From: Sphingomonadaceae bacterium
GTDB taxonomy: Bacteria > Chloroflexota > UBA6077
NCBI GenBank assembly: GCA_050261575.1
Contig: JBLNDL010000006.1
Coordinates: 1 to 62,589, forward strand
Reading direction: 5' to 3'
Length of the DNA stretch: 62,589 nt
This document shows, piece by piece, positions 1 through 62,589 of the stretch (the stretch's first letter is position 1; each line of letters opens with the position of its first letter). The notes under the pieces are model-generated. The model saw nothing but the letters and a program-made list of their open reading frames with translations. It was not told the origin of the DNA and did no database searches. Made by a program: the position numbers and the translations under genes.

Positions 1-209
1 GCCTGCCCCTTCGCCGTTGCTTTCCGCCTGCTCTCCCCCTCACACACCGCGACTCAGTCTTCAGACCCCTCATTTCACCATCCCCACGCCCTGCCCCTAT
101 CCGAATCCACGGATTAGGGCCGCAGATCCCAGTTTGCACGTCCGCGTAGGCGCATGGTATACTCCTTCATTGCTGCTATCCACTCGTCACAACAGGAGTT
201 GTCTTTTCG

Positions 210-410
210 ATGCCGAAGCTGAAGACCCACAAGGGCACCGCACAACGCTTCCACGTGACCGGTTCGGGCAAGCTGATGCGCACCAAGCACGGCAAGAGCC
301 ACTTGCGGCGCAATCGATCCGCCCGGGCTCGCAGGCAGTACGACGACCTGCTGCCGGTGGCCACAGTCGATCGCGAGAGGATCAAGAAGCTCATCCCTTA
401 CGGCGCCTGA
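210..410 (+). CDS. rpmI: 50S ribosomal protein L35
   Basis: MPKLKTHKG..RF.VTGSGKL signature; upstream of rplT. Confidence 0.97.
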   Translation: MPKLKTHKGTAQRFHVTGSGKLMRTKHGKSHLRRNRSARARRQYDDLLPVATVDRERIKKLIPYGA

Positions 411-549
411 GGATCCGAGCAGGTCGTCTGCGTCTCGGGGCGTCAACCGTTAGATAAGGTCGCTGCCAGGTCCAGCTTCCCTTCCTAGAGGGGCGACTCG
501 TAGCCCCCTGGTCGCGAGACTGGACCGGTTGTTTGCTCAGGAGGAACCT

Positions 550-912
550 TTGAGTAGAGTCAAGCGCGGAGTAGCAGCCCACCGGCGTCACAAGAAGATC
601 CTGGAGTTGGCGAAGGGCCATTCGGGAGTCCGAACCACCCACTTTCGGAAGGCCAACGAGTCGGTCCTGAAGGCGCTGTCCTACGCCTATCGGGATCGCA
701 GGGCCCGCAAGGGCGAGTTCCACAGGCTGTGGATCGCGCGCATCAACGCGGCCGTCCGTGGCCTTGGGATGACCTACAGCCAGTTCATGGCTGCTTTGAA
801 AGCGCACAACGTCGGCATCGACCGGAAGATGCTGGCAGAGATGGCTGTCAACGACGCTGCAGGCTTCCAGAACCTGGTGAAGTCGCTCCAGGCCCCTACC
901 CCGACGGCGTAA
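550..912 (+). CDS. rplT: 50S ribosomal protein L20
   Basis: SRVKRG...YAYRDRR.RK..F..LWI.RINA; TTG start at 550 after AGGAGG. Confidence 0.97.
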   Translation: MSRVKRGVAAHRRHKKILELAKGHSGVRTTHFRKANESVLKALSYAYRDRRARKGEFHRLWIARINAAVRGLGMTYSQFMAALKAHNVGIDRKMLAEMAVNDAAGFQNLVKSLQAPTPTA

Positions 913-1064
913 CGAGGCACCCGGCGGGCGAGCCTGCCGGTGAGGGACCTCGATCACCCGTGCGCGCTGGGGCCGTTCCGCTGGCAACTGCTTCGGTCTT
1001 AGGTGCCCAAGGCAGCCGCGGTCTCCGCCACCTGAGGTCGTTCTGCCCGGCCGGACGGGGCATC

Positions 1065-1133
1065 CAAGACAGGATGGACAGGATCGACAGGATAGAGCGT
1101 GAGAATCCCTCCAATCCTGTCGATCCTGTCTTG
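1065..1133. repeat. Inverted repeat built of 9-nt-periodic GACAGGAT / ATCCTGTC units
   Basis: GACAGGAT at 1068, 1077, 1086; ATCCTGTC at 1114, 1123. Confidence 0.8.
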
Positions 1134-1150
1134 CTATCGTGGGGTTGTAG

Positions 1151-1957
1151 ATGGGACCGGAGACTCGGGGGCCACGGCAGGTGCTGGGCATCTCGAACCC
1201 AATAGTCCGGCTGCTTCGCGATCTGCGCGACCGCGACGGGCGGCGGGAGCATGGCGCGTTTCTGATCGAGGGAACCCGGCTGGTGGGCGAGGCCGTCGCC
1301 GCGTCCTGGCCCCTGGTCGCGGCGCTGTACGACTGGGACAGGGCGCAGACAGACGCGGAGCTGGCGGACCTGGTGGCCCGAATCCCCGCTGCCGTGCCGG
1401 CCTCGACCAGGGCCTTGAAGCATGCCAGCGACACCGTGACACCCCAGGGTATCGTCGCCGCAGCCCGAATGCCGGCTCGCCCCGCCGCAGTCGATCCGAC
1501 GGAGCCGCTGGCGCTGGTGCTGGACGGCATCGCAGATCCGGGGAACGCCGGCACGCTGCTGCGCTCCGCGCTCGGCTCGGGCGTTCGTACCGTCTTGGCC
1601 CCGCGGGGCAGCGTGGACCTCTTCGCCCCCAAGGTGGTCAGGAGCGGCATGGGCTCCCACTTTCACCTGAGGCTGGGGACGGACCTCGGCTGGCCGGAGA
1701 TCCGCAAGATGCTGGGAGAGGGCAGGGAAGTGGTGGTGGCCGAGGCACGAAGGGGGAAGGCCTACTACGAGTTCGACTGGCGGCAACCCGTCGCGCTGGT
1801 GGTGGGCGGGGAAGCCCACGGGCCGAGCCCGGAGGCCCTGCGGCTGGCGACGGCAAGGGTATCCATCCCTCTGGAACCCGACGTGGAATCGCTGAACGCC
1901 GCCGTCGCGGGCAGCATCATCCTTTTCGAGGCCAAGCGACAACGAGATCAGGGCTGA
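1151..1957 (+). CDS. TrmH/SpoU-family RNA methyltransferase
   Basis: DPGNAGTLLRS, VGGEAHG and ESLNAAVA SPOUT motifs. Confidence 0.92.
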   Translation: MGPETRGPRQVLGISNPIVRLLRDLRDRDGRREHGAFLIEGTRLVGEAVAASWPLVAALYDWDRAQTDAELADLVARIPAAVPASTRALKHASDTVTPQGIVAAARMPARPAAVDPTEPLALVLDGIADPGNAGTLLRSALGSGVRTVLAPRGSVDLFAPKVVRSGMGSHFHLRLGTDLGWPEIRKMLGEGREVVVAEARRGKAYYEFDWRQPVALVVGGEAHGPSPEALRLATARVSIPLEPDVESLNAAVAGSIILFEAKRQRDQG

Positions 1958-1990
1958 GGACCGAGGGCTGAGAGAACACATCCATACCCT

Positions 1991-2088
1991 GTAGGGGCCT
2001 TGCCCGCGAGGCTGTGCTCGCTCGCCTCGCGGGTTCACCCCGTCACCCTGCGTGTGCGCCCTGGGTGAGACACACGGGTTGCCCCTAC
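1991..2088. repeat. GTAG-type REP-like palindrome (related copies near 487, 43340-43460, 51487, 53855, 58503, 59525-59590)
   Basis: GTAGGGGC...GCCCCTAC hairpin ends in intergenic DNA. Confidence 0.6.
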
Positions 2089-2129
2089 CTCAGTCCGCGA
2101 ACCTCAGTCTCAAGATAGGAGGGTCACAA

Positions 2130-3164
2130 GTGCTGGACCGTCTGCGACAGCTCAGAGACAGGGCACTGGCCGAGCTTGGCCGGGTCCACGATTCCGGAGA
2201 GCTCCAGGCCTGGCGCATCGCCTACCTGGGCAAGAAGGGCCCCATGACCGAGATCCTCAGGGAGGTGGGTAGGCTGCCCGCCGAGGAGCGACCAGTCGTG
2301 GGACAGGCATCCAACCGGATCAAGGAGGAGCTGGAGCGCGCCTTCCAGCAGCGCGAGCAGGAGCTGAAGACCGAGGAGCTGCAGCGCGCCCTCGAGGCGG
2401 AGCGGATCGACGTGACCCTTCCCGGACGCCCGGCCCCGGTAGGCAACCTCCACGTCATCACCAAGACCATCGACCAGATCGTCTCCGTATTCGCCTCCAT
2501 GGGCTACCAGGTCGTCGACGGCCCCGAGGTGGAGCTGGATTACTACAACTTCGAGGCGCTGAACATCCCGCAGGATCACCCGGCCAGAGATATGTGGGAC
2601 ACCTTCTACATCCGGCGCGGCGAGGGTCAGGACGTGCTGCTGCGCACTCACACCTCCCCCATGCAGGTGCGGACGATGGAGAAGACGGTTCCACCCGTGC
2701 GGGTGGTGGTGCCTGGCCGCTGCTACCGCTACGAGGCCCAGGATGCCTCCCACGAGTCCCAGTTCTTCCAGATCGAGGGGCTCGCCGTAGACGAGGGGAT
2801 CACGATGGCCGACCTGAAAGGCACGCTGGCCCTCTTCGCCAGACGGATGTTCGGCCCCGACGTGAAGGTCCGCTTCCGCTGCGACTACTTCCCCTTCGTG
2901 GAGCCCGGCGCCGAGATGTCGGTGACGTGCGTTGCCTGCAAGGGCACCGGATGCCGAGTCTGCAAGGGCACCGGCTGGTTGGAGATCATGGGTGCCGGCA
3001 TGGTCCATCCACGAGTGCTGCAGGGGGTGGGCTACGACCCCGAGCGTTACAGCGGCTTCGCCTTCGGCATGGGGCCAGAGCGAATCGCCATGGTGCGCTA
3101 CGGCATCGACGACATCCGCCTGTTCTACGGCAACGACCTGCGCTTCCTGCGCCAGTTCGCGTAA
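2130..3164 (+). CDS. pheS: Phenylalanine-tRNA ligase alpha subunit
   Basis: HPARDMWDTF, LLRTHTSPMQ, YFPFVEP, FAFGMG.ERIAM; GTG start after GGAGG. Confidence 0.98.
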   Translation: MLDRLRQLRDRALAELGRVHDSGELQAWRIAYLGKKGPMTEILREVGRLPAEERPVVGQASNRIKEELERAFQQREQELKTEELQRALEAERIDVTLPGRPAPVGNLHVITKTIDQIVSVFASMGYQVVDGPEVELDYYNFEALNIPQDHPARDMWDTFYIRRGEGQDVLLRTHTSPMQVRTMEKTVPPVRVVVPGRCYRYEAQDASHESQFFQIEGLAVDEGITMADLKGTLALFARRMFGPDVKVRFRCDYFPFVEPGAEMSVTCVACKGTGCRVCKGTGWLEIMGAGMVHPRVLQGVGYDPERYSGFAFGMGPERIAMVRYGIDDIRLFYGNDLRFLRQFA

Positions 3165-3231
3165 GGCCCCCTTACCCCTCCCCCGCGAGGAGGAGGGGCC
3201 GGGGAGGGTGACAAGTAGGGGGTACCGATAG

Positions 3232-5637
3232 ATGAAAGTCCTGCTTTCCTGGCTCCAAGAGTTCGTCGAGGTGCGGCCCTCCGTCCGCGAGTTGGCCCAT
3301 CTCCTCTCCATGTCCGGCTCCGAGGTCGCCGCTTTCGAAGAGGTGGGCGCCCACTGGTCCAAGGTGTTCGTCGGACAGGTCGTCAGACTGGGGCCTCATC
3401 CCGCCGCCGAGCGGCTCACCTTGGTCGAGGTGAACCTCGGTGGCTCCGTGGCCACTCTGGTCACCGCAGCCACCAACCTGACCGAGGGGGACAAGGTGCC
3501 CGTGGTGCTGGCGGGCGGTAGCCTCCAGCCCGGCTCCACCATCGACGCCGTGGACTTCCGCGGGATTCGGTCCGAGGGGATGCTCTGCTCCGGGCTCGAG
3601 CTTGGGATCTCTCCGGACGGCGAGGGGATCTACGTCATGGAGCCGGAAGCGCCCGTGGGCACGGAGTTGAAGGAGTACCTGAACGATTGGGTCATCGACA
3701 TCGACGTCACCCCCAACCGGCCGGACTGCATGTCCGTGGTCGGCATCGCCCGCGAGGTGGCCGCACTCACCGGCGCCAGATTGAGCATACCCCCGACGAG
3801 AATCCCCGGCAGCGAGTTCCGGTCGTCCGACCTCATCACGGTCGAGATCCGCGACCCGGACCTTTGCCCCCGCTACACCGCGATCGTGATAAGGGACGTC
3901 ACCGTCAAGCCCTCCCCCCACTGGATGCAGCGCCGCCTGTACCTCTGTGGGGTCCGGCCCATCAGCAACATCGTCGACGCCACGAATTACGTCATGCTGG
4001 AGCGAGGCCAGCCCCTGCACGCCTTCGACGGCAGCAAGCTCCACGACGGCATCGTCGTGCGAAGGGCGGCACCGGGCGAGGCGATCACCACGCTGGACGG
4101 CGAGACCCGACGGCTGACGCCGGACACGCTGGTGATCGCCGATCACCAGGAGGCGGTCGCAATCGCGGGCGTGATGGGCGGCCTCCTCAGCGAAGTGGAC
4201 GACTCCACCAGGCTGGTGGTGCTGGAGTCCGCCAACTTCGACCGGACCAGCATCCGCCGCACCACCCAGCAGCTTAGGCTCTCCACAGAGGCATCCAAGC
4301 GGTTCGACAAGGGGCTCGACCCCGAGTTGACCGTGCCCAGCGCACTCCGCGCCGCCGCCCTGATGGTGGAGTTGGGGGGCGGAAGCGTGGGCCAAGACGT
4401 GGTCGACGTCTACCCCAACCCCATCAAACCCACCGTCCTCTCCATCTCCGAGCAGGACGTGGCGCGGCTGCTGGGCCTGCCCATCGGCAGAGCGGAGATG
4501 CGGTCCATCTTCGACTCCCTCGGCTTCCAGACGGCGGAGCTGGACGTCCGGATGGAGGTGGTGGTCCCCACCTTCCGTCAGGACGTCGAGGGCAAGGCCG
4601 ATCTGTGCGAGGAGCTCGCCCGGATCAAGGGCTACGACCTGATCCCAAGTACCCTGCCCAGCGGCGCGCTCCCCGAGGCGCTGCCCGAGCCATACCTGAT
4701 CTGGGAGCGGGTCGCTCGCGACATCCTGGTGGGCGCCGGACTGCAGGAGGTCATCACCTACGCGCTCGTGGACTGCGACTCGCCCTCCAGGCTCACCGTC
4801 GAGGTGGGGCCGGACGTCGCCGAGGTTCCCCCGGAGTCGATCCGGCTCAAGAATGCCATGACCCCGGAGCAGGCGTGCCTCCGCACGTCGATGCTGGGCA
4901 GCCTCATGCGGACCATCGCCGCAAACATGCGCCACGAGACCCGAGCCTACATCTTCGAGTTGGGCCGGGTGTACCTGCCTCCCCTCGATCCGCTGCCGGT
5001 GGAGCGCCGCACCCTCGGCATCGCCTTCACCGGGCCCAGGGAGGCGGAGAGCTGGAACTCGCATCCCGAGGATGGCGACTTCTTCGACCTGAAGGGCTAC
5101 GTGGAGGCGCTGCTGCGGGCCCTGGGCATCGAAGGCGCGACCTACGAACCGGCGCGCCACACCTCCCTGCATCCGGGCCGTACTGCCAGGCTGGCGGTAG
5201 ACGGCAGGGTGGTGGGCTACCTGGGGGAGGTCCACCCCACGGTGGTGGAGCGGTACGACCTCCAACCGCGTCGGGTCTTCGCCGCCGAGCTGGACTTCGA
5301 GACGTTGATCACCCTGGCCTCGCCGGAGCGCACCTACCATGCGCTGCCCCGCTTCCCGGCCGTGAGCCACGACATCGCTGTGGTCCTGGACGAGGCCGTG
5401 CCGAACGCCGAGGTGGAGGCGGTGATCCGGCAGGCGGGGAGTCCCTTGCTGGCCACCGTGCAACTCTTCGACCTCTACCGCGGGCCATCCATACCGGAGG
5501 GGAAGAAGAGTCTGGCCTACGCCCTCGCCTACCGGGCCTCCGACCGGACCCTGACCGACCAGGAGGTGGCGGAGGTGGAGGCTCGGATCGTCGAGGACCT
5601 GGCCTCCCGCTTCGGCGCCTATCTCCGAGGCAAGTAG
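3232..5637 (+). CDS. pheT: Phenylalanine-tRNA ligase beta subunit
   Basis: SEGMLCS, TPNRPDC, GQPLHAFD, C-terminal FDX-ACB domain. Confidence 0.98.
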   Translation: MKVLLSWLQEFVEVRPSVRELAHLLSMSGSEVAAFEEVGAHWSKVFVGQVVRLGPHPAAERLTLVEVNLGGSVATLVTAATNLTEGDKVPVVLAGGSLQPGSTIDAVDFRGIRSEGMLCSGLELGISPDGEGIYVMEPEAPVGTELKEYLNDWVIDIDVTPNRPDCMSVVGIAREVAALTGARLSIPPTRIPGSEFRSSDLITVEIRDPDLCPRYTAIVIRDVTVKPSPHWMQRRLYLCGVRPISNIVDATNYVMLERGQPLHAFDGSKLHDGIVVRRAAPGEAITTLDGETRRLTPDTLVIADHQEAVAIAGVMGGLLSEVDDSTRLVVLESANFDRTSIRRTTQQLRLSTEASKRFDKGLDPELTVPSALRAAALMVELGGGSVGQDVVDVYPNPIKPTVLSISEQDVARLLGLPIGRAEMRSIFDSLGFQTAELDVRMEVVVPTFRQDVEGKADLCEELARIKGYDLIPSTLPSGALPEALPEPYLIWERVARDILVGAGLQEVITYALVDCDSPSRLTVEVGPDVAEVPPESIRLKNAMTPEQACLRTSMLGSLMRTIAANMRHETRAYIFELGRVYLPPLDPLPVERRTLGIAFTGPREAESWNSHPEDGDFFDLKGYVEALLRALGIEGATYEPARHTSLHPGRTARLAVDGRVVGYLGEVHPTVVERYDLQPRRVFAAELDFETLITLASPERTYHALPRFPAVSHDIAVVLDEAVPNAEVEAVIRQAGSPLLATVQLFDLYRGPSIPEGKKSLAYALAYRASDRTLTDQEVAEVEARIVEDLASRFGAYLRGK

Positions 5638-5787
5638 CCCTCTGCGGTTCTGTCAGCGCGGAGTCGGCGTCATCCCCAACGCAGGCACGCTCTGGGAATA
5701 CTTTCCTATTGAGAAGAGGGGCGGCTACGGGCAAAATCCGACACACGATTTGGATCTTGCCCGTAGCCATCTAAGGGGGCCCCTCCT

Positions 5788-6345
5788 ATGAACGTCGCCG
5801 CCATCACCTGGCTCGACGCGGTAGCGGTGTTGATGCTGATCGGCAGCATCGCCTTCGGGTTCCACCAGGGTCTGGTGCGCCAGACCTTGCTCCTCGTGGC
5901 CGCCTACATCGCCACGGTGCTGGCCGCCCAGTACTACGACAGGCCGGCGGAGATGATCGTGCGGCAGTTCCCCGGTTTCGTCCCGGAGATCGCTCGCGTA
6001 GTCGCCTTCCTCGGCCTGGCCATCGCCCTCACCATCCTCGTCACCTGGCTGATCTGGTCGGCCTACCGCTACACCAAGCTTCCGGAGATAGTGGTGCTGG
6101 ATCAGTTCGGCGGGGCCCTCTTGGGGGGCATTATCGGATTGGCCGCCATCGGCATCGCGCTGAGCCTGTCGCACTACGCCCTCGAGGCGCCCTGGCCGGC
6201 TGGGAGCCCGATCCAGCAGGCGCTGCACGTGGGGCTGCTCAACTCCTCCCTGGACGGGCTGTTCAGTTCCGCCCTGCCCCTCATCCAGACCACCCTGCGC
6301 CCCTGGTTGCCCTCCGGCATACCCCTGATGCTGAGCAACGGCTGA
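5788..6345 (+). CDS. CvpA-family membrane protein
   Basis: Hydrophobic, D...G...G..R and LD..GG..LG...G pattern; sits between pheT and polX as in Bacillus. Confidence 0.85.
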   Translation: MNVAAITWLDAVAVLMLIGSIAFGFHQGLVRQTLLLVAAYIATVLAAQYYDRPAEMIVRQFPGFVPEIARVVAFLGLAIALTILVTWLIWSAYRYTKLPEIVVLDQFGGALLGGIIGLAAIGIALSLSHYALEAPWPAGSPIQQALHVGLLNSSLDGLFSSALPLIQTTLRPWLPSGIPLMLSNG

Positions 6346-6467
6346 GGGAGGCATGCCTCTTGCCTCCGAGAAGGCCTGACGAATCCGCAGATGCCGCGGA
6401 TGGCCGAGCGGACACCTGCCGAATCGACACCTGCGCAATCTGCGGATGGATTCTTCGACGGCAACGC

Positions 6468-8207
6468 ATGAGGAACGCCGAAGTCGCAGCCTTCCTGAAT
6501 GAGATCGCCGACCTTCTGGAGTTGAAGGGCGACAGCCGCTTCAGAGTGGGCGCCTACCGCACGGCCGCGAGCCGAATAGAGAACCTCACCGAGGACGTGG
6601 ACGATCTCTGGGCCACCGGCCACCTGCAGGACGTGCCCGGCTTCGGCGAATCCATCGCCGCCAAGGTGGGCGAATTCCTGGAGACAGGCCGCTCCGCCTA
6701 CCTGGAGTCGCTTCGAAAGGAGGTCGCGCCGGGGCTCCGCGAGCTGCTGAAGGTCCCAGGGATCGGCCCCGCGAGGGCCCAGACCATCTACCGGCACCTC
6801 GGCATCCGATCGCTGTCCGAGCTGGAGGCGGCAGCAAGGGAGCACCGGCTGAGGGAGTTGCCGGGGATCCGCGAGAAGACCGAGGAGAAGATCCTCAGGG
6901 AAGTCGAGCGGCTCCAGCAGCGAACCCACCGCATCCCCCTGGGGGTTGCCCTGCCGGCCGCCGAGGAGCTGGCCCGGCTGCTGTCCCAGAATCCATTGGT
7001 GGACCGAGTAGAGCCGGCCGGCAGCCTTCGGCGCATGAAGGAGACGATCGGCGACATCGACCTGCTGGCATCCTCCGAACAGCCGGCCAGAGTGACCAGG
7101 GAGTTCGCTAAGCTCCCAATCGTCAAGGAGGTGCTGGCAATCGGCCCCACCAAGGCCAGCGTTCTCACCAAGGACAACCTCCAGGTAGATCTGCGGGTCG
7201 TGAAGCCCGAGGAGTTCGGAGCGGCACTGCAGTACTTCACCGGGAACAAGGAGCACAACATCGTCCTGCGGGACATAGCGATCCGACACGGGTGGAAGCT
7301 GAACGAATACGGCCTTTTCGACGAGTCCACTGGCCGAAGGCTCGCAGGCAAGGAGGAGTGCGACATCTACCGGGCCCTGGGGCTGGAGTGCATGCCTCCG
7401 GAGCTGCGGGAGAACCGGGGCGAGATCGAGGCCGCGGCCAACGGCACCCTTCCTCACCTGATCGAGCAGAAGGACCTGCGTGGCGACCTCCAGGTCCACA
7501 GCGACTGGTCGGACGGGACAGACACCCTCGAGGAGATGGCCGAGGCGTGCCGACAGATGGGCTATCAGTACGTGGCCATCACAGATCACTCCCAGGGGCT
7601 GGGGGTGGCCCGCGGCCTTTCCCCCGAGCGGCTGGAGCAGAAGCTGCGGGAGGTGGATGAGCTGAACCGCCGGATGGCTCCATTCCGCATCCTGAAGGCT
7701 GCCGAGGTGGACATCCGAGGGGACGGGCACCTGGACTACCCGGATGAGATCCTGGCCCGGCTGGAGATCGTGGTCGCCGCCGTGCATTCCCTCTTCGAGC
7801 AGAGCCGGCAGCGGATGACCGACAGGATACTGCGGGCGTTCGAGAACCCATACCTGGACATACTGGCCCATCCCACCGGCCGGCTGCTCAACAAGCGATC
7901 GGGCTATCCGGTGGACCTGGAACGGGTGTTGCAGGCAGCCGCGGAGCGAGGTATCGCCTTGGAGATCAACGCCTCGCCCGACCGGCTCGACCTGGACGAC
8001 GTGTGGGCCCGGCGGGCGAAGGAACTCGGGGTGCTCCTCTCGATCGACACCGACGCCCACTCCGCTGGAAACCTGAACTCGATTCGGTACGGGATCGCGG
8101 TGGCACGTCGCGGCTGGCTGGAGGCGCGCGACGTCCTGAACACCCTGCCGCTGGAACAGATGCTCGCACGCCTGCGCCGCAACCGCCCCCTCCGCCGCGC
8201 CGCCTGA
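6468..8207 (+). CDS. polX: DNA polymerase X with PHP domain
   Basis: GS.RR..ETIGDIDLL, YFTG, LNEYG; PHP motifs ITDHS, HPTGR, DTDAH. Confidence 0.95.
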   Translation: MRNAEVAAFLNEIADLLELKGDSRFRVGAYRTAASRIENLTEDVDDLWATGHLQDVPGFGESIAAKVGEFLETGRSAYLESLRKEVAPGLRELLKVPGIGPARAQTIYRHLGIRSLSELEAAAREHRLRELPGIREKTEEKILREVERLQQRTHRIPLGVALPAAEELARLLSQNPLVDRVEPAGSLRRMKETIGDIDLLASSEQPARVTREFAKLPIVKEVLAIGPTKASVLTKDNLQVDLRVVKPEEFGAALQYFTGNKEHNIVLRDIAIRHGWKLNEYGLFDESTGRRLAGKEECDIYRALGLECMPPELRENRGEIEAAANGTLPHLIEQKDLRGDLQVHSDWSDGTDTLEEMAEACRQMGYQYVAITDHSQGLGVARGLSPERLEQKLREVDELNRRMAPFRILKAAEVDIRGDGHLDYPDEILARLEIVVAAVHSLFEQSRQRMTDRILRAFENPYLDILAHPTGRLLNKRSGYPVDLERVLQAAAERGIALEINASPDRLDLDDVWARRAKELGVLLSIDTDAHSAGNLNSIRYGIAVARRGWLEARDVLNTLPLEQMLARLRRNRPLRRAA

Positions 8208-8286
8208 CTCATCGAGCCCATGCTCCCCCTAGGAGAGGCGTGAACGTTCCGGTGGCACGTCCACGGGGTGAGGGCAACCTGCCCCC

Positions 8287-8610
8287 TCACTCGTGAGTCT
8301 TCAGCACGACCGGCAGCCCCGTCTCCTTCGCGATACTCTCCTTGAAGAGATCCAGCCACGGGCAGTAGGTCACGAGACAGTTGCCCAGGTGTATCGCCTG
8401 GGCGCCCAAATCCCGCATCCGCACCGCGCGCTCCACCGTCTTGCTCGGGTCCTTCAGCACGCAGCCGCCGCAGGTGTCGAAGCCAACCAGCTCCGCTCCA
8501 TCGCCGTATGCGGCCATCGGGCCCCTCTTATCCCGAACGGCGGGGAAGCACTTGTACCCGGCGCACTGCTGGGCGCGGACCTCGCACCGGATGATACCAA
8601 CCTTCGTCAT
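8287..8610 (-). CDS. CGGC domain protein
   Basis: IIRC...C.G.KC...TCGGC...IHL.NC. Confidence 0.88.
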   Translation of the reverse strand: MTKVGIIRCEVRAQQCAGYKCFPAVRDKRGPMAAYGDGAELVGFDTCGGCVLKDPSKTVERAVRMRDLGAQAIHLGNCLVTYCPWLDLFKESIAKETGLPVVLKTHE

Positions 8611-8839
8611 CTCCTCCTCCTCGAGTGGGAACCACCCTTCTTCCAGTGGCTTCCGTACACAGGAGGGCTTGTCCCCCGCCGCCCGGCGCAGCCGATGGAC
8701 TGGGCGGCACTACACCAGGCTATGCACCACGACATGCCGACGCAGAAAGACAGCCGGACGCAGCCGGTACGAGAGCGCATTCTGCGCGGCCCGGGGAGGA
8801 TTAGTCAACCTCGAAGGCCTGGAGAAGTTGTGCCACGCT

Positions 8840-8869
8840 TTGCCTGCCCGTGGCGCGGCGTGGTAAACT
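8840..8869 (+). promoter_or_regulatory. Probable native tRNA-Pro promoter
   Basis: TTGCCT-N18-TAAACT with extended TG, 8 nt before the tRNA 5' fragment. Confidence 0.6.
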
Positions 8870-8876
8870 AGTGACG

Positions 8877-8924
8877 ACGGGGTGTAGCGCAGTTGGCAGC
8901 GCGCATGGTTTGGGACCATGAGGT
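8877..8924 (+). repeat. attL: 48-bp copy of the tRNA-Pro 5' portion
   Basis: Identical to 32090-32137. Confidence 0.95.
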
Positions 8925-8970
8925 AGGTGGAAACCCATCCCGTAGCCCTCATGAATAGCCGACTTCGCGG

Positions 8971-9010
8971 AACCATGAGACCCGCAGACGGGGTTTCATG
9001 GTTTTCTTGT
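8971..9010 (+). terminator. Intrinsic terminator between attL and the integrase
   Basis: AACCATGAGACCC / GGGTTTCATGGTT stem followed by TTCTTGT. Confidence 0.7.
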
Positions 9011-9058
9011 TGTCTGGAGCCCTCATAGGTCCGCCGCAGCCAAGAGAGGAGGTCTGCA

Positions 9059-10030
9059 GTGGACATTCGCGCCGTCTCCGAGGCCCACGCCTTAGCGCTC
9101 AGGGCCGAGGGTCGATCCGAGCACACCGTCAGTTGGTACCGCGTTGCCGTCTCCCAGCTCTCCCGGTTCCTCGCCAGCCGTGGCCTCACAGAGATCGAGC
9201 AGGTGAGGACCGAGCACGTGCGAGCCTTCGCACTGTGGCTGAAGGACAGCCGCTCAGACAACCCCCTCACTGGCAAGGCCAGGTCCCTTTGCGACCGCAG
9301 CGTGCGAGACCGTGTGGCCGCCATCAAGGGCTTCTTCGCCTTCGCCGCCAGAGAGGGCTATTTGGACAGGAACCCCCTGGAGCACTACAGCCTTCCTAAA
9401 GCGGAGAAACGAGTCATCATGCCCTTCACCGAGGCGCAGGTCGAAGCGATGCTTTTCGGCCTGAACCTGAAGGACCGGTTGGAGCTGCGTAACGCCTGCA
9501 TCCTTCTCTTCCTGCTGGATACGGGTGTGAGGGTCTCAGAGCTGTGCGACCTCAAGCGGGAGGATGTGGACTTGATTGCAGGGGTAGCGAAGGTGATGGG
9601 CAAGGGGCGGAAGGAGAGAGTCGTCTACTTCGAGAGCACGACCAAGAGGCTTCTGATCCGCTACGTGTATGGCGGTGCGAAGGAGAGCCAGTACCTCTTC
9701 ACCAACCGGAGTGGAGAGAAGCTCTCAAGAGGGGCGGTTCTGGACATGGTCGGGGACTTGGCTCGTCGGGTGGGGGTGACGGGGGTACGCGCAAGCCCCC
9801 ACACCCTCCGCCACACGTTCGCCGTCCGCTACCTGCTGGCTGGCGGGGATCAGTCGAGTCTCCAGGTGCTGCTCGGGCACTCCAGTTCGGAGATGGTGCA
9901 GCGGTACGTCCACCTCACAAAGGCCCAGGTGCAGGCTCAACACTCCCGTTTCTCTCCCGTGGAGAGACTGGGGCTCGGGAGGGTAGTCGAGAGGCTGAAC
10001 AGCAGGCGGCCCAGGCCATCCCGACCGTGA
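9059..10030 (+). CDS. Tyrosine integrase
   Basis: TGVRVSE, GKG.KER, HTLRHTFA, LLGH, RY catalytic set; next to attL. Confidence 0.95.
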   Translation: MDIRAVSEAHALALRAEGRSEHTVSWYRVAVSQLSRFLASRGLTEIEQVRTEHVRAFALWLKDSRSDNPLTGKARSLCDRSVRDRVAAIKGFFAFAAREGYLDRNPLEHYSLPKAEKRVIMPFTEAQVEAMLFGLNLKDRLELRNACILLFLLDTGVRVSELCDLKREDVDLIAGVAKVMGKGRKERVVYFESTTKRLLIRYVYGGAKESQYLFTNRSGEKLSRGAVLDMVGDLARRVGVTGVRASPHTLRHTFAVRYLLAGGDQSSLQVLLGHSSSEMVQRYVHLTKAQVQAQHSRFSPVERLGLGRVVERLNSRRPRPSRP

Positions 10031-10261
10031 TCTCACGACCTGGCATGCGGAGGAGGATATGCCGGCGGCACGCGAAGTGCTCGCAGCGGCGGGTGCCAGG
10101 GGAATTGGAGCCTGTGGTTGGGCAGCCAGGGAAGAGCGCTGGAGACGACGAGAGTCCAGCTGTTGATCTCCGACTTCAGTTGAATCGAGCCGCCGTTCAA
10201 TTGGTCCACCACTCCCCGAACGTCTGCCATCCCATAGAGTAGACAGGAGACTCAACACCAC

Positions 10262-10480
10262 ATGAAAGGGTATCTGGAGAAGATGCGAAAGGATGCCGAG
10301 GTTGAAGGGCTGCCCCCCTCCCGATTCGCGGACCGGGCTGAGGGGAGGAGCTGGCGCATCATTCCCGATGAACTGTTCGACAGGGCGCTCCAGGAGCTAG
10401 AGGAGCATCGGACGGCCGAGGAGAGGCTCCGCGACATCGAGGAGTCTGCAGAGGCGCCTGAAGAAGGCAGCAAGGACTGA
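10262..10480 (+). CDS. Small hypothetical protein (possible excisionase or regulator)
   Basis: AGGAGA RBS, 72 aa, downstream of the integrase. Confidence 0.5.
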   Translation: MKGYLEKMRKDAEVEGLPPSRFADRAEGRSWRIIPDELFDRALQELEEHRTAEERLRDIEESAEAPEEGSKD

Positions 10481-10625
10481 CGGCCCCTCCCCGAGCAGAG
10501 GTGTCTGATGAAGCCCCGAAGACACAGCCGTTCCCGCCCGTGCATATCCGCATAGGCCGATGACAGATCTGCATGTGAGTGTGCAGATACGTCACTCCCT
10601 CCCCATCGAAAAGGGGGTCCCAATC

Positions 10626-10672
10626 TTGACACGGGAAGTCTCGGCCATACAATAGTAATAGAACAAAAGTTC
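10626..10672 (+). promoter_or_regulatory. Sigma70-type promoter with LexA-type box
   Basis: TTGACA-N16-TACAAT, then GAACAAAAGTTC at 10661-10672. Confidence 0.7.
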
Positions 10673-10870
10673 AACTCCAGGACAGCCGAATAGACCCAAC
10701 CGGCCGGTAGGGAGTTCCCTCACCGGTCCTTTCATGCCCTTTTCGGCCCCGGAACATTCCCGACTGCCTAAGCGAGGCAGCCGCGGTAGTCTCAGGCACC
10801 CTCTCCCGAGATCCTCGATGCCCTCTCCAGCGGCGCCTCGCAGGTAATCCCAATTCACGGAGGTGGAGGA

Positions 10871-11335
10871 ATGAACGCAACTGTCGAACGCCGCTTCGCG
10901 GCCAAAGTCCAGAGATCCGAGGACGGCTGCTGGATCTGGACTGGCTGCCTGAACAGCAGAGGCTACGGGTTGATATCGGTGGAGGGCCGCCCGGTCCTGA
11001 CCCACAGGTGGGTGTACGAATTCGTCAACGGCCCGATCCCGCAGGGATTCTACGTCCATCACACTTGCGGGGTCCGCCGCTGCTGCAACCCCGAGCATCT
11101 TCGGCTGGCCACCCACGCCCAGAACATGGCGGAGATGAGGGCCGCGGGCCGATCAACGCGGGGCGCGCGGAACCCCCGGGCCAAGTTGACCGAGGCCGAG
11201 GTGTTGGAGATCCGCGCTCGCTACGCCGCCGGCAACGTCTCCCAGTCCGCCCTTGCGCGGCGGTACGGGGTGACGCCACCTTCGATCAACGACATCGTCC
11301 ACCGCGTCAGCTGGCGAGACCTGCTGGCCGCGTAG
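10871..11335 (+). CDS. HNH endonuclease (phage HNH_3 type with C-terminal HTH)
   Basis: CWIW.G...GYG...HR..Y...GPIP...H.C..R.C.NP.HL; AKLT..V..IR...LARRYGV. Confidence 0.9.
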   Translation: MNATVERRFAAKVQRSEDGCWIWTGCLNSRGYGLISVEGRPVLTHRWVYEFVNGPIPQGFYVHHTCGVRRCCNPEHLRLATHAQNMAEMRAAGRSTRGARNPRAKLTEAEVLEIRARYAAGNVSQSALARRYGVTPPSINDIVHRVSWRDLLAA

Positions 11336-11347
11336 AAGGTAGCGACC

Positions 11348-11866
11348 ATGGGAGAGACGAGAGCAACCGTCGAAGAGCGGTTCTGGAGCAAAGTACAGAA
11401 GTCAGAAGATGGGTGTTGGGTCTGGAACGGTACGATCAGACAGACGGGCTATGGAACACTCAAGATCGGCGGGCGGATGGTCGCCGCTCACCGCCTAGCC
11501 TACGATCTCGTCAAGGGGCCGATACCTGAGGACATGTGTGTCTGCCACGCCTGCGACAATCGAACATGCGTCCGCCCAGACCACCTGTTCATCGGGACAC
11601 GGGCCGACAACAACCGCGACATGCGCATCAAGGGGCGTGCAGCAAGAGGAGAACGCCACGGCACCCACACACACCCGGAGCGCGTGCCGCGGGGCGAACG
11701 GGCAGCCAAAGCCAAGCTCACCAACCGCCAGGTGGTGGAGATACGTCGCCTGCGCGCCACGGGAGAGGCATCTTACGGCTCCCTGGCGCGGCGGTACGGG
11801 GTGTCTCATCGAGCCATCAAGAAAGCGATCACCGGGGAAAGTTGGGGCCACGTTGAAGCGGCATAG
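11348..11866 (+). CDS. HNH endonuclease, paralogue of the upstream gene
   Basis: Same motifs (CWVW, HACDNRTCVRPDHL, AKLT, LARRYGV). Confidence 0.9.
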   Translation: MGETRATVEERFWSKVQKSEDGCWVWNGTIRQTGYGTLKIGGRMVAAHRLAYDLVKGPIPEDMCVCHACDNRTCVRPDHLFIGTRADNNRDMRIKGRAARGERHGTHTHPERVPRGERAAKAKLTNRQVVEIRRLRATGEASYGSLARRYGVSHRAIKKAITGESWGHVEAA

Positions 11867-11879
11867 GAGGAACAACAAG

Positions 11880-12962
11880 ATGAGGAGAGCAATACGGAAC
11901 ACCGTTGGAAACACGGGCATCGTCAGCCTGGCGAGCGTCCCTATGCAGGATGTGAGCTGGTTTTGGAAAGGCTGGATACCGTTCGGCAAACTGACCCTGC
12001 TAGGCGGAGATGCGGGCACAAACAAGAGCACCTTGCTCATCGACATCGTTGCGCGTCTTACCTCTGGAAGAGGGTTTCCAGACGGTTCGCCGCCGGTCGA
12101 GCCGGGTAACGTGCTCTTGATAACGGCAGAAGACGACCTGGGCGACACTGTGGTGCCCCGTCTGCGGGCAGCCGAAGCCGACATCAGCCGGGTCACAGCG
12201 TGGAACGCCATACTCGACGAGAACTCAGGCTTGCCGCGGCCGGTTACCTTTCCCGATGACGCCGAACAACTCAGAGCACAGATATGTGAGCACGGAATAC
12301 GGTTGGTCATCGTTGACCCCATCACCGCTTTCTTGAAGAGGAGCATCAACTCGTGGAACGACGCCAGCTTTCGGCAAGCACTCACACCCTTGGCGACCGT
12401 AGCCGGGGACACCGGGGCAGCAATGGTCTTGATGGCGCACCTCAACAAGCGGGACTCGGGCAAGGTGCTCTACAGGGTTGGGGGGAGCATAGCCCAGGTA
12501 TCGCAGGCTCGCAGCGTCCTTCTTGTGGCCGAGCACCCGGAAGACAGGGAGAGGCGTATCCTCCAATGCATCAAGAGCAACTTGAGCGAGAAGCCGGACC
12601 CGTTGCTGTTCTGCCCTGAGGGGGTTGTGGTCGCGGGCCTGAATGAGAAGGTTGTACGTGTGAGATGGGAAGGGCTTGCCGATCTAGACGCCGAACACGC
12701 CCTCCAAGTGGCAAGTCCCCGTTCCAGCGGGCACACGCGGCAGGCACGTCCAAGAAGGCCCAGCCAAATGAGGCGGGCGATAGAGTACCTAGTGGAGACG
12801 GTCACCCCTGAGAGGCATGGCGCGGTGGCTCGCATCAAGGAGGGGGCCGATGAGCGGGGCATAGGCTGGTTCACGCTCCAGAAGGCCAAAGAGAGTCTTG
12901 GGCTGGAGTCGGCGAGGATCGACGGTCAGCCCGTATGGAGATGGCCAGAGACCGCCGCATAG
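11880..12962 (+). CDS. AAA_25 / RecA-like ATPase (helicase-like), phage or plasmid type
   Basis: Walker A GDAGTNKS, AEDD, Walker B VIVDP, HLNK, KSNL; ATG after AGGAGG. Confidence 0.85.
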   Translation: MRRAIRNTVGNTGIVSLASVPMQDVSWFWKGWIPFGKLTLLGGDAGTNKSTLLIDIVARLTSGRGFPDGSPPVEPGNVLLITAEDDLGDTVVPRLRAAEADISRVTAWNAILDENSGLPRPVTFPDDAEQLRAQICEHGIRLVIVDPITAFLKRSINSWNDASFRQALTPLATVAGDTGAAMVLMAHLNKRDSGKVLYRVGGSIAQVSQARSVLLVAEHPEDRERRILQCIKSNLSEKPDPLLFCPEGVVVAGLNEKVVRVRWEGLADLDAEHALQVASPRSSGHTRQARPRRPSQMRRAIEYLVETVTPERHGAVARIKEGADERGIGWFTLQKAKESLGLESARIDGQPVWRWPETAA

Positions 12963-13303
12963 TCTCTGGCGACCGAGACTCTTGCGCGCTTCACGGACTC
13001 CTCTTCAGCCGTGCTGGTCTGGCCGGTAGTGAGCGAGCACTCTGGTCGGCCACAGCCGGATTTCGGGAGCACCCGCCCAGCAGACGCGTCCAAGGGTGCC
13101 ACAAGGATGGCGCAATTGGCCAGGGTGACTCGTAGCAGGGCGGCCTGCTAGGCGACCGCATAACGGCTGTCGAGATGGTGGTACCCCTTGGAGATGGTGT
13201 AGGAAACGGACGCCGGCATTTGATCTGCGACTCCAGAACAAGCAGTCGGCCTCAGATCAGGTACGGAGCTGTGCACGGCGCGTCTGGGCCAGTATTAGGC
13301 AAC

Positions 13304-13340
13304 AAGAAAGCCCCTCTGGATTATCCAGAGGGGCTTCTTC
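13304..13340. terminator. Strong hairpin, possibly a bidirectional terminator
   Basis: AAGCCCCTCTGGA-TTA-TCCAGAGGGGCTT. Confidence 0.7.
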
Positions 13341-13688
13341 ATTACTATGTTGTGGAAGTGACATCCGTGTAGTGGTAGAATTGGACGGGGTTGGAGCGAC
13401 CCCACTCTTCACCACTTCCTCGCCTTTCTCTTGCATGGGCTCGTTTTCTGGATGAGTTGCAAAGTGAAATCGTTGCAGCAGAAGCGTGCCGCCGCCATCG
13501 CCCGCCTTGCTCGCGTCAACCGCGCCCTCGTCCAATGGGACGAGTGGGACGCGACGCAAACCATACTGCCCGCCACCCGGCCCCCGGGTCGAACGTCCCG
13601 TCCTGGGGCGGAAGGCGCTGGAGGCGTTGCGAAAGATGCTGTTGAGAATCTGGCGGAGATGGCGTTGATCTGAGAGCGGAGGAACTGA

Positions 13689-14501
13689 TTGGAGTTTCAA
13701 CTTGAGTCCTTACCGGCTCTGAGGAATCTGATGGCGCTGCAGCTCGGCAAGTGGACAGCTGTGGACAGCGCATCAGCGAACCCTGTTGTCATCAGGTTAA
13801 TGATGCATGGTTCCGGCCGTATGTATTGCACAACTTGCGGTCACAGTCACAGGATGGATGTTGCCGTGCTGTACGGGCCGACCTGCGAGCCAGTCGAGGT
13901 AGACGGGCAGCCTGGAGAACTTAAGTACGCCGTAACTGAAGACTCGATGGCCCCATCTCTGTACCAGTTCATTTGTGGGGAGTGCCGTACCAGGTACACT
14001 GCGCTGGTGTACCCCAGCCTGAACGGATCGTCTCTCGCGGTGTTCCCCTACTCCGGCGGCGGCCTATCCACACCGAGGACGCCGAAGTCAGTTGCCTTCT
14101 ACCTGGACCAGGCACACAAGGCTCAGTCGGTTGGAGCATTGAGCGCGGCCGTCACGATGTATCGCGCCGCCCTTGAACACATCCTGTTCGAGCAGGGCTT
14201 CAAGGTGCGCATGCTCGGCCCAAAGATCGCTGCGCTCAAGAAGGCCATAGAAGATGGCAACGCACCGGCTTGGGCTCGTGATCTTGACATTGAATTTGTC
14301 GAGGTGCTCGGGGAGTTGGGCAACTACTCGATCCACCCCAACGATGGGGATATCGAGAAGCAGAGAGCCTTCGATGCCCCACTGGTGGCTCGTGTCAAGG
14401 ACGCTCTGGTCGAGTTGCTGGACTTGGTGTACGAGGTTCCGGCACGTCGCGCTGAAAGGTTGGAGGCGCTGCGGGCGACAAAGGCTCAGTTGAAGTCGTA
14501 G
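13689..14501 (+). CDS. DUF4145 (HEPN-like) protein with N-terminal CxxC pairs
   Basis: AAVTMYRAALE...L..KI..L...GNYSIH. Confidence 0.75.
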   Translation: MEFQLESLPALRNLMALQLGKWTAVDSASANPVVIRLMMHGSGRMYCTTCGHSHRMDVAVLYGPTCEPVEVDGQPGELKYAVTEDSMAPSLYQFICGECRTRYTALVYPSLNGSSLAVFPYSGGGLSTPRTPKSVAFYLDQAHKAQSVGALSAAVTMYRAALEHILFEQGFKVRMLGPKIAALKKAIEDGNAPAWARDLDIEFVEVLGELGNYSIHPNDGDIEKQRAFDAPLVARVKDALVELLDLVYEVPARRAERLEALRATKAQLKS

Positions 14502-14584
14502 GGGACATCTACGGAGGTGCCCATGCCCGACACCAGGAAGAACAGGCTCTGCTTCGGCAACAACATGGAGATACAGCGGTACCC

Positions 14585-15643
14585 ATGTCGCCCATAGACA
14601 AGCGCTACCAGGTCTTCGTCAGCTCGACATACGCAGACCTGCAAGAAGAGCGTCAGGAGGTGATGCAGGCTTTACTTGAGCTCGATTGCATGCCTGCGGG
14701 TATGGAGCTCTTTCCTGCGGCGAACGAAGACCAGTGGACGTTGATCAAGAGGGTGATCGATGACTGCGACTACTACATAGTCATCATCGCTGGCAGATAT
14801 GGGTCCATCGGGCCAGACGGTATCAGCTACACCGAAATGGAGTATCGATACGCCCTCGACACCGGCAAGCCTGTGATTGGCTTCATCCATAAGGAGCCCG
14901 GTGCTCTTCCGGCGAAGCGATGTGAGGATTCGGAAGAAGGCAGGCGCAAGCTGGCTCTGTTCTGTGATCTGGTCAAGAAGAAGGCGTGTCGCTTCTGGGA
15001 TAGTCCTGAGGACCTCGGGGGACAGGTCAGCCGAAGCCTGATCAGGCTCATGAAGGATCACCCTGCGATTGGGTGGGTTCGAGGGAACCTGGTACCCGAC
15101 CAGAGCGCTGCGGAGGAGCTTCTCGCATTACGTAGGCAGATTGAACACCTGGAGAACCAGCTTCAAGAGGCAAGACTTTCCGCGCCAGAGGGCACGGCTA
15201 TCCTTGCCCAAGGGTTGGACAAGTTCGCAATTCACTTCTCATTCCAGGCGTACAAGGGTCGGCGTATTGATGCGAAGTACTACACGCACAGCACCTACGT
15301 GACGTGGGATGAGATCTTCGCGGCTGTATCCCCCCTGATGATTGACGAGGCATCCGAAGCTGTGATCGTCCAAAGCCTCAGCATCCTTGCCCGCGACTCC
15401 TCGCTTGAGGAACTGCGAGGGCAGAAAGGATTCCGGGACTACACTCTCACGGATTTCAACATTAGCCAAGACGACTTCCAGACAACCAAGGTGCAGTTGC
15501 GTGCACTTGGACTGATCACGAAGAGCACCAAGAGCCGAAGCGTCAAGGATACGAGCACGTACTGGACTCTCACACCATACGGCGACACTGTGATGACAAG
15601 GTTGCGCGCAATACGTCGGCAGGATACATCTGGCACACCATAG
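14585..15643 (+). CDS. DUF4062 (TIR-like) domain protein
   Basis: YQVFVSSTY.DL.EER...GMELF...DYYIVIIAGRYGS...TE.EY.YA. Confidence 0.9.
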   Translation: MSPIDKRYQVFVSSTYADLQEERQEVMQALLELDCMPAGMELFPAANEDQWTLIKRVIDDCDYYIVIIAGRYGSIGPDGISYTEMEYRYALDTGKPVIGFIHKEPGALPAKRCEDSEEGRRKLALFCDLVKKKACRFWDSPEDLGGQVSRSLIRLMKDHPAIGWVRGNLVPDQSAAEELLALRRQIEHLENQLQEARLSAPEGTAILAQGLDKFAIHFSFQAYKGRRIDAKYYTHSTYVTWDEIFAAVSPLMIDEASEAVIVQSLSILARDSSLEELRGQKGFRDYTLTDFNISQDDFQTTKVQLRALGLITKSTKSRSVKDTSTYWTLTPYGDTVMTRLRAIRRQDTSGTP

Positions 15644-15978
15644 CCTCCAGGACAGTCCACTTCACGTCAACGAGATGTCACTCATTAGGGCTCACGACGC
15701 CGAGTGTGAAGCATGAGGAACAGGCCGCTTGATGCGTTGACGAAGAAGGGTTGACGTGGTGGAGGAAGAACTGATGCCCACGGCAGCCCATGAAACCCAA
15801 CATTCTCTTGCACCGGCGCACGGGCACTTTTCTGGATGGCTCGCGCCATAAGATCGTGACAGAAGAAGCGTACCGCCTCGTTGGAGATCGGTCTATTGTT
15901 TGTTGGCACACACGCTCGATGATCAGTGAACACGCAGGCGAAACGCCAAACGAGGCCACAGCAGAAAGGAAGGAGTCT

Positions 15979-17217
15979 ATGACCGACAGCCAGGCACCGC
16001 TAGAAGGCCTGCCGATGGTGACAGACCCCACGCGGTCGCAGAGCGAGAACGTGGAGACGGTGATCTCTCGCCTCAACAGCGGGCGCATTATCATCCCAGA
16101 CTACCAGCGAGACGCCGACCAATGGGATGCCCGAAAAGAGTCTCTCTTCATCGAGTCAGTCCTCAACAATCTAACCGTGCCTGCCTTCTTCTTCTCCGAA
16201 AGGCCTGATGGCACGATCGAAGTCATTGATGGCCAACAGCGCTTGAACACGCTTTGGAAGTACTCCAAAAATGAACTCGCGATCAGTGACGAAGAAGACA
16301 TGGTCTATCTCAGCCCCCAGAGCGTCCACTACCGGGGCAAGAAGCTGTCTGACCTGCATCAACAACTCCAAGCAGTCTTTCATGACTACCCTTTGACGAT
16401 TATCTACTTGCCGCGCAACATCGACCTTTCCAGCAAGCTCGAAATCTTCCGTAGGATCAATGAGGGTGGCACCCCCCTCACCGCGCAGGATATACGCCTT
16501 GCCTACTACAGCCAGTCGCAGTCGGTGATGTTCGTCCGGCTTGCCGGCCTGCATGGTAGTACTCAGGCTGCATCTCGCATGCTTGCTTCAGCTGAGAGAC
16601 TCGGCGTCGCAAACCCATGGGTGTCGAATCCAGAGGCTTTTTCGTATTGGTGTGACTGGTGGGAAGGGAAGACAAAATCCCGCGGCCAGACACCCTCGGA
16701 GATGTTCCTGTGGTACGAGGTCACTCTCCATAGGAACGCTCTGGACAATCTCGTCAGTTCTCCAGATCAGATGAAGCACCTTCCCATTACATTCCGGGGA
16801 AGCACCGAGGAAGTCCTCGACATTTACTGTGCTCAGCTTCACTGGAGCGACGCCCACGGCGGACCGACGGTCTTCCCAACGTATGCAAGCGGATTGCAGG
16901 TCGAATTCAACACATATGCAAACTGGCTGAAGAGCATTCTGGCGCGCGGCATGGCTGGCCTAAGCGTGGACAAGTACAAACAAGCATCTCTCCTTGTGGC
17001 GGCTGCAACTGAGTTAGGCATATCTCCCGACCAAATCTCGGATGACGCCTGGGATGCGATTGCCGACTTCATCCGTACCCCCCGTAAGGCTGGGAGCATA
17101 TGGTTCAGTCAAGGATGGGCCGAGCAGAAGGGACGTTGGCGAGGGGAGAAGGGGCAGAAATCACAGTGTGATCAGGTTGTCGTACTGCTTCAGAAGATCC
17201 TGGACAAGTACTCTTGA
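15979..17217 (+). CDS. DUF262 (ParB-like, GmrS-like) protein
   Basis: PDYQR, IDGQQRL.TL, F.RIN.GG.PL; ATG after AGGAG. Confidence 0.9.
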   Translation: MTDSQAPLEGLPMVTDPTRSQSENVETVISRLNSGRIIIPDYQRDADQWDARKESLFIESVLNNLTVPAFFFSERPDGTIEVIDGQQRLNTLWKYSKNELAISDEEDMVYLSPQSVHYRGKKLSDLHQQLQAVFHDYPLTIIYLPRNIDLSSKLEIFRRINEGGTPLTAQDIRLAYYSQSQSVMFVRLAGLHGSTQAASRMLASAERLGVANPWVSNPEAFSYWCDWWEGKTKSRGQTPSEMFLWYEVTLHRNALDNLVSSPDQMKHLPITFRGSTEEVLDIYCAQLHWSDAHGGPTVFPTYASGLQVEFNTYANWLKSILARGMAGLSVDKYKQASLLVAAATELGISPDQISDDAWDAIADFIRTPRKAGSIWFSQGWAEQKGRWRGEKGQKSQCDQVVVLLQKILDKYS

Positions 17218-17486
17218 GTTCGCGTCCACCCAACCTTCCAGAATGCGACACCCACGCAAGGAACTTCCCGAAGGAGTGGAAGGAGTCCTATTTCAGGCGC
17301 CATTTTGACAGCAGTGTCGGCGGCTATGTGTGTCCTGGCTGTCGCATCGTGTTCAGAGGCAGCAAGGGTTTCGATCAACTGCATGCTGATCACGTGATCC
17401 CTTTCAGCCATGGGGGACTGACAGTCTGGGACAACATGACACTGTTGTGTGGACCATGCAACATAAAGAAGAGCAACTCGCGGTGA
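17214..17486 (+). CDS. Small HNH endonuclease
   Basis: CPGC...DHVIPFSHGG.T..DN..LLC.PCN; 4-bp overlap with the DUF262 stop. Confidence 0.88.
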   Translation: MSSRPPNLPECDTHARNFPKEWKESYFRRHFDSSVGGYVCPGCRIVFRGSKGFDQLHADHVIPFSHGGLTVWDNMTLLCGPCNIKKSNSR

Positions 17487-17729
17487 AAACGAATGGGCGC
17501 GGATGTAAGCGCTGCACACGGGCTTCAGCTCAGTCGAGGGCTCCGCATAGGGCATCATTCACCTCACAAGAGATATCCCTTCAGCCTGCCCGACCAGTCG
17601 TGATTAACCAAGTACCTGCTCAACAACTCTTGAGTCTCGGGCACTGCAAACAGAAAAAGGAGAGGTCTAGCCTCTCCCCTTCTTCCGGGCGAGGAAAAGC
17701 CCCCTTCCCTTTCGGGTCGGGGGCTCTAG

Positions 17730-19154
17730 CCCGGATTATTCATGAATGGGCAGGAGGGGCAGCCAGCAGGGACCAAAGGTGCTGAGCCGGATGGCTGCTG
17801 GCGAGATGCAGGCGGACCTTGGCGATCAGTTCGCGAACCCGGCCGCCGATCTTGATGAGCAGTAGGCGCAGGGTGTCCAACTGGAGGGGTGCGACGCCCT
17901 TGTGTATCAGTCGGCGACGCAGGGTGTCCAGCAGCCAGTAGGCAGCGGCGTGGAGGAGTAGGCGGAACTGATTGGCGGCAAAGGAGTGGCAGGATAGGCG
18001 GTCGGCGAAGCAGGCGAGCTTGAAATCCTTGATCCTTTTCTCGGACTCGCCGCGCTGGACGTAGTAGTCATAGAGAGCCAGGGGCTCATCGGTGCGATTG
18101 GTGGCGACGAAACGGGTGTTGGGGCCTTTGGCGAGGGCTTCGGCCTTGAAGACGACTCGACGGAAGTGAGGCCAGCTATCGGCGGCATATCCTGCTTCGC
18201 CGGCCAGGCGCACCTTGTCGGTGCCGGTCTGCTTCTGTTGGGCCACGGCCTCGGCTAGAAGCGGCGCGGCCAGGGCTTCCAGGCGAGAGTTGGGGACCAG
18301 TCCGATGGTGTAGGTGATGCCTTCCCGCTCACAGTAGTCGTAGAGAGGTGGGACGGCAAAGCCGCTGTCGGCCCGCAGTTCGATCCTGACGCCCGGCCAG
18401 CGAGCTCGGATGGCCCGGACCAGGCGGCACAATAGGGCGACGGCGTTGCGGCTGGAGTGGGCGTTGCCTGAACGGAGCAACGCGGTGATCAGTTGGCCGG
18501 TGTCGCCATCGAACACCAGGAGTGGATGGTACATATGCTGACGGAAGTAGCCGTGGTAGGCCGTCCCCTCCTGGTCCCCGTGGGCGGGGTCGTCGGTGGA
18601 GTCGACGTCCAGAAGGATGTGCTTGGGAATGCCTTCGTGATCCCGTTCCCGAAGGTAGACATCCAGCAGGGCGAGGGCGAGCCGGTAGCAGGTGCGCGCA
18701 TCGACGGCGTTCTCCAGGCGGGAGAGGGTGGGTTGGCTGGCGAGGTCGGCATCGCTCTCAGGCAAACGACCACGACCAACTTCAGGAGAGGGTCGGTGCG
18801 CAGGGCATCGGCGTCGTCCTGGTCTTCGTAGCCGCAGGCGATCTGGAAGACCCGCTGGCGGACGAGCGTCTCCAAGGAATGGCGGACGGAGCCACGACGC
18901 CACTCTGGGATCAGCTCAGCGAAAGCGGCGCAGAGGCCGAGTCCCCCTTCGACCTGGGCAAGAAGGGGCAGGCCACCATCCGAAGTGAGCCGGCCGCCAT
19001 CGAAAGCGGCTTCGAGAGGAAGAGCTGCATCAGTGGCGAAACCGAAGGTCGGTGTGTCAGAATCCAAAGGAGCCTCCTGGGTCGGCCGAGTCGTCGAGCC
19101 ACTTGACCATAACCCGTGAGCCCCCCCCCCTTTCAACCCCGTGAATGATTCAGG
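17730..19154 (-). mobile_element. IS1380-family insertion sequence
   Basis: Imperfect IRs CCCGGATTATTCATG / CCTGAATCATTCACG; CTAG duplicated at 17726-17729 and 19155-19158. Confidence 0.88.
17740..19067 (-). pseudogene. IS1380 transposase, frameshifted near 18775
   Basis: FDGG.LTSDGG and GYED.DD in one frame; ASQPTLSRLEN, LD.DST, RADSGF, Y..RG.SE..IK in another. Confidence 0.85.
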
Positions 19155-19780
19155 CTAGCTTTGATCTTGGGCTTTCGCCCGGCTGTCTGTCATGCAGCCC
19201 TGCGCTTCACGGCGTCCTCGGGGCTCTTGCCCAGGAGAACCCGGGCCAGCGCTTTGTGGCCGGCCGTGAGATACAGGCCCCGCCACCTGTCGGCCCACTC
19301 CTCGGCTTGGCGCTCACCGAGCCTGACCACGAGTTCGATCTTGAGCGTGCTCGCCAACTACTCAGATCAGTTGCGCATCATCCGGGCAACTTCCTCTTCA
19401 GCGAGCACACGCTGGACAGACTCCCCAAGAAGACTCAAGCGCCTTTCGCCCTAGAATCGGCTTGCGTGGTTCGGGCCGGGGATGGATACCTTGAGGGAGC
19501 TGCTGGGCGGCTTCGCCCGCGCTGAGGGTGACAATGGCGCGGTCGATGAATCGAGCCGTGCATGGGTAGCCGCAGCCGCCGCCGTAGTACGGTAGGCCCC
19601 ATAACGTCTGCCTTCTCCCGGGAAGGCCGCTGTGAATGTGTCACTTGCCTCCAAGTAGCGGTAGAAGCTCCGAACCCTTTGACTTACAATGAACTGTACG
19701 CCAATCGTCCCAGACCATCACCAGAAGAAGACACCGCCACGGGGCACCACACCCGATGGGATGTCTGTGGGGAGTTGCAG

Positions 19781-22700
19781 ATGAAATTGGTCGAGGACTA
19801 CCTCCATCAGCTACGGCTGATCCACGCCTCCCGAGCAGGAGTCCCAGAACTCTCCTATTACGTCCCACTCGCTGACCTGCTGAACGCCATCGGCAAGACT
19901 CTCAAGCCCAGGGTGCACTGCATCATCGCGCTGGCGAACCGCGGAGCCGGCTTTCCCGACGGCGGGCTCTTCACCTCAGATCAGCTTCAGGAGGTATCGG
20001 AGGCCGATACCTTTTCTGGGCAACTCCCGTCTCGTGGGGTAATCGAGATAAAGCCGCTGGCCGACGATACCTGGGCGACTGCCGAGGGAGAGCAAGTCAC
20101 TCGCTACTGGGGCGAGTACGGCCAGGTCCTAGTCACGAACTACTGGGATTTTGTGCTGGTTGGCCATGACGCCGACGGCAACCCTGCCAAGCTCGATACC
20201 TATCGGTTGGCCGAAAGCGAGGCCGAGTTCTGGGCTGCGGCTGCTCACCCTGGCAAGCTGGCCCAGCAGCACGCCGACAGCCTCGTGGAGTTCCTAACGC
20301 GAGTCATGCGTTCCGCAGCCCCACTGGGAACGCCTCAGGATGTCGCCTGGTTTCTCGCATCCTACGCCCGGGACGCCAAGACTCGCGTCGAAGCCGCTGA
20401 TCTCCCAGCCCTGTCCTCCATTCGCACTGCTCTTGAAGAGGCCCTGGGGATCAAGTTCGAAGGACCGAAAGGGGAGCATTTCTTTCGTTCAACCCTGGTG
20501 CAGACTCTGTTCTATGGAGTGTTCTCCGCATGGGTCATCTGGGCCAGGCAACCGGGACGCAAGCCTGGCGATCATTTTGACTGGAAGACGACCGCGTGGC
20601 ATCTGCGAGTGCCCATGATCCGGGCGCTCTTTGAGCAGGTCGGAACCCCTACCCAACTCGGGCCGCTGGGGCTGGTCGAGGTGCTTGATCGGACTGGGGA
20701 TGTTCTCAACCGCGTGAACCGGGACACTTTCTTCGCCCAGTTCGAGGACCAGCACGCCGTCCAGTACTTCTACGAACCGTTCCTGGCGGCGTACGACCCA
20801 AAGCTGCGCAAGGAGATGGGCGTCTGGTATACACCCAGAGAGATCGTCCAGTATCAGGTCGCCCGTGTAGATACTGTGCTTCGGGAGGAGCTGGGAGTCG
20901 AGGACGGGCTAGCCGACCCGAGCGTCTATGTGCTCGACCCCTGCTGTGGCACTGGAACGTACCTCGTAGAGGTGTTGAACACGATAGCCGGGACACTGAA
21001 GGCCAAAGGCTCCAACGGTCTCCTCGCTCACAGCCTGAAACGCGCAGTGATGGATCGTGTCATTGGCTTCGAGATACTTCCGGCTCCGTTCGTCGTCGCT
21101 CACCTACAGATGGGGCTACTCCTGCAGCAGAAGGGGGCGCCTCTCTCGGACTCTAAGAACGAGCGTGTCGGCGTATACCTCACCAACTCCCTCACAGGCT
21201 GGGAGCCGCCCGACCCCGAAAAGGAGAGGGTGATCCAACTCCATTTATCCGGCCTGCCCCAGCTGCAGGAGGAGCGAGACGCGGCTGAGAAGGTCAAGCG
21301 CAAGACGCCGATCCTGGTAATCCTCGGCAACCCGCCCTACAACGCCTTTGCTGGAGTCAGCCCCAAAGAGGAGCAGGGCCTGGTCGAACCGTACAAGGTT
21401 GGGCTATCCTCCATCTGGGGGATAAGGAAGTACAACCTGGACGATCTGTACATTCGATTCTTCCGCCTGGCCGAGCGACGAATAGCCGAGCAGGGCAAGC
21501 GGGGCATCGTTTCTTTTATCAGCAATTTCTCGTACCTTAACGACCCATCCTACGTGGTCATGAGACAGCGTTTCCTCTCCCAGTTCGACAAGATGTGGTT
21601 TGATTCGCTGAACGGCGATAGCAGGGAGACGGGCAAGCTCACACCGGATGGCGAGCCGGACCCCAGCGTGTTCTCGACGGACTACAACCGTGAGGGGATA
21701 CGGCTGGGCACTGCGGTCTCGGTGCTGGTGCGCAAGGCCGACCGTTCCGAGCAGCCAGAGGTCCTTTACCGCGAGTTCTGGGGTGTGAACAAACGCACCG
21801 ACCTGCTGGAAAGCCTGGGGCGCCCCAACCTCAACACTCAGTATGAGTCCCCAGAGCCCAGCAAGCGGAACCGACTTTCGTTCCGCCCCTGGCACGCAAC
21901 GACTGAGTACCTGTCGTGGCCGGCGGTCGTGGAACTCTGTGGTCAGCCGCCTGTGCCGGGACTCCAGGAAATGCGGCGTGGCGCCCTGATCGACATCGAC
22001 CCGGCCGCCCTAAGTAGCCGCATGGAGCAATACTACAAAGTGGACCTCGACTGGGAAGCGGTGAAGGCGCTGGGGGTGGGACCGACGGCGGATACCGAGT
22101 CCTTCGCAGCCAAGCCTGCCAGGGCAACGATCTTGGCGGCGGACAAGTTCGATCCGAATCGAGTGGTACGCTACGCGCTGTATCCCATGGACCGCCGCTG
22201 GTGCTATTACTCCCCAGTGTCTCCCCTCTGGAACAGGCCACGTCCGATGTTGGCGGCTCAGAACTGGACGGGCAACCGCTTCTTCGTCACTCGAATGGTC
22301 GCGGAGAGGCCGAAGGAGGGGGTCCCTGCAGTAGTCACCCGCGCACTGCCTGATTACCACCTCCTCCGGCCAAACGTGGAGGCCATCCCGATGCGTCTCC
22401 GCAACGGTTCCAGGCGAATGAGCAAAGCGAGCAAGCACCAGCTTCTCTTGCTCGACGATCTGGGCGAGATGGACACCACATCGACGGCCAACCTCTCGCC
22501 TCGCGCCCGGGCCTACCTCTCTGCGCTGGGCATAACCGATCCGGATGCGAGCCAGGAGAACGCAGAGCTGATCTGGATGCACGCCCTGGCGATCAACTAC
22601 TCCCCGGCCTATCTGGCGGAGAACTCGGACGGCGTCCGAGGGGACTGGCCCCGCATACCCTTGCCCGGCACCCGGGACACCCTGCTGGCCTCCGCCGCAC

Positions 22701-23314
22701 TGGGTCGACAACTGGCAGCCTTGCTCGATCCCGAGAGCCCTGTGACGGGTGTTACCGTCGGCTCGGTTCGCCCGGAGCTGAAGGTCATGGCCGGAATCGC
22801 TTCTGCCGATGGTAGGCCCCTGAACCCGGACACAGGAGACCTGGCAGTTACTGCCGGTTGGGGACATCCCGGACAGGACGGCATCGTGATGCCCGGCAGA
22901 GGGAAGACCGTCCTGCGAAGCTACGAAGCCGAGGAACTGGCTGCGATAGAGCTGGGTGCCGGACTCGTCGGCCTTGGCGTCGGGGAGGTTGCTCGCCGTC
23001 TCGGCGAAACCACGTATGACGTGTTCTTGAATGACCGGGCGTATTGGCGGAACGTGCCGGAGCGGGTGTGGGAGTACACCATCGGCGGATACCAGGTGGT
23101 GAAGAAGTGGCTCTCCTACCGGGAAAGCAAATTGCTCGGCCGTTCTCTCACCGCTTCTGAGGCCGGGGAGGTCACAAACATGGTTCGCCGGCTCGCGGCT
23201 GCCCTGCTGTTGGGCACTGCGCTCGATGCCAACTACCAAATGGCCAAGGAGGGTGCCTACGAATGGCCAGCGGAGGTGCCCGTCAGCCACCCTGTCTGGC
23301 CGGGACAGATGTAG
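19781..23314 (+). CDS. Type IIG/ISP-like restriction-modification enzyme (N6-adenine MTase, no helicase)
   Basis: N-terminal PD...EIK, YTP, LDPCCGTG, GNPPY, C-terminal IGGYQV.KKWLSYR specificity region. Confidence 0.88.
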   Translation: MKLVEDYLHQLRLIHASRAGVPELSYYVPLADLLNAIGKTLKPRVHCIIALANRGAGFPDGGLFTSDQLQEVSEADTFSGQLPSRGVIEIKPLADDTWATAEGEQVTRYWGEYGQVLVTNYWDFVLVGHDADGNPAKLDTYRLAESEAEFWAAAAHPGKLAQQHADSLVEFLTRVMRSAAPLGTPQDVAWFLASYARDAKTRVEAADLPALSSIRTALEEALGIKFEGPKGEHFFRSTLVQTLFYGVFSAWVIWARQPGRKPGDHFDWKTTAWHLRVPMIRALFEQVGTPTQLGPLGLVEVLDRTGDVLNRVNRDTFFAQFEDQHAVQYFYEPFLAAYDPKLRKEMGVWYTPREIVQYQVARVDTVLREELGVEDGLADPSVYVLDPCCGTGTYLVEVLNTIAGTLKAKGSNGLLAHSLKRAVMDRVIGFEILPAPFVVAHLQMGLLLQQKGAPLSDSKNERVGVYLTNSLTGWEPPDPEKERVIQLHLSGLPQLQEERDAAEKVKRKTPILVILGNPPYNAFAGVSPKEEQGLVEPYKVGLSSIWGIRKYNLDDLYIRFFRLAERRIAEQGKRGIVSFISNFSYLNDPSYVVMRQRFLSQFDKMWFDSLNGDSRETGKLTPDGEPDPSVFSTDYNREGIRLGTAVSVLVRKADRSEQPEVLYREFWGVNKRTDLLESLGRPNLNTQYESPEPSKRNRLSFRPWHATTEYLSWPAVVELCGQPPVPGLQEMRRGALIDIDPAALSSRMEQYYKVDLDWEAVKALGVGPTADTESFAAKPARATILAADKFDPNRVVRYALYPMDRRWCYYSPVSPLWNRPRPMLAAQNWTGNRFFVTRMVAERPKEGVPAVVTRALPDYHLLRPNVEAIPMRLRNGSRRMSKASKHQLLLLDDLGEMDTTSTANLSPRARAYLSALGITDPDASQENAELIWMHALAINYSPAYLAENSDGVRGDWPRIPLPGTRDTLLASAALGRQLAALLDPESPVTGVTVGSVRPELKVMAGIASADGRPLNPDTGDLAVTAGWGHPGQDGIVMPGRGKTVLRSYEAEELAAIELGAGLVGLGVGEVARRLGETTYDVFLNDRAYWRNVPERVWEYTIGGYQVVKKWLSYRESKLLGRSLTASEAGEVTNMVRRLAAALLLGTALDANYQMAKEGAYEWPAEVPVSHPVWPGQM

Positions 23315-23400
23315 ACACCGCTCGGGACATCGCAAGGAGCCCCGGGATGAGGATGCGAGCTGATGCGGCTTGAATGGAATGAGCGGATGAAGGTGAGGGA

Positions 23401-24114
23401 ATGATCAACCTGTGTGACCTGGCGCTCTCGTCCATGGTGTTCGACGGGCTCACTGGCTACACCTCGTCACTCTCCCGACTGGCCGAGGTCACCAACGGCA
23501 GAGTGGACCTCACCGATCAAACACACCGCATGGCTGTTCTGAAGTGGCTCAATGATTGGGGATGCAGGCACCTCTCCAAGGAGCAACACGAGACGGCGTC
23601 AGCGTCGCTCTGCACCTGGTACACGAATAGCGGCGCTAGTCTGTTTTCCGTGGACAGGCTCCTGTGGGACCTGACTGACGTGGAAATAGCGGCAGCGGCG
23701 TTCGCGTATGGCTCTCTGAAAGGCATGCCGGGAGCATGGCGCACGATTAATGGGCGCCGCTCGCCCTGGCTGATAGGACCGACGGCGGCCTCCAAGGTCC
23801 TGTTTGCCCTCCGTCCGCACGCGCTCCTGCCCTGGGATGATGCGATTCGGGACGGATTCGAGTGCGACGGGAGTGCCGAATCCTACCTCCGGTTCCTGCG
23901 GGAGATCCGCGAGCAGGCGAAGGGGACAGCCGGCGCGTGTGAAAAGATCGGCTTCGGCATCACCGGTTTGCCCAACGCGCTGGGCTGCCCCAACGCCACC
24001 GTGATAGAGTTGATCAACAAGTATCTGTGGATGAAGCACTCACGGGAGTGGAGTCCACCCACACCCGAGATCGTCGCGAGGTGGGCTGCCTGGGGCTCCG
24101 GGCAAGGAATCTGA
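23401..24114 (+). CDS. Hypothetical protein with GPTAASK.L...RP....WD motif (DUF6308-like)
   Basis: RBS GAGGGA; motif resemblance only. Confidence 0.55.
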   Translation: MINLCDLALSSMVFDGLTGYTSSLSRLAEVTNGRVDLTDQTHRMAVLKWLNDWGCRHLSKEQHETASASLCTWYTNSGASLFSVDRLLWDLTDVEIAAAAFAYGSLKGMPGAWRTINGRRSPWLIGPTAASKVLFALRPHALLPWDDAIRDGFECDGSAESYLRFLREIREQAKGTAGACEKIGFGITGLPNALGCPNATVIELINKYLWMKHSREWSPPTPEIVARWAAWGSGQGI

Positions 24115-24239
24115 CTCCGTCCGCGACACCAAGCAGCCATGCCAGATTATGTCTGGCTCTGGTTCTCGCTTCCCGATCAACTCTCCTCAGTCCGACCGAG
24201 CCCCTGCATTGCCTGGTGGCCGAACAGATTCGGCCAGTC

Positions 24240-25236
24240 TGTCGGTGACCGACCGAGACTATGCCGGCGGTCGCCGCCAGATGTAGGCCAAGCATAGCCG
24301 CCTGGGTGTAGGCCACCCATGATGGGTGGACATGGTGGCATCCTAGCGCGGTCGCGCGATGACCGCTGCTATCGGGGCAGCTACTTCACCCTGTGGCGGT
24401 TCGTGGCGAGACTACGGCCTCATGAGGCGGAGGTGCGGCCGAGTGTTGACCCTCGGCCAGGGCGCAACAGGCCCAGATGGACTTCGGCCCGTGGGGACCC
24501 CGGGACCTGGCCACGCGGAGAGCTCGCACCGCCTACACCTTCGTCATGGCCCGCTCCTTCAGCCGCTGCCAGTGTGCCGAGCTGGCCTTCGACCAGAAGC
24601 TGGCCACCTGCGCTTTGGCGGCCGGGCACGGCAACTTGCTGATTGTGGCCCCACGGGGTGAGCAAGGGCCGCCTGGCCAACGCCTTGGCCTTCAAGGCGA
24701 TCCGACGAGGCTGCGGGTTGATGGTGAGACCGACCAGCCGGCTGCTGGCCTCGCTGCACGATTCTCGGGCCGACGGCAGCCACGCTAGCAAGATGGCGAG
24801 GCTCGACCTCGTGGACTTCCTGGTGCCAGACGATTTCGGCCTGCGTCCCCTCTCCGTCCAGGCGGTGGGCGACCTCCACGACACCATCAGCCCTCGGTAC
24901 GGGAGTCGGCCGATGGCCACCACCTCCAACCGGGCGATGAAGGAGTGGGCCGGACTCCTTGGAAACGATCTCCTGGCCGGTGCTGCCCTAGACCGGCCGA
25001 CTCATTACACCCAGACCGCCATCATGCGAAGGCGCAGCTGCCGGCAACTGAGCCATCGAAAGGAGGTGGAGGGCCGAGGAAACAAGACACCGATGTGCGG
25101 GTTACAGGGCTCGAAAGGGTGCCCTCCCATCTGGTCCCTGAAGGCCGGAGAACTAGATTCCTGACGGCCCGCGGGTTCGATTGCGTGGCCTACACCCAGG
25201 CGGCCATGGACGGACTGCATCGGGCGGCTATTGACA
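24240..25236 (+). mobile_element. Internally deleted IS21-family element (istA/istB relics)
   Basis: TGTC...GACA ends; GCCGCCTGGGTGTAGGCCAC inverted at both ends; istA-like (GSY.TL.RF, DFG, FVM..SFSR) and istB-like (DDFG, TSNR..EW, A.LDR) fragments. Confidence 0.8.
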
Positions 25237-25728
25237 TCCATCATCAGTCAGACACGCTCCAAGACAGACACCGTGGAGCCCCCAGTTCAGTGGGGGCGGC
25301 GAGGCTGCGAAGCAGCCGACGCGGGGGTGGATCGGTATTCCGTTCTCCTCCAATACTCTCATCTATCTATCAATCTAAGAAAGAAAGATAGACACTATCA
25401 CCATCACCCTGGGAGGTGGCCAAGGCAACCACCCAAGGAGAGTCTCTGAGTGAATGAAGAGCAGAGGCCCTCCTGGGCCATGGGTCTCGGTGAACGCTGT
25501 CTTCCAAGAGCAACCGGTTACCACCCGAACGCCACGGGTGAGCAGCCAAAGCCGGCTTCTCCTTCTCTTCTCCCTCCATTCCCTGACAGTACCCATCCCC
25601 CATCTCTATCCCACGCCGACCTTGCCAGGGCTCCTCGTGCGCCCTGCTCTCAGTCTGAGAGTGCCAAAGTCATCAGGACGTTCTGCGCAAGACAGTAGGG
25701 AGGCGCATAAGAAAACTAGTAAAGCACC

Positions 25729-25756
25729 TTGACAAGGGAAGTCCGGACTGGATAAT
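25729..25756 (+). promoter_or_regulatory. Sigma70-type promoter of the second recombinase
   Basis: TTGACA-N16-GATAAT. Confidence 0.55.
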
Positions 25757-25911
25757 AGAGTAGGAGAAGAAGGATAGTAGGCTGCTATCCTGCATACTTG
25801 AGACTCACAGATTCCCCACTAGTTGCCGCTTTGGCAACTCCCCCGAACAATCCACCACTCTTTTCCACATTACCCTGTGCGACTCACGTTGACGAGGAGA
25901 GGAGAGTCTCT

Positions 25912-26787
25912 GTGTTCACGTTGCCCGCCGAGGTCGCGAGCCCTGCCAATCAGATCGACTCCGATGATCAGCTTGTAGCTCTCTGGCTGCGAGGCCGGAG
26001 CGAACACACCTTGCGGGCTTACCAGTCCGATGTGGGGCGGTTCATGGCGCACGTGGGGAAGCCTCTCCGAGACGTGACCCGAGAGGACCTGCAAGCCTTT
26101 GCCGACAGCCTGGCCGATCTGGCTCTCACCTCTAGGTACCGAGCCCTGGCAACGCTGAGGAGTCTCCTCGCCTTTGGGCATCGCATCGGCTACTTGGTCT
26201 CTGACGCTGGCCGGGACTTCTCTCTGCAGGTTCCTGAGCGTGGGCATCCTGAGCGGGAACTGAGCGAGGATGAGGTACACCACATACTGGCTCTGGAGCC
26301 GGACCGACGCAACCGCGCACTGCTGCGCCTTCTCTACGCCGCCGGCCTCCGGGTGTCGGAGGTGTGTGCTCTCACCTGGCGAGACCTGCAGCCCACGAGG
26401 GAGGGAGGACGGGTTACTGTACTGGAGAGGAATGGCGTCACCCGGGCGGTGTTGTTGCCCGCCTCTGTCTGGAACGACCTGTTAGCACTGCGCGGTGATG
26501 CCCCCCTCGACGCGCCCATGTTCAGATCCCAAAAGGGCGGCCACCTGAACGAGACCCAGGTGTTCCGCATTGTCCGCCAGGCGGCCAAGAGGGCGGGGAT
26601 CGAAGAGGCGTCCCCCTTCTCGCTTCGCCACGCCCACGCCAGCCACGCCCTGAGCAGGGGCGCTCCGCTCCAGCTCGTGCAGGCCACTCTCGGGCATACC
26701 TCCGCCGCTACCACGAGCCGCTATCTCCACGCCCTGCCCGAGGGAAGCTCGGCAATGCTTCTTTCCGTAGCAGAAGGTGCCCGGTAG
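25912..26787 (+). CDS. XerD-like tyrosine recombinase with altered catalytic residues
   Basis: SEHTLRAY, GLRVSE, LRHAHASHAL, TLGH, TTSRY. Confidence 0.88.
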   Translation: MFTLPAEVASPANQIDSDDQLVALWLRGRSEHTLRAYQSDVGRFMAHVGKPLRDVTREDLQAFADSLADLALTSRYRALATLRSLLAFGHRIGYLVSDAGRDFSLQVPERGHPERELSEDEVHHILALEPDRRNRALLRLLYAAGLRVSEVCALTWRDLQPTREGGRVTVLERNGVTRAVLLPASVWNDLLALRGDAPLDAPMFRSQKGGHLNETQVFRIVRQAAKRAGIEEASPFSLRHAHASHALSRGAPLQLVQATLGHTSAATTSRYLHALPEGSSAMLLSVAEGAR

Positions 26788-27268
26788 ACGCTTCGGAGCG
26801 GTGCGCTTGGGGTGGTCGGCTGTCCCTCTCTTGGAGCTGTGCCCAGGGACGCGAGGCTGCGGTCCTCTCAAGTCTCAACCTGTACCCTTTCTTTCGCTTT
26901 GTTGCCGAGAGTCAGAACTTGGGACACACCAACGGCCGAACCCAGAGAAGCAACGCCGACAGGGCAAGACACCTGTCCTCCCCCACACACCTCCTCTTCC
27001 TGCCTCGCTCAACCTTGAGACACCTGCCTGGTAGGCGGGTAGACCCCCCGGTGCCTTCCATTTCCGAACAATGCGCTCGCGGAGGGTACCCATCCAGACG
27101 GACAAGAAAACGGTTCTTCGACTCCCAATTTGAGATTTCAACACCGCTGGTCGGTCGGTGCGCGCCGGGACTGAAGGAGGAGAACACATCGCCGGCGGTG
27201 TGATAGGCAGCCACCAACACCGGGCAGAGCGCAACCTGCCCAGACTCATTTCGTAAGGAGAGCAAACA

Positions 27269-28078
27269 GTGTCTGCAGAAGACGACGCCCGCAGGCGAAG
27301 GGAGGAATGGGAAGCGGCCGGCAGACCCGACTACAACAACCTGATTACCGACTCCTCGGGCAACATCATTGGCTACCACAGCGTAGACGAGACCCCACCG
27401 GCGCTTCGCTCGGAGTCCAACGCTGGCTATCCCTACACGGAGACGGACTGGACCAGAAACACCTTCCTTGACTACTTCCGCCAGATGGCCCAGAAGTCCA
27501 CGTCTAGCAACTACTCTGGAGCCAACATGAGTTCCACGAACCCCAACGATCCCTTCAAAGGCATAGCCGGGGCTGCTTTCTTCAACCCCTTCGACCCCGA
27601 CTCCTACACCCGGGGCTGGGGCAAGACGTTGCAGGCCGGCGGGATCAACCCCCTGGCCAACACCCCCTTCGTCAACTACCTCTCCAGCATGGCCGCGCCG
27701 CTGGCATCCAACTACCTGCTGCGGGCCGTCCTGGAAGGCAACGCCACCCCCGCCTCGCTGGTGGGCGGGCTCCAGGAAGCCTACAGGAACGCGGGGCTGG
27801 GCGGGCTGTACGCCGGGGACGCCCTGGCGAGCCTGAAGAACCTGGTCGGCCAGTACTACGGCGGCCAGCTCTCCAACGGCATGCAGATGGCCCTGCTCGG
27901 CAACATGGCCGAGAGCCCCAACTACATGATGCAGGTCCTGGGCAACGCCCTGGGCGGCGGGCTCTCGGGCGCGGCAAGGGGCATCGCCAACTATCTGCAG
28001 CGGCTCTACGGCCAGTGGAACCTGCAGGACACCGACGTACCCTGGCTCCAGTACTTCTTCGACAACTTCGTCAGGTAG
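27269..28078 (+). CDS. Hypothetical Gly/Asn/Ala-rich protein, phage internal-virion-like
   Basis: AAGGAG RBS and strong GC3 bias support a real gene; function inferred from composition only. Confidence 0.7.
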   Translation: MSAEDDARRRREEWEAAGRPDYNNLITDSSGNIIGYHSVDETPPALRSESNAGYPYTETDWTRNTFLDYFRQMAQKSTSSNYSGANMSSTNPNDPFKGIAGAAFFNPFDPDSYTRGWGKTLQAGGINPLANTPFVNYLSSMAAPLASNYLLRAVLEGNATPASLVGGLQEAYRNAGLGGLYAGDALASLKNLVGQYYGGQLSNGMQMALLGNMAESPNYMMQVLGNALGGGLSGAARGIANYLQRLYGQWNLQDTDVPWLQYFFDNFVR

Positions 28079-28087
28079 AGGTGAAGC

Positions 28088-29020
28088 ATGCCTGTGTATG
28101 ACGATGCTATTCGACGGGCCACCGGCGTCTGGAGCTCTCTCTTCCCCCAGGAGAGCCAGACCCCCCACAACCGGTTCACCAGCTTCCTGGGCTACCTCGG
28201 CGGGGGGCGGACGGAGCCTCTGTCTCAGTTCTTCCCCGACTACGATCCGAGGGTGGGCATGAGCAGCCTCTTCCCGGACTACGGCTCCCGCAAGGGGATG
28301 TCGGAGCTCTCCCCTCTCTACGGTTCTCAAGGGGGAATGAGGAGCCTCTTTCCTACTGGCGACTTGGGAGGCTCGCTGCGCGACCTCTTCCCAGACTATG
28401 GGATCGGTGCAAGGTTGGAGAGCCTGTTCCCGGCGATCAGCCCCTTCCATCGCTCCAGTAGGCCCGCCGCGCAAACCGGCAACCAGGCGTCCTCTACCAG
28501 CTCCAGCGCTCCGGCTGTAAACTCGGATATCCAGTCCGTTCAGCCCGGCCCCACTGGGTACGCCTTCCCCGTGGTGAACTACTCTGGCCAGGTGGTGATG
28601 CATTGGAGCCAGGACACTGGGGGGTCCGACCTCTTCGCTCCCCTGGGTACCCCCGTGGTGGCCGCACGGGGCGGCCACGTCATCTCTGCCGGCTATGACG
28701 ACGTTGGTGGCAACTACGTCCTGATCCAGGGCGACGACGGCCTCAAGTACTACTACGCCCACCTCAAGGACGCCCCCTCCGTGAAGACGGGCCAGCAGGT
28801 GAGGGCCGGTGCACGTATAGGTTCGGTGGGCGACACCGGAAATGCCAAGGGCGTCGGCCCCCACCTCCACATCGGTATCGGCCACACCATCCTTCCCGGC
28901 GCCAACGCCCAGGGTGGCATGGGTCGGGGAGGTGTCAACGCAATTGAGCTTCTCCGCGCTGTCCTGGCAGGCCGTCCGATCCCCGGGCTCGTTACCCCTA
29001 AGGAGATGGCTTCCCACTGA
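28088..29020 (+). CDS. M23-family peptidase with N-terminal 13-aa repeats
   Basis: D.FAP.GTPVVA..GG, YYYAHL, VGDTGNA..VGPHLH. Confidence 0.85.
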   Translation: MPVYDDAIRRATGVWSSLFPQESQTPHNRFTSFLGYLGGGRTEPLSQFFPDYDPRVGMSSLFPDYGSRKGMSELSPLYGSQGGMRSLFPTGDLGGSLRDLFPDYGIGARLESLFPAISPFHRSSRPAAQTGNQASSTSSSAPAVNSDIQSVQPGPTGYAFPVVNYSGQVVMHWSQDTGGSDLFAPLGTPVVAARGGHVISAGYDDVGGNYVLIQGDDGLKYYYAHLKDAPSVKTGQQVRAGARIGSVGDTGNAKGVGPHLHIGIGHTILPGANAQGGMGRGGVNAIELLRAVLAGRPIPGLVTPKEMASH

Positions 29021-31101
29021 TGGCTGGTTTCGACTTTCTTGAGTACCTCCAGAAGGGCAACCCTGTTACCCCCGCCATCGGGCACACGCTGGACGAGTAC
29101 GACGAGAACGTGGTCAACCGCCTGGCCGGTGGGCTGCTCTACCAGGCGGCCCTGAACAACCTCTTCGCACCCTTCGGCGGCGAGGACACGAGGCAGGCCA
29201 TGGTCCGAGCTTTCGAGACAGGCGGACACTCGGCAACCATGAAGGAGTACCGGACCCGGGAGGGAGGTGCCAAGAGCTTTGCCCTCCAGCTCCTCCTGGA
29301 CCCTTTGAACCTTCTCCCTGTCGCGAAGGCTCCCAAAGCCCTGATCCAGACGGGTAAGCTGGCGACAGTCGCCGAGAGGGTCCCGGGACTGGCCCAGGCA
29401 GCGGAGGGGCTGTATCGCGGAGCCAACATCGGCGACAGGGTGATGGCCGCGCCGGTTGCGGTGCCGATAAGAGGGATTGGGGCTGTTAGGGGTAGGATCG
29501 GTCAGCCAGCCGTCTTGAAGGCCTCCAGTCGCACGCCAGAACAGGGAGCCTCGGCTGTACCCAGGCCCCCCACCTCGGTTGCTCGCCAACCCACCACTCG
29601 CTCTGCCGCTCGCCCCGCACTCGAATCAAGCGCGGGGTCCCAAACGCCCCCAGGAGAGAGGGTTGGACTGCTGGAGTTCCTTGGTGACCTGACGCAGTAT
29701 ACACCCGAAGAGTTGAGGCGACGGGCGGCCGAGTGGGACGAACTCGACAAGAAGTGGCTGATGGCAGGGGGCCGTGAGAAGTGGCCCCATCTGGACACAG
29801 GCATGCCCGTCTCCTACTTCTTCTTTCGGCAGATGGCTCCCTGGGAGCGCCACGTCAGCGAATGGCTTGCACGCCAGCCGGAGATACCGCGCCATCCGGC
29901 TGTTCCAACGCAGGGGCTGAGGCAGGAGATTCCCGCCAAGCCCCTGCTGGTGGACCCCTACGGCACGCTGCCTCCTGCAGTGCATCAGGAAATGGCCCAG
30001 TCCAACTACGTGCAGATCCTGGGCACCTGGCTCCACCGGGCGCACGACATGCTGGCCGATGCCGTTCCCAAGACCTCTCTCTTGCGGGACTACAGGTCCA
30101 ATCCCAGCCACTTCGGGGGATTGGAGGCCAGCGTGGAACGGGCAGGGGTGAACGCGGGACGGGTGAACCTTCGGACCCGCAGGGAGTACAACAGCATCTT
30201 CGTGAGCCCGTGGGGCTCCTTTGGGGATGCCCTTGCCCGGCAGGTGCCCGATGTGGCGCAGGCGGATCTGTCGAAGGTGAACAGGGCGGTTTTGGCCAGG
30301 GACATGGCCGAGGACATGGTGTACACGCTCCTACACGAGCTTGTCCACAATACCTATCGGATGGAGGACGGGCCTTTCGCCCAGGCTCTCCGGGCGGTTG
30401 TTCGTGAGCTGAGGCCCGTCAAGCGGGATCTCACCGCCGAGCTGGACGGCTACCTGCAGGGCGTTGTGGACAAGGAGATGGAACCGCTCTACACTCATTA
30501 CCGGACGGTTCGGGGCGCTGGACCGTCCGACATGGGGGACTACCTTGGAGAGGGGTATGCGGCACAATTCTACAGTGAGCGGGAAATTGCGCGACGAGGA
30601 GCGGGCGGAGGCGGAGAAGGCGGGCTTCTACCTACTGAAGGCGGCCATGTATCCCCGTCCCCAGGCACCACACGTGGATTTGCCGGCCCTGAGGGGCTAC
30701 TCCAAGGGGCTTCTGGAGGAGGGGTTGGACGCTCGCCGGATCTACAACGAGGCACGAGAGCTGACCATTCGAGTTGGCAGGCCGGCCCCGCCAACGTGGG
30801 AGGAGTTGTGGGGGGAACTGCCCCCTCCCTCCGGGCAGTAGCCCAACCGACCTCGGCACCGAACTGGGTCACCCTCCAGCGTTCCAGGGATGTCGCGACA
30901 GAGAGGTCTCTCGCACCCTCGCCCGCCAAGGCGCAGCTACAGACGGCTAGGCAGCAGGCACTCCTCCGCCGCTGGCAGAACGCTGCGCCTGAGGTGCAGG
31001 AGCGGATGTGGAAGAACCCGGAGGTGCGTGAGGCGGTCATGCAGAATCTATCAAGAGAGCTTGCCCGGATACGTCAGGGTGACGCGCCTTGGGGCAAGTA
31101 G
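29020..31101 (+). CDS. Large hypothetical protein with HExxH zincin motif, phage internal or polyvalent-like
   Basis: LLHELVH and LLLDPLNLL motifs; start overlaps the upstream stop. Confidence 0.7.
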   Translation: MAGFDFLEYLQKGNPVTPAIGHTLDEYDENVVNRLAGGLLYQAALNNLFAPFGGEDTRQAMVRAFETGGHSATMKEYRTREGGAKSFALQLLLDPLNLLPVAKAPKALIQTGKLATVAERVPGLAQAAEGLYRGANIGDRVMAAPVAVPIRGIGAVRGRIGQPAVLKASSRTPEQGASAVPRPPTSVARQPTTRSAARPALESSAGSQTPPGERVGLLEFLGDLTQYTPEELRRRAAEWDELDKKWLMAGGREKWPHLDTGMPVSYFFFRQMAPWERHVSEWLARQPEIPRHPAVPTQGLRQEIPAKPLLVDPYGTLPPAVHQEMAQSNYVQILGTWLHRAHDMLADAVPKTSLLRDYRSNPSHFGGLEASVERAGVNAGRVNLRTRREYNSIFVSPWGSFGDALARQVPDVAQADLSKVNRAVLARDMAEDMVYTLLHELVHNTYRMEDGPFAQALRAVVRELRPVKRDLTAELDGYLQGVVDKEMEPLYTHYRTVRGAGPSDMGDYLGEGYAAQFYSEREIARRGAGGGGEGGLLPTEGGHVSPSPGTTRGFAGPEGLLQGASGGGVGRSPDLQRGTRADHSSWQAGPANVGGVVGGTAPSLRAVAQPTSAPNWVTLQRSRDVATERSLAPSPAKAQLQTARQQALLRRWQNAAPEVQERMWKNPEVREAVMQNLSRELARIRQGDAPWGK

Positions 31102-31105
31102 CACG

Positions 31106-31141
31106 CGGGGCCAGGCAACAACCTGGCCCCGTTTCTTTTCT
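31106..31141 (+). terminator. Intrinsic terminator closing the three-gene module
   Basis: CGGGGCCAGG-CAACAA-CCTGGCCCCG-TTTCTTTT. Confidence 0.85.
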
Positions 31142-31521
31142 GCGGGGAGATCGCTGACCCTACAACTGAACCATAGACATCGTTCTGTGTGTTGAGTAAG
31201 CCAGCCATGACTGCTCCTGTCTGCACGCAGCAGGCCGCGCGGATGTTGACAGCCCGGCCTACTTGCCGCAGACTGTGGCCGCAATCGAATACATGGCTAT
31301 CCAGAGCGGCGCACTCGCGTCCGGCAACCTGGCGGCGACCGCCAAGGTGCCCGTCCTCAGTCTGAGGAGATAGGCCCGATGAGGGAACCAACGGTCGCGC
31401 ACCCCGCCCGCGCGCGGGTCTTTTCGTTTGCGCCGTCTTCTACGGCTCATGTTGCAAGGCCGGGGGTGTGGGCGAGCGCAGGGTCGTATCGGACGGAAGC
31501 GCCTTGTTGAGCGGGAGAGGC

Positions 31522-31938
31522 ATGTCCGTGACCAGTGAAGACGAGTCCGACGCGGTAACGGTAGTCACTTACGGCGGGGAGAGGTGGCTGGCCAAGGTGA
31601 GAGTGTGCAAGACCTGCGGGAGGCACAGGGGAGCTATGTACAGCCATACCAACAGTACGAGACCCATCACCTGCCTCTGTGATGGGCGACCGTGCCCCGT
31701 ATGCGGCAAGAACAGGCTGCCCAAGCCAGGCACCGAGGTCATGGATGGACACGGCAGGATATGGCATATCCCCTGGTTCCGCGGCATGGGCGGCTGTCCC
31801 GAGTGCGCCGCCAAGCGTCCAACCGTCAAGACCTACGACGAGGTGTTGATGTCGGGCGCCGGGGACGGAGACACCATAAGGTGGCTGGAGGAGCTGTTCG
31901 TTCTGGAAGAGCCGAAGGGGCCATACAGCGAAGGCTAG
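31522..31938 (+). CDS. Cys-rich zinc-finger-like hypothetical protein
   Basis: CKTC, CLC, CPVC, CPEC; GGAGAGG RBS. Confidence 0.6.
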   Translation: MSVTSEDESDAVTVVTYGGERWLAKVRVCKTCGRHRGAMYSHTNSTRPITCLCDGRPCPVCGKNRLPKPGTEVMDGHGRIWHIPWFRGMGGCPECAAKRPTVKTYDEVLMSGAGDGDTIRWLEELFVLEEPKGPYSEG

Positions 31939-32011
31939 GCGTCACCAGGAAGATGAGGGGGTGCACGTTGTGCCTCTGGAGCCGATTTCCTTAGCCGATG
32001 CGCGCCGAAAA

Positions 32012-32020
32012 TGGTATAAT
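32012..32020 (+). promoter_or_regulatory. Extended -10 promoter inside the element, upstream of tRNA-Pro
   Basis: TGGTATAAT, 70 nt before the tRNA. Confidence 0.6.
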
Positions 32021-32090
32021 GACCTTGCATGGTTCTTTGCCGACACTGCGGCGACCTGCGTCTCATAGTTCCGCAGAGCGGCTGACTATA

Positions 32091-32166
32091 CGGGGTGTAG
32101 CGCAGTTGGCAGCGCGCATGGTTTGGGACCATGAGGTCCCCGGTTCGAGTCCGGGCACCCCGACCA
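32091..32166 (+). tRNA. tRNA-Pro(TGG); attR overlaps 32090-32137
   Basis: 76-nt cloverleaf, TGG anticodon, GGTTCGAGTCC T arm, encoded CCA. Confidence 0.98.
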
Positions 32167-32301
32167 TGTCTGGTGGTCCCCGGCCGCCTCGGAGTTCTGC
32201 CGGTCCGCGCCCCCGTCCATTCCTGAGTTGTCCCAACCCCCACTCCTCGCTTTCCCGATCCAATACATTGACATGCTTCGATATAGTGGTATCCTGGTAG
32301 C

Positions 32302-32634
32302 ATGAAGCGAATCGGCATCGAGAAGCTGAACGACGGGTGCTGCGAGCGGCCGGGACCGCCGGGCGAATCCAGGTTCCCAAACCTGGACGAGGGCGCGAGG
32401 CTATTCCGAGCACTCGGCGACGAGACCCGCCTGAGCATCGTCAGGCGCCTCGCCGAGGAGGGCGAGTTGTGCGCCTGCGACCTGATCTGCTGCGACCTCG
32501 CCCAGCCCACCATCTCCCACCATCTGAAGGTGCTGCGCGAGGCGGGGATCGTCAACGCAGAGAAGCGTGGCCTCTGGGTCCACTACTCCCTCAACCGAGA
32601 AAGGCTCCGGGAGCTGCGGTCGTGGCTCCCGTAG
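32302..32634 (+). CDS. ArsR/SmtB-family repressor
   Basis: FRALGDETRL, ELCACDL, QPTISHHLKVL; TTGACA promoter with dyad upstream. Confidence 0.92.
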   Translation: MKRIGIEKLNDGCCERPGPPGESRFPNLDEGARLFRALGDETRLSIVRRLAEEGELCACDLICCDLAQPTISHHLKVLREAGIVNAEKRGLWVHYSLNRERLRELRSWLP

Positions 32635-32920
32635 ATGCGCCGGAACATTCCTGCGCTCCTCGCCCTCCATCTCCAGGCAAGCATCGCGTCAGCGCCGCAC
32701 CCTAGCGTGGCACCCTCCAGCGAGCCTCGCCCTCGTGAACCATGCCTCAGGGCGGAGCCGGGGCACGTGGTGTGCCGTACCACGCTCCACCCCGGCGAAG
32801 GGTCGAGGGCCCGAGTCCGAGCTTCGACCGGCCACCGGGGTGCCGCGACGGCTGGCCGAGTCCGCGCAGGCTCGGCCTCTCGGGGTCCGCGGAGTCGAGT
32901 CGACACGTGGAGGTGCAAAG

Positions 32921-33088
32921 ATGCATCGAGGGATGATGAGACCGCCGGGTTACCCGCTGATCCCGTTCCTGTTCCCAATCGGTGTCGTCCTCAGCCTGAT
33001 CGGGATGACGGCGTGGTTCAGCTATCTGAGCTACAGGGAGTTGAACGCGATCCGCCGGGCAGAGGAGTCGCACCACCCGGGGACGTGA
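32921..33088 (+). CDS. Small single-TM membrane protein
   Basis: GGAGG RBS, 55 aa with one hydrophobic helix. Confidence 0.55.
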   Translation: MHRGMMRPPGYPLIPFLFPIGVVLSLIGMTAWFSYLSYRELNAIRRAEESHHPGT

Positions 33089-33468
33089 TGGCGCGGGTTC
33101 TTTGAGGGCACAGTTCCTCGGAGTGCGGCGCTTGAGCGCCGCACTCGCCTGCATGCTAGAGTTCGGTGCACACGCACGCCGTTCTCCTGCCGTGCGCACG
33201 CTTCCGTCTGCAGGAGGTGGCGCCGGCAGCGGGGGTGGTCACCCTCGAACGCCAGGCAGGTGTGGTATCGCTCGGCACCAGGGTCGCGGCCGCGCTTGGG
33301 AGCGGACGGGCGGCCTGCATCCCCACCGGCCATCTCGACGGTGGCACTCTTCTTGAAACAGAGCGCTGCCTGCCGCGGGCAGGTACGCCTCGAACGGGAC
33401 GCCGGGGCTCGTCCCCCCGCCCGCCGCGGCGTACTCGGATCGACGACCTGTCTTCAAGGAGTGAGTGA

Positions 33469-34230
33469 ATGCCTACGACGCCTGTGACCGACTGGGGTGC
33501 GGCGATCATGACTTCCATCGCCGGGGCGCTGGCCATCTTCCTCGGCGCCATTCCGAGGATCATCGGCTTCTTGGCCATTCTGATCATCGGCTGGTTAATC
33601 GCCTCGGCCATCGCCGCCGCCGTGGCTGGAATCCTCCGAGCTGTCCACTTCAACGATCTGGCGCGCCGGTCGGGTTTCAGCGGTTTCGTGGAGAACATGG
33701 GCATCCGGCGCGACGCCTCCGGCGTGATCGCCGAGGTGGCCAAGTGGTTCGTTAGGCTGATCGTGCTGGTGGTGGCCTTCGACGCGCTGGGGCTGCCCGC
33801 CGTATCTCAGGTTCTGCAGCAGTTGCTGCTCTGGCTGCCGAACCTGGTCGTGGCCCTCGTGGTGCTGGTGGTTGCCGGACTCGCCGCCAACGCGCTCTAC
33901 AGTCTGGTGCGAGGATCCACCGCCCAGGCCGGCTTTGGGAATCCCGAGTTGCTCGGGAACATCGCTCGCATCGCCGTGTGGGCCTTCGGCATCATCGTGG
34001 CGGTCAATCAACTGGGGATCGCGGCGAACCTAATCAACATCCTGTTCCTGGCCGTAGTCGGAGCGATAGCCCTGGCCTTTGGCCTGGCCTTTGGCCTGGG
34101 CGGCAGGGAGACCGCTGCACGGATGGTCCAAGAATGGTACGAGTCGGGCCGCAAGGTAGCCCCAAAGGCGAAGCAAGCGGCTGAGGAGGCCCGTCGAGAG
34201 GCCGAAGAGGGTGGGCGTCGAGCCGCGTAG
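33469..34230 (+). CDS. TM-helix repeat protein (MscS/CmpX-related)
   Basis: Two P..(I/L)...L..L repeats, LAFGLAFGLGGR. Confidence 0.85.
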   Translation: MPTTPVTDWGAAIMTSIAGALAIFLGAIPRIIGFLAILIIGWLIASAIAAAVAGILRAVHFNDLARRSGFSGFVENMGIRRDASGVIAEVAKWFVRLIVLVVAFDALGLPAVSQVLQQLLLWLPNLVVALVVLVVAGLAANALYSLVRGSTAQAGFGNPELLGNIARIAVWAFGIIVAVNQLGIAANLINILFLAVVGAIALAFGLAFGLGGRETAARMVQEWYESGRKVAPKAKQAAEEARREAEEGGRRAA

Positions 34231-34462
34231 GCCCGGCCCACGCGCGGCATCCGAGGTGGAGGGCCACCCCGCACGATGCCCTCCACCTCGCGCTACCCAG
34301 CGAGGAGCCAGCCGCTCACCGTATTCGCGGTGCCATCCAAGAACGCGGCGCCGAGCCCAAGACTTGCGGGACTTTCCGCATGCCAGACCGGCCATCGCGG
34401 CACGATACTTGTCTATTTGGATGTAGGGTCACCCACCCGGCAACCGACGTGGGAGGTGCGGC

Positions 34463-34696
34463 ATGGCACACTACGAATACTGCGAATTGTGGTGGTCGGA
34501 TGGTTACCGCCCACAGCTCACCTTCTACAAGCCCATGGGCGCCGAGAACGTCGCCGTCGAACACGATAAGGGCACGGACGCCGACGCCTGGGAGTCTTTC
34601 CATCGAATCGTCGACGAGCTAGGATACAACGGCTGGGAGTTGATATCTGCTCCCCACCACGGCGCGGGACTGCTGTTCAAGCGTCGCCTTCAGTAG
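34463..34696 (+). CDS. Small hypothetical protein (DUF4177-like)
   Basis: YEY...LG.NGWELI...LFKR; GGAGG RBS. Confidence 0.65.
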   Translation: MAHYEYCELWWSDGYRPQLTFYKPMGAENVAVEHDKGTDADAWESFHRIVDELGYNGWELISAPHHGAGLLFKRRLQ

Positions 34697-34936
34697 TCCC
34701 CACGGACTATTGCCGGCGCCAAACAGCTATCTCTAAGCAGGTATCTCGTGATCGAGTACGCGCTTGCCGCAAGAGAAGCTGACGTGAACTAGAGACAACT
34801 GTCTAGGCCGTCGAGGCAGCGACTCGAAAGGCGAGCGGGCCAGCAGGGAGTGCCCTGCTGGCCCGCCGTTCGGCGCGGGTTCCTCTGCCCCGCGGCGTCG
34901 AGAGTCGCACCACAACTGCCCACGAGGTGATGAGTC

Positions 34937-36013
34937 TTGGCTACGGCGTTCCACTCGGCTCTGCGACCCACCCTGGAGGAGACACTTCGGCGATCCAGTA
35001 TGAAAGGGATCGTCGTCGCTACCGCCCGTGGCGGCGGGCAGGTGGAGGTAGTGTGCCTCGGCACAGACGCCGCCGACTTGCCCCTCTCACCCGATAGCCT
35101 TTTTCCGGTCGCTTCGGTGACCAAGCTGGCCACGGCACTGGCAGTCCTGCGGCTGGTGGACGTCGGCGAGATCTCCCTCGACGACACCCTGGCTCGGCTC
35201 CTCCCTGAGGCGGTGGCCGCCGCACATCCGGGGGTTACCCCGCGGCGCCTCCTCAGCCACACCGCCGGCCTGCCCATGGATCTGTCAGGCGAGGCGGCCG
35301 CATACGGCCCCGGCCTGGACTGGCCCGCGCTGGCCGATGCCTGCATTCGGACTCCCTTGAGCCACCCACCCTTCAGCCGGGTCCAGTACAGCAACGTTGG
35401 CTATGGGCTGCTGGCGGCGATCGTGGAGCGGCGCACGGCCAGGGATTTCCAGAGTGTTCTCCGAACCCAGGTACTGGAACCTCTCGGCATCGAGGCGTAC
35501 CTCGGGGAGGAGCCACCCCGCCCACCCGCGGTCCTCGCGGGTGTCAGGGGCCCCCACGCGGGCACCGCGCTCGAGCCCTTCAACTCACGCTTCTGGAGAT
35601 CCCTCGCCCTGCCCTGGGGAGGTCTGGTGACCACCGCAGCGGGGGCAATCGCCCTCGCGCGAGCGTTCCTGGGACCTCCGGCGGGACTCCTCTCCAGGGA
35701 ACTGGCCGCGGAGGCGACGCGTAACCAGGCGGACGACCTGGAGGGAGGCTTCGCGCCACCGCTGATCTGGAACCCCAGCCCGTGGGGACTCGGCCCCGAC
35801 CTCAGAGGGGAAAAGAAGCCACACTGGGCGCCGCCGCCCCCGATCGTGAGCCCCGACTCCTTCGGCCACTCGGGAGCCTCCGGCTGCATCGCATGGGCGG
35901 ACCCCTCCTCCGGGATCGCCTGGGTCATCCTGGGCACCCGCACCGCCGACAGCGGCTGGCTGCTGCGGCACGGACCGGCGATAGCCGAGGCGCTCCTGCG
36001 CGCCGCTGAGTGA
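34937..36013 (+). CDS. Serine hydrolase, beta-lactamase family
   Basis: SVTK, LLSHTAG, YSN, FGHSG. Confidence 0.9.
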   Translation: MATAFHSALRPTLEETLRRSSMKGIVVATARGGGQVEVVCLGTDAADLPLSPDSLFPVASVTKLATALAVLRLVDVGEISLDDTLARLLPEAVAAAHPGVTPRRLLSHTAGLPMDLSGEAAAYGPGLDWPALADACIRTPLSHPPFSRVQYSNVGYGLLAAIVERRTARDFQSVLRTQVLEPLGIEAYLGEEPPRPPAVLAGVRGPHAGTALEPFNSRFWRSLALPWGGLVTTAAGAIALARAFLGPPAGLLSRELAAEATRNQADDLEGGFAPPLIWNPSPWGLGPDLRGEKKPHWAPPPPIVSPDSFGHSGASGCIAWADPSSGIAWVILGTRTADSGWLLRHGPAIAEALLRAAE

Positions 36014-36062
36014 CGTGTGGGCGGGGCATCGCCGGGACCGGCGATGCCCCGTGAGCATCGAT

Positions 36063-37286
36063 CTACATCCCGAACCGACGTCGGGCGCGATCGTACACGT
36101 CCGGCGTGATCTCGCGGTACCCCTGCTCCCGCGCGAACGCCTCGATCCGTGCCTTCGCCATCTTCCGAACAAAGGGAGGGATCCGCTTCAGCCGCTCCTC
36201 CGCCTCCGGGGACCAGGCAAGCCCGACTGGGCTCCCGCCGTTGCCCTCGGCTCGGGCTTCTGCCTCGATGGTGGATGCCTCCGCCTCGGACCGGTCCACT
36301 CCTCCGCCGACCACGAGAACGTTGCAGGAAGCGAGCCGAAGAAGATTCTCGGCCGTGCTGCCCAGGTTCACGCCATCGGCGTGGTGGACCCCGATCCGGC
36401 CGACCAGCAGCAGAGCCGGCTTCAGTCCATCGCAGTGGGAGGCGATCGCGTCGAAGGGCTTACCCTCGAGCACCTCCGTATCCAGCGCCACGCCATGTTC
36501 CGCCGCCAGATCCCGGGCACGGGTCAGGTGAGCGCGGTAGACGGCGGCCAGCCCGTCGTCGATGATCTCGTCGTGGAGCCTCTCCTGTTCCCGGAAGCGG
36601 AACAGCCTCGCTGCCTCCCCCGTGAGCACGGTCGCCAGGCTCTGGAACGCGACGCCATGGAAGAACGGATCGAAAGCCGCCACCGCCGACACGGGGTTGC
36701 CGAATAGCCTGCTGAGCCTCAGCGCCACCCGCAGAGCGGCGAAGGAGTGGGCGCTGCCATCCACCGCCACCAGAAGCGGGCCCGACGCGATGGATCGGCC
36801 CTCGCGCGCCACCAGGAGGTCGCACTCCACCAATCGCGCCACCCGCTCGCACACGCTACCCAGCACGGAGCGATCTACCCGCCCCAGCCCGTGGGCGCCA
36901 ATGGCCACCAGATCGTAGCCGCTCTCGCGGGCGTCCCTCGCCAACTGCATGTAGTTGCGGCCCTCGGGCGTCTTCCGCTCCATCCGCAGGCCGGCATCGC
37001 GGCAGCGCTCCTCGAGGGCGTCCAGGTAGGAGTCGGAGATGATCTCCAGCCCCCTACCTATCAGATCGTCGTGGATCCCCCGCAGCCTCTGGAGGGACTC
37101 CTCCTGGAGATAGCGCTCGGGCAGGCCGGGCTCCAACTGCCGGAATCGCACGTCGTGCATGCGGGCAGCGTAGACGTGGTTGCCGGTCAGGCGGGCACCC
37201 GTGGCCCTGGCAATCTCGACCGCCAGATCGGCAGCGAAGCCGGAGCACTCCGAGTTGTCGACGGCGACCATGATGTTCCTGTACAA
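36063..37286 (-). CDS. Tandem universal stress protein with C-terminal PCP_red-like domain
   Basis: Two USP domains (G.HG.....LGSV; G..G.....LGST); WS.EA..RL.RIP.FVR..A...IE..A..G...IT. Confidence 0.85.
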   Translation of the reverse strand: MYRNIMVAVDNSECSGFAADLAVEIARATGARLTGNHVYAARMHDVRFRQLEPGLPERYLQEESLQRLRGIHDDLIGRGLEIISDSYLDALEERCRDAGLRMERKTPEGRNYMQLARDARESGYDLVAIGAHGLGRVDRSVLGSVCERVARLVECDLLVAREGRSIASGPLLVAVDGSAHSFAALRVALRLSRLFGNPVSAVAAFDPFFHGVAFQSLATVLTGEAARLFRFREQERLHDEIIDDGLAAVYRAHLTRARDLAAEHGVALDTEVLEGKPFDAIASHCDGLKPALLLVGRIGVHHADGVNLGSTAENLLRLASCNVLVVGGGVDRSEAEASTIEAEARAEGNGGSPVGLAWSPEAEERLKRIPPFVRKMAKARIEAFAREQGYREITPDVYDRARRRFGM

Positions 37287-37369
37287 GTTTCCCCTCCATA
37301 GGCTCGAAGAGTAGCAACGACTTCGGAACGTCGGTCCGCAAGTGGTTTCGGACCTACAGGATGGACCAC

Positions 37370-38086
37370 TTACTGCGAGCCAGCGGCCTGCAAGACGTTC
37401 GAGAAGCGGTAGCCTAGCCCCGGCTCGTTGAGCAGGTAGCGGGGGTTCGACGCATCGTCGCCGATCTTGTGCCTGACCCTGCGCACGTACTCCCAGAGAC
37501 AGCCCGCAGAGCCATTTCTGTCTCCCCAGAGCCTCTCGAGGATCAGCTCAGTCGGAAGCACCTGGCCCGCGTTGCGTATCAGGAGCTGCAGCAGCCGAGC
37601 CTCCATCGGCGTCAGCCGTGACACGCCCTCCCTGGTCCGGGCCTCCCTGCGGCAGAAGTCTATGCTCAGGCCGTCGTCCACGCGCAAGATGGGGCCGGTG
37701 GGAACGCCCCACAGCCACGTGCGACGCAGCACCCGCCGGACTCGAGCCACCACCTCCCGGTTCGGGGCGGGCTTCACGATGTAGTCCTCGGCGTATAGTT
37801 CGAGGGCGGTCAGCTTCGTTTCCTCGTCCTCCAGCGCCGTCAGCACCACGATCGGCACGTCCCCGATCCGCTTGATGCGCCGGCACAGCTCCATTCCCTC
37901 CACAGGTGGAATCTGGATGTCCAGTACCACCAGATGGGGCATCTCACGTTGAAGACAGGTCAGCAACCGCCCTCCGTCGACGGCCTCCCGCACCCGGATG
38001 TCCTCCTCCTCCAGGCAGTCGCGCAGCCGCCGGCGGCTCTCGTCGTCGCGGTCGGCCACGAGCACAGTGGCCACAGGTGTACGCAT
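37370..38086 (-). CDS. OmpR-family response regulator
   Basis: LVVLD..P..GME, DYIVKP, LT..E..LL, EPG.GYRF. Confidence 0.9.
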   Translation of the reverse strand: MRTPVATVLVADRDDESRRRLRDCLEEEDIRVREAVDGGRLLTCLQREMPHLVVLDIQIPPVEGMELCRRIKRIGDVPIVVLTALEDEETKLTALELYAEDYIVKPAPNREVVARVRRVLRRTWLWGVPTGPILRVDDGLSIDFCRREARTREGVSRLTPMEARLLQLLIRNAGQVLPTELILERLWGDRNGSAGCLWEYVRRVRHKIGDDASNPRYLLNEPGLGYRFSNVLQAAGSQ

Positions 38087-38306
38087 CGACTCTCTCCAGA
38101 ACTTCTTGTGGGTGAGGAGAACCAACCGCAAGGGACAAGAAGTGGAACTCTGCATCTACTTCGTAGCAATACCCGTGCCAATGGACACAGCTCTCGAGAA
38201 TTGAGGTCTCTGTTGAGGTAGCCCCACTAGGCTGAGCTAATACCTTGCTCCCGGGGCTACCCCTGGTGGCGATGGTCCGCCGAAGACACTGTGCCGTGAG
38301 GAGAGG

Positions 38307-39536
38307 ATGCTCCCAGAGTCCACCCTGAACGTCCCGGTGCTGGGCAACAATTGGGCGGTGGGGCTGGCCTTCCAGATCCACCTGGTCCTCGTGCCCTTCA
38401 TCATGGGCGCGGCCATCGTGGCGCCCATCGCTGAGCTGCTCGGTCTCCGCGCGGGCGGCCAGTTCTGGGATCGGCTCGCCAGGGACCTCGTCGCGGCAAT
38501 GATCAAGCTGTTCTCCTTCGCCGCCACCTGGGCCGTGCTGGCTCTGGTGCTACTGTTCGGACTCTACCCGCGCCTGTTCGGTATGCTCACCGGCATCTTC
38601 TTCTGGCCGCTGGTCGTCGTCGCCGGCCTGTGGTTCGTCATGACCCTCAGCGTCTACCTGTACGGACACACCTGGGAGCGACTGGCCTCCAGGCGAGCGC
38701 TGCACGTAGCCTTGGGGGTCGCGTTCGCTGCATCGACCTTCGTCTTCATCAGCACCATCACCTTCCTGAGCTCCTACATGCTGACCCCCACGGATCCGAG
38801 CCAAACGGCGGTGGCAGCCGTGAACCCAAGTTGGCCCACGGAGATCCTTCACCGCCACGTGGGGAACCTCTCCTACGCCGGCATCCTGCTAACCGCCTAC
38901 GCGGGAGCGGAGATCCTCTACTTTTCGCGAGAGGATGGCGACAGGGCCTATTACGATTGGCTGGGGCATCTGGGGTTCATGCTGGGAGTCGGGTTGGCGC
39001 TGTTCCAGCCCTTTGGTGGCTGGTTGTACGCTCGCCAGATCCAGATGGCATCGCCAGGCGCCTATCACCTGATGATGATCGGCGACAACGCATGGATGTT
39101 CCTGGTACAAACCGCCCTCTTCGGCACTCTGCTCTTCCTGGGCAACCTTTACTTGGTCTTCGCGGTCCAGCGCGGGAATCCAGGGGCCGGGGTGGTCTCC
39201 TGGATGCGCAACTCCCTGTGGGCAATCGGGCTGCTGGTGCTCCTCGGTACCATCCCGAAGGAGTGGCCCCTGGGCACGATGACCCCGTGGAAGTACATCA
39301 GCCTCGGCGGACTGGTGCTGCTGAGCGCGCTGAACCTGGCGCTCTACTGGAGGTCCCGGCGGGACTTCGTCTGGGGGAGATCAGGGACCGGCGCGCAGGT
39401 GACGGCGGTCCTCCTAGGGGTTGCCATCGTGGCGTTGATCGTGACGATGGGCATCATCCGATCGAGTGCACGGGGCGACTACCTTATCTACGACCGGTTG
39501 GAGCCGGGCCAGAGCCAGCAGATCGGGCAGCCGTAG
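38307..39536 (+). CDS. Cytochrome bd subunit I-like (CydA-like) membrane protein 1
   Basis: His in TM1, NP....HR, YYDW.G, MG.IR; no obvious Q-loop. Confidence 0.75.
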   Translation: MLPESTLNVPVLGNNWAVGLAFQIHLVLVPFIMGAAIVAPIAELLGLRAGGQFWDRLARDLVAAMIKLFSFAATWAVLALVLLFGLYPRLFGMLTGIFFWPLVVVAGLWFVMTLSVYLYGHTWERLASRRALHVALGVAFAASTFVFISTITFLSSYMLTPTDPSQTAVAAVNPSWPTEILHRHVGNLSYAGILLTAYAGAEILYFSREDGDRAYYDWLGHLGFMLGVGLALFQPFGGWLYARQIQMASPGAYHLMMIGDNAWMFLVQTALFGTLLFLGNLYLVFAVQRGNPGAGVVSWMRNSLWAIGLLVLLGTIPKEWPLGTMTPWKYISLGGLVLLSALNLALYWRSRRDFVWGRSGTGAQVTAVLLGVAIVALIVTMGIIRSSARGDYLIYDRLEPGQSQQIGQP

Positions 39537-39552
39537 GCAAGGATTGCAGATC

Positions 39553-39780
39553 GTGAAGACCGAGCCGGCCGTCGTAATGGTGATCATACTGGGGAGCGTG
39601 GGCTTCTTCTTCCTGCTCCTCCCTCTGGGTGTGGTCCTCGCTAAGCTGAAGGCAGTGTGGCAGAGCGACCGGCGGACCGGGGTCGTGGTTTCGGGCGTGG
39701 TTCTCTTGACCGGGTTCTTCTTCACACTCTTCATCGTCGGGCTGGTGATCCTGTTGGGAACGGGGGCTTCGACAGAATGA
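39553..39780 (+). CDS. Small two-TM membrane protein
   Basis: Two hydrophobic helices; stop overlaps the Rieske start. Confidence 0.6.
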   Translation: MKTEPAVVMVIILGSVGFFFLLLPLGVVLAKLKAVWQSDRRTGVVVSGVVLLTGFFFTLFIVGLVILLGTGASTE

Positions 39781-40289
39781 CCGAGACGGCAAATCGGCAG
39801 CGAAGGATGGGTCGGCGGGGATTCTTCCAGTGGGGAGTGGCCGCCATCGCCGCGCTGTTCTCCGCGTTGCTGAGCATCCCCCTGATCGGCTTCTTCGCAT
39901 CAGCCCTCTTCAGGCGGCCCCCAGAAGAATGGGCGCGTGTATGCTCACTCGACGAGATCAGGACGGACGTTCCCACCCAGTTCCGGGTGGCCTTCACCAG
40001 GAGGGACGCCTTCACGGAGTACAGAGAGGAGCACGGAGTGTTCGTCATCCGGAAGGGGGCGGACATCCTGGCGTTCTCCAACATCTGCACCCACATGGGC
40101 TGCTCGGTCCGGTGGCTGGACTGGCGACAGCAGATCCTCTGCCCCTGCCACGGCGGCATGTACGACCGCTGGGGCATCCTGGTGGGAGGTCCTCCCGCCC
40201 GCGACCTTCCCCTCTTCGTGCAGAGGATAGAGGGGAACGACCTGTACGTAGCCAACCGCATCGATCCTCAGGGGAGGCGGGATGCGTAA
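39777..40289 (+). CDS. Rieske iron-sulfur protein
   Basis: Tat-like GRRGFF, CTHMGC, CPCHGGMY. Confidence 0.93.
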   Translation: MTETANRQRRMGRRGFFQWGVAAIAALFSALLSIPLIGFFASALFRRPPEEWARVCSLDEIRTDVPTQFRVAFTRRDAFTEYREEHGVFVIRKGADILAFSNICTHMGCSVRWLDWRQQILCPCHGGMYDRWGILVGGPPARDLPLFVQRIEGNDLYVANRIDPQGRRDA

Positions 40290-41472
40290 CTCGATCGGCA
40301 ACCGAATCTACCGCTGGCTGGACACCAGGCTGGGGATAGGCCCCATGCTCGAGCGGCTCCTCCGCGACCCCGTGCCGGAACGTGGGGGCTGGTGGTATAC
40401 CCTGGGCGCGGCCCTCTTCGTCCTGCTGATCGTGCAGGTGATCACCGGCATCTTCCTGATGCTCTACTACGTCCCGTCGTGGGAGGAGGCACGCGCCAGC
40501 ATCATCTACATCCAGCAGCAGGTTGCCATGGGCTGGCTCGTGCGGGGCATCCACTACTGGAACATGGTGGCGCTGGTGCTGCTGATCGGGATCCACATGG
40601 TGCGCACCTTCGTCTCGGCCGCCTACAAGGTGCCGCGAGAGCTCACCTGGGCGCTCGGCGTCATCCTGCTGGTGCTGATGGTTGCCACCGCCTTTACCGG
40701 GGGCATACTCCGATGGGACCAGTCGGGCTACTTCGACGCCGTCGTCGGGACCACCATCGCCGCCTGGACACCCCTGGTGGGAGAGTGGCTCGCCACCCTG
40801 TGGCGGGGAGGGGACATCATCAACCCCCTCACCCTTACCCGCACCTTCACCTTCCACGTCTGGCTTCTGCCGGCGCCGCTCGTGCTCTTTGCCGCAGTCC
40901 ACATCACCCTGGTGGTGATCAACGGCCAGTACGGCTCCTGGATCAACTACGAGCCCGAGCCGCCGGACGCGCCCCCGTTCGACGAGGCGGAAGAGGCATC
41001 CCGGCAGAAGCTGGAGCGGGAGGTACTCGATCCCCGCAGTCGCAAAGTCAACCTGCCGGTGCGGACCACCTGGTTCTTCCCGCACCACATATTCAAGGAG
41101 GGAGTTGTTGCCCTGGGGCTCTTCCTGGGGGTGCTGCTGGCAGCCGTCCTCTTCCCAGCGCCCATCGACGAGCCGGTGGACCCGGCCACCGCGACCTACG
41201 CCCCCACATCCATGTGGTTCTGGCTCTTCCTGGATCAGATGCTGCTGCTCTTCCCGGGGCAACTGACCCCTATAGGTGCGGTGATAGCGCCCGGGCTCGT
41301 GTTCCTCCTGCTGCTGCTCCTTCCCTGGATCGACCGCTCCCCGATGGTACGACCCAACCACCGCCCGGCAATGATCGTCTTCATCTTCGTGCTGGTTGCT
41401 GCCATCTTCGTCCTGGGGTTGCTGGCGGCCTCCAGGGTCTACAACTACGAGTTCATCAACCGCCCCCGCTGA
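40282..41472 (+). CDS. Cytochrome b of a Rieske/cyt b complex (single chain)
   Basis: Four heme His, RE.TW..G, WDQ.G, TL.R.F.FH. Confidence 0.93.
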   Translation: MRNSIGNRIYRWLDTRLGIGPMLERLLRDPVPERGGWWYTLGAALFVLLIVQVITGIFLMLYYVPSWEEARASIIYIQQQVAMGWLVRGIHYWNMVALVLLIGIHMVRTFVSAAYKVPRELTWALGVILLVLMVATAFTGGILRWDQSGYFDAVVGTTIAAWTPLVGEWLATLWRGGDIINPLTLTRTFTFHVWLLPAPLVLFAAVHITLVVINGQYGSWINYEPEPPDAPPFDEAEEASRQKLEREVLDPRSRKVNLPVRTTWFFPHHIFKEGVVALGLFLGVLLAAVLFPAPIDEPVDPATATYAPTSMWFWLFLDQMLLLFPGQLTPIGAVIAPGLVFLLLLLLPWIDRSPMVRPNHRPAMIVFIFVLVAAIFVLGLLAASRVYNYEFINRPR

Positions 41473-41475
41473 GAG

Positions 41476-42837
41476 ATGACGATGGAACCAACCCTGGTCC
41501 CAGAACTGATACGCCGGCTCTCGATGGCCCTGCTGATGCTGATCCACATCCAGTTCGCGGCCTTCCTGATAGGCATCTTCGGGCTCGGCGTCACCATGGA
41601 GTTCCTCGGGGTGCTCAGTCCGAGAAACCGACACTTCGACCGCGCCGGCCGCTCTCTAGCCAGAACGTCCGTGCTGCTGTATGGGACCGGAGCCGTCCTG
41701 GCCATCAGCTTCATCCTGGTGATCGCGCTCCTCTGGCCGACATTCTGGTACACCATCGTGCGGATCACCCTGTGGCCGATGGTGCTGGAGGGCATCACCT
41801 TCGTTCTCACGATCCTCTATCTGTTCCCGTGGTACTACACCTGGGACGCGCTGGCGCGCCTCAAGGCGGTCCACGTCTCCATGGGGCTGGCACTGGTGGT
41901 GGTAGCCCAGCTCCAGCAGAGCATGATCGACATCATGGCGGGCTACATGCTGACCCCGGTGCCCCCCGAGGATATCCTGAGGGTCTTCCTGAACCCCACC
42001 GCCATACCGCTGGACATGCACCGCATCATCGGCGACATCTCCTTCGCGGGGTTCGTCCTGGCCGGGTACGCCGGCTTCAGGACGCTGCAGGCTCGGGAAG
42101 AGGAGCAGCGCAGGTACTACGACTGGTTCGGCAACGTGGCCCTCCTAGCCGGCCTGGGCTTCATGTTCCTTCAGCCCGCCGTGGGTCTGGCCTACCTGGA
42201 GGAGATCCGCGCCAACGCCCCCGGCGCCTTCACAGTCATGATGCGGGGACGGCTCTCCTGGGTCTTCCTCGTCCAATCGGCCTTTCTCAGCGCGCTCTTC
42301 TTCCTGAGCGTCCTATACATGCTGCTGCGGATGCGAGACGCCAACAGGCCGCGCATCCGACTGATGAGGGCGCTGCTGATCGTGGTCGGCCTTTCCTCAC
42401 TCCTGCTGGTGCAGCCCTACGTCCTCGGCCCCAGCCAGGACCACATGTGGATCAACTGGGTCAACCCCATCGGGGCAATGCAGCCCTGGAAGTACCTGGC
42501 CCTGGGTGGGCTCAGCCTCGGGTCGATCGGAGCCCTCTTCGCATACCTCACCGTGCAGCGCCACGGCATGCGGTGGGGGCAACTGGGCAGAGACGCTCGC
42601 AGAGCCCAGTACGCGCTGCTGGCCGTGGCGGCGCTGGGCAGCGCCATGATGCTGATCATGGGCTACATCCGCGAGAGCGGCCGCGATCCGTATCTCATCT
42701 ACTACGACATGCGCATAGACGAGGAGACGCGCTTCCCCAGGCTGGAGCCCACGCCGTCCCCGGCCCCATCCTCCGCACAGCCTCCGGGATCCGCGTCGAT
42801 TGGCCCGCAGTCTCCGGGCACTGAGGTCGCGCGATGA
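41476..42837 (+). CDS. CydA-like membrane protein 2
   Basis: LIH..FA, NP....HR, YYDW.G, MGYIRESGRDPY (GRQPW-like). Confidence 0.78.
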   Translation: MTMEPTLVPELIRRLSMALLMLIHIQFAAFLIGIFGLGVTMEFLGVLSPRNRHFDRAGRSLARTSVLLYGTGAVLAISFILVIALLWPTFWYTIVRITLWPMVLEGITFVLTILYLFPWYYTWDALARLKAVHVSMGLALVVVAQLQQSMIDIMAGYMLTPVPPEDILRVFLNPTAIPLDMHRIIGDISFAGFVLAGYAGFRTLQAREEEQRRYYDWFGNVALLAGLGFMFLQPAVGLAYLEEIRANAPGAFTVMMRGRLSWVFLVQSAFLSALFFLSVLYMLLRMRDANRPRIRLMRALLIVVGLSSLLLVQPYVLGPSQDHMWINWVNPIGAMQPWKYLALGGLSLGSIGALFAYLTVQRHGMRWGQLGRDARRAQYALLAVAALGSAMMLIMGYIRESGRDPYLIYYDMRIDEETRFPRLEPTPSPAPSSAQPPGSASIGPQSPGTEVAR

Positions 42838-43325
42838 GAGGCGAGGGGAGACAGATCGGTTGCGGCCCGCTGGCCTGGGCCACCGTTGCGGCGGGAGTGG
42901 TCCTCATGGTCCTCTCGGGGATGGTCGTGGAGCAGTTGGACGAGGGCCCCCCGCCAGGCTACGTAGGCGGAGACATACCAGGCCAGTATAGGGGGCGAGT
43001 CAATCCCTTCGCCCTCGACGACCAACGGGCCTTGGCGGCCGGGCAGGCCGTCTACCAGGCGGAATGCGCCTATTGCCACGGCAACAACGGCACTGGCGAC
43101 GGCCCGCAGGCCCCGTACCTGGAGCCCGCGCCCGCCAACTTCTCCGCGCCCTCGATGCTGAGCGCGTTCCGGGACCATCCGGATTACGTCTTCTGGTGGG
43201 TGAGCGAGGGGGTGGCGGAGACCGGCATGCCGGCCTTCAAGGACGAGCTGAGCGAGACCGAGCGGTGGCAGGTGATCACCTACGCCTGGTACCTGGCGGA
43301 GCAGGCGGCCGAGACTGAGGGCTGA
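42834..43325 (+). CDS. Membrane-anchored monoheme cytochrome c
   Basis: CAYCH, G.GDGP, MPAF, N-terminal TM helix. Confidence 0.92.
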   Translation: MRGEGRQIGCGPLAWATVAAGVVLMVLSGMVVEQLDEGPPPGYVGGDIPGQYRGRVNPFALDDQRALAAGQAVYQAECAYCHGNNGTGDGPQAPYLEPAPANFSAPSMLSAFRDHPDYVFWWVSEGVAETGMPAFKDELSETERWQVITYAWYLAEQAAETEG

Positions 43326-43510
43326 GCCCCGATGTGGAGCGAGGGCTCGTCCCCTGCAGAGGGGCCAATCGGGGAGGGGGAAACGGCCATGGTGTGGGGC
43401 AGGGGCTCGTCCCCTACCGCCGGGCCGCTGGGAGGGCGACGGGGCACGAGACCCGCCCGCCACCCAGACTCACACGCGGTCTGGCTTTGGGAGGCATCAC
43501 GAGGAAACCC

Positions 43511-43879
43511 ATGAGGCTGTCCGAGATCGATGCCGAGCAGCGAAAACGGCTGCTGGCAGACCCAGACAACTTCCCGCTGCGAGTTGCCTTCCTGGGCAAG
43601 GTGGGGATCCTCACCTTCGAGGAGGTATCCTTCCTCCTGCGGAGCGGGGTGGACCCGGACTTCGACCGCGGGCAGGTGGAACAGGTCCTGGGGGAACCGG
43701 TGAGGCCAGCCCTCGAGGTTGGGGCGGAGGCGGAGATCACGACCCCGCGGGTGGTCGAGGCCGTCGTTCCACCCCCTCCCCGCCGAGAAACCTACCGGCT
43801 GCCGTCTGGCACCATCGCCCTCTTGGCGGGTGCTGCGGGCGTGCTCCTCCGGCTGGTGAGGCGGCTGCTGCGGCTGTAG
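43511..43879 (+). CDS. Hypothetical protein with C-terminal TM helix
   Basis: GAGG RBS, hydrophobic C-terminus. Confidence 0.55.
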   Translation: MRLSEIDAEQRKRLLADPDNFPLRVAFLGKVGILTFEEVSFLLRSGVDPDFDRGQVEQVLGEPVRPALEVGAEAEITTPRVVEAVVPPPPRRETYRLPSGTIALLAGAAGVLLRLVRRLLRL

Positions 43880-44005
43880 ATGGCGCGTTGAGGCCGCCGT
43901 TGAGGCCGCGGTGATAGCGTCGCCATGCGACGCCGACAACACTCGAGGCATGGCCTGAGGTGGCTCGCCAACAGAGGCAGACACCTCCACAGGAGGGAGC
44001 GGGCA

Positions 44006-47000
44006 ATGGTCTTGCCGAACGATTCCGGAAAGGGGCCTTGGAAGCGGCTCTCCGACTTCGCCAGCAACTGGTCGCTGCTGCGCCAGATCGCCGACATCGG
44101 GATGGGTCCCGAGGCCATCAGCAGCCACACCAGAGAGTTGCAGGCCAGGATCCTGGACGCCGACAGGAAGGTGGTCAGCGTCTGCCCTTACTGCGCCGTC
44201 GGCTGCAGTCAACTGATTTACGTCAAGAACGGCGCCATCATCGATATCGAGGGCAACCCCGAATCCCCCATCAATCGAGGGACCCTCTGCCCCAAGGGCG
44301 CGGCCACCTTCGAACTGCTGAACAACCCCAACCGTTGGACCACAGTGAAGTACCGGGCCCCTTACAGCGACCACTGGGAGGATCGGCCGCTGGATTGGGC
44401 CATGGATCGCATCGCCCACCTCGTCAAGGCGACACGAGACGAGCACTGGCGCCAGTGGAACCAGGCGGGCCAGGAGGTTCGCCACCTCACCGCCATAGCG
44501 TCCCTGGGCGGGGCTACCCTGGACAACGAGGAGAACTACCTGATCAAGAAGCTGTTCAACGGCGGGCTCGGGATGGTGTGGATCGAGAACCAGGCCCGGG
44601 TTTGACACAGCTCCTCGGTGCCCGGTCTGGGCGCCACCTTCGGCCGAGGGGCCGCCACCACCAACCAGTGGGATCTGGCGAACAGCGACGCCGTGCTGAT
44701 CATGGGCTCAGACATGGCAGAGTGCCACCCAGTAGCCCACCGCTTCGTGATGGAGGCGCGACGCAAGGGCGCGAAGGTCATTCACGTGGACCCACGCTTC
44801 ACCCGCACCTCCGCAGTGTCCGACCTGTACGTTCGGATCCGCCCGGGCACCGACATCGCTTTCCTCGGGGGGCTGATCCACCACATCCTGGAGAACGACC
44901 TCTGGTTCCGGGACTACGTACTCAGCTACACCAACGCTGCCCAGTTGATCCGGGAGGACTTCCAGGACACCGAGGAGCTGGAGGGGCTCTTCTCCGGGTT
45001 CGATCGAGAGAAGGCGGTCTACGATCGACGCTCCTGGCAGTACAGAGCCCAGCCCGTGCCTTCGATGCTCGCCGAGCACTACGCCCAGGATAGCGAGCCT
45101 CAGAGCGTGACTGCGAAATCCATGGTGACCCTGGCCGAGGATAGGGACTTCACGCTCCAGGACCCACGATGCGTCTTCCAGATCCTCAAGCGCCACTACT
45201 CCCGCTACACTCCGGAGATGGTGGCCTCCGTCTGCGGCTGCTCTCCCGACCAGGTGGTCCGGGTGGCCAGGGTACTCGCGGAGAACTCCGGCCGGGAGCG
45301 GACGGCCTCCATCTGCTACGCCGTGGGCTGGACCCAGCACACCGTCGGCTGCCAAATGATCAGGGCGGCAGGCATCCTCCAACTGCTGCTGGGCAACGTG
45401 GGCCGGCCGGGAGGCGGCATCCAGGCGCTTCGGGGCCACGCGTCCATCCAGGGATCCACCGACATCCCGACCCTCTACAACCTGCTGCCAGGCTACCTAG
45501 CTCAGCCCTCCACCGATAGCGACCACGGCTCGTTGGCGCGATACCTCGAAACGGAAACCCCCAGGTTGGGGTTCTGGCACGATCTGCCGAAGTTCATGGT
45601 CAGCCTCCTCAAAGCATGGTACGGCGACGCGGCCACTCAGGAAAACGACTTCTGCTTCCGCCATCTACCCCTCGTCGACGCCGACTACTCCCAGGAAGCG
45701 ATGATGCTGGCTATCCACGACGGCTCGATCAAGGGATTCCTCTTGCTGGGCCAGAACCCGGCCGTGGGCGGCCACAACGCAGGCCTCGTCAGAAGAGGGC
45801 TGGCACAACTGGATTGGATGGTGGTTAGGGACGGATTCGAGACGGAGACTGCCTCCTTCTGGTATGCCTCATCCGAGGCCAGGAGCGGAGAACTGGACCC
45901 TCGCCGTATCAAGACCGAGGTCTTCTTCCTCCCCGCCTCCTTCCCAGGGGAGAAGGAGGGCAGCTTCACCAACACCCAGCGGCTGATCCAGTATCACGAC
46001 AAAGCCGTCGACCCTCCCGACGACGCCAGATCCGATCTGTGGTTCGTGTACCACCTGGGCCGCCGGCTCAAGGAGCTGTACCGGGACAGCACCGATCCCA
46101 AGGACCAGGCGATCAAGGATCTCACCTGGGACTACCCGACGATCGGCAGGATCGAGGAGCCGAGCGCCGAGCACGTGCTTCGAGAGATCAACGGCTACCA
46201 TTGGGCTTCCCGATGGGAGGATCGCCGCCAGGTCAGGGAGTACACGGAGCTGAAGGACGATGGCTCCACCGCCTCCGGCTGCTGGCTCTACTGCGGCGTA
46301 TTCCCCGATGTGGAGAAGAACCTCGCCCGCAACCGCACCCCGGACCCTGATTGGAGCCCCGGGAGCCACCTGGGGTGGGGCTTCAGTTGGCCCGGCAACC
46401 GGCGCATCATGTACAACCGCTGCTCGGCCGATCCGGATGGGCAGCCTTGGTCCGAGCGCAAGCGGTACGTCTGGTGGGATCAGGAGCGGGGAAAGTGGGT
46501 GGGATACGACATCCCGGACTTCCCGACCGAGAAGCCTCCCACCTATACACCGCCTCCGGGCGCGACGGGGATGGACGCCCACACCGGCAGCGAGCCATAC
46601 ACCGTCGCCCCCGACGGCAGGGCCTGGCTCTTCGCCCCAGCGGGCATGAAGGACGGTCCGCTGCCAACTCACTACGAGCCGGTGGAATCGCCGGTGGCCA
46701 ACCTTCTGTACCCCTCTCAGCAGATCAGCCCGGTGGCGGGACTGTTCCGTCGCACCGATAACCCGTACGCGGCGGTGGGCGATCCCCGCTTCCCCTACGT
46801 GATCACCACCTATCGCCTCACCGAGCACCACACTGGGGGCACCATGACCCGGTGGCTGCCGTGGCTGGCCGAGCTCCAGCCGGCCGGCTTCGCCGAGATC
46901 AGTCCGGAACTGGCCGCGGAGAAGGGGATCCGGACCGGGGACTGGGTGACCGTCTCCTCGGCCCGAGGCGAGATCGAGGCCATCGCCCTGGTGACTCCTC

Positions 47001-47197
47001 GGATGGCCCCACTCCACGTCGGCGGAAAGGTGATCCACACCGTGGGAATGCCCTGGCACTACGGCTACAAGGGGATCGCCGAAGGGGATATCGTCAACAC
47101 CCTCTCCCACATCTCCGAAGACCCTAACAGCAGGATTCACGAGGGCAAGGTGTTCACATGCAACCTGACCCCCGGCCGGAAGGGGGGGCTCCGATGA
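44006..47197 (+). CDS. Selenocysteine-containing formate dehydrogenase alpha subunit (in-frame TGA at 44603)
   Basis: CPYCAVGC...LCPKG; NQARV-U-HS; frame continues into ORF 44618-47197 with LRGH..IQG.TD and molybdopterin-binding C-terminus. Confidence 0.93.
44617..44635 (+). promoter_or_regulatory. Bacterial SECIS element
   Basis: GGTGCCC-GGTCT-GGGCGCC hairpin starting 11 nt after the TGA. Confidence 0.85.
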
Positions 47198-48210
47198 GCG
47201 TGCACGTCTTGCACCTGGCCCACGAGGAACAGGGCGGACCCGATTACTCCGGCCCCCTGGCAAGCGAACAGCGGGACGGTCCGGGCTACAAGGTGACCCC
47301 GCCGGAGACCCGGGCCGAGTCGGTGCTGACCTCCGGCTTCAGGGTCGAGCCGGGGGTGGCCTACGGCTTCTTCACCGACGCGACCGTGTGCATCGGTTGC
47401 AAGGCATGCGAGGCCGCGTGCAAGCAGTGGAACCAACTCCCGATGGACGATCTCGGCCTGAAGGGCACCAGCTACGACAACACCGGCGAGCTGAGCGCCA
47501 CGACCTGGCGCCACGTGGCGTTCGTGGAGGAATTCCCGCAGGAGCCAGGGAACGGGGGCCGAGGGTCGCGGGTCAGAGGACCGGCCCCGCCCCCCCGTCC
47601 TCCAGTCTCCGGGAGACTCCCCGGGCGGTGGCTGTTCATGAGCGACGTGTGCAAGCACTGCGAGCAGGCCGGCTGCCTGGAGGCCTGCCCCACAGGGGCC
47701 ATCGTCCGCACGGAGTTCCAGTCCGTGTTCATCCAGCAGGACGTGTGCAACGGCTGCAAGTACTGCGTCCCTAGCTGTCCCTTCGGCGTGATCACCACGG
47801 CGGACGGGTTGGACAACAAGGCCCACAAGTGCACCCTATGCTACGATCGTCTGAAGGCAGGGCTGGAGCCGGCCTGCGCCAAGGCCTGCCCCACCGATTC
47901 CATCCTGTTCGGTCCGGTGGAGGAGCTAAGACGGATAGCGCGCAGGCGGGTGGAGGAGCTACACGCTCGTGGAATGCGAGAGGCGTACCTCTACGGGGTC
48001 CCTGGCTCGCCAGGCGCCACGGGCGGCATTCGCGGGCTAAACTGCTTCTTCCTGCTCACCGAGCGACCGGAGGCCTACAACCTGCCATCGGCCCCCGAAC
48101 TGCCGTCCCGGCGGGTCATCCCGGCATCCCTGACAGGTGCGGCGGCGGCGCTCGTCTACGGGCTAGTTGCGATCCTCGCCATCCGCGCGACACGCAGAGA
48201 GAAACGCTGA
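47194..48210 (+). CDS. Formate dehydrogenase iron-sulfur beta subunit
   Basis: Four 4Fe-4S motifs (CIGCKAC, CKHC..AGC, CNGCKYC, KCTLC) and C-terminal TM helix. Confidence 0.92.
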   Translation: MSVHVLHLAHEEQGGPDYSGPLASEQRDGPGYKVTPPETRAESVLTSGFRVEPGVAYGFFTDATVCIGCKACEAACKQWNQLPMDDLGLKGTSYDNTGELSATTWRHVAFVEEFPQEPGNGGRGSRVRGPAPPPRPPVSGRLPGRWLFMSDVCKHCEQAGCLEACPTGAIVRTEFQSVFIQQDVCNGCKYCVPSCPFGVITTADGLDNKAHKCTLCYDRLKAGLEPACAKACPTDSILFGPVEELRRIARRRVEELHARGMREAYLYGVPGSPGATGGIRGLNCFFLLTERPEAYNLPSAPELPSRRVIPASLTGAAAALVYGLVAILAIRATRREKR

Positions 48211-48332
48211 GAAGCCCTATCAGACCCGCAGATTACGCAGATGCACACGGATGCGGATCAAGCGGCCATGCATCTGCAGCGATCTGCTACATCTGCGGTT
48301 CGGTTCCATTGGTGTGCCAAGGAGGAGGAAGG

Positions 48333-49379
48333 ATGATAGAGAGACTGCGGGTGACAGGCCAGACCAGCCAGCCCCAAGAGCAACTCCCGCGGGAACTACT
48401 CCGGCCAGCGGCCAGGGTCGGCCCTGCCACCTACTACGGCTTCCCTGCGCTCAAGCGGCCGGGGTGGGGCCGGGAAGTGGTGCTCTACTTCTACCTCGGG
48501 GGCCTCGCGGCGGGGTCCTACCTGCTGGCCACCCTCTCCGACCTTTTTGGCGCCGAGGGGGATCGGGCTGTGGGCCGCACCGGCCGATACCTTGCCCTCA
48601 TCACGACGATCCTCTGCCCCCTGCTCCTCATCGCCGACCTGGGGCGTCCGGAGAGGTTCGCCAACATGCTGCGGATCATCAAGACTCGCTCCCCCATGAA
48701 CATGGGCACCTGGGGGCTCATCGGCTTCGGGATCTCCGTGGGGCTGGCAGCACTTAGGCAGGCAGTCGCCGACGGCTACATCAGGTCGGAGTCGCTCCTT
48801 GCCCGCATCCTGGGATGGGTCCCCTTCCGAGCCTCCGGGGTGCTCGGCAGCCTCTTCGCCTTCTTCGTCAGCGGCTACACCGGCACGCTGCTTAGCTTTA
48901 CCAACGTGCCGCTGTGGGCCAGGAACTACCTGTTCCTTGCCCCCACCTTCATCACCTCGGCCCTGTCCAGCGGGATCGCCGCCGTGTCCCTCCTGCTGAC
49001 CCTACAGGGCGGGGCCCATTGGCGGCCACTGGCCTGGATGAACAGAACCGGGAACGCCGTCGCCATCGGGGAGGCCGCCCTGACGGCTTCGAGCCTCGCC
49101 ATGCTGGGCCTCCTCGCCCGTCCGCTCCTGCGGCCGCGCCACGGCCTTCCGTTCTGGCTGGGAGCCGTGGGGCTGGGCCAGGTGGCCCCCCTACTCCTGC
49201 GCAACCGGGCTCGCCTCGGACCGAAAGTGACACGCAAACGCTACGCGATCGCGGCGGATCTCTCGGTATTGGCCGGCGGACTCCTCTTCCGGTGGGTGAC
49301 GCTGGAGGCCGGCAAGTCCTCCTCCGATGATGCGCGGGCATACTTCACCTTCGCGAGAGGCCGGCGGTGGGGGCAGTGA
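48333..49379 (+). CDS. NrfD/PsrC-family membrane subunit
   Basis: W...LYFYLGG.AAG, DLGRPERF, SPM..G.W, YTG.LL...VP.W. Confidence 0.92.
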   Translation: MIERLRVTGQTSQPQEQLPRELLRPAARVGPATYYGFPALKRPGWGREVVLYFYLGGLAAGSYLLATLSDLFGAEGDRAVGRTGRYLALITTILCPLLLIADLGRPERFANMLRIIKTRSPMNMGTWGLIGFGISVGLAALRQAVADGYIRSESLLARILGWVPFRASGVLGSLFAFFVSGYTGTLLSFTNVPLWARNYLFLAPTFITSALSSGIAAVSLLLTLQGGAHWRPLAWMNRTGNAVAIGEAALTASSLAMLGLLARPLLRPRHGLPFWLGAVGLGQVAPLLLRNRARLGPKVTRKRYAIAADLSVLAGGLLFRWVTLEAGKSSSDDARAYFTFARGRRWGQ

Positions 49380-49681
49380 CGCTATGCACGCTCGCGTCAC
49401 GGCCCCTACTGATGGGCCAGTGATGCCAATAAGCATCACGCGTTTCAGGGTGCGGCTGCGCTCGTGAACCCCACTCGGCAGGTACACCACCTGAGCCGGT
49501 GTCTCTGAGCAGGTACCTCCAGTTGATGCCAACTCCTCTGGCGGGAAACGTTTACCCTGTCTAGAGATACCTGCATAATTCATGTCAACTTCTCCAACCG
49601 GGCACGTGTACTCTGTCTGGAGTTGCCTGGTTAGAGGTCCGCTCCTGGCACGCTTCCTGGCGCAAGGGGGTGGAGGCACTG

Positions 49682-50638
49682 ATGAAGAGAAGCCAAGCTC
49701 GACCCGTAGCCGAACAGGTCCATCGCGGGGAGCGGGGGAGGGTAGTGCTGATGGAGAAGGAGCGTCTTCGACTGCAAGCGATAGAACCGGTCCGGAAGGA
49801 GGAGACACCCCCCGAGATCCGGTCGGTCCTGGAGGACATCCAGGATACGATGGGCATCCCCTGGGCGCCGGTCAACTGGCGCAGCTACGCCAGATACCCC
49901 AGGGTGCTTCAGCTTTTCTGGGAGAGGCTCAAGCCCGCCGTGGCGACCGAGGGCTTCCTGAAGGAGGCATTGAACATCGCGGAACTCGCCTATCGCGACG
50001 TCAGCGCGTGGTACCTGCCCAGCAGCCGAATCATCCTGGCCAGCCAGGATCGCCAGCCCCTGCAATGGGAACTGGATGCCCTGGAGTACGGGAATCCGCA
50101 ACTACTGATACAGCAGGCCGCGCTCACCCGCATCGTGCGTGGCCTGTACGCGGGTAGGGAGGGCCCGCCACGAGCGAGAAGCCGGCCGAGCCCTTACCGC
50201 CACCCGGAGTTGGTGATGGTCTCCGAGGAGGAGGCTCCCGAGCCCATTCGGCAGCTCTACCAGGATATCAAGCGGACCATCGACCTGCCCCTGGTGACCT
50301 CCGACTACCAGACCCTGGCCAAGTGGCCGGGCTTCCTCGTCCCCGCTTGGGACGACGTCAAGAGGTGGCGCGCACGGGACGAGTATCGCCGGCTGGAGTA
50401 CCGGATTGCGGAGAGAGCGGAGATGGCAGCCGGCAGGCTCACCCCACCCGTCGGTGTGGACCCGGCCGAACTGCGGGCGGCGGCCGGCAGCCAGGAGGAG
50501 CACGAGGGGCTGCTCGCCCTGGTGCAACTGTTCACCCATCTGCTTCCGGGGCTTATCGTCAACATCGCCCTGTTCCGTATCGCTGCCACGGCGGGAGAGT
50601 CCCTGCCACCCCCCACACCGGGTTCGGGCGGCTCGTGA
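49682..50638 (+). CDS. DehI-family (group I) haloacid dehalogenase-like protein
   Basis: Internal duplication EI..V.EDI..T.G.PW / I..LY.DI..T...P.V.SDY..LA.WP. Confidence 0.75.
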   Translation: MKRSQARPVAEQVHRGERGRVVLMEKERLRLQAIEPVRKEETPPEIRSVLEDIQDTMGIPWAPVNWRSYARYPRVLQLFWERLKPAVATEGFLKEALNIAELAYRDVSAWYLPSSRIILASQDRQPLQWELDALEYGNPQLLIQQAALTRIVRGLYAGREGPPRARSRPSPYRHPELVMVSEEEAPEPIRQLYQDIKRTIDLPLVTSDYQTLAKWPGFLVPAWDDVKRWRARDEYRRLEYRIAERAEMAAGRLTPPVGVDPAELRAAAGSQEEHEGLLALVQLFTHLLPGLIVNIALFRIAATAGESLPPPTPGSGGS

Positions 50639-50877
50639 CCCGCGCCGGTGGCGAATCGACTGGACACAGCCTCGCTCGCCCCTGTGTCCCACCGAACAAT
50701 CCCCCCCGCCGCCCGCTAGCCGAGAGGCATGCCGCGGCGGGGGATGCACTTCTGCCCTGCTGCAGGAACGACGCACTCGGTCGGTCCGGCACCGGAGCAT
50801 TCCGCTGGCACAACATATGTTGTAGTGGCCATGCGAAACGGTGCACTACATTTGAAGTGGACTTCGGAGGGTGGTTC

Positions 50878-51318
50878 GTGCCGAAGAAGTTGCTGTTGCC
50901 CGCCGACCAAGTGGTGCAGGTCTCGCTCGGGATCCAACTGCTGGACTTCGACGAGGCAGAGAGGGTGTCCAATCAGACATGGGCCGGTGCCGAGGAGGTG
51001 CTGTCCACCGTCGATCTCTCCCGCCATCCGTCCAGCGCGGCCGCGCTGCGATTCCTCCTCGACCGAGGTTGGGAGGCCGACAGCGTCACCGGTCTGCTGC
51101 TGGGCATCTGGATGAGGAAAACGGGCACCGCGGGGGAGATCGCGAGCGATCTCCTCTCGCTGGAGCCTGGCCATCGCCGAGTGTTGACGGCCCTCTACGC
51201 GGCCGGAGACTCCCGCACCGTGATCCAGTACTCCATCACCCGCGACGGCACCCTCTTGCAGCACAGCTACAACCGAAAGGCCCTGGGGAGCGCCGAGATC
51301 AAGCTATTCGCGGTCTGA
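50878..51318 (+). CDS. Hypothetical protein
   Basis: GGAGG RBS and GTG start, coding-like bias. Confidence 0.55.
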   Translation: MPKKLLLPADQVVQVSLGIQLLDFDEAERVSNQTWAGAEEVLSTVDLSRHPSSAAALRFLLDRGWEADSVTGLLLGIWMRKTGTAGEIASDLLSLEPGHRRVLTALYAAGDSRTVIQYSITRDGTLLQHSYNRKALGSAEIKLFAV

Positions 51319-51585
51319 CGGCCTGGTGACCGGCGAGGGGCGGCCGGCGAACGCACCCGGACCGGACTCACCCCAGTTGACGGCGGAAACACAGAGTCAC
51401 GGAGACGATCGACTCGCATCTCCGTGACTCTGGGTCCCTGACACGTCACGCTGTTTGCGTGCCCTCGCTACCCACACCCGGGCCGGGCGGACACGCAGGT
51501 CCGCCCCTACGCCGGAGCCCGATGGTGGGGACACAGGGCCCCCGCCCCATAGAGGGAAGAGTGTACTCTATCTAGAGATGCACGC

Positions 51586-52770
51586 TTAGGCATTGGAGCG
51601 CAACTCCTCCATGGCGGCCTTGAAGATGGCGACGCCCTCCTTGATCACCTCGACCGAGGGGGCGAAAGTGAAGCGGAGGTGCTTCTCCCCCATGGCGCCG
51701 AACTCAGTCCCGGGGCGGACGTTCAGGCCTCGCTCGTAGAGGTAGGCCATCATCTCCACGGCCGAGAGGGGCGCCTCGTAGCGAACCCAAGCGTAGAAGG
51801 CGGCCTCCGGCTCGTAGACGTGGACGCCGGGGATCTCGGCAAGCCCTTCCCACATCGCCTTCCGCTGGGCTTCGTACTGGGCCAGCATCCACGATCGCCA
51901 CTTCACGTCCTCGGCCTCGTTGGTCAGCGCCTCCAAGGCGGCCCGTTGGCCGATGCTGTTGACGTAGCCCACCGTCGCCCGGTTGATCGCCGCGATCGAC
52001 TTCAGCAGACCACGTTTGGCCACCGCCCACCCCACTCGCCAGCCGGTCATCGCGTAGCTCTTGGAGAAGGAGTTCACCAGGACGGTGCGCTCGGTCAGCG
52101 CGGGATGGCCCAAGGCAGAGAGATGCTTCCCCTTGAACGTCAACTGGTCGTACACCTCGTCGGAGAGCACAACCAGGTCGTGTTCGGCGGCGATGGCGGC
52201 CAGGCCGTCCAGCTCCGAGGCCATCAGTTGCTGGCCAGTGGGGTTCGAGGGGTAGTTCAGCACCAGCATCTTGGTCCTGGGGGTGACGGCAGAGCGAACC
52301 GCGTCCACGTCCACCTTGAAGCTGCTGGTCAGGGGCACCGGAACAGCCTTGGCGCCGATGATCCTGGCTACATCGGCGTAGAGGGAGTAGGTGGGATCCA
52401 GGAGAATCACCTCGTCCCCCTCGTTCAGCAATCCCACCATCGCCGAGCTGACGGCGCCGGTGCCGCCGTTGGTGACCACCACGTCCGAGGCTGAGACGGG
52501 GACCCCGCTGATCCTCGACTGATAGGCGGCGATGGCCTCCCTCAACTGAGGATCTCCCTGGGGTGCGGGATAGTGGGTGTAACCCTCTCGCATCGCCCTG
52601 ATGGCAGCCTGTACGACGTACTCCGGAGTGTCGAAGCTGGGGTCTCCACGGTGGAGGCCGATCATCTTGGCGGTCTTAGGTTTGGGTAGCTTGTCGGCAA
52701 GATTCCGCTGGGAGCCGCTGAGACGCTCCACAGCTCGTGATGCACTGATCACCAGCAGAGACCTCCTCAC
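51586..52770 (-). CDS. PLP-dependent aminotransferase class I/II
   Basis: NYPSNPTG, SDEVY, SFSKSYAMTGWRVG. Confidence 0.93.
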   Translation of the reverse strand: MRRSLLVISASRAVERLSGSQRNLADKLPKPKTAKMIGLHRGDPSFDTPEYVVQAAIRAMREGYTHYPAPQGDPQLREAIAAYQSRISGVPVSASDVVVTNGGTGAVSSAMVGLLNEGDEVILLDPTYSLYADVARIIGAKAVPVPLTSSFKVDVDAVRSAVTPRTKMLVLNYPSNPTGQQLMASELDGLAAIAAEHDLVVLSDEVYDQLTFKGKHLSALGHPALTERTVLVNSFSKSYAMTGWRVGWAVAKRGLLKSIAAINRATVGYVNSIGQRAALEALTNEAEDVKWRSWMLAQYEAQRKAMWEGLAEIPGVHVYEPEAAFYAWVRYEAPLSAVEMMAYLYERGLNVRPGTEFGAMGEKHLRFTFAPSVEVIKEGVAIFKAAMEELRSNA

Positions 52771-52872
52771 TTGGAATTGAGCTATATGCTACCACAGGAA
52801 GGGGCGAAAGCATGCCGAAGCCCGAGGGGACCCCTCGGGCTTCGCGAACGGAGAAACGTGGCCTGTCTGGTC

Positions 52873-53175
52873 CTACCGGCCCATCCGGCCGCCCATCTCA
52901 CGCATCTCTTGAGCGGTCTCGCGCACCGTCCCTCCAGCCTTTCGCATCTCCTCGATCGGCCGCTCAGTACTCGGATGGAGCAGCTTGTAAATCAAGGCGA
53001 ATGCCGCGAAGGTGGGAGGCCACTGTCCCACGAAGATGGCTGCCGATCGACGGCCAGTTATGTACAAGAAGGCCGACGCCAGGATGCTACCCACAGCCAG
53101 GCCGATATATGCCTGAGTGGGGATCTGCTCCAGGGCCTGCGAGATGTTGCCCTGGGTTTCCTCCATTTCCCGCAT
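52873..53175 (-). CDS. Small membrane protein (FVGQW.PTF family)
   Basis: GAGGAG RBS, two hydrophobic segments. Confidence 0.65.
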   Translation of the reverse strand: MREMEETQGNISQALEQIPTQAYIGLAVGSILASAFLYITGRRSAAIFVGQWPPTFAAFALIYKLLHPSTERPIEEMRKAGGTVRETAQEMREMGGRMGR

Positions 53176-53281
53176 GGCTATCTCCTCGATCGGTATAGTC
53201 ACCGCACGTCCCCCAATTGGGGAAGCGGAGTGACGCACCCTCCGTGCCAGCAATTGTTCGACGAGGGGAGGCTCGTCGGGC

Positions 53282-53797
53282 TCAGGGGATAGGAAGCAGG
53301 TACTCCACGGGGATGTATCCCTCCGCACCGTCCGGGGCGCGCACCTTACGCCAATCGCGCCCGTCTCCCTCGACGATGCCGCCGGTCACCTCCATCCTGC
53401 TACCGTCGCGCCACGCCTTCAACCTGTCATCCATGCGGGGTGTTCGGCGGAGATACACCCCCTGCCCGTCGGTGTTGCCGACCGCCATAAACTGCGTGGT
53501 ATCGGGCACGCCGGTTGGGGTAGGAAGAGGGGTTGGCGGAGGGATCGGAGTCGGAGATGGGACGCTCGTGGGGCTCTTCCGCGGCACAACCGTAGGGGAC
53601 GTGGCCTGGACGGATTGGCCGAATCCGTAGTCTGCCAGATCGATCAGATCCTTGCCAGTGATCGTCCGATAGCCCAGGACGATGCCGGCAGTCGCCACAC
53701 TCAGCATTAGGAAGAAGGTGAAGAATCTCAACAGCCGGCGCTCCTTCCATCTGGTGGGGTGGCTACGGCAGATTGGCAGCCGCCGCCAAAGGAGCAA
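53282..53797 (-). CDS. Membrane-anchored SH3b domain protein (start uncertain)
   Basis: TM helix, PT-rich linker, NTDG.GV.LR..P...W..V....G.EGYI. Confidence 0.8.
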   Translation of the reverse strand: MLLWRRLPICRSHPTRWKERRLLRFFTFFLMLSVATAGIVLGYRTITGKDLIDLADYGFGQSVQATSPTVVPRKSPTSVPSPTPIPPPTPLPTPTGVPDTTQFMAVGNTDGQGVYLRRTPRMDDRLKAWRDGSRMEVTGGIVEGDGRDWRKVRAPDGAEGYIPVEYLLPIP

Positions 53798-53881
53798 CTA
53801 GCATGTTCCGTACCTTCACTTGCCGTCGATCGATGAGGGCACACAAAGCAGCAGGGGCGACCGACCGGCCGCCCCTACTCG

Positions 53882-55297
53882 TTACGCTACACCGTCGCTC
53901 TGTGGTTCCGCGGCGGCCACCTTGGGAGGGCTCTTCCGCCTGGACCGCGTTCGCTTCGGCTTCTCCGCGGGCGCGGGCTCGGCCTGCGCCGTCTCGGTCT
54001 TCTCCTCCTCGGCTGGAGCCGCAACCGGCTCGACCGCCAAGGTCTCCGCTGCGGGCTCGGCGGCCACCTCCAGCGGCTCACCAACGGGCGAGGCCGCAAC
54101 AGGGTCCGATCCCCTCAACACCGACTCCACGAAGGCGTCGAGATCCACCATGGGGGAAAGGCCAGCCCTCTCCGGTTCCGGGCTCCGAGGCTCGGCCGCC
54201 GCCTCGGGGACCGGCTCCCCTTGGATCTGCCCAACGGTCGCCCGGCTCGAGTCGCCCGACTCCGATTCTTTCGGCGCAACCGAAGGGTCGCTGGAGGCCA
54301 CGATCGGCGCTGGGTCCTCCACTGCGGCGGGCAGCACCGTGCGTCCGTTCTTCTCCTCCCGGGTGAGGATCGTCTCCACCGAAGTCCCTCCGACCACCAG
54401 CCGCTCCCGAAGCAGCTTGCCGGAGTCCACCAGGGCCTGAATCCGGTTCGCGATACGGGAACGCAATTCACCGGTCGGGGTCCGGTCCACCGGGCAGAGC
54501 GCCCGAGCCAACCGCCGCGGGGTGCATATCCCCTCGGCCGCGATGATCCTCCTCACCTCCGCCAACACCTCGCCATCGCTGGGCAGCCGCACCTGCTCCT
54601 GAGTCTCCACCCGAACGGGTTCGGGGACACGCTCGACTCGCACCGGTTCAGGCACACGCTCCACGCGGGCGGGCTCGGCCACTCGCTCCGCGCGAGCCGC
54701 CTCCGCAGGCCGCTCCAGCCGGACCGGCTCCGCCTGCCTCTCCGCACGCATCGCGGCGACGCCTCGCCCCGCTCGGCCGGACTCGGCCGAGCGACCTGCT
54801 CGGGCCGGCTCCGGACGGGACGGAGGCAGCGCCACGAACTCGTCGGCGCACAACCGGAACTCCCGACACACCTTCGACTCTTCGGCCACCACCACCACCC
54901 GACGATCGTGCCGCCGCAGCGCGTTCGCCACGGCTATGTAGTCCCGGCTGGTGGCCACCAAGAGGTAGGTCTCTACCCCGCCCAACTCCTCCAACTGGTC
55001 GCGAAGGTCCTGCGCCATCACGTCGGAAACGATCGGCTTGGGGGTTCCATCCCCGTTCGGCCAGGTGGGGCAGTGGACGAGTGTGAAGCCCATCTGGTAG
55101 AGCTGAACGGACAGGTCGGAGAGGCCAGGCTGCTGGAAGTCGGCGAAGGCTCGAGCGGCCACCGGACGCCCATACCTGTTGATAATGCTCCTCAAGGGCT
55201 CCGCGGAGGCAGCGGTGAGGTCGCTGGCGTCGATCGTGACACTGATCACGTCGTCGGCGATCACACTCGCTCGCATCTTCTCGTCTTGAATCGCCAT
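53882..55297 (-). CDS. NYN-domain protein with repeat-rich linker
   Basis: YG......AFADF, D..M..D, LVA.S.DY......LR; 9-aa EPxRVERV repeats. Confidence 0.75.
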   Translation of the reverse strand: MAIQDEKMRASVIADDVISVTIDASDLTAASAEPLRSIINRYGRPVAARAFADFQQPGLSDLSVQLYQMGFTLVHCPTWPNGDGTPKPIVSDVMAQDLRDQLEELGGVETYLLVATSRDYIAVANALRRHDRRVVVVAEESKVCREFRLCADEFVALPPSRPEPARAGRSAESGRAGRGVAAMRAERQAEPVRLERPAEAARAERVAEPARVERVPEPVRVERVPEPVRVETQEQVRLPSDGEVLAEVRRIIAAEGICTPRRLARALCPVDRTPTGELRSRIANRIQALVDSGKLLRERLVVGGTSVETILTREEKNGRTVLPAAVEDPAPIVASSDPSVAPKESESGDSSRATVGQIQGEPVPEAAAEPRSPEPERAGLSPMVDLDAFVESVLRGSDPVAASPVGEPLEVAAEPAAETLAVEPVAAPAEEEKTETAQAEPAPAEKPKRTRSRRKSPPKVAAAEPQSDGVA

Positions 55298-55414
55298 AAG
55301 TCCGTCGATTACTCCGAACTCTCAGAATGTCTAGTTGTCTCTAGACTACCGCACTCTCGACTGATTATAACGTAGAAAGGCCCTGCAGTCCACTTTGCCG
55401 GCCTGCGACGGTCG

Positions 55415-56887
55415 CTAGCCTAGTGTTGCCAGCACCCCAGCCAGCCTATCCACCCCCTCCCTGATCCGCTCCTCCGGCATTCCCGCGTAGCCCAACACCA
55501 GGGCGGGCCAAGGGCTAGGGCCAAAGTAGTACGGTGCGGCCGGATAGACAGCCACCCCCACCGAGGCGGCCCTGGCCACCAACTGGGTCTCGTCCACCGG
55601 CAGCAGCACCCGCACCATCAGGTGCATGCCTGCGCTCTCCCCCATCACCTCGACGTCGCCGCCCAGCCGCCTCTCCAGCGCCTCCACCAGGGCCTGGCGC
55701 CGGCTGCGGTAGAGCTGGCGCATCCTCCTCAGGTGGCGCTCGAAGTGCCCCTCGGCGAGAAAGGCGGCCAGCAACTGCTGCTCCAGGATCGGGGTTTGGC
55801 GGTCAGTCAACTCCTTCGCCTCCACGAACGCCCCCACCAGGTGCGACGGGAGCACCGCATATCCGACCCTCAACGAGGGGAACAGCACCTTGGAGAAGCT
55901 TCCCAGGTAGACCACCGAACCTGACTCGTCCAGCCCCTGGAGCGAGGCGAGGGGCCTGCCCTCGAAGCGCAATCCGCTATCGTAGTCGTCCTCCACCACC
56001 AGTCCGCCCTCCTCAGCCGCCCAGGCAAGGATCGACAACCGGCGCGACAGGCTGAGGACGGCGCCCGTGGGGAACTGGTGAGACGGGGACACCAACGCCA
56101 GAGCCGCACCCGTGCCCTTTAGCCTCTCCACCACCATTCCCTGCTCGTCGACGGGAACAGGGTGCAGTCTCGCTCCATACCAGGCGAATAGCTGCCTTGC
56201 GGAGGGATAGCCGGGGTCCTCCACGGCCACACGATCACCCGGCTTCAGCAGCACCCTCGCCAGCAGATCGAGGGCTTGCTGGGTACCGTTGACGATCACC
56301 ACCTCGTCCGGGCGGCAGCGCACCGCTCGGGAGCGCGCCAGGAAGCCGGCCACCTCCTCCCGCAGCGGCCGGTAGCCCCGGGGGTCGCCGTAGTCCATGG
56401 TCTCACGCCAGCCTCTCCTCCACTGGCGCCCCAACAGCCGCCGCCAGGTCGCTGCCGGGAAATCGTCCCAGGCACCCTGACCTGGATCGAAGTCGAAGGG
56501 CAGCCCACCAGAGGGAGCGGCTCCGGTTCGGCACTGCTCCGCGTTCCTGACCACTCGCCGCGGCATGACGCCCCCCTGCCTGGGCACGCCGCGCCCGTCC
56601 CCTGCGCCGTGAGGGCGCCCGTCGGGGAGCGCGGAGGAGACGTAGCTGCCAGACCCCTGCCGCACGGTCAGGTATCCCTCGGCCTCTAGTTCGGCGTACG
56701 CCTGGGTTACGGTGTTCCGCGAGAGGCTGAGCTGCCTGGCCAGGGCGCGGGTCGAGGGCAGCTTAAGGCCGGGCGGCAGGCGGCCCGAGAGGATGCTATC
56801 CCGCAACCCCTCGTACAGTTGCCGGTAGAGGGGCTGCTCCAGGGAATCATCCAGGACGATCGCCAGGTCCACGATCACCTCACACAA
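55415..56887 (-). CDS. pdxR: MocR/GabR-family regulator, PdxR-like
   Basis: GntR HTH plus aminotransferase-like domain (EDDYD, FSK); divergent from pdxST. Confidence 0.85.
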   Translation of the reverse strand: MCEVIVDLAIVLDDSLEQPLYRQLYEGLRDSILSGRLPPGLKLPSTRALARQLSLSRNTVTQAYAELEAEGYLTVRQGSGSYVSSALPDGRPHGAGDGRGVPRQGGVMPRRVVRNAEQCRTGAAPSGGLPFDFDPGQGAWDDFPAATWRRLLGRQWRRGWRETMDYGDPRGYRPLREEVAGFLARSRAVRCRPDEVVIVNGTQQALDLLARVLLKPGDRVAVEDPGYPSARQLFAWYGARLHPVPVDEQGMVVERLKGTGAALALVSPSHQFPTGAVLSLSRRLSILAWAAEEGGLVVEDDYDSGLRFEGRPLASLQGLDESGSVVYLGSFSKVLFPSLRVGYAVLPSHLVGAFVEAKELTDRQTPILEQQLLAAFLAEGHFERHLRRMRQLYRSRRQALVEALERRLGGDVEVMGESAGMHLMVRVLLPVDETQLVARAASVGVAVYPAAPYYFGPSPWPALVLGYAGMPEERIREGVDRLAGVLATLG

Positions 56888-56936
56888 AGTGGTACTCTAT
56901 GATTGCACAATAGTGGCACTTGTGGAAGTCCACTTT
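56886..56936. promoter_or_regulatory. Putative PdxR operator
   Basis: AAAGTGG, TAGTGG direct repeats and inverted CCACTTT. Confidence 0.65.
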
Positions 56937-57026
56937 CTGGGCTAGCTTGAGAAGCGAGGACTGAGAGGCTATCGCTCAGCACCCAGGACTCAGCACGAAG
57001 GACCCAGAACCTTTGGAGGATCGAGA

Positions 57027-57908
57027 ATGGAGCAAGCCACCTGGACGGTGAAGAAGGGCCTCGCCCAGATGCTGAAGGGCGGGGTGATTATGGATGTCGT
57101 TACCCCGGAGCACGCGCGCATCGCCGAGGATGCCGGAGCCTGCGCGGTGATGGCGCTGGAGAGGGTCCCCGCTGACATTCGCGCAGCAGGCGGGGTTGCC
57201 CGGATGAGCGACCCGGAGGTGATCCTCCGGATCATGGAGGCGGTCAGCATCCCGGTCATGGCGAAGTGCCGCATCGGCCACTTCGTCGAGGCGCAGGTGC
57301 TGGAAGCGCTCGGCGTCGACTACATCGACGAAAGCGAGGTCCTCACACCCGCGGACGAGAGCCACCACGTCAACAAGCACGCCTTCAAGGTCCCCTTCGT
57401 CTGCGGCTGCCGCAACCTGGGGGAGGCTCTCCGCCGCATCGGAGAGGGCGCGGCGATGATCCGCACCAAGGGTGAGGCGGGTACCGGGAACATCGTCGAG
57501 GCGGTGCGACACGCCAGGACGGTGCTCGACGAGATCCGCCGCCTCCATAGCCTGCCGGAGGAGGAGTGGATGTCGGCCGCCAAGGAGCTGCAGGCCCCGT
57601 ACGAACTGGTGGCGGAGGTGGCTCGAACGGGCAAGCTGCCGGTGGTCAACTTCGCCGCCGGGGGTGTGGCCACCCCGGCCGATGCCGCGCTGATGATGCA
57701 GCTCGGCGTGGATGGGGTCTTCGTGGGCTCCGGCATCTTCAAGTCCGAGGACCCAGCCCGCCGCGCTCGAGCCATCGTACAGGCCACCACCCACTACGAC
57801 GACCCGAAGATCATCGCCGAGGTCTCCCGCGGACTGGGCTCGGCCATGCCAGGCATCGAACTGTCCACGCTGAGCAGCGAAGAGCGGCTGGCGACCAGGG
57901 GGTGGTGA
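57027..57908 (+). CDS. pdxS: Pyridoxal 5'-phosphate synthase subunit PdxS
   Basis: [31 protein letters not shown]. Confidence 0.98.
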
Positions 57909-57909
57909 G

Positions 57910-58485
57910 GTGTCCCGCATCGGCGTACTTGCCCTGCAGGGGGCATTCCGGGAGCACGCAGAGGCCTTCAGGGGACTGGGAGCCGAGGCCGTGGAGGTGC
58001 GGCTCCCAAGGCAACTGGACGGGCTGGACGGGCTGGTCATTCCCGGCGGGGAGAGCACGACCATAAGCCTGCTGCTGGACGGCTGTGGCCTGCGCCGTCC
58101 GATCCTGGAGCTGGCCGCACGCGGCTGGCCACTCTGGGGAACCTGCGCGGGTCTGATCATGCTGGCCAAGAACGTAGGGGACGAGCGAGTGAGGAGCCTG
58201 GAGTTGATGGATCTCAAGGTGGTTCGCAACGCCTTCGGGCGCCAGGTCGACAGCTTCGAGGTGGACCTGCCAGTGCCCGCACTGGGCGATCCACCCTTCC
58301 GGGCGATCTTCATTCGGGCGCCCATCGTCGAGGAGGTGGGATCACCGGTGGAGGTGCTAGCGCGTCTGCCAGATGGGCGCATCGCCGCCGCCCGTCAGGG
58401 CAGGTTGCTGGCCACGGCGTTCCACCCCGAACTGACCGGCGACACACGGTTCCACCGGCTGTTCTTAGAGATGTGCGCCGCCTAG
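57910..58485 (+). CDS. pdxT: PLP synthase glutaminase subunit PdxT
   Basis: GVLALQG, PGGEST, GTCAG, FHPEL. Confidence 0.98.
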   Translation: MSRIGVLALQGAFREHAEAFRGLGAEAVEVRLPRQLDGLDGLVIPGGESTTISLLLDGCGLRRPILELAARGWPLWGTCAGLIMLAKNVGDERVRSLELMDLKVVRNAFGRQVDSFEVDLPVPALGDPPFRAIFIRAPIVEEVGSPVEVLARLPDGRIAAARQGRLLATAFHPELTGDTRFHRLFLEMCAA

Positions 58486-58567
58486 GCAGGTATCTCAGGA
58501 TGGGGGAGGCGTGACGCGAGCGCGCGCAGCGTCGAGCCTCCCCCGCCCTACTTCAGCAATGGCACAC

Positions 58568-59428
58568 TCACTCCTCGAACAGCCGTAAGACTGCCGACAC
58601 GTCCTGCTGCCCTAGTCCACGCTCCGACGCCTGTTCGAAGAGGGAGAGGGTTAGCGAGGCCACGGGGAGCGGTGCGCCCAGCTCCTTGGCCATCTCTTGT
58701 CCCAGACGCAGATCCTTGCACATCAGGTCGATCGCAAAACCGGGGGAAAAGTCCTCCTCCACGACCCGAGGGAGCCTGCTCTGGAAAGCCCTGCTGAACC
58801 CCGAGCTAGCGGTCACGACCTCCTTCACCAGGGCCATATCGATACCCGAGCGCCGAGCCAGCGCCAGCATCTCCATAGCCGCAAGGCTGTTGATGCCCAT
58901 CAGCAACTGGTTGAGGATCTTGATGGTGTTTCCTGCGCCCACCGGCCCCACGTGGAAGAACTTTTCCCCGATGGCACCCAGCACCGTCTTCGCCCGAGCC
59001 ACCGACTCGGCGTCGCCGCCCAGCATGATGGTCAGGGTACCGTTCTTCGCTCCGGCCGTGCCGCCGCTCACCGGCGCATCCAGCACCGTTGCGCCCTTCT
59101 CGCGGAACCGGTCCGCCAGCATCCTGGACAGTGAGGGAGTGACACTGCTGAGGTCGACGAAAAGCTGCCCCTCCTGGGCGCCCTCCAGCAGACCGTGGGC
59201 CCCCAGGTAGACGGACTCCACCGCGGCTGTGGTTGGGAGGGAGGTGAGCACCACCTCGCTGGACCGGGCCACCGCCTCGGGGCTGTCCACAGAGACGGCC
59301 CCGGCCTCCCTGGCCCGGGCTACCGCAGCCGCCGAAAGGTCGTAGACTACCAGCCTGTGCCCAGCTTTCAAGAGGTTGATCGCCATTGGGCAGCCCATGT
59401 TTCCGAGTCCGACGAAGCCGAGGTTCAT
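58568..59428 (-). CDS. NAD(P)-dependent 3-hydroxyisobutyrate dehydrogenase-family oxidoreductase
   Basis: GFVGLGNMG, DAPVSGG, K..NQ, KDL. Confidence 0.92.
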   Translation of the reverse strand: MNLGFVGLGNMGCPMAINLLKAGHRLVVYDLSAAAVARAREAGAVSVDSPEAVARSSEVVLTSLPTTAAVESVYLGAHGLLEGAQEGQLFVDLSSVTPSLSRMLADRFREKGATVLDAPVSGGTAGAKNGTLTIMLGGDAESVARAKTVLGAIGEKFFHVGPVGAGNTIKILNQLLMGINSLAAMEMLALARRSGIDMALVKEVVTASSGFSRAFQSRLPRVVEEDFSPGFAIDLMCKDLRLGQEMAKELGAPLPVASLTLSLFEQASERGLGQQDVSAVLRLFEE

Positions 59429-59785
59429 CCCTCGATCCCTCCACATTTGATGGGTATCTGGCTCACCGGCGTGATCGTGGTCGGGTTGCAGGGGCCTGGC
59501 CCCTACACACCACTTGGAAAGAGCGGGCGGACCCCACTGTCCGCCCCCACGTTCGGACGGGGCGAGCGGGCACTACGGTCCGCCCCCACACCAGTCCAGA
59601 TCACAAGACCCTCATCTCGGACCCCAGTCTGCGTAATCCCGATCGATTGCGAAGACCCTCCGGCGCGGGGAGATGCTTCGCTCCACCCAACATACCGGGG
59701 GCATCACCCTCGGTCCAAGCAGGTATCTCCAAGCTCATGTCGACTCTTCTGGCGGCAAACGTGTACGCTGGCCAGCGACACCTGC

Positions 59786-60082
59786 TTAGCCTCCTGTGTA
59801 GGTCGCTATGATCGCCACGGTATCCCCGTCGGACAGCTTCGTATCCATCCCCTGCAGGAACTCCAGAAGCTGATCGTTGACGATCGCACGAGCCGGGTAG
59901 CGTAGCTCCCGCGCTTTCCGGTCGAAGATCAGTTGCGCGAAAGCCGGGTCAACCTCCGACAGCTCGACCATCAGGTCGCCGAAGGTCTTCCCCCTCAATT
60001 CGTGCTCCAGCCTTATGCTACCGAGGCTGCCGGGCCTCATCGAGTTGCTAAGCCACGGCAGGATCTCCACGTTGATGCGCAT
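59786..60082 (-). CDS. MoaD/ThiS-family sulfur carrier
   Basis: VND...L.DGD.V.I....GG C-terminus. Confidence 0.88.
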   Translation of the reverse strand: MRINVEILPWLSNSMRPGSLGSIRLEHELRGKTFGDLMVELSEVDPAFAQLIFDRKARELRYPARAIVNDQLLEFLQGMDTKLSDGDTVAIIATYTGG

Positions 60083-60127
60083 GTCTCCTTCACCAGGTTC
60101 TGAGTGCTAAGCGCCGAGCGCTCCCCG

Positions 60128-62014
60128 TCACTCAGTCCTCGTTCCTCTCCCCGGCCAGGCATCCGCCACCAGGTCCGCCAGCCCGACCTTCTTGAGGGTC
60201 TCCGGCAGCGGCCGGCCGCTGGGGTACTCCCACCCCATCAGTTCGTAATACCGCTGCCTCATCTCCTCCCAGCGCTCCATGATGTTCTTGCCCGCCATGG
60301 GGCCATCCACCGGGATCGAGCCGTACCGCTTCGACGGCCGCTCGAGATCGGCCGACAGACCGCAGCGCAGGTTAAACACCCGCAGCAGGTTGGCGATCCG
60401 CCGCCCCACGGCCAGCGCCTCCTCACCGCTGAAGCCCTCCCATCCGGTGCAAGCCTCCACCGCCTTGCCCAACCCCTCCATCGTCGTCCGGCTGGTGAAG
60501 CGGCAGATGCCCAGGCTGTCCTCGAACATCATGCGACCGTTGTGCTTGCCCAGTTGCTCGGCAATGTCCTCCCAATGGTGGAGGTTGGGATTGGGCTTCG
60601 CGCCCTGCTCCGCGGGCAGCCACGCCGGGCCCACCTCGATGGTGCCGGTGTCCGAGGTGCAGGTGTCCACCATCTCTATCCACCTGGTCCGGTGATCGTG
60701 CCCCCTGGGGGTGTTGCCCTTCTCGGTGTAGATGGCGAACTCACGCCCCTTGCCGATCTTCTCCGCGGCCCTCTTGACACCCTCGGCCAGAATGTCGCCC
60801 ACGCCCTCGCGGTTGGCGATCTTCCGGAGCATGGCCCTTATGGACTCCACGTTCCCCCAGGCCATCTCCAGCCCGTCGGTATCCTCCTTGGTGAAGACGC
60901 CCTTCTCGTAGCACTCTATCACCCAGCCGATCAGCCAGCCGGCCTCGTTCGTGTCCATGCCGAGGGCATCCACGTCTCTGGACAGCACCACCGCGCCGGC
61001 CGGATCGGTGTTGCCCACCTGGCTTCCCCAGGCGGCCCATTGCTCGTACTCCGGCTCCTCGCTCTTGAAGCCGTCGTACTTGCCGCCCCTAATGGTAACC
61101 ATGTGGAGGTGCTTGGTCCGGCAGGCCCAGCAGGGCATCCGCTCCATCTCCCACTTCTGCTCGTACTCCTGCCTCATGAAGGCGGGGATCTCGGGGAAGA
61201 GGTTGGTGGTGTAGTTCTTCACCGGCAGCCAGCCGCCCTTCTCGGCACCCACCACGCTGTTCATGGTGCCGGACTGGTAGGTGCCGCGCGCCGTCGGGTT
61301 GGCCAAGATCTCCTCGATGATCTGGTTGGCCCTCTCCTTCAACGCCTTCTCGTCGGCGATCGAGAAGCGGGGCCCACGCTCGGCCACGACCGCCTTCAGC
61401 CGCTTGGAGCCCATCACGGCACCCGACCCGTTGTGCCCGGCCACGTGCCCCTTGTCTCCAGCTATCGCCGCGAAGCGCACCAGGTGCTCGCCGGCGGGGC
61501 CGATCCCTAACACGCTGAGCTGCCGTTCCTTCTTGCCCAACTCCTCCGTGATCCGGTCCTGGAGCTCGTAGGTATCCAGCCCCAGTAGGTGCTCGGCGTC
61601 CCTCAACTCTGCCACACCGTCGTGCAGATAGAGGTACACCCACCGCGGGGACTGGCCCTGGAAGATCACGGCGTCGTATCCAGAGAACTTCATGTAGGCG
61701 CCCATGAAGCCGTTCGCCTGTGTGGTCGTCGCCCCGCCCGTAAGAGCCCCCTTCGTCACGAAGGAGACCGTGCCGGTTCCCATCACCGAGGTGCCGGCCA
61801 GCGGCCCCGTCGCCATGATCAGGCGGTTCTCGGGATCGGACCATTGAACCGACGGGGGAACCTCGTCGTAGAGGATCTTGGCACCGACCCCGGTTCCCCC
61901 CACCCACTTCCTCAAGGCATCGGAGTCCCATCGCTCCTCGCTCAGCTTGCCGGTGGTGAGGTCCACCCGCAGGAACTTGCCGGCGTACCCCTTCGGGTAA
62001 CTGCTATCAGCCAT
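60128..62014 (-). CDS. Aldehyde:ferredoxin oxidoreductase family (tungstopterin)
   Basis: LRVDL, IGPAGE, GAVMGSK.LK, PEYE, D.LG.C.F, YY...GW. Confidence 0.92.
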   Translation of the reverse strand: MADSSYPKGYAGKFLRVDLTTGKLSEERWDSDALRKWVGGTGVGAKILYDEVPPSVQWSDPENRLIMATGPLAGTSVMGTGTVSFVTKGALTGGATTTQANGFMGAYMKFSGYDAVIFQGQSPRWVYLYLHDGVAELRDAEHLLGLDTYELQDRITEELGKKERQLSVLGIGPAGEHLVRFAAIAGDKGHVAGHNGSGAVMGSKRLKAVVAERGPRFSIADEKALKERANQIIEEILANPTARGTYQSGTMNSVVGAEKGGWLPVKNYTTNLFPEIPAFMRQEYEQKWEMERMPCWACRTKHLHMVTIRGGKYDGFKSEEPEYEQWAAWGSQVGNTDPAGAVVLSRDVDALGMDTNEAGWLIGWVIECYEKGVFTKEDTDGLEMAWGNVESIRAMLRKIANREGVGDILAEGVKRAAEKIGKGREFAIYTEKGNTPRGHDHRTRWIEMVDTCTSDTGTIEVGPAWLPAEQGAKPNPNLHHWEDIAEQLGKHNGRMMFEDSLGICRFTSRTTMEGLGKAVEACTGWEGFSGEEALAVGRRIANLLRVFNLRCGLSADLERPSKRYGSIPVDGPMAGKNIMERWEEMRQRYYELMGWEYPSGRPLPETLKKVGLADLVADAWPGRGTRTE

Positions 62015-62240
62015 ATCCCCTACCTCCCAGATGATCGACTCCAGCGCCCCACGATGAACCGATTCCCACGCCCTTACGTGGGGGCTGGCCGTGGCAGCCG
62101 TCGTATTGTAGCCCAGCGTCGAGCGGGGCAGCAACGAGGTTCCCCTTGACATGCGCCGGGGGCCCACCTACACTGCGAATCATCGACTAAGCAGGCACTC
62201 TGGATTGAGTTCCTGCTTAGAGCCAATCTCAGTGCAAGCC

Positions 62241-62339
62241 TGGCCCTCCTTCATCGCTCTGATCGCCACCCTGTTCCTGGTGACCCGCGTGCCGGAAACC
62301 ACCTTGTGGCTGCCAATCCTGCTGATGCCAGAGAAGTAG
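62241..62339 (+). pseudogene. Possible 3' relic of a TRAP transporter large permease (DctM-like)
   Basis: WPSFIALIATLFLVTRVPETTLWLP resembles the DctM C-terminus. Confidence 0.45.
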
Positions 62340-62354
62340 CGCTGGAGGACACGG

Positions 62355-62589
62355 ATGAAGAAGCTGATCAACGACCCGTACGCCTTCGTGGACGAGATGC
62401 TGGAGGGCATCGTCAGAGCTCACTCGGACCAGTTGCGGCTCGTCGGTCCCGACAAGCGGGCAGTGGTTAGGGCCGACGCTCCCGTTCGAGGAAAGGTGGC
62501 CATCTGCACCGGCGGTGGCTCCGGCCACCTGCCCGTCTTCATGGGTTACGTCGGCAAGGGGCTGGTGGACGGCTGCTCCATCGGCAACG
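62355..62589 (+). CDS. dhaK: Dihydroxyacetone kinase subunit K (partial, runs off window)
   Basis: MKKLINDP..FVDEML.G, GKVA..GGGSGH.P...GYVG.G. Confidence 0.92.
   Translation, partial: MKKLINDPYAFVDEMLEGIVRAHSDQLRLVGPDKRAVVRADAPVRGKVAICTGGGSGHLPVFMGYVGKGLVDGCSIGN

Follow-up and report, generated by a model that had tools for sequence, protein, structure and literature searches.

An isolated three-gene cassette in a Chloroflexota tRNA-Pro island is probably a stranded set of tailed-phage internal proteins

Three adjacent genes at positions 27269-31101 of the window, the whole 62,589-nt stretch of DNA that we analysed, probably encode internal/polyvalent proteins of a tailed-phage lineage that infects Chloroflexota, left stranded as a cassette; a prophage remnant is the likeliest origin. 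Comparison at the sequence level establishes homology to phage proteins, synteny of the relatives, intactness of the genes and lack of structural genes around them.

The trio comprises three intact ORFs of 269, 310 and 693 aa, all on the + strand, with the following features:
27269-28078, + strand: ORF1, 269 aa, GTG start; member of a very small family
28088-29020, + strand: ORF2, 310 aa, no cysteine; C-terminal M23 (LytM-type) peptidoglycan endopeptidase domain
29020-31101, + strand: ORF3, 693 aa, no cysteine; N-domain, HExxH module and C-terminal tail
29032-29514, + strand: N-terminal family domain of ORF3 (residues 5-165), with DPLNL at residues 94-98
29656-30831, + strand: HExxH module of ORF3 (residues ~213-604), with HELVH at residues 439-443 (nt 30334-30348)
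30892-31080, + strand: C-terminal family tail of ORF3 (residues ~625-687), with segment matches to relatives
31105-31141, + strand: intrinsic-terminator-like hairpin and T-run, starting 4 nt past the ORF3 stop

The genes are as tightly coupled as the initial annotation had claimed, with a 9-nt gap between ORF1 and ORF2 and a 1-nt overlap between ORF2 and ORF3 (TGA 29018-29020, ATG 29020), and each has a Shine-Dalgarno-like site (AAGGAG for ORF1, GAGGTGA for ORF2, AAGGAG for ORF3). The terminator ascribed to the trio is also present 3′ of ORF3; specifically, the hairpin (31105-31132) has a stem of 11 pairs, 9 of them G-C, and a loop of 6, and is followed by TTCTTTTCTG. By sequence criteria, the three ORFs are real genes and not chance ORFs of high-GC DNA, because ORF1 has a full-length homologue, ORF3 has homologues with E values down to 2e-127, and GC3 is 0.73-0.89 in the + frames of the trio versus 0.61 in an antisense 701-aa ORF (26912-29017). 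Hydropathy, the only criterion applied, gives no sign of a signal peptide or membrane segment in ORF1-3, every 19-residue Kyte-Doolittle window mean being at most 1.11, and none of the three proteins matches a PADLOC family.

ORF3, in which the DPLNL and HExxH motifs noted earlier are located as listed above, belongs to a rare family. An exhaustive HMMER search of 1.84 billion representative proteins recovers seven members at E ≤ 0.001, including ORF3 itself. The six relatives (P0002-P0007) are 1468, 1659, 1829, 2493, 1794 and 635 aa long; five of them are 2.1-3.6 times longer than ORF3, and genomic relatives reach 3890 aa. The N-domain of ORF3 matches the relatives with E values of 1e-34 to 1e-21, its HExxH module is 53% identical to that of P0002, and its C-tail matches four relatives. 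The HExxH motif is conserved in all three module homologues, and a weak WLM match lies at this site (E 0.085 in ORF3, 0.0024 in P0002 and 0.0027 in P0007). The most conserved part of the family, a core of ~650 aa (the FAFHFWATRN.PFY region) conserved in P0002-P0005, is missing from ORF3 and from every frame of the window, and ORF3 retains both family termini in frame. P0006 (635 aa) is a second core-less member that also keeps the termini, so that two of the seven family members are short. Judged from these alignments, the core-less ORF3 would derive either from an in-frame internal deletion or from a core-less paralogue, and P0006 indicates that core-less forms may be a genuine variant rather than decay. 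ORF3 itself was found in 1 of 61 relatives, and no second family member was found in the host genome.

The giant relatives have five readable contexts, in one phage contig and four Chloroflexota prophages, and in all five the giant is flanked on one side by the portal-position gene and on the other by the scaffold-position gene, which adjoins the capsid gene. The gene orders, with protein lengths, are as follows:
L002, phage contig: TerL, portal-position 634 aa, giant 2248 aa, 214 aa, capsid gene
G001, prophage at tRNA-Lys in the host's own family: TerL, 649 aa, 284 aa, 232 aa, giant 3890 aa, 226 aa, capsid gene
G274 and G330, prophages: TerL, 643 aa, 388 aa, 241 aa, SLT+M23 396 aa, giant 2214 aa, 253 aa, capsid gene
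G036, prophage: TerL, 600 aa, 310 aa, SLT/M23-like 392 aa, giant 2351 aa, 228 aa, capsid gene

The portal-position proteins are mutually homologous (E 1e-54 to 1e-83), as are the scaffold-position proteins (E 1e-7 to 1e-14), and the contexts therefore belong to one phage lineage. In G274, G330 and G036, three of the five contexts, the giant is preceded directly or at a short distance by an SLT+M23 gene, an order that represents two independent lineages only, G274 and G330 being one genus; an unassigned 232-aa gene occupies the hydrolase position in G001, and a glucosaminidase is encoded five genes upstream of the giant in L002. In addition, L002 encodes a BppU_N domain, known from long-tailed phages, and the G001 capsid gene is of SU10 type (E 4.5e-73). 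The cargo modules vary, with a DarB-like methyltransferase-helicase in G001 (an insert matching phrog_10089, E 0), HATPase plus HExxH in P0007, and a DUF3293 or SAM-lyase-like module in G274. The likeness to phage internal or ejection proteins that had been proposed for the trio thereby extends beyond motifs, to homology (ORF1 and ORF3) and to the synteny of the relatives in head modules.

ORF1 contains 11.2% Gly, 11.2% Ala and 8.9% Asn, in agreement with its description as G/N/A-rich, has no cysteine, and matches nothing in Pfam, PHROG, NCBIfam or PADLOC. It is 43% identical to P0009 (270 aa) over 99% of its length. Furthermore, the 284-aa gene of the G001 prophage, directly 3′ of the portal-position gene, encodes an ORF1 homologue (E 2.5e-7 with the A2 profile) that matches P0009 at both ends (E 1e-18), and the N-terminal ~55 aa are conserved in all four aligned sequences. 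The family occurs in 2 of 401 genomes of the phylum, and its tie to the prophage block runs through one genome only (G001). A match between ORF1 and the 241-aa protein of G274 was not reproducible.

Residues 178-264 of ORF2 (nt 28619-28879) match Peptidase_M23 (PF01551) with E 1.7e-23 and a score of 83 bits, the cut-off being 28.7, and the catalytic motifs are kept, HxxxD at 172 (HWSQD) and HxH at 259 (HLH); the protein is thus an M23 peptidase with no signal peptide evident by hydropathy, as the initial annotation had it. Matches to the M23 domain occur in the SLT+M23 proteins that precede the G274 and G330 giants (E ~1e-11), in the SLT/M23-like protein of G036 (BLASTP E 3e-6), and in 28 PHROG families, the best being phrog_6700 (E 9.8e-19) and phrog_10030 (E 1.3e-17). 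The N-terminal 165 aa match no family and contain six [LF]FP sites (at 18, 48, 61, 87, 100 and 113), several in SLFPDYG-like contexts. Apart from ORF2, the host genome contains a stronger M23 gene, on C87.

Cysteine is absent from the 1272 aa of the trio, the 9878 aa of P0002-P0007, the 3492 aa of the G274 block and the 3281 aa of the G036 block, and occurs once in the 3890 aa of the G001 giant and twice in the 2267 aa of the G330 giant. TerL proteins have 1-6 cysteines, capsid proteins 1-5 and portal-position proteins 0-4; six neighbouring host or island proteins have 2-9 each, and a seventh, a 253-aa MscS-like protein, has none. The near-total absence fits proteins that travel unfolded through the portal. 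Passages in the literature describe ejection proteins as crossing the portal partly unfolded and as being matched mostly via size and synteny (PMC8954989), and the SU10 head as containing five ejection proteins, of which one is muralytic (PMC9509320).

From these comparisons we infer packaging, ejection and enzymatic roles in the parent phage, and a present lack of function in the island. In intact relatives, the corresponding block encodes a small protein rich in Gly, Ala and Gln, then a peptidoglycan hydrolase, and finally a giant 'polyvalent' protein with multiple modules. In the parent phage, these internal proteins would be made late, loaded into the procapsid, and released via the portal along with the DNA; the M23 enzyme would cleave peptide cross-links of the wall, and the giant would deliver cargo modules (a DarB-like methyltransferase-helicase or a zincin-like peptidase) acting at the onset of infection. 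ORF3 would be a short family member, made of the N-domain, one HExxH cargo module and the C-tail. In sections of Iyer, Burroughs, Anand, de Souza and Aravind (2017, J Bacteriol; PMC5512222), phage polyvalent proteins are encoded with portal/terminase genes, the domain found in them most often is a zincin peptidase, and copies that lack such a context are interpreted as remnants; the trio matches the 'third context' set out there.

The host is an uncultured soil Chloroflexota bacterium, and the trio sits at the tRNA-proximal end of a composite 23.2-kb island at tRNA-Pro, with these features:
8877-8924, + strand: left attachment repeat, 48 nt, identical to the 5′ part of tRNA-Pro; left edge of the island
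24643-25164, + strand: IstB/DnaC-like fragment, a 173-aa ORF (phrog_3277 DnaC-like helicase loader, E 5.6e-13)
25798-26787, + strand: int2, second tyrosine recombinase, 329 aa, Xer-like (Phage_integrase E 1.9e-27, Phage_int_SAM_1 E 6.3e-10)
32090-32137, + strand: right attachment repeat, within the intact tRNA-Pro(TGG) gene (32091-32166); right edge of the island

The two copies of the direct repeat (D1) are 100% identical, and its 38-nt core has two matches, versus none expected, with up to three mismatches allowed. Public soil-metagenome contigs end at 32137 or 32182, and the k-mer depth of island contigs versus the flanking chromosome is 3.7-7.2 versus 33 in soil run X1, 2.6-5.3 versus 14.9 in X2 and about 3-5 versus 7.8 in X4, values that describe contigs and do not equal a share of cells. 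The lower depth and the contig breaks at the attachment site suggest that the island is a strain-variable element. Defence cargo (a Type ISP/IIG restriction-modification fusion, a GmrSD/NsnA-like nuclease and a DUF4145/DUF4062 pair) and IS debris make up its bulk, and it also encodes an AAA_25 replication-type ATPase. The defence part is separated from int2 by a gene-poor stretch that holds the IstB/DnaC-like fragment, probably an IS21-type remnant by its sequence; no intact gene was recognised at 24115-25797. The recombinase int2 matches XerA/XerD-type NCBIfam models, all under the model cut-offs, is 30% identical to int1, is preceded by a promoter-like site (25729-25756), and lies 481 nt upstream of ORF1.

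The initial annotation had recognised no capsid, portal, terminase, tail or conjugation gene, and the wider searches agree. Pfam scans of 15 large ORFs, scans of further individual ORFs, and a tblastn comparison of the whole window with 58 prophage proteins, the proteins of the phage contig and members of the family found no capsid, portal, terminase or tail gene in the 23-kb island or the window. At E ≤ 1 the window shows no trace of TerL, portal, scaffold, capsid or the family core, apart from weak scattered matches elsewhere in it (E ≥ 0.017), which we read as chance. A relaxase, a coupling protein, a VirB4-type ATPase, an ArdC-N domain, and small terminase, capsid-size or packaging-redirection genes were not recognised in the island, and a plasmid search at E 1e-3 gave no match. 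The host genome, a 100%-complete MAG, contains scattered phage pieces only (C4, C12, C19 and C42); no complete prophage or helper of the giant-protein lineage was found in it.

The three genes are not enough to build or load a particle, and no complete prophage that matches them was found in the genome. A prophage remnant is therefore the likeliest reading, with the genes still intact and probably still expressible. The initial annotation had ranked it as the strongest candidate for an undescribed system, with the proviso that homologues confined to complete prophages and much longer would point to a deletion remnant. Longer relatives do lie in phages or prophages wherever the context is readable, most of the family is longer, and ORF3 is without the most conserved part, although P0006 is short and the trio is intact. 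Because the evidence thus falls largely on the side of deletion, the designation as an undescribed system is unsupported. Counting against a remnant, the genes are intact and coupled, with ribosome-binding sites and catalytic motifs, while the adjacent IS is decayed, and at least 35 kb of parent phage would have disappeared without trace. An intact trio in decayed surroundings fits selection as well as recency.

A co-opted role, as a satellite entry kit or a decoy, is on the whole unlikely. In the former case, the island would travel in capsids supplied by a related helper phage and express its own miniature internal-protein set (ORF1, the M23 protein and the core-less ORF3), with the conserved N-terminal domain and the C-terminal tail serving for its loading. 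The attachment repeats, two recombinases and AAA_25 ATPase would suit such a hitchhiker, as would the intact, coupled genes, the retention of exactly the family termini in both ORF3 and P0006, the depth and contig-break data, and the occurrence of family members in a prophage from the host's family (G001). We nevertheless consider it improbable, given the lack of recognisable packaging-related genes in the island, the lack of a complete helper in the MAG and the predominance of defence cargo and IS debris; to our knowledge, no known satellite carries its own ejection proteins. As a dominant-negative decoy, the core-less ORF3 and its partners would compete with the giant of an infecting phage for portal loading, leaving progeny particles without a working internal protein set. 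ORF3 keeps the presumed targeting ends without the core, the trio shares its island with the defence cargo listed above, and defensive deployment of context-less polyvalent proteins is proposed in part of Iyer et al. (PMC5512222). However, a defence-gene neighbourhood is weak evidence, PADLOC gives no match, neither the ORF1 family (2/401) nor ORF3 (1/61) recurs, and there is no regulatory link to infection, so that this role also has a low probability.

Use by the host itself, with the M23 protein as a cytoplasmic or released wall hydrolase and the metallopeptidase as its partner in a toxin, autolysin or cell-wall remodelling module, would accord with the intact M23 motifs, the conserved HExxH and the operon-like unit with its own terminator. 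It is very improbable, since no path to the wall is apparent for the M23 protein, the trio comes without an immunity-like gene, the ORF1 and ORF3 relatives of known context are all phage-borne, and the stronger M23 gene of the host genome is the one on C87. Wall hydrolases are found alongside transfer systems, and the trio might belong to an apparatus for DNA transfer, conjugative or other. Zincin-bearing polyvalent proteins are commonest in conjugative elements according to part of the same paper (PMC5512222), but the island has none of the recognisable conjugation genes or plasmid matches, and the relatives reside in phage head modules; we give this reading hardly any credence.

Several known systems come close to the trio. 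Like phage-type polyvalent proteins, for example P1 DarB/DdrB and N4 virion RNA polymerase as described in sections of Iyer et al. (PMC5512222), the ORF3 relatives are giant, multi-module proteins with variable cargo, encoded beside portal/terminase genes, and the family has a HExxH zincin-like module; unlike them, its N-domain, ~650-aa core and C-tail match no Pfam LPD or MuF family, and ORF3 is short, with a single recognisable cargo module. Protein-language-model neighbours (LPD23 and LPD5/LPD1/MuF_C clusters) score 0.77-0.83 only and are a lead, not a match. ORF2 shares its domain and catalytic motifs with virion-associated M23 hydrolases (annotated in PHROG as endolysin, tape measure, minor head protein or metallo-endopeptidase), but the match is domain-only, the N-terminal part with its LFP-containing short repeats matching nothing, and the SLT transglycosylase domain of the prophage counterparts is lacking. 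As in cryptic prophage remnants and decayed tRNA islands, an isolated phage block lies beside a recombinase and an IS fragment within attachment repeats, with other phage fragments in the genome, yet the trio has, unusually for an old remnant, no frameshift or truncation except for the missing core of ORF3.

The trio resembles the ejection proteins of short-tailed phages (T7 gp14/gp15/gp16, P22 gp7/gp20/gp16 and SU10 gp20-24) in its adjacent genes, increasing size, single muralytic member and place in a structural module; unfolded passage via the portal would be expected, and the phage of the G001 relative shares the capsid type of SU10. In contrast, it has no sequence similarity to characterised ejection proteins, including those of T7, P22 and SU10, or to MuF, no predicted membrane segments by hydropathy, and a muralytic domain that is an M23 endopeptidase on a separate protein rather than an N-terminal transglycosylase of the largest one. 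The block of the relatives also differs in lying between the portal and scaffold positions, an interval that is the usual place of MuF-type head proteins.

The window comprises the whole of contig C6, from a genome of 3.72 Mb in 103 contigs, and the trio lies on it as three consecutive genes:

27269-28078, + strand: ORF1, 269 aa
28088-29020, + strand: ORF2, 310 aa
29020-31101, + strand: ORF3, 693 aa

These coordinates, which leave 9 nt between ORF1 and ORF2 and make ORF2 and ORF3 overlap by 1 nt, agree with the three tightly coupled ORFs proposed in the initial annotation. A Shine-Dalgarno-like site lies ahead of each of the three ORFs, and a strong hairpin followed by a T-run is positioned 3′ of ORF3 (31105-31141). 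All three genes are intact, the neighbouring IS is not, and the GC3 values of the three frames are 0.89, 0.79 and 0.73, respectively. A 701-aa antisense frame opposite ORF1 and ORF2 (26912-29017, − strand) was rejected as a high-GC artefact, because its GC3 is 0.61, compared with 0.79-0.89 on the + strand, and it has no homologue. No PADLOC-DB 2.0 family matches ORF1, ORF2 or ORF3 (0 each).

ORF2 is a genuine M23 (LytM-type metallo-endopeptidase) domain protein. Specifically, residues 178-264 match PF01551 with 83.1 bits against a cut-off of 28.7 (E 1.7e-23), and a whole-genome scan with PF01551 finds the same site (28619-28882). HxxxD and HxH, the zinc-binding and catalytic motifs of M23 peptidases, occur as HWSQD at residue 172 and HLH at residue 259. 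In accordance with the earlier description of an M23 protein devoid of a signal peptide, neither a signal peptide nor a membrane segment is evident in ORF2 by a crude 19-residue Kyte-Doolittle scan. Residues 1-165 match no family; among them are six [LF]FP sites, of which several have SLFPDYG-like surroundings, and no tandem DNA repeats lie beneath these peptide repeats.

An exhaustive HMMER search over 1.84 billion representatives returned only six relatives of ORF3.

Database relatives of ORF3: length, best E-value and parts common to ORF3
P0002: 1468 aa; 2e-127; N-domain, HExxH module, C-tail
P0003: 1659 aa; 7.5e-27; N-domain, C-tail
P0004: 1829 aa; 3e-17; N-domain, C-tail
P0005: 2493 aa; 1e-14; N-domain, C-tail
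P0006: 635 aa; 9e-14; N-domain; tail-like end in the alignment, match not significant (E 2.3)
P0007: 1794 aa; 1e-7; HExxH module only

The N-domain, residues 5-165 of ORF3, is common to P0002-P0006, while the C-tail, residues 625-687, is common to P0002-P0005. Between them, residues 213-604 match P0002 at 53% identity and residues 310-567 match P0007. The best-conserved region of P0002-P0005 is a core of about 650 residues, which is present neither in ORF3 nor in any frame of the window; P0006 likewise has no core and is a second core-less family member. ORF3 keeps both family ends in frame. Of its three family segments, only one has a putative activity; the combination of disparate modules is clear in its relatives. 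The candidate zincin-like metallopeptidase site, HE..HN, is common to ORF3, P0002 and P0007, and an acidic residue or a further His, as a putative metal ligand, lies 10-11 residues downstream of the first His. The only family-library match of ORF3 is a sub-threshold match to the WLM profile at this HExxH site (E 0.085 in ORF3, 0.0024 in P0002 and 0.0027 in P0007, all below the 26-bit cut-off).

ORF3 was found neither elsewhere in its own genome, which has no other member of the family, nor in 60 relatives. Searched by tblastn at 1e-3, neither 50,697 phage records nor 72,556 plasmids contained a match to it; P0004 gave none against the phage records. Pattern scans of IMG/VR with P0002, ORF3, P0006, P0005 and the family profiles A1 and A2 (A2 being built from ORF1 and its homologue P0009) yielded no confirmed relative, and scans of GTDB species representatives with A1 and A2 yielded no relative. 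The GTDB scans were too narrow, since relatives did emerge when whole genomes were searched with profiles. A word-index protein search with ORF3 returned only itself within a length band of 381-1213 aa, and PDB sequence and profile searches with ORF3, A2, A1 and the further profile A5 returned nothing below E 0.4. Leads from the ESM Atlas were discarded: the best feature scores, 0.83 for ORF3 and 0.81 for ORF1, are in the range that shuffled proteins reach, every structural match has a TM below 0.4, and the models are poor (pLDDT 0.47 and 0.42).

Long ORF3-family proteins, hereafter giants, have a readable gene context in five cases. A metagenome scan led to a phage contig (L002), a profile search of 401 Chloroflexota genomes revealed giants in G001, G274 and G330, and G036 emerged from a further search within the class (66 genomes).

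Gene order around the giants (numbers are protein lengths in aa)
L002, phage contig: TerL, 634-aa portal-position gene, glucosaminidase, 2248-aa giant, 214-aa gene, capsid gene
G001, locus L019, host's own family, prophage at tRNA-Lys: TerL, 649, 284, 232, 3890-aa giant, 226, SU10-type capsid
G274 (locus L020) and G330 (locus L021), one genus: TerL, 643, 388, 241, 396 (SLT+M23), 2214-aa giant, 253, capsid
G036, locus L046, another family of the order: TerL, 600, 310, 392 (SLT/M23-like), 2351-aa giant, 228, capsid

The portal-position proteins are mutually homologous across all five contexts, the portal assignment being based on position and one weak PHROG match (E 6.7e-4), and the scaffold-position proteins are homologous as well; the five therefore belong to one phage lineage. 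The N-domain profile has weak matches in the interior of three giants (those of G330, G274 and L002), and the shared N-domain, core and tail of the family are in no family library. The giant of G001 contains a DarB-like methyltransferase-helicase insert (phrog_10089, E 0). Around ORF3 itself no portal, terminase or virion genes were recognised, whereas such genes accompany the relatives with readable context in 5 of 5 cases. The portal-to-scaffold block of this lineage contains a counterpart of each trio gene, arranged as in the trio, with the order of M23 gene and then giant represented by two independent lineages. A by-product is the recognition of an undescribed Chloroflexota phage lineage, in which the portal-to-scaffold block encodes a small protein, a wall hydrolase and a modular protein of 2200-3900 aa.

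The counterpart of ORF1 is the 284-aa gene of G001. The one close homologue of ORF1 is the 270-aa P0009 (43% identity), and the profile of these two finds the G001 gene directly after the portal-position gene; its product matches P0009 at both ends (E 1e-18), and the link from ORF1 to the prophages runs through this one prophage. A further match of this profile is a 200-aa ORF on contig C42, in another island of the host genome; across all four sequences, the N-terminal ~55 residues are conserved. The family was found in only 2 of the 401 phylum genomes, and a word-index search for it gave three proteins among the matches listed. Comparison of ORF1 with the 241-aa protein of G274 and G330 gave an hhalign probability of 3.5% over a 19-residue NP(F/Y)DP motif; another family profile, A6, matched the 241-aa protein at E 4.3e-4 among 58 proteins, and did not recover it among 1,330 six-frame ORFs.

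The C42 island (G000:C42:1-20000, locus L029) adjoins tRNA-Glu and contains an int2-like recombinase fragment, a 649-aa primase-helicase (phrog_6088, E 4e-144) and an 808-aa tail-spike-like protein, and no terminase or capsid gene was recognised in it. Its 200-aa protein has the N-terminal ~55 residues of ORF1 and, apparently, a hydrophobic tail at the end.

Cysteine is absent from all 1272 residues of the trio and from the 9878 residues of P0002-P0007. It is likewise missing from the portal-to-scaffold block in G274 (3492 aa) and in G036 (3281 aa), and the giants of G001 and G330 have one and two. Elsewhere in the phage, TerL has 1-6 cysteines, the capsid protein 1-5 and the portal-position protein 0-4; among host and island neighbours of the trio, six have 2-9 each and a seventh, a 253-aa MscS-like protein, has none. 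Such depletion would be fitting for proteins that travel unfolded through the portal, a connection for which we found no published support. A nearly cysteine-free block could serve as a signature for finding head-internal proteins in uncultured phages.

The trio is located in a 23.2-kb island bounded by two identical 48-nt sequences in direct orientation, at 8877-8924 and 32090-32137. This repeat is a copy of the 5′ part of tRNA-Pro(TGG), placing the integration in the 5′ half of this gene. The other features of the island are, from left to right:

9059-10030: Xer-like recombinase, leftmost island gene
10871-11866: two tandem HNH_3 genes, with a 40-nt DNA repeat, 78% identical
after the HNH_3 genes: AAA_25 ATPase
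13689-14501: DUF4145 protein, paired with the DUF4062 protein
14585-15643: DUF4062 protein, paired with the DUF4145 protein
15790-17217: GmrSD/NsnA-like nuclease (PADLOC match)
between this nuclease and the next gene listed with coordinates: DDE transposase
19562-23314: Type ISP/IIG restriction-modification fusion, 1250 aa (PADLOC match to Type IIG/ISP)
after the fusion: 237-aa ORF without assigned family
between the 237-aa ORF and int2: IstB/DnaC-like fragment
25798-26787: second recombinase (int2), directly before the trio in island order
31292-31401, + strand: SAM-I/IV riboswitch aptamer (RF01725), 47.3 bits against a gathering score of 41.1
31403-31418, + strand: terminator-like hairpin with T-run, directly after the riboswitch
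31468-31938, + strand: 156-aa ORF with 8 Cys in CxxC-type pairs
32091-32166: tRNA-Pro(TGG), right end of the island

The Type ISP/IIG fusion, the GmrSD/NsnA-like nuclease and the DUF4145-DUF4062 pair make up a predicted defence set. The island contains no recognised head, tail, portal, terminase or conjugation family, bearing out the reported absence of capsid, portal, terminase, tail and conjugation genes, and tblastn with all gathered prophage proteins found no remnant of head, tail, portal or terminase genes anywhere in the window. There is no third att copy between the island halves. The 156-aa cysteine-rich ORF has no library match and is an odd target for a SAM riboswitch, as the island is an odd site for one. 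A 15-nt inverted match (24266-24280 and 31329-31343) lies within the riboswitch stem and was dismissed as chance.

In soil metagenomes, the k-mer depth of island contigs is ~3-7, compared with 33 (run X1), 15 (X2) and 8 (X4) for the chromosome to the right of tRNA-Pro, a contrast that is suggestive only, contig k-mer depth not being the share of cells. Contigs from the soil runs end at the att repeat of the island, which together with the depth contrast suggests that the island is strain-variable. In X3, from a second study, depth is ~2 throughout and short pieces of the trio are identical to the window. The contigs of the four runs contain no joints, and hence no excision junction was seen.

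As to working principle, the block resembles the sets of ejection proteins that short-tailed phages encode. For SU10, five ejection proteins are described, one of them muralytic (PMC9509320), and T7-type sets are described as proteins matched by size and synteny that refold after portal passage (PMC8954989). Adjacent genes in a structural module, one of them muralytic, are likewise found for the counterparts in G274, G330 and G036, and G001 shares the order; the trio has the ejection-type gene order, but no structural module around it. The resemblance to phage ejection proteins noted at the outset is supported by counterparts and gene order in prophage blocks; membership of the ejection-protein families themselves would be putative. 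No PHROG or Pfam internal-virion or ejection family matches ORF1 or ORF3, PDB sequence searches were empty, and no such family is among the matches listed for ORF2 (25 of 28 PHROG families). The highest 19-residue Kyte-Doolittle means, 0.93 for ORF1, 1.09 for ORF2 and 1.11 for ORF3, do not indicate a membrane segment by this crude test.

In kind, the block corresponds to phage-type polyvalent proteins. According to Iyer et al. 2017 (PMC5512222), these are encoded with portal and terminase genes and are probably packaged, their commonest module is a zincin peptidase, and context-less copies are read as remnants, possibly used defensively. ORF3 fits the 'third context' delineated there.

The simplest reading of the trio is that it would be a stranded cassette of phage internal proteins, with ORF3 lacking the family core either through loss or from the beginning. 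This reading is preferred because the trio has nothing of what is needed to make or fill a particle, no other giant-family member exists in the host genome, and phage pieces in that genome are only scattered (C4, C12, C19 and C42). Action of the trio in trans on a related phage appears rather unlikely, with several points in its favour: the genes are intact while the adjacent IS has decayed, ORF3 keeps both ends, P0006 is also core-less, the neighbours of the trio are defence genes, and the island has a several-fold lower k-mer depth than its flank in 3 of 4 runs with contigs breaking at att, depth again not being cell share. Phage satellites (P4-like, PICI, PLE) have an integrase, a replication module of their own and genes that redirect the packaging or capsid size of a helper; the island has integrases and an AAA_25 ATPase, but no recognised small terminase, capsid or size-determination gene, and no helper phage of the giant-bearing lineage was found in the host genome.

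We consider it improbable that the trio is a miniaturised internal-protein set, loaded into the heads of a related phage on infection or induction, and hold equally doubtful the roles this would entail, with ORF3 providing two procapsid-targeting ends and one peptidase module, and ORF1 and the M23 protein acting as loading or entry partners. If it were true, particles containing the island would gain their own entry kit, as a satellite with its own ejection proteins, or the related phage's progeny would be poisoned, as a structural decoy defence; the independent core-less P0006 would then reflect a recurrent strategy rather than decay, and such loading would add to the known means by which islands exploit or block phages a new one. 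As a stranded cassette, the trio would neatly exemplify something already known, the stranding of phage internal or polyvalent protein genes in host islands, and its main value would be the annotation of three otherwise nameless genes.

Three of the phage pieces of the host genome (G000) have recognisable content. The 6.3-kb contig G000:C4 (locus L023; 69% GC) encodes TerL, a portal, a structural protein and a phrog_212 capsid gene, and no giant; at G000:C12:22104-23320 the N- and C-terminal halves of TerL are in different frames; and at G000:C19:18430-19254 an HK97-type capsid match lies in a 457-aa frame. The 'GDLHM...GWHA.YD' middle module of the giants (profile positions ~400-670) is also found as stand-alone ORFs of ~240-310 aa in four genomes of the host's order (G013:C134:21124-21717, G021:C2:245623-246144, G033:C287:6600-7181 and G030:C246:2296-2769), and modules of the giant family therefore also circulate as single genes.
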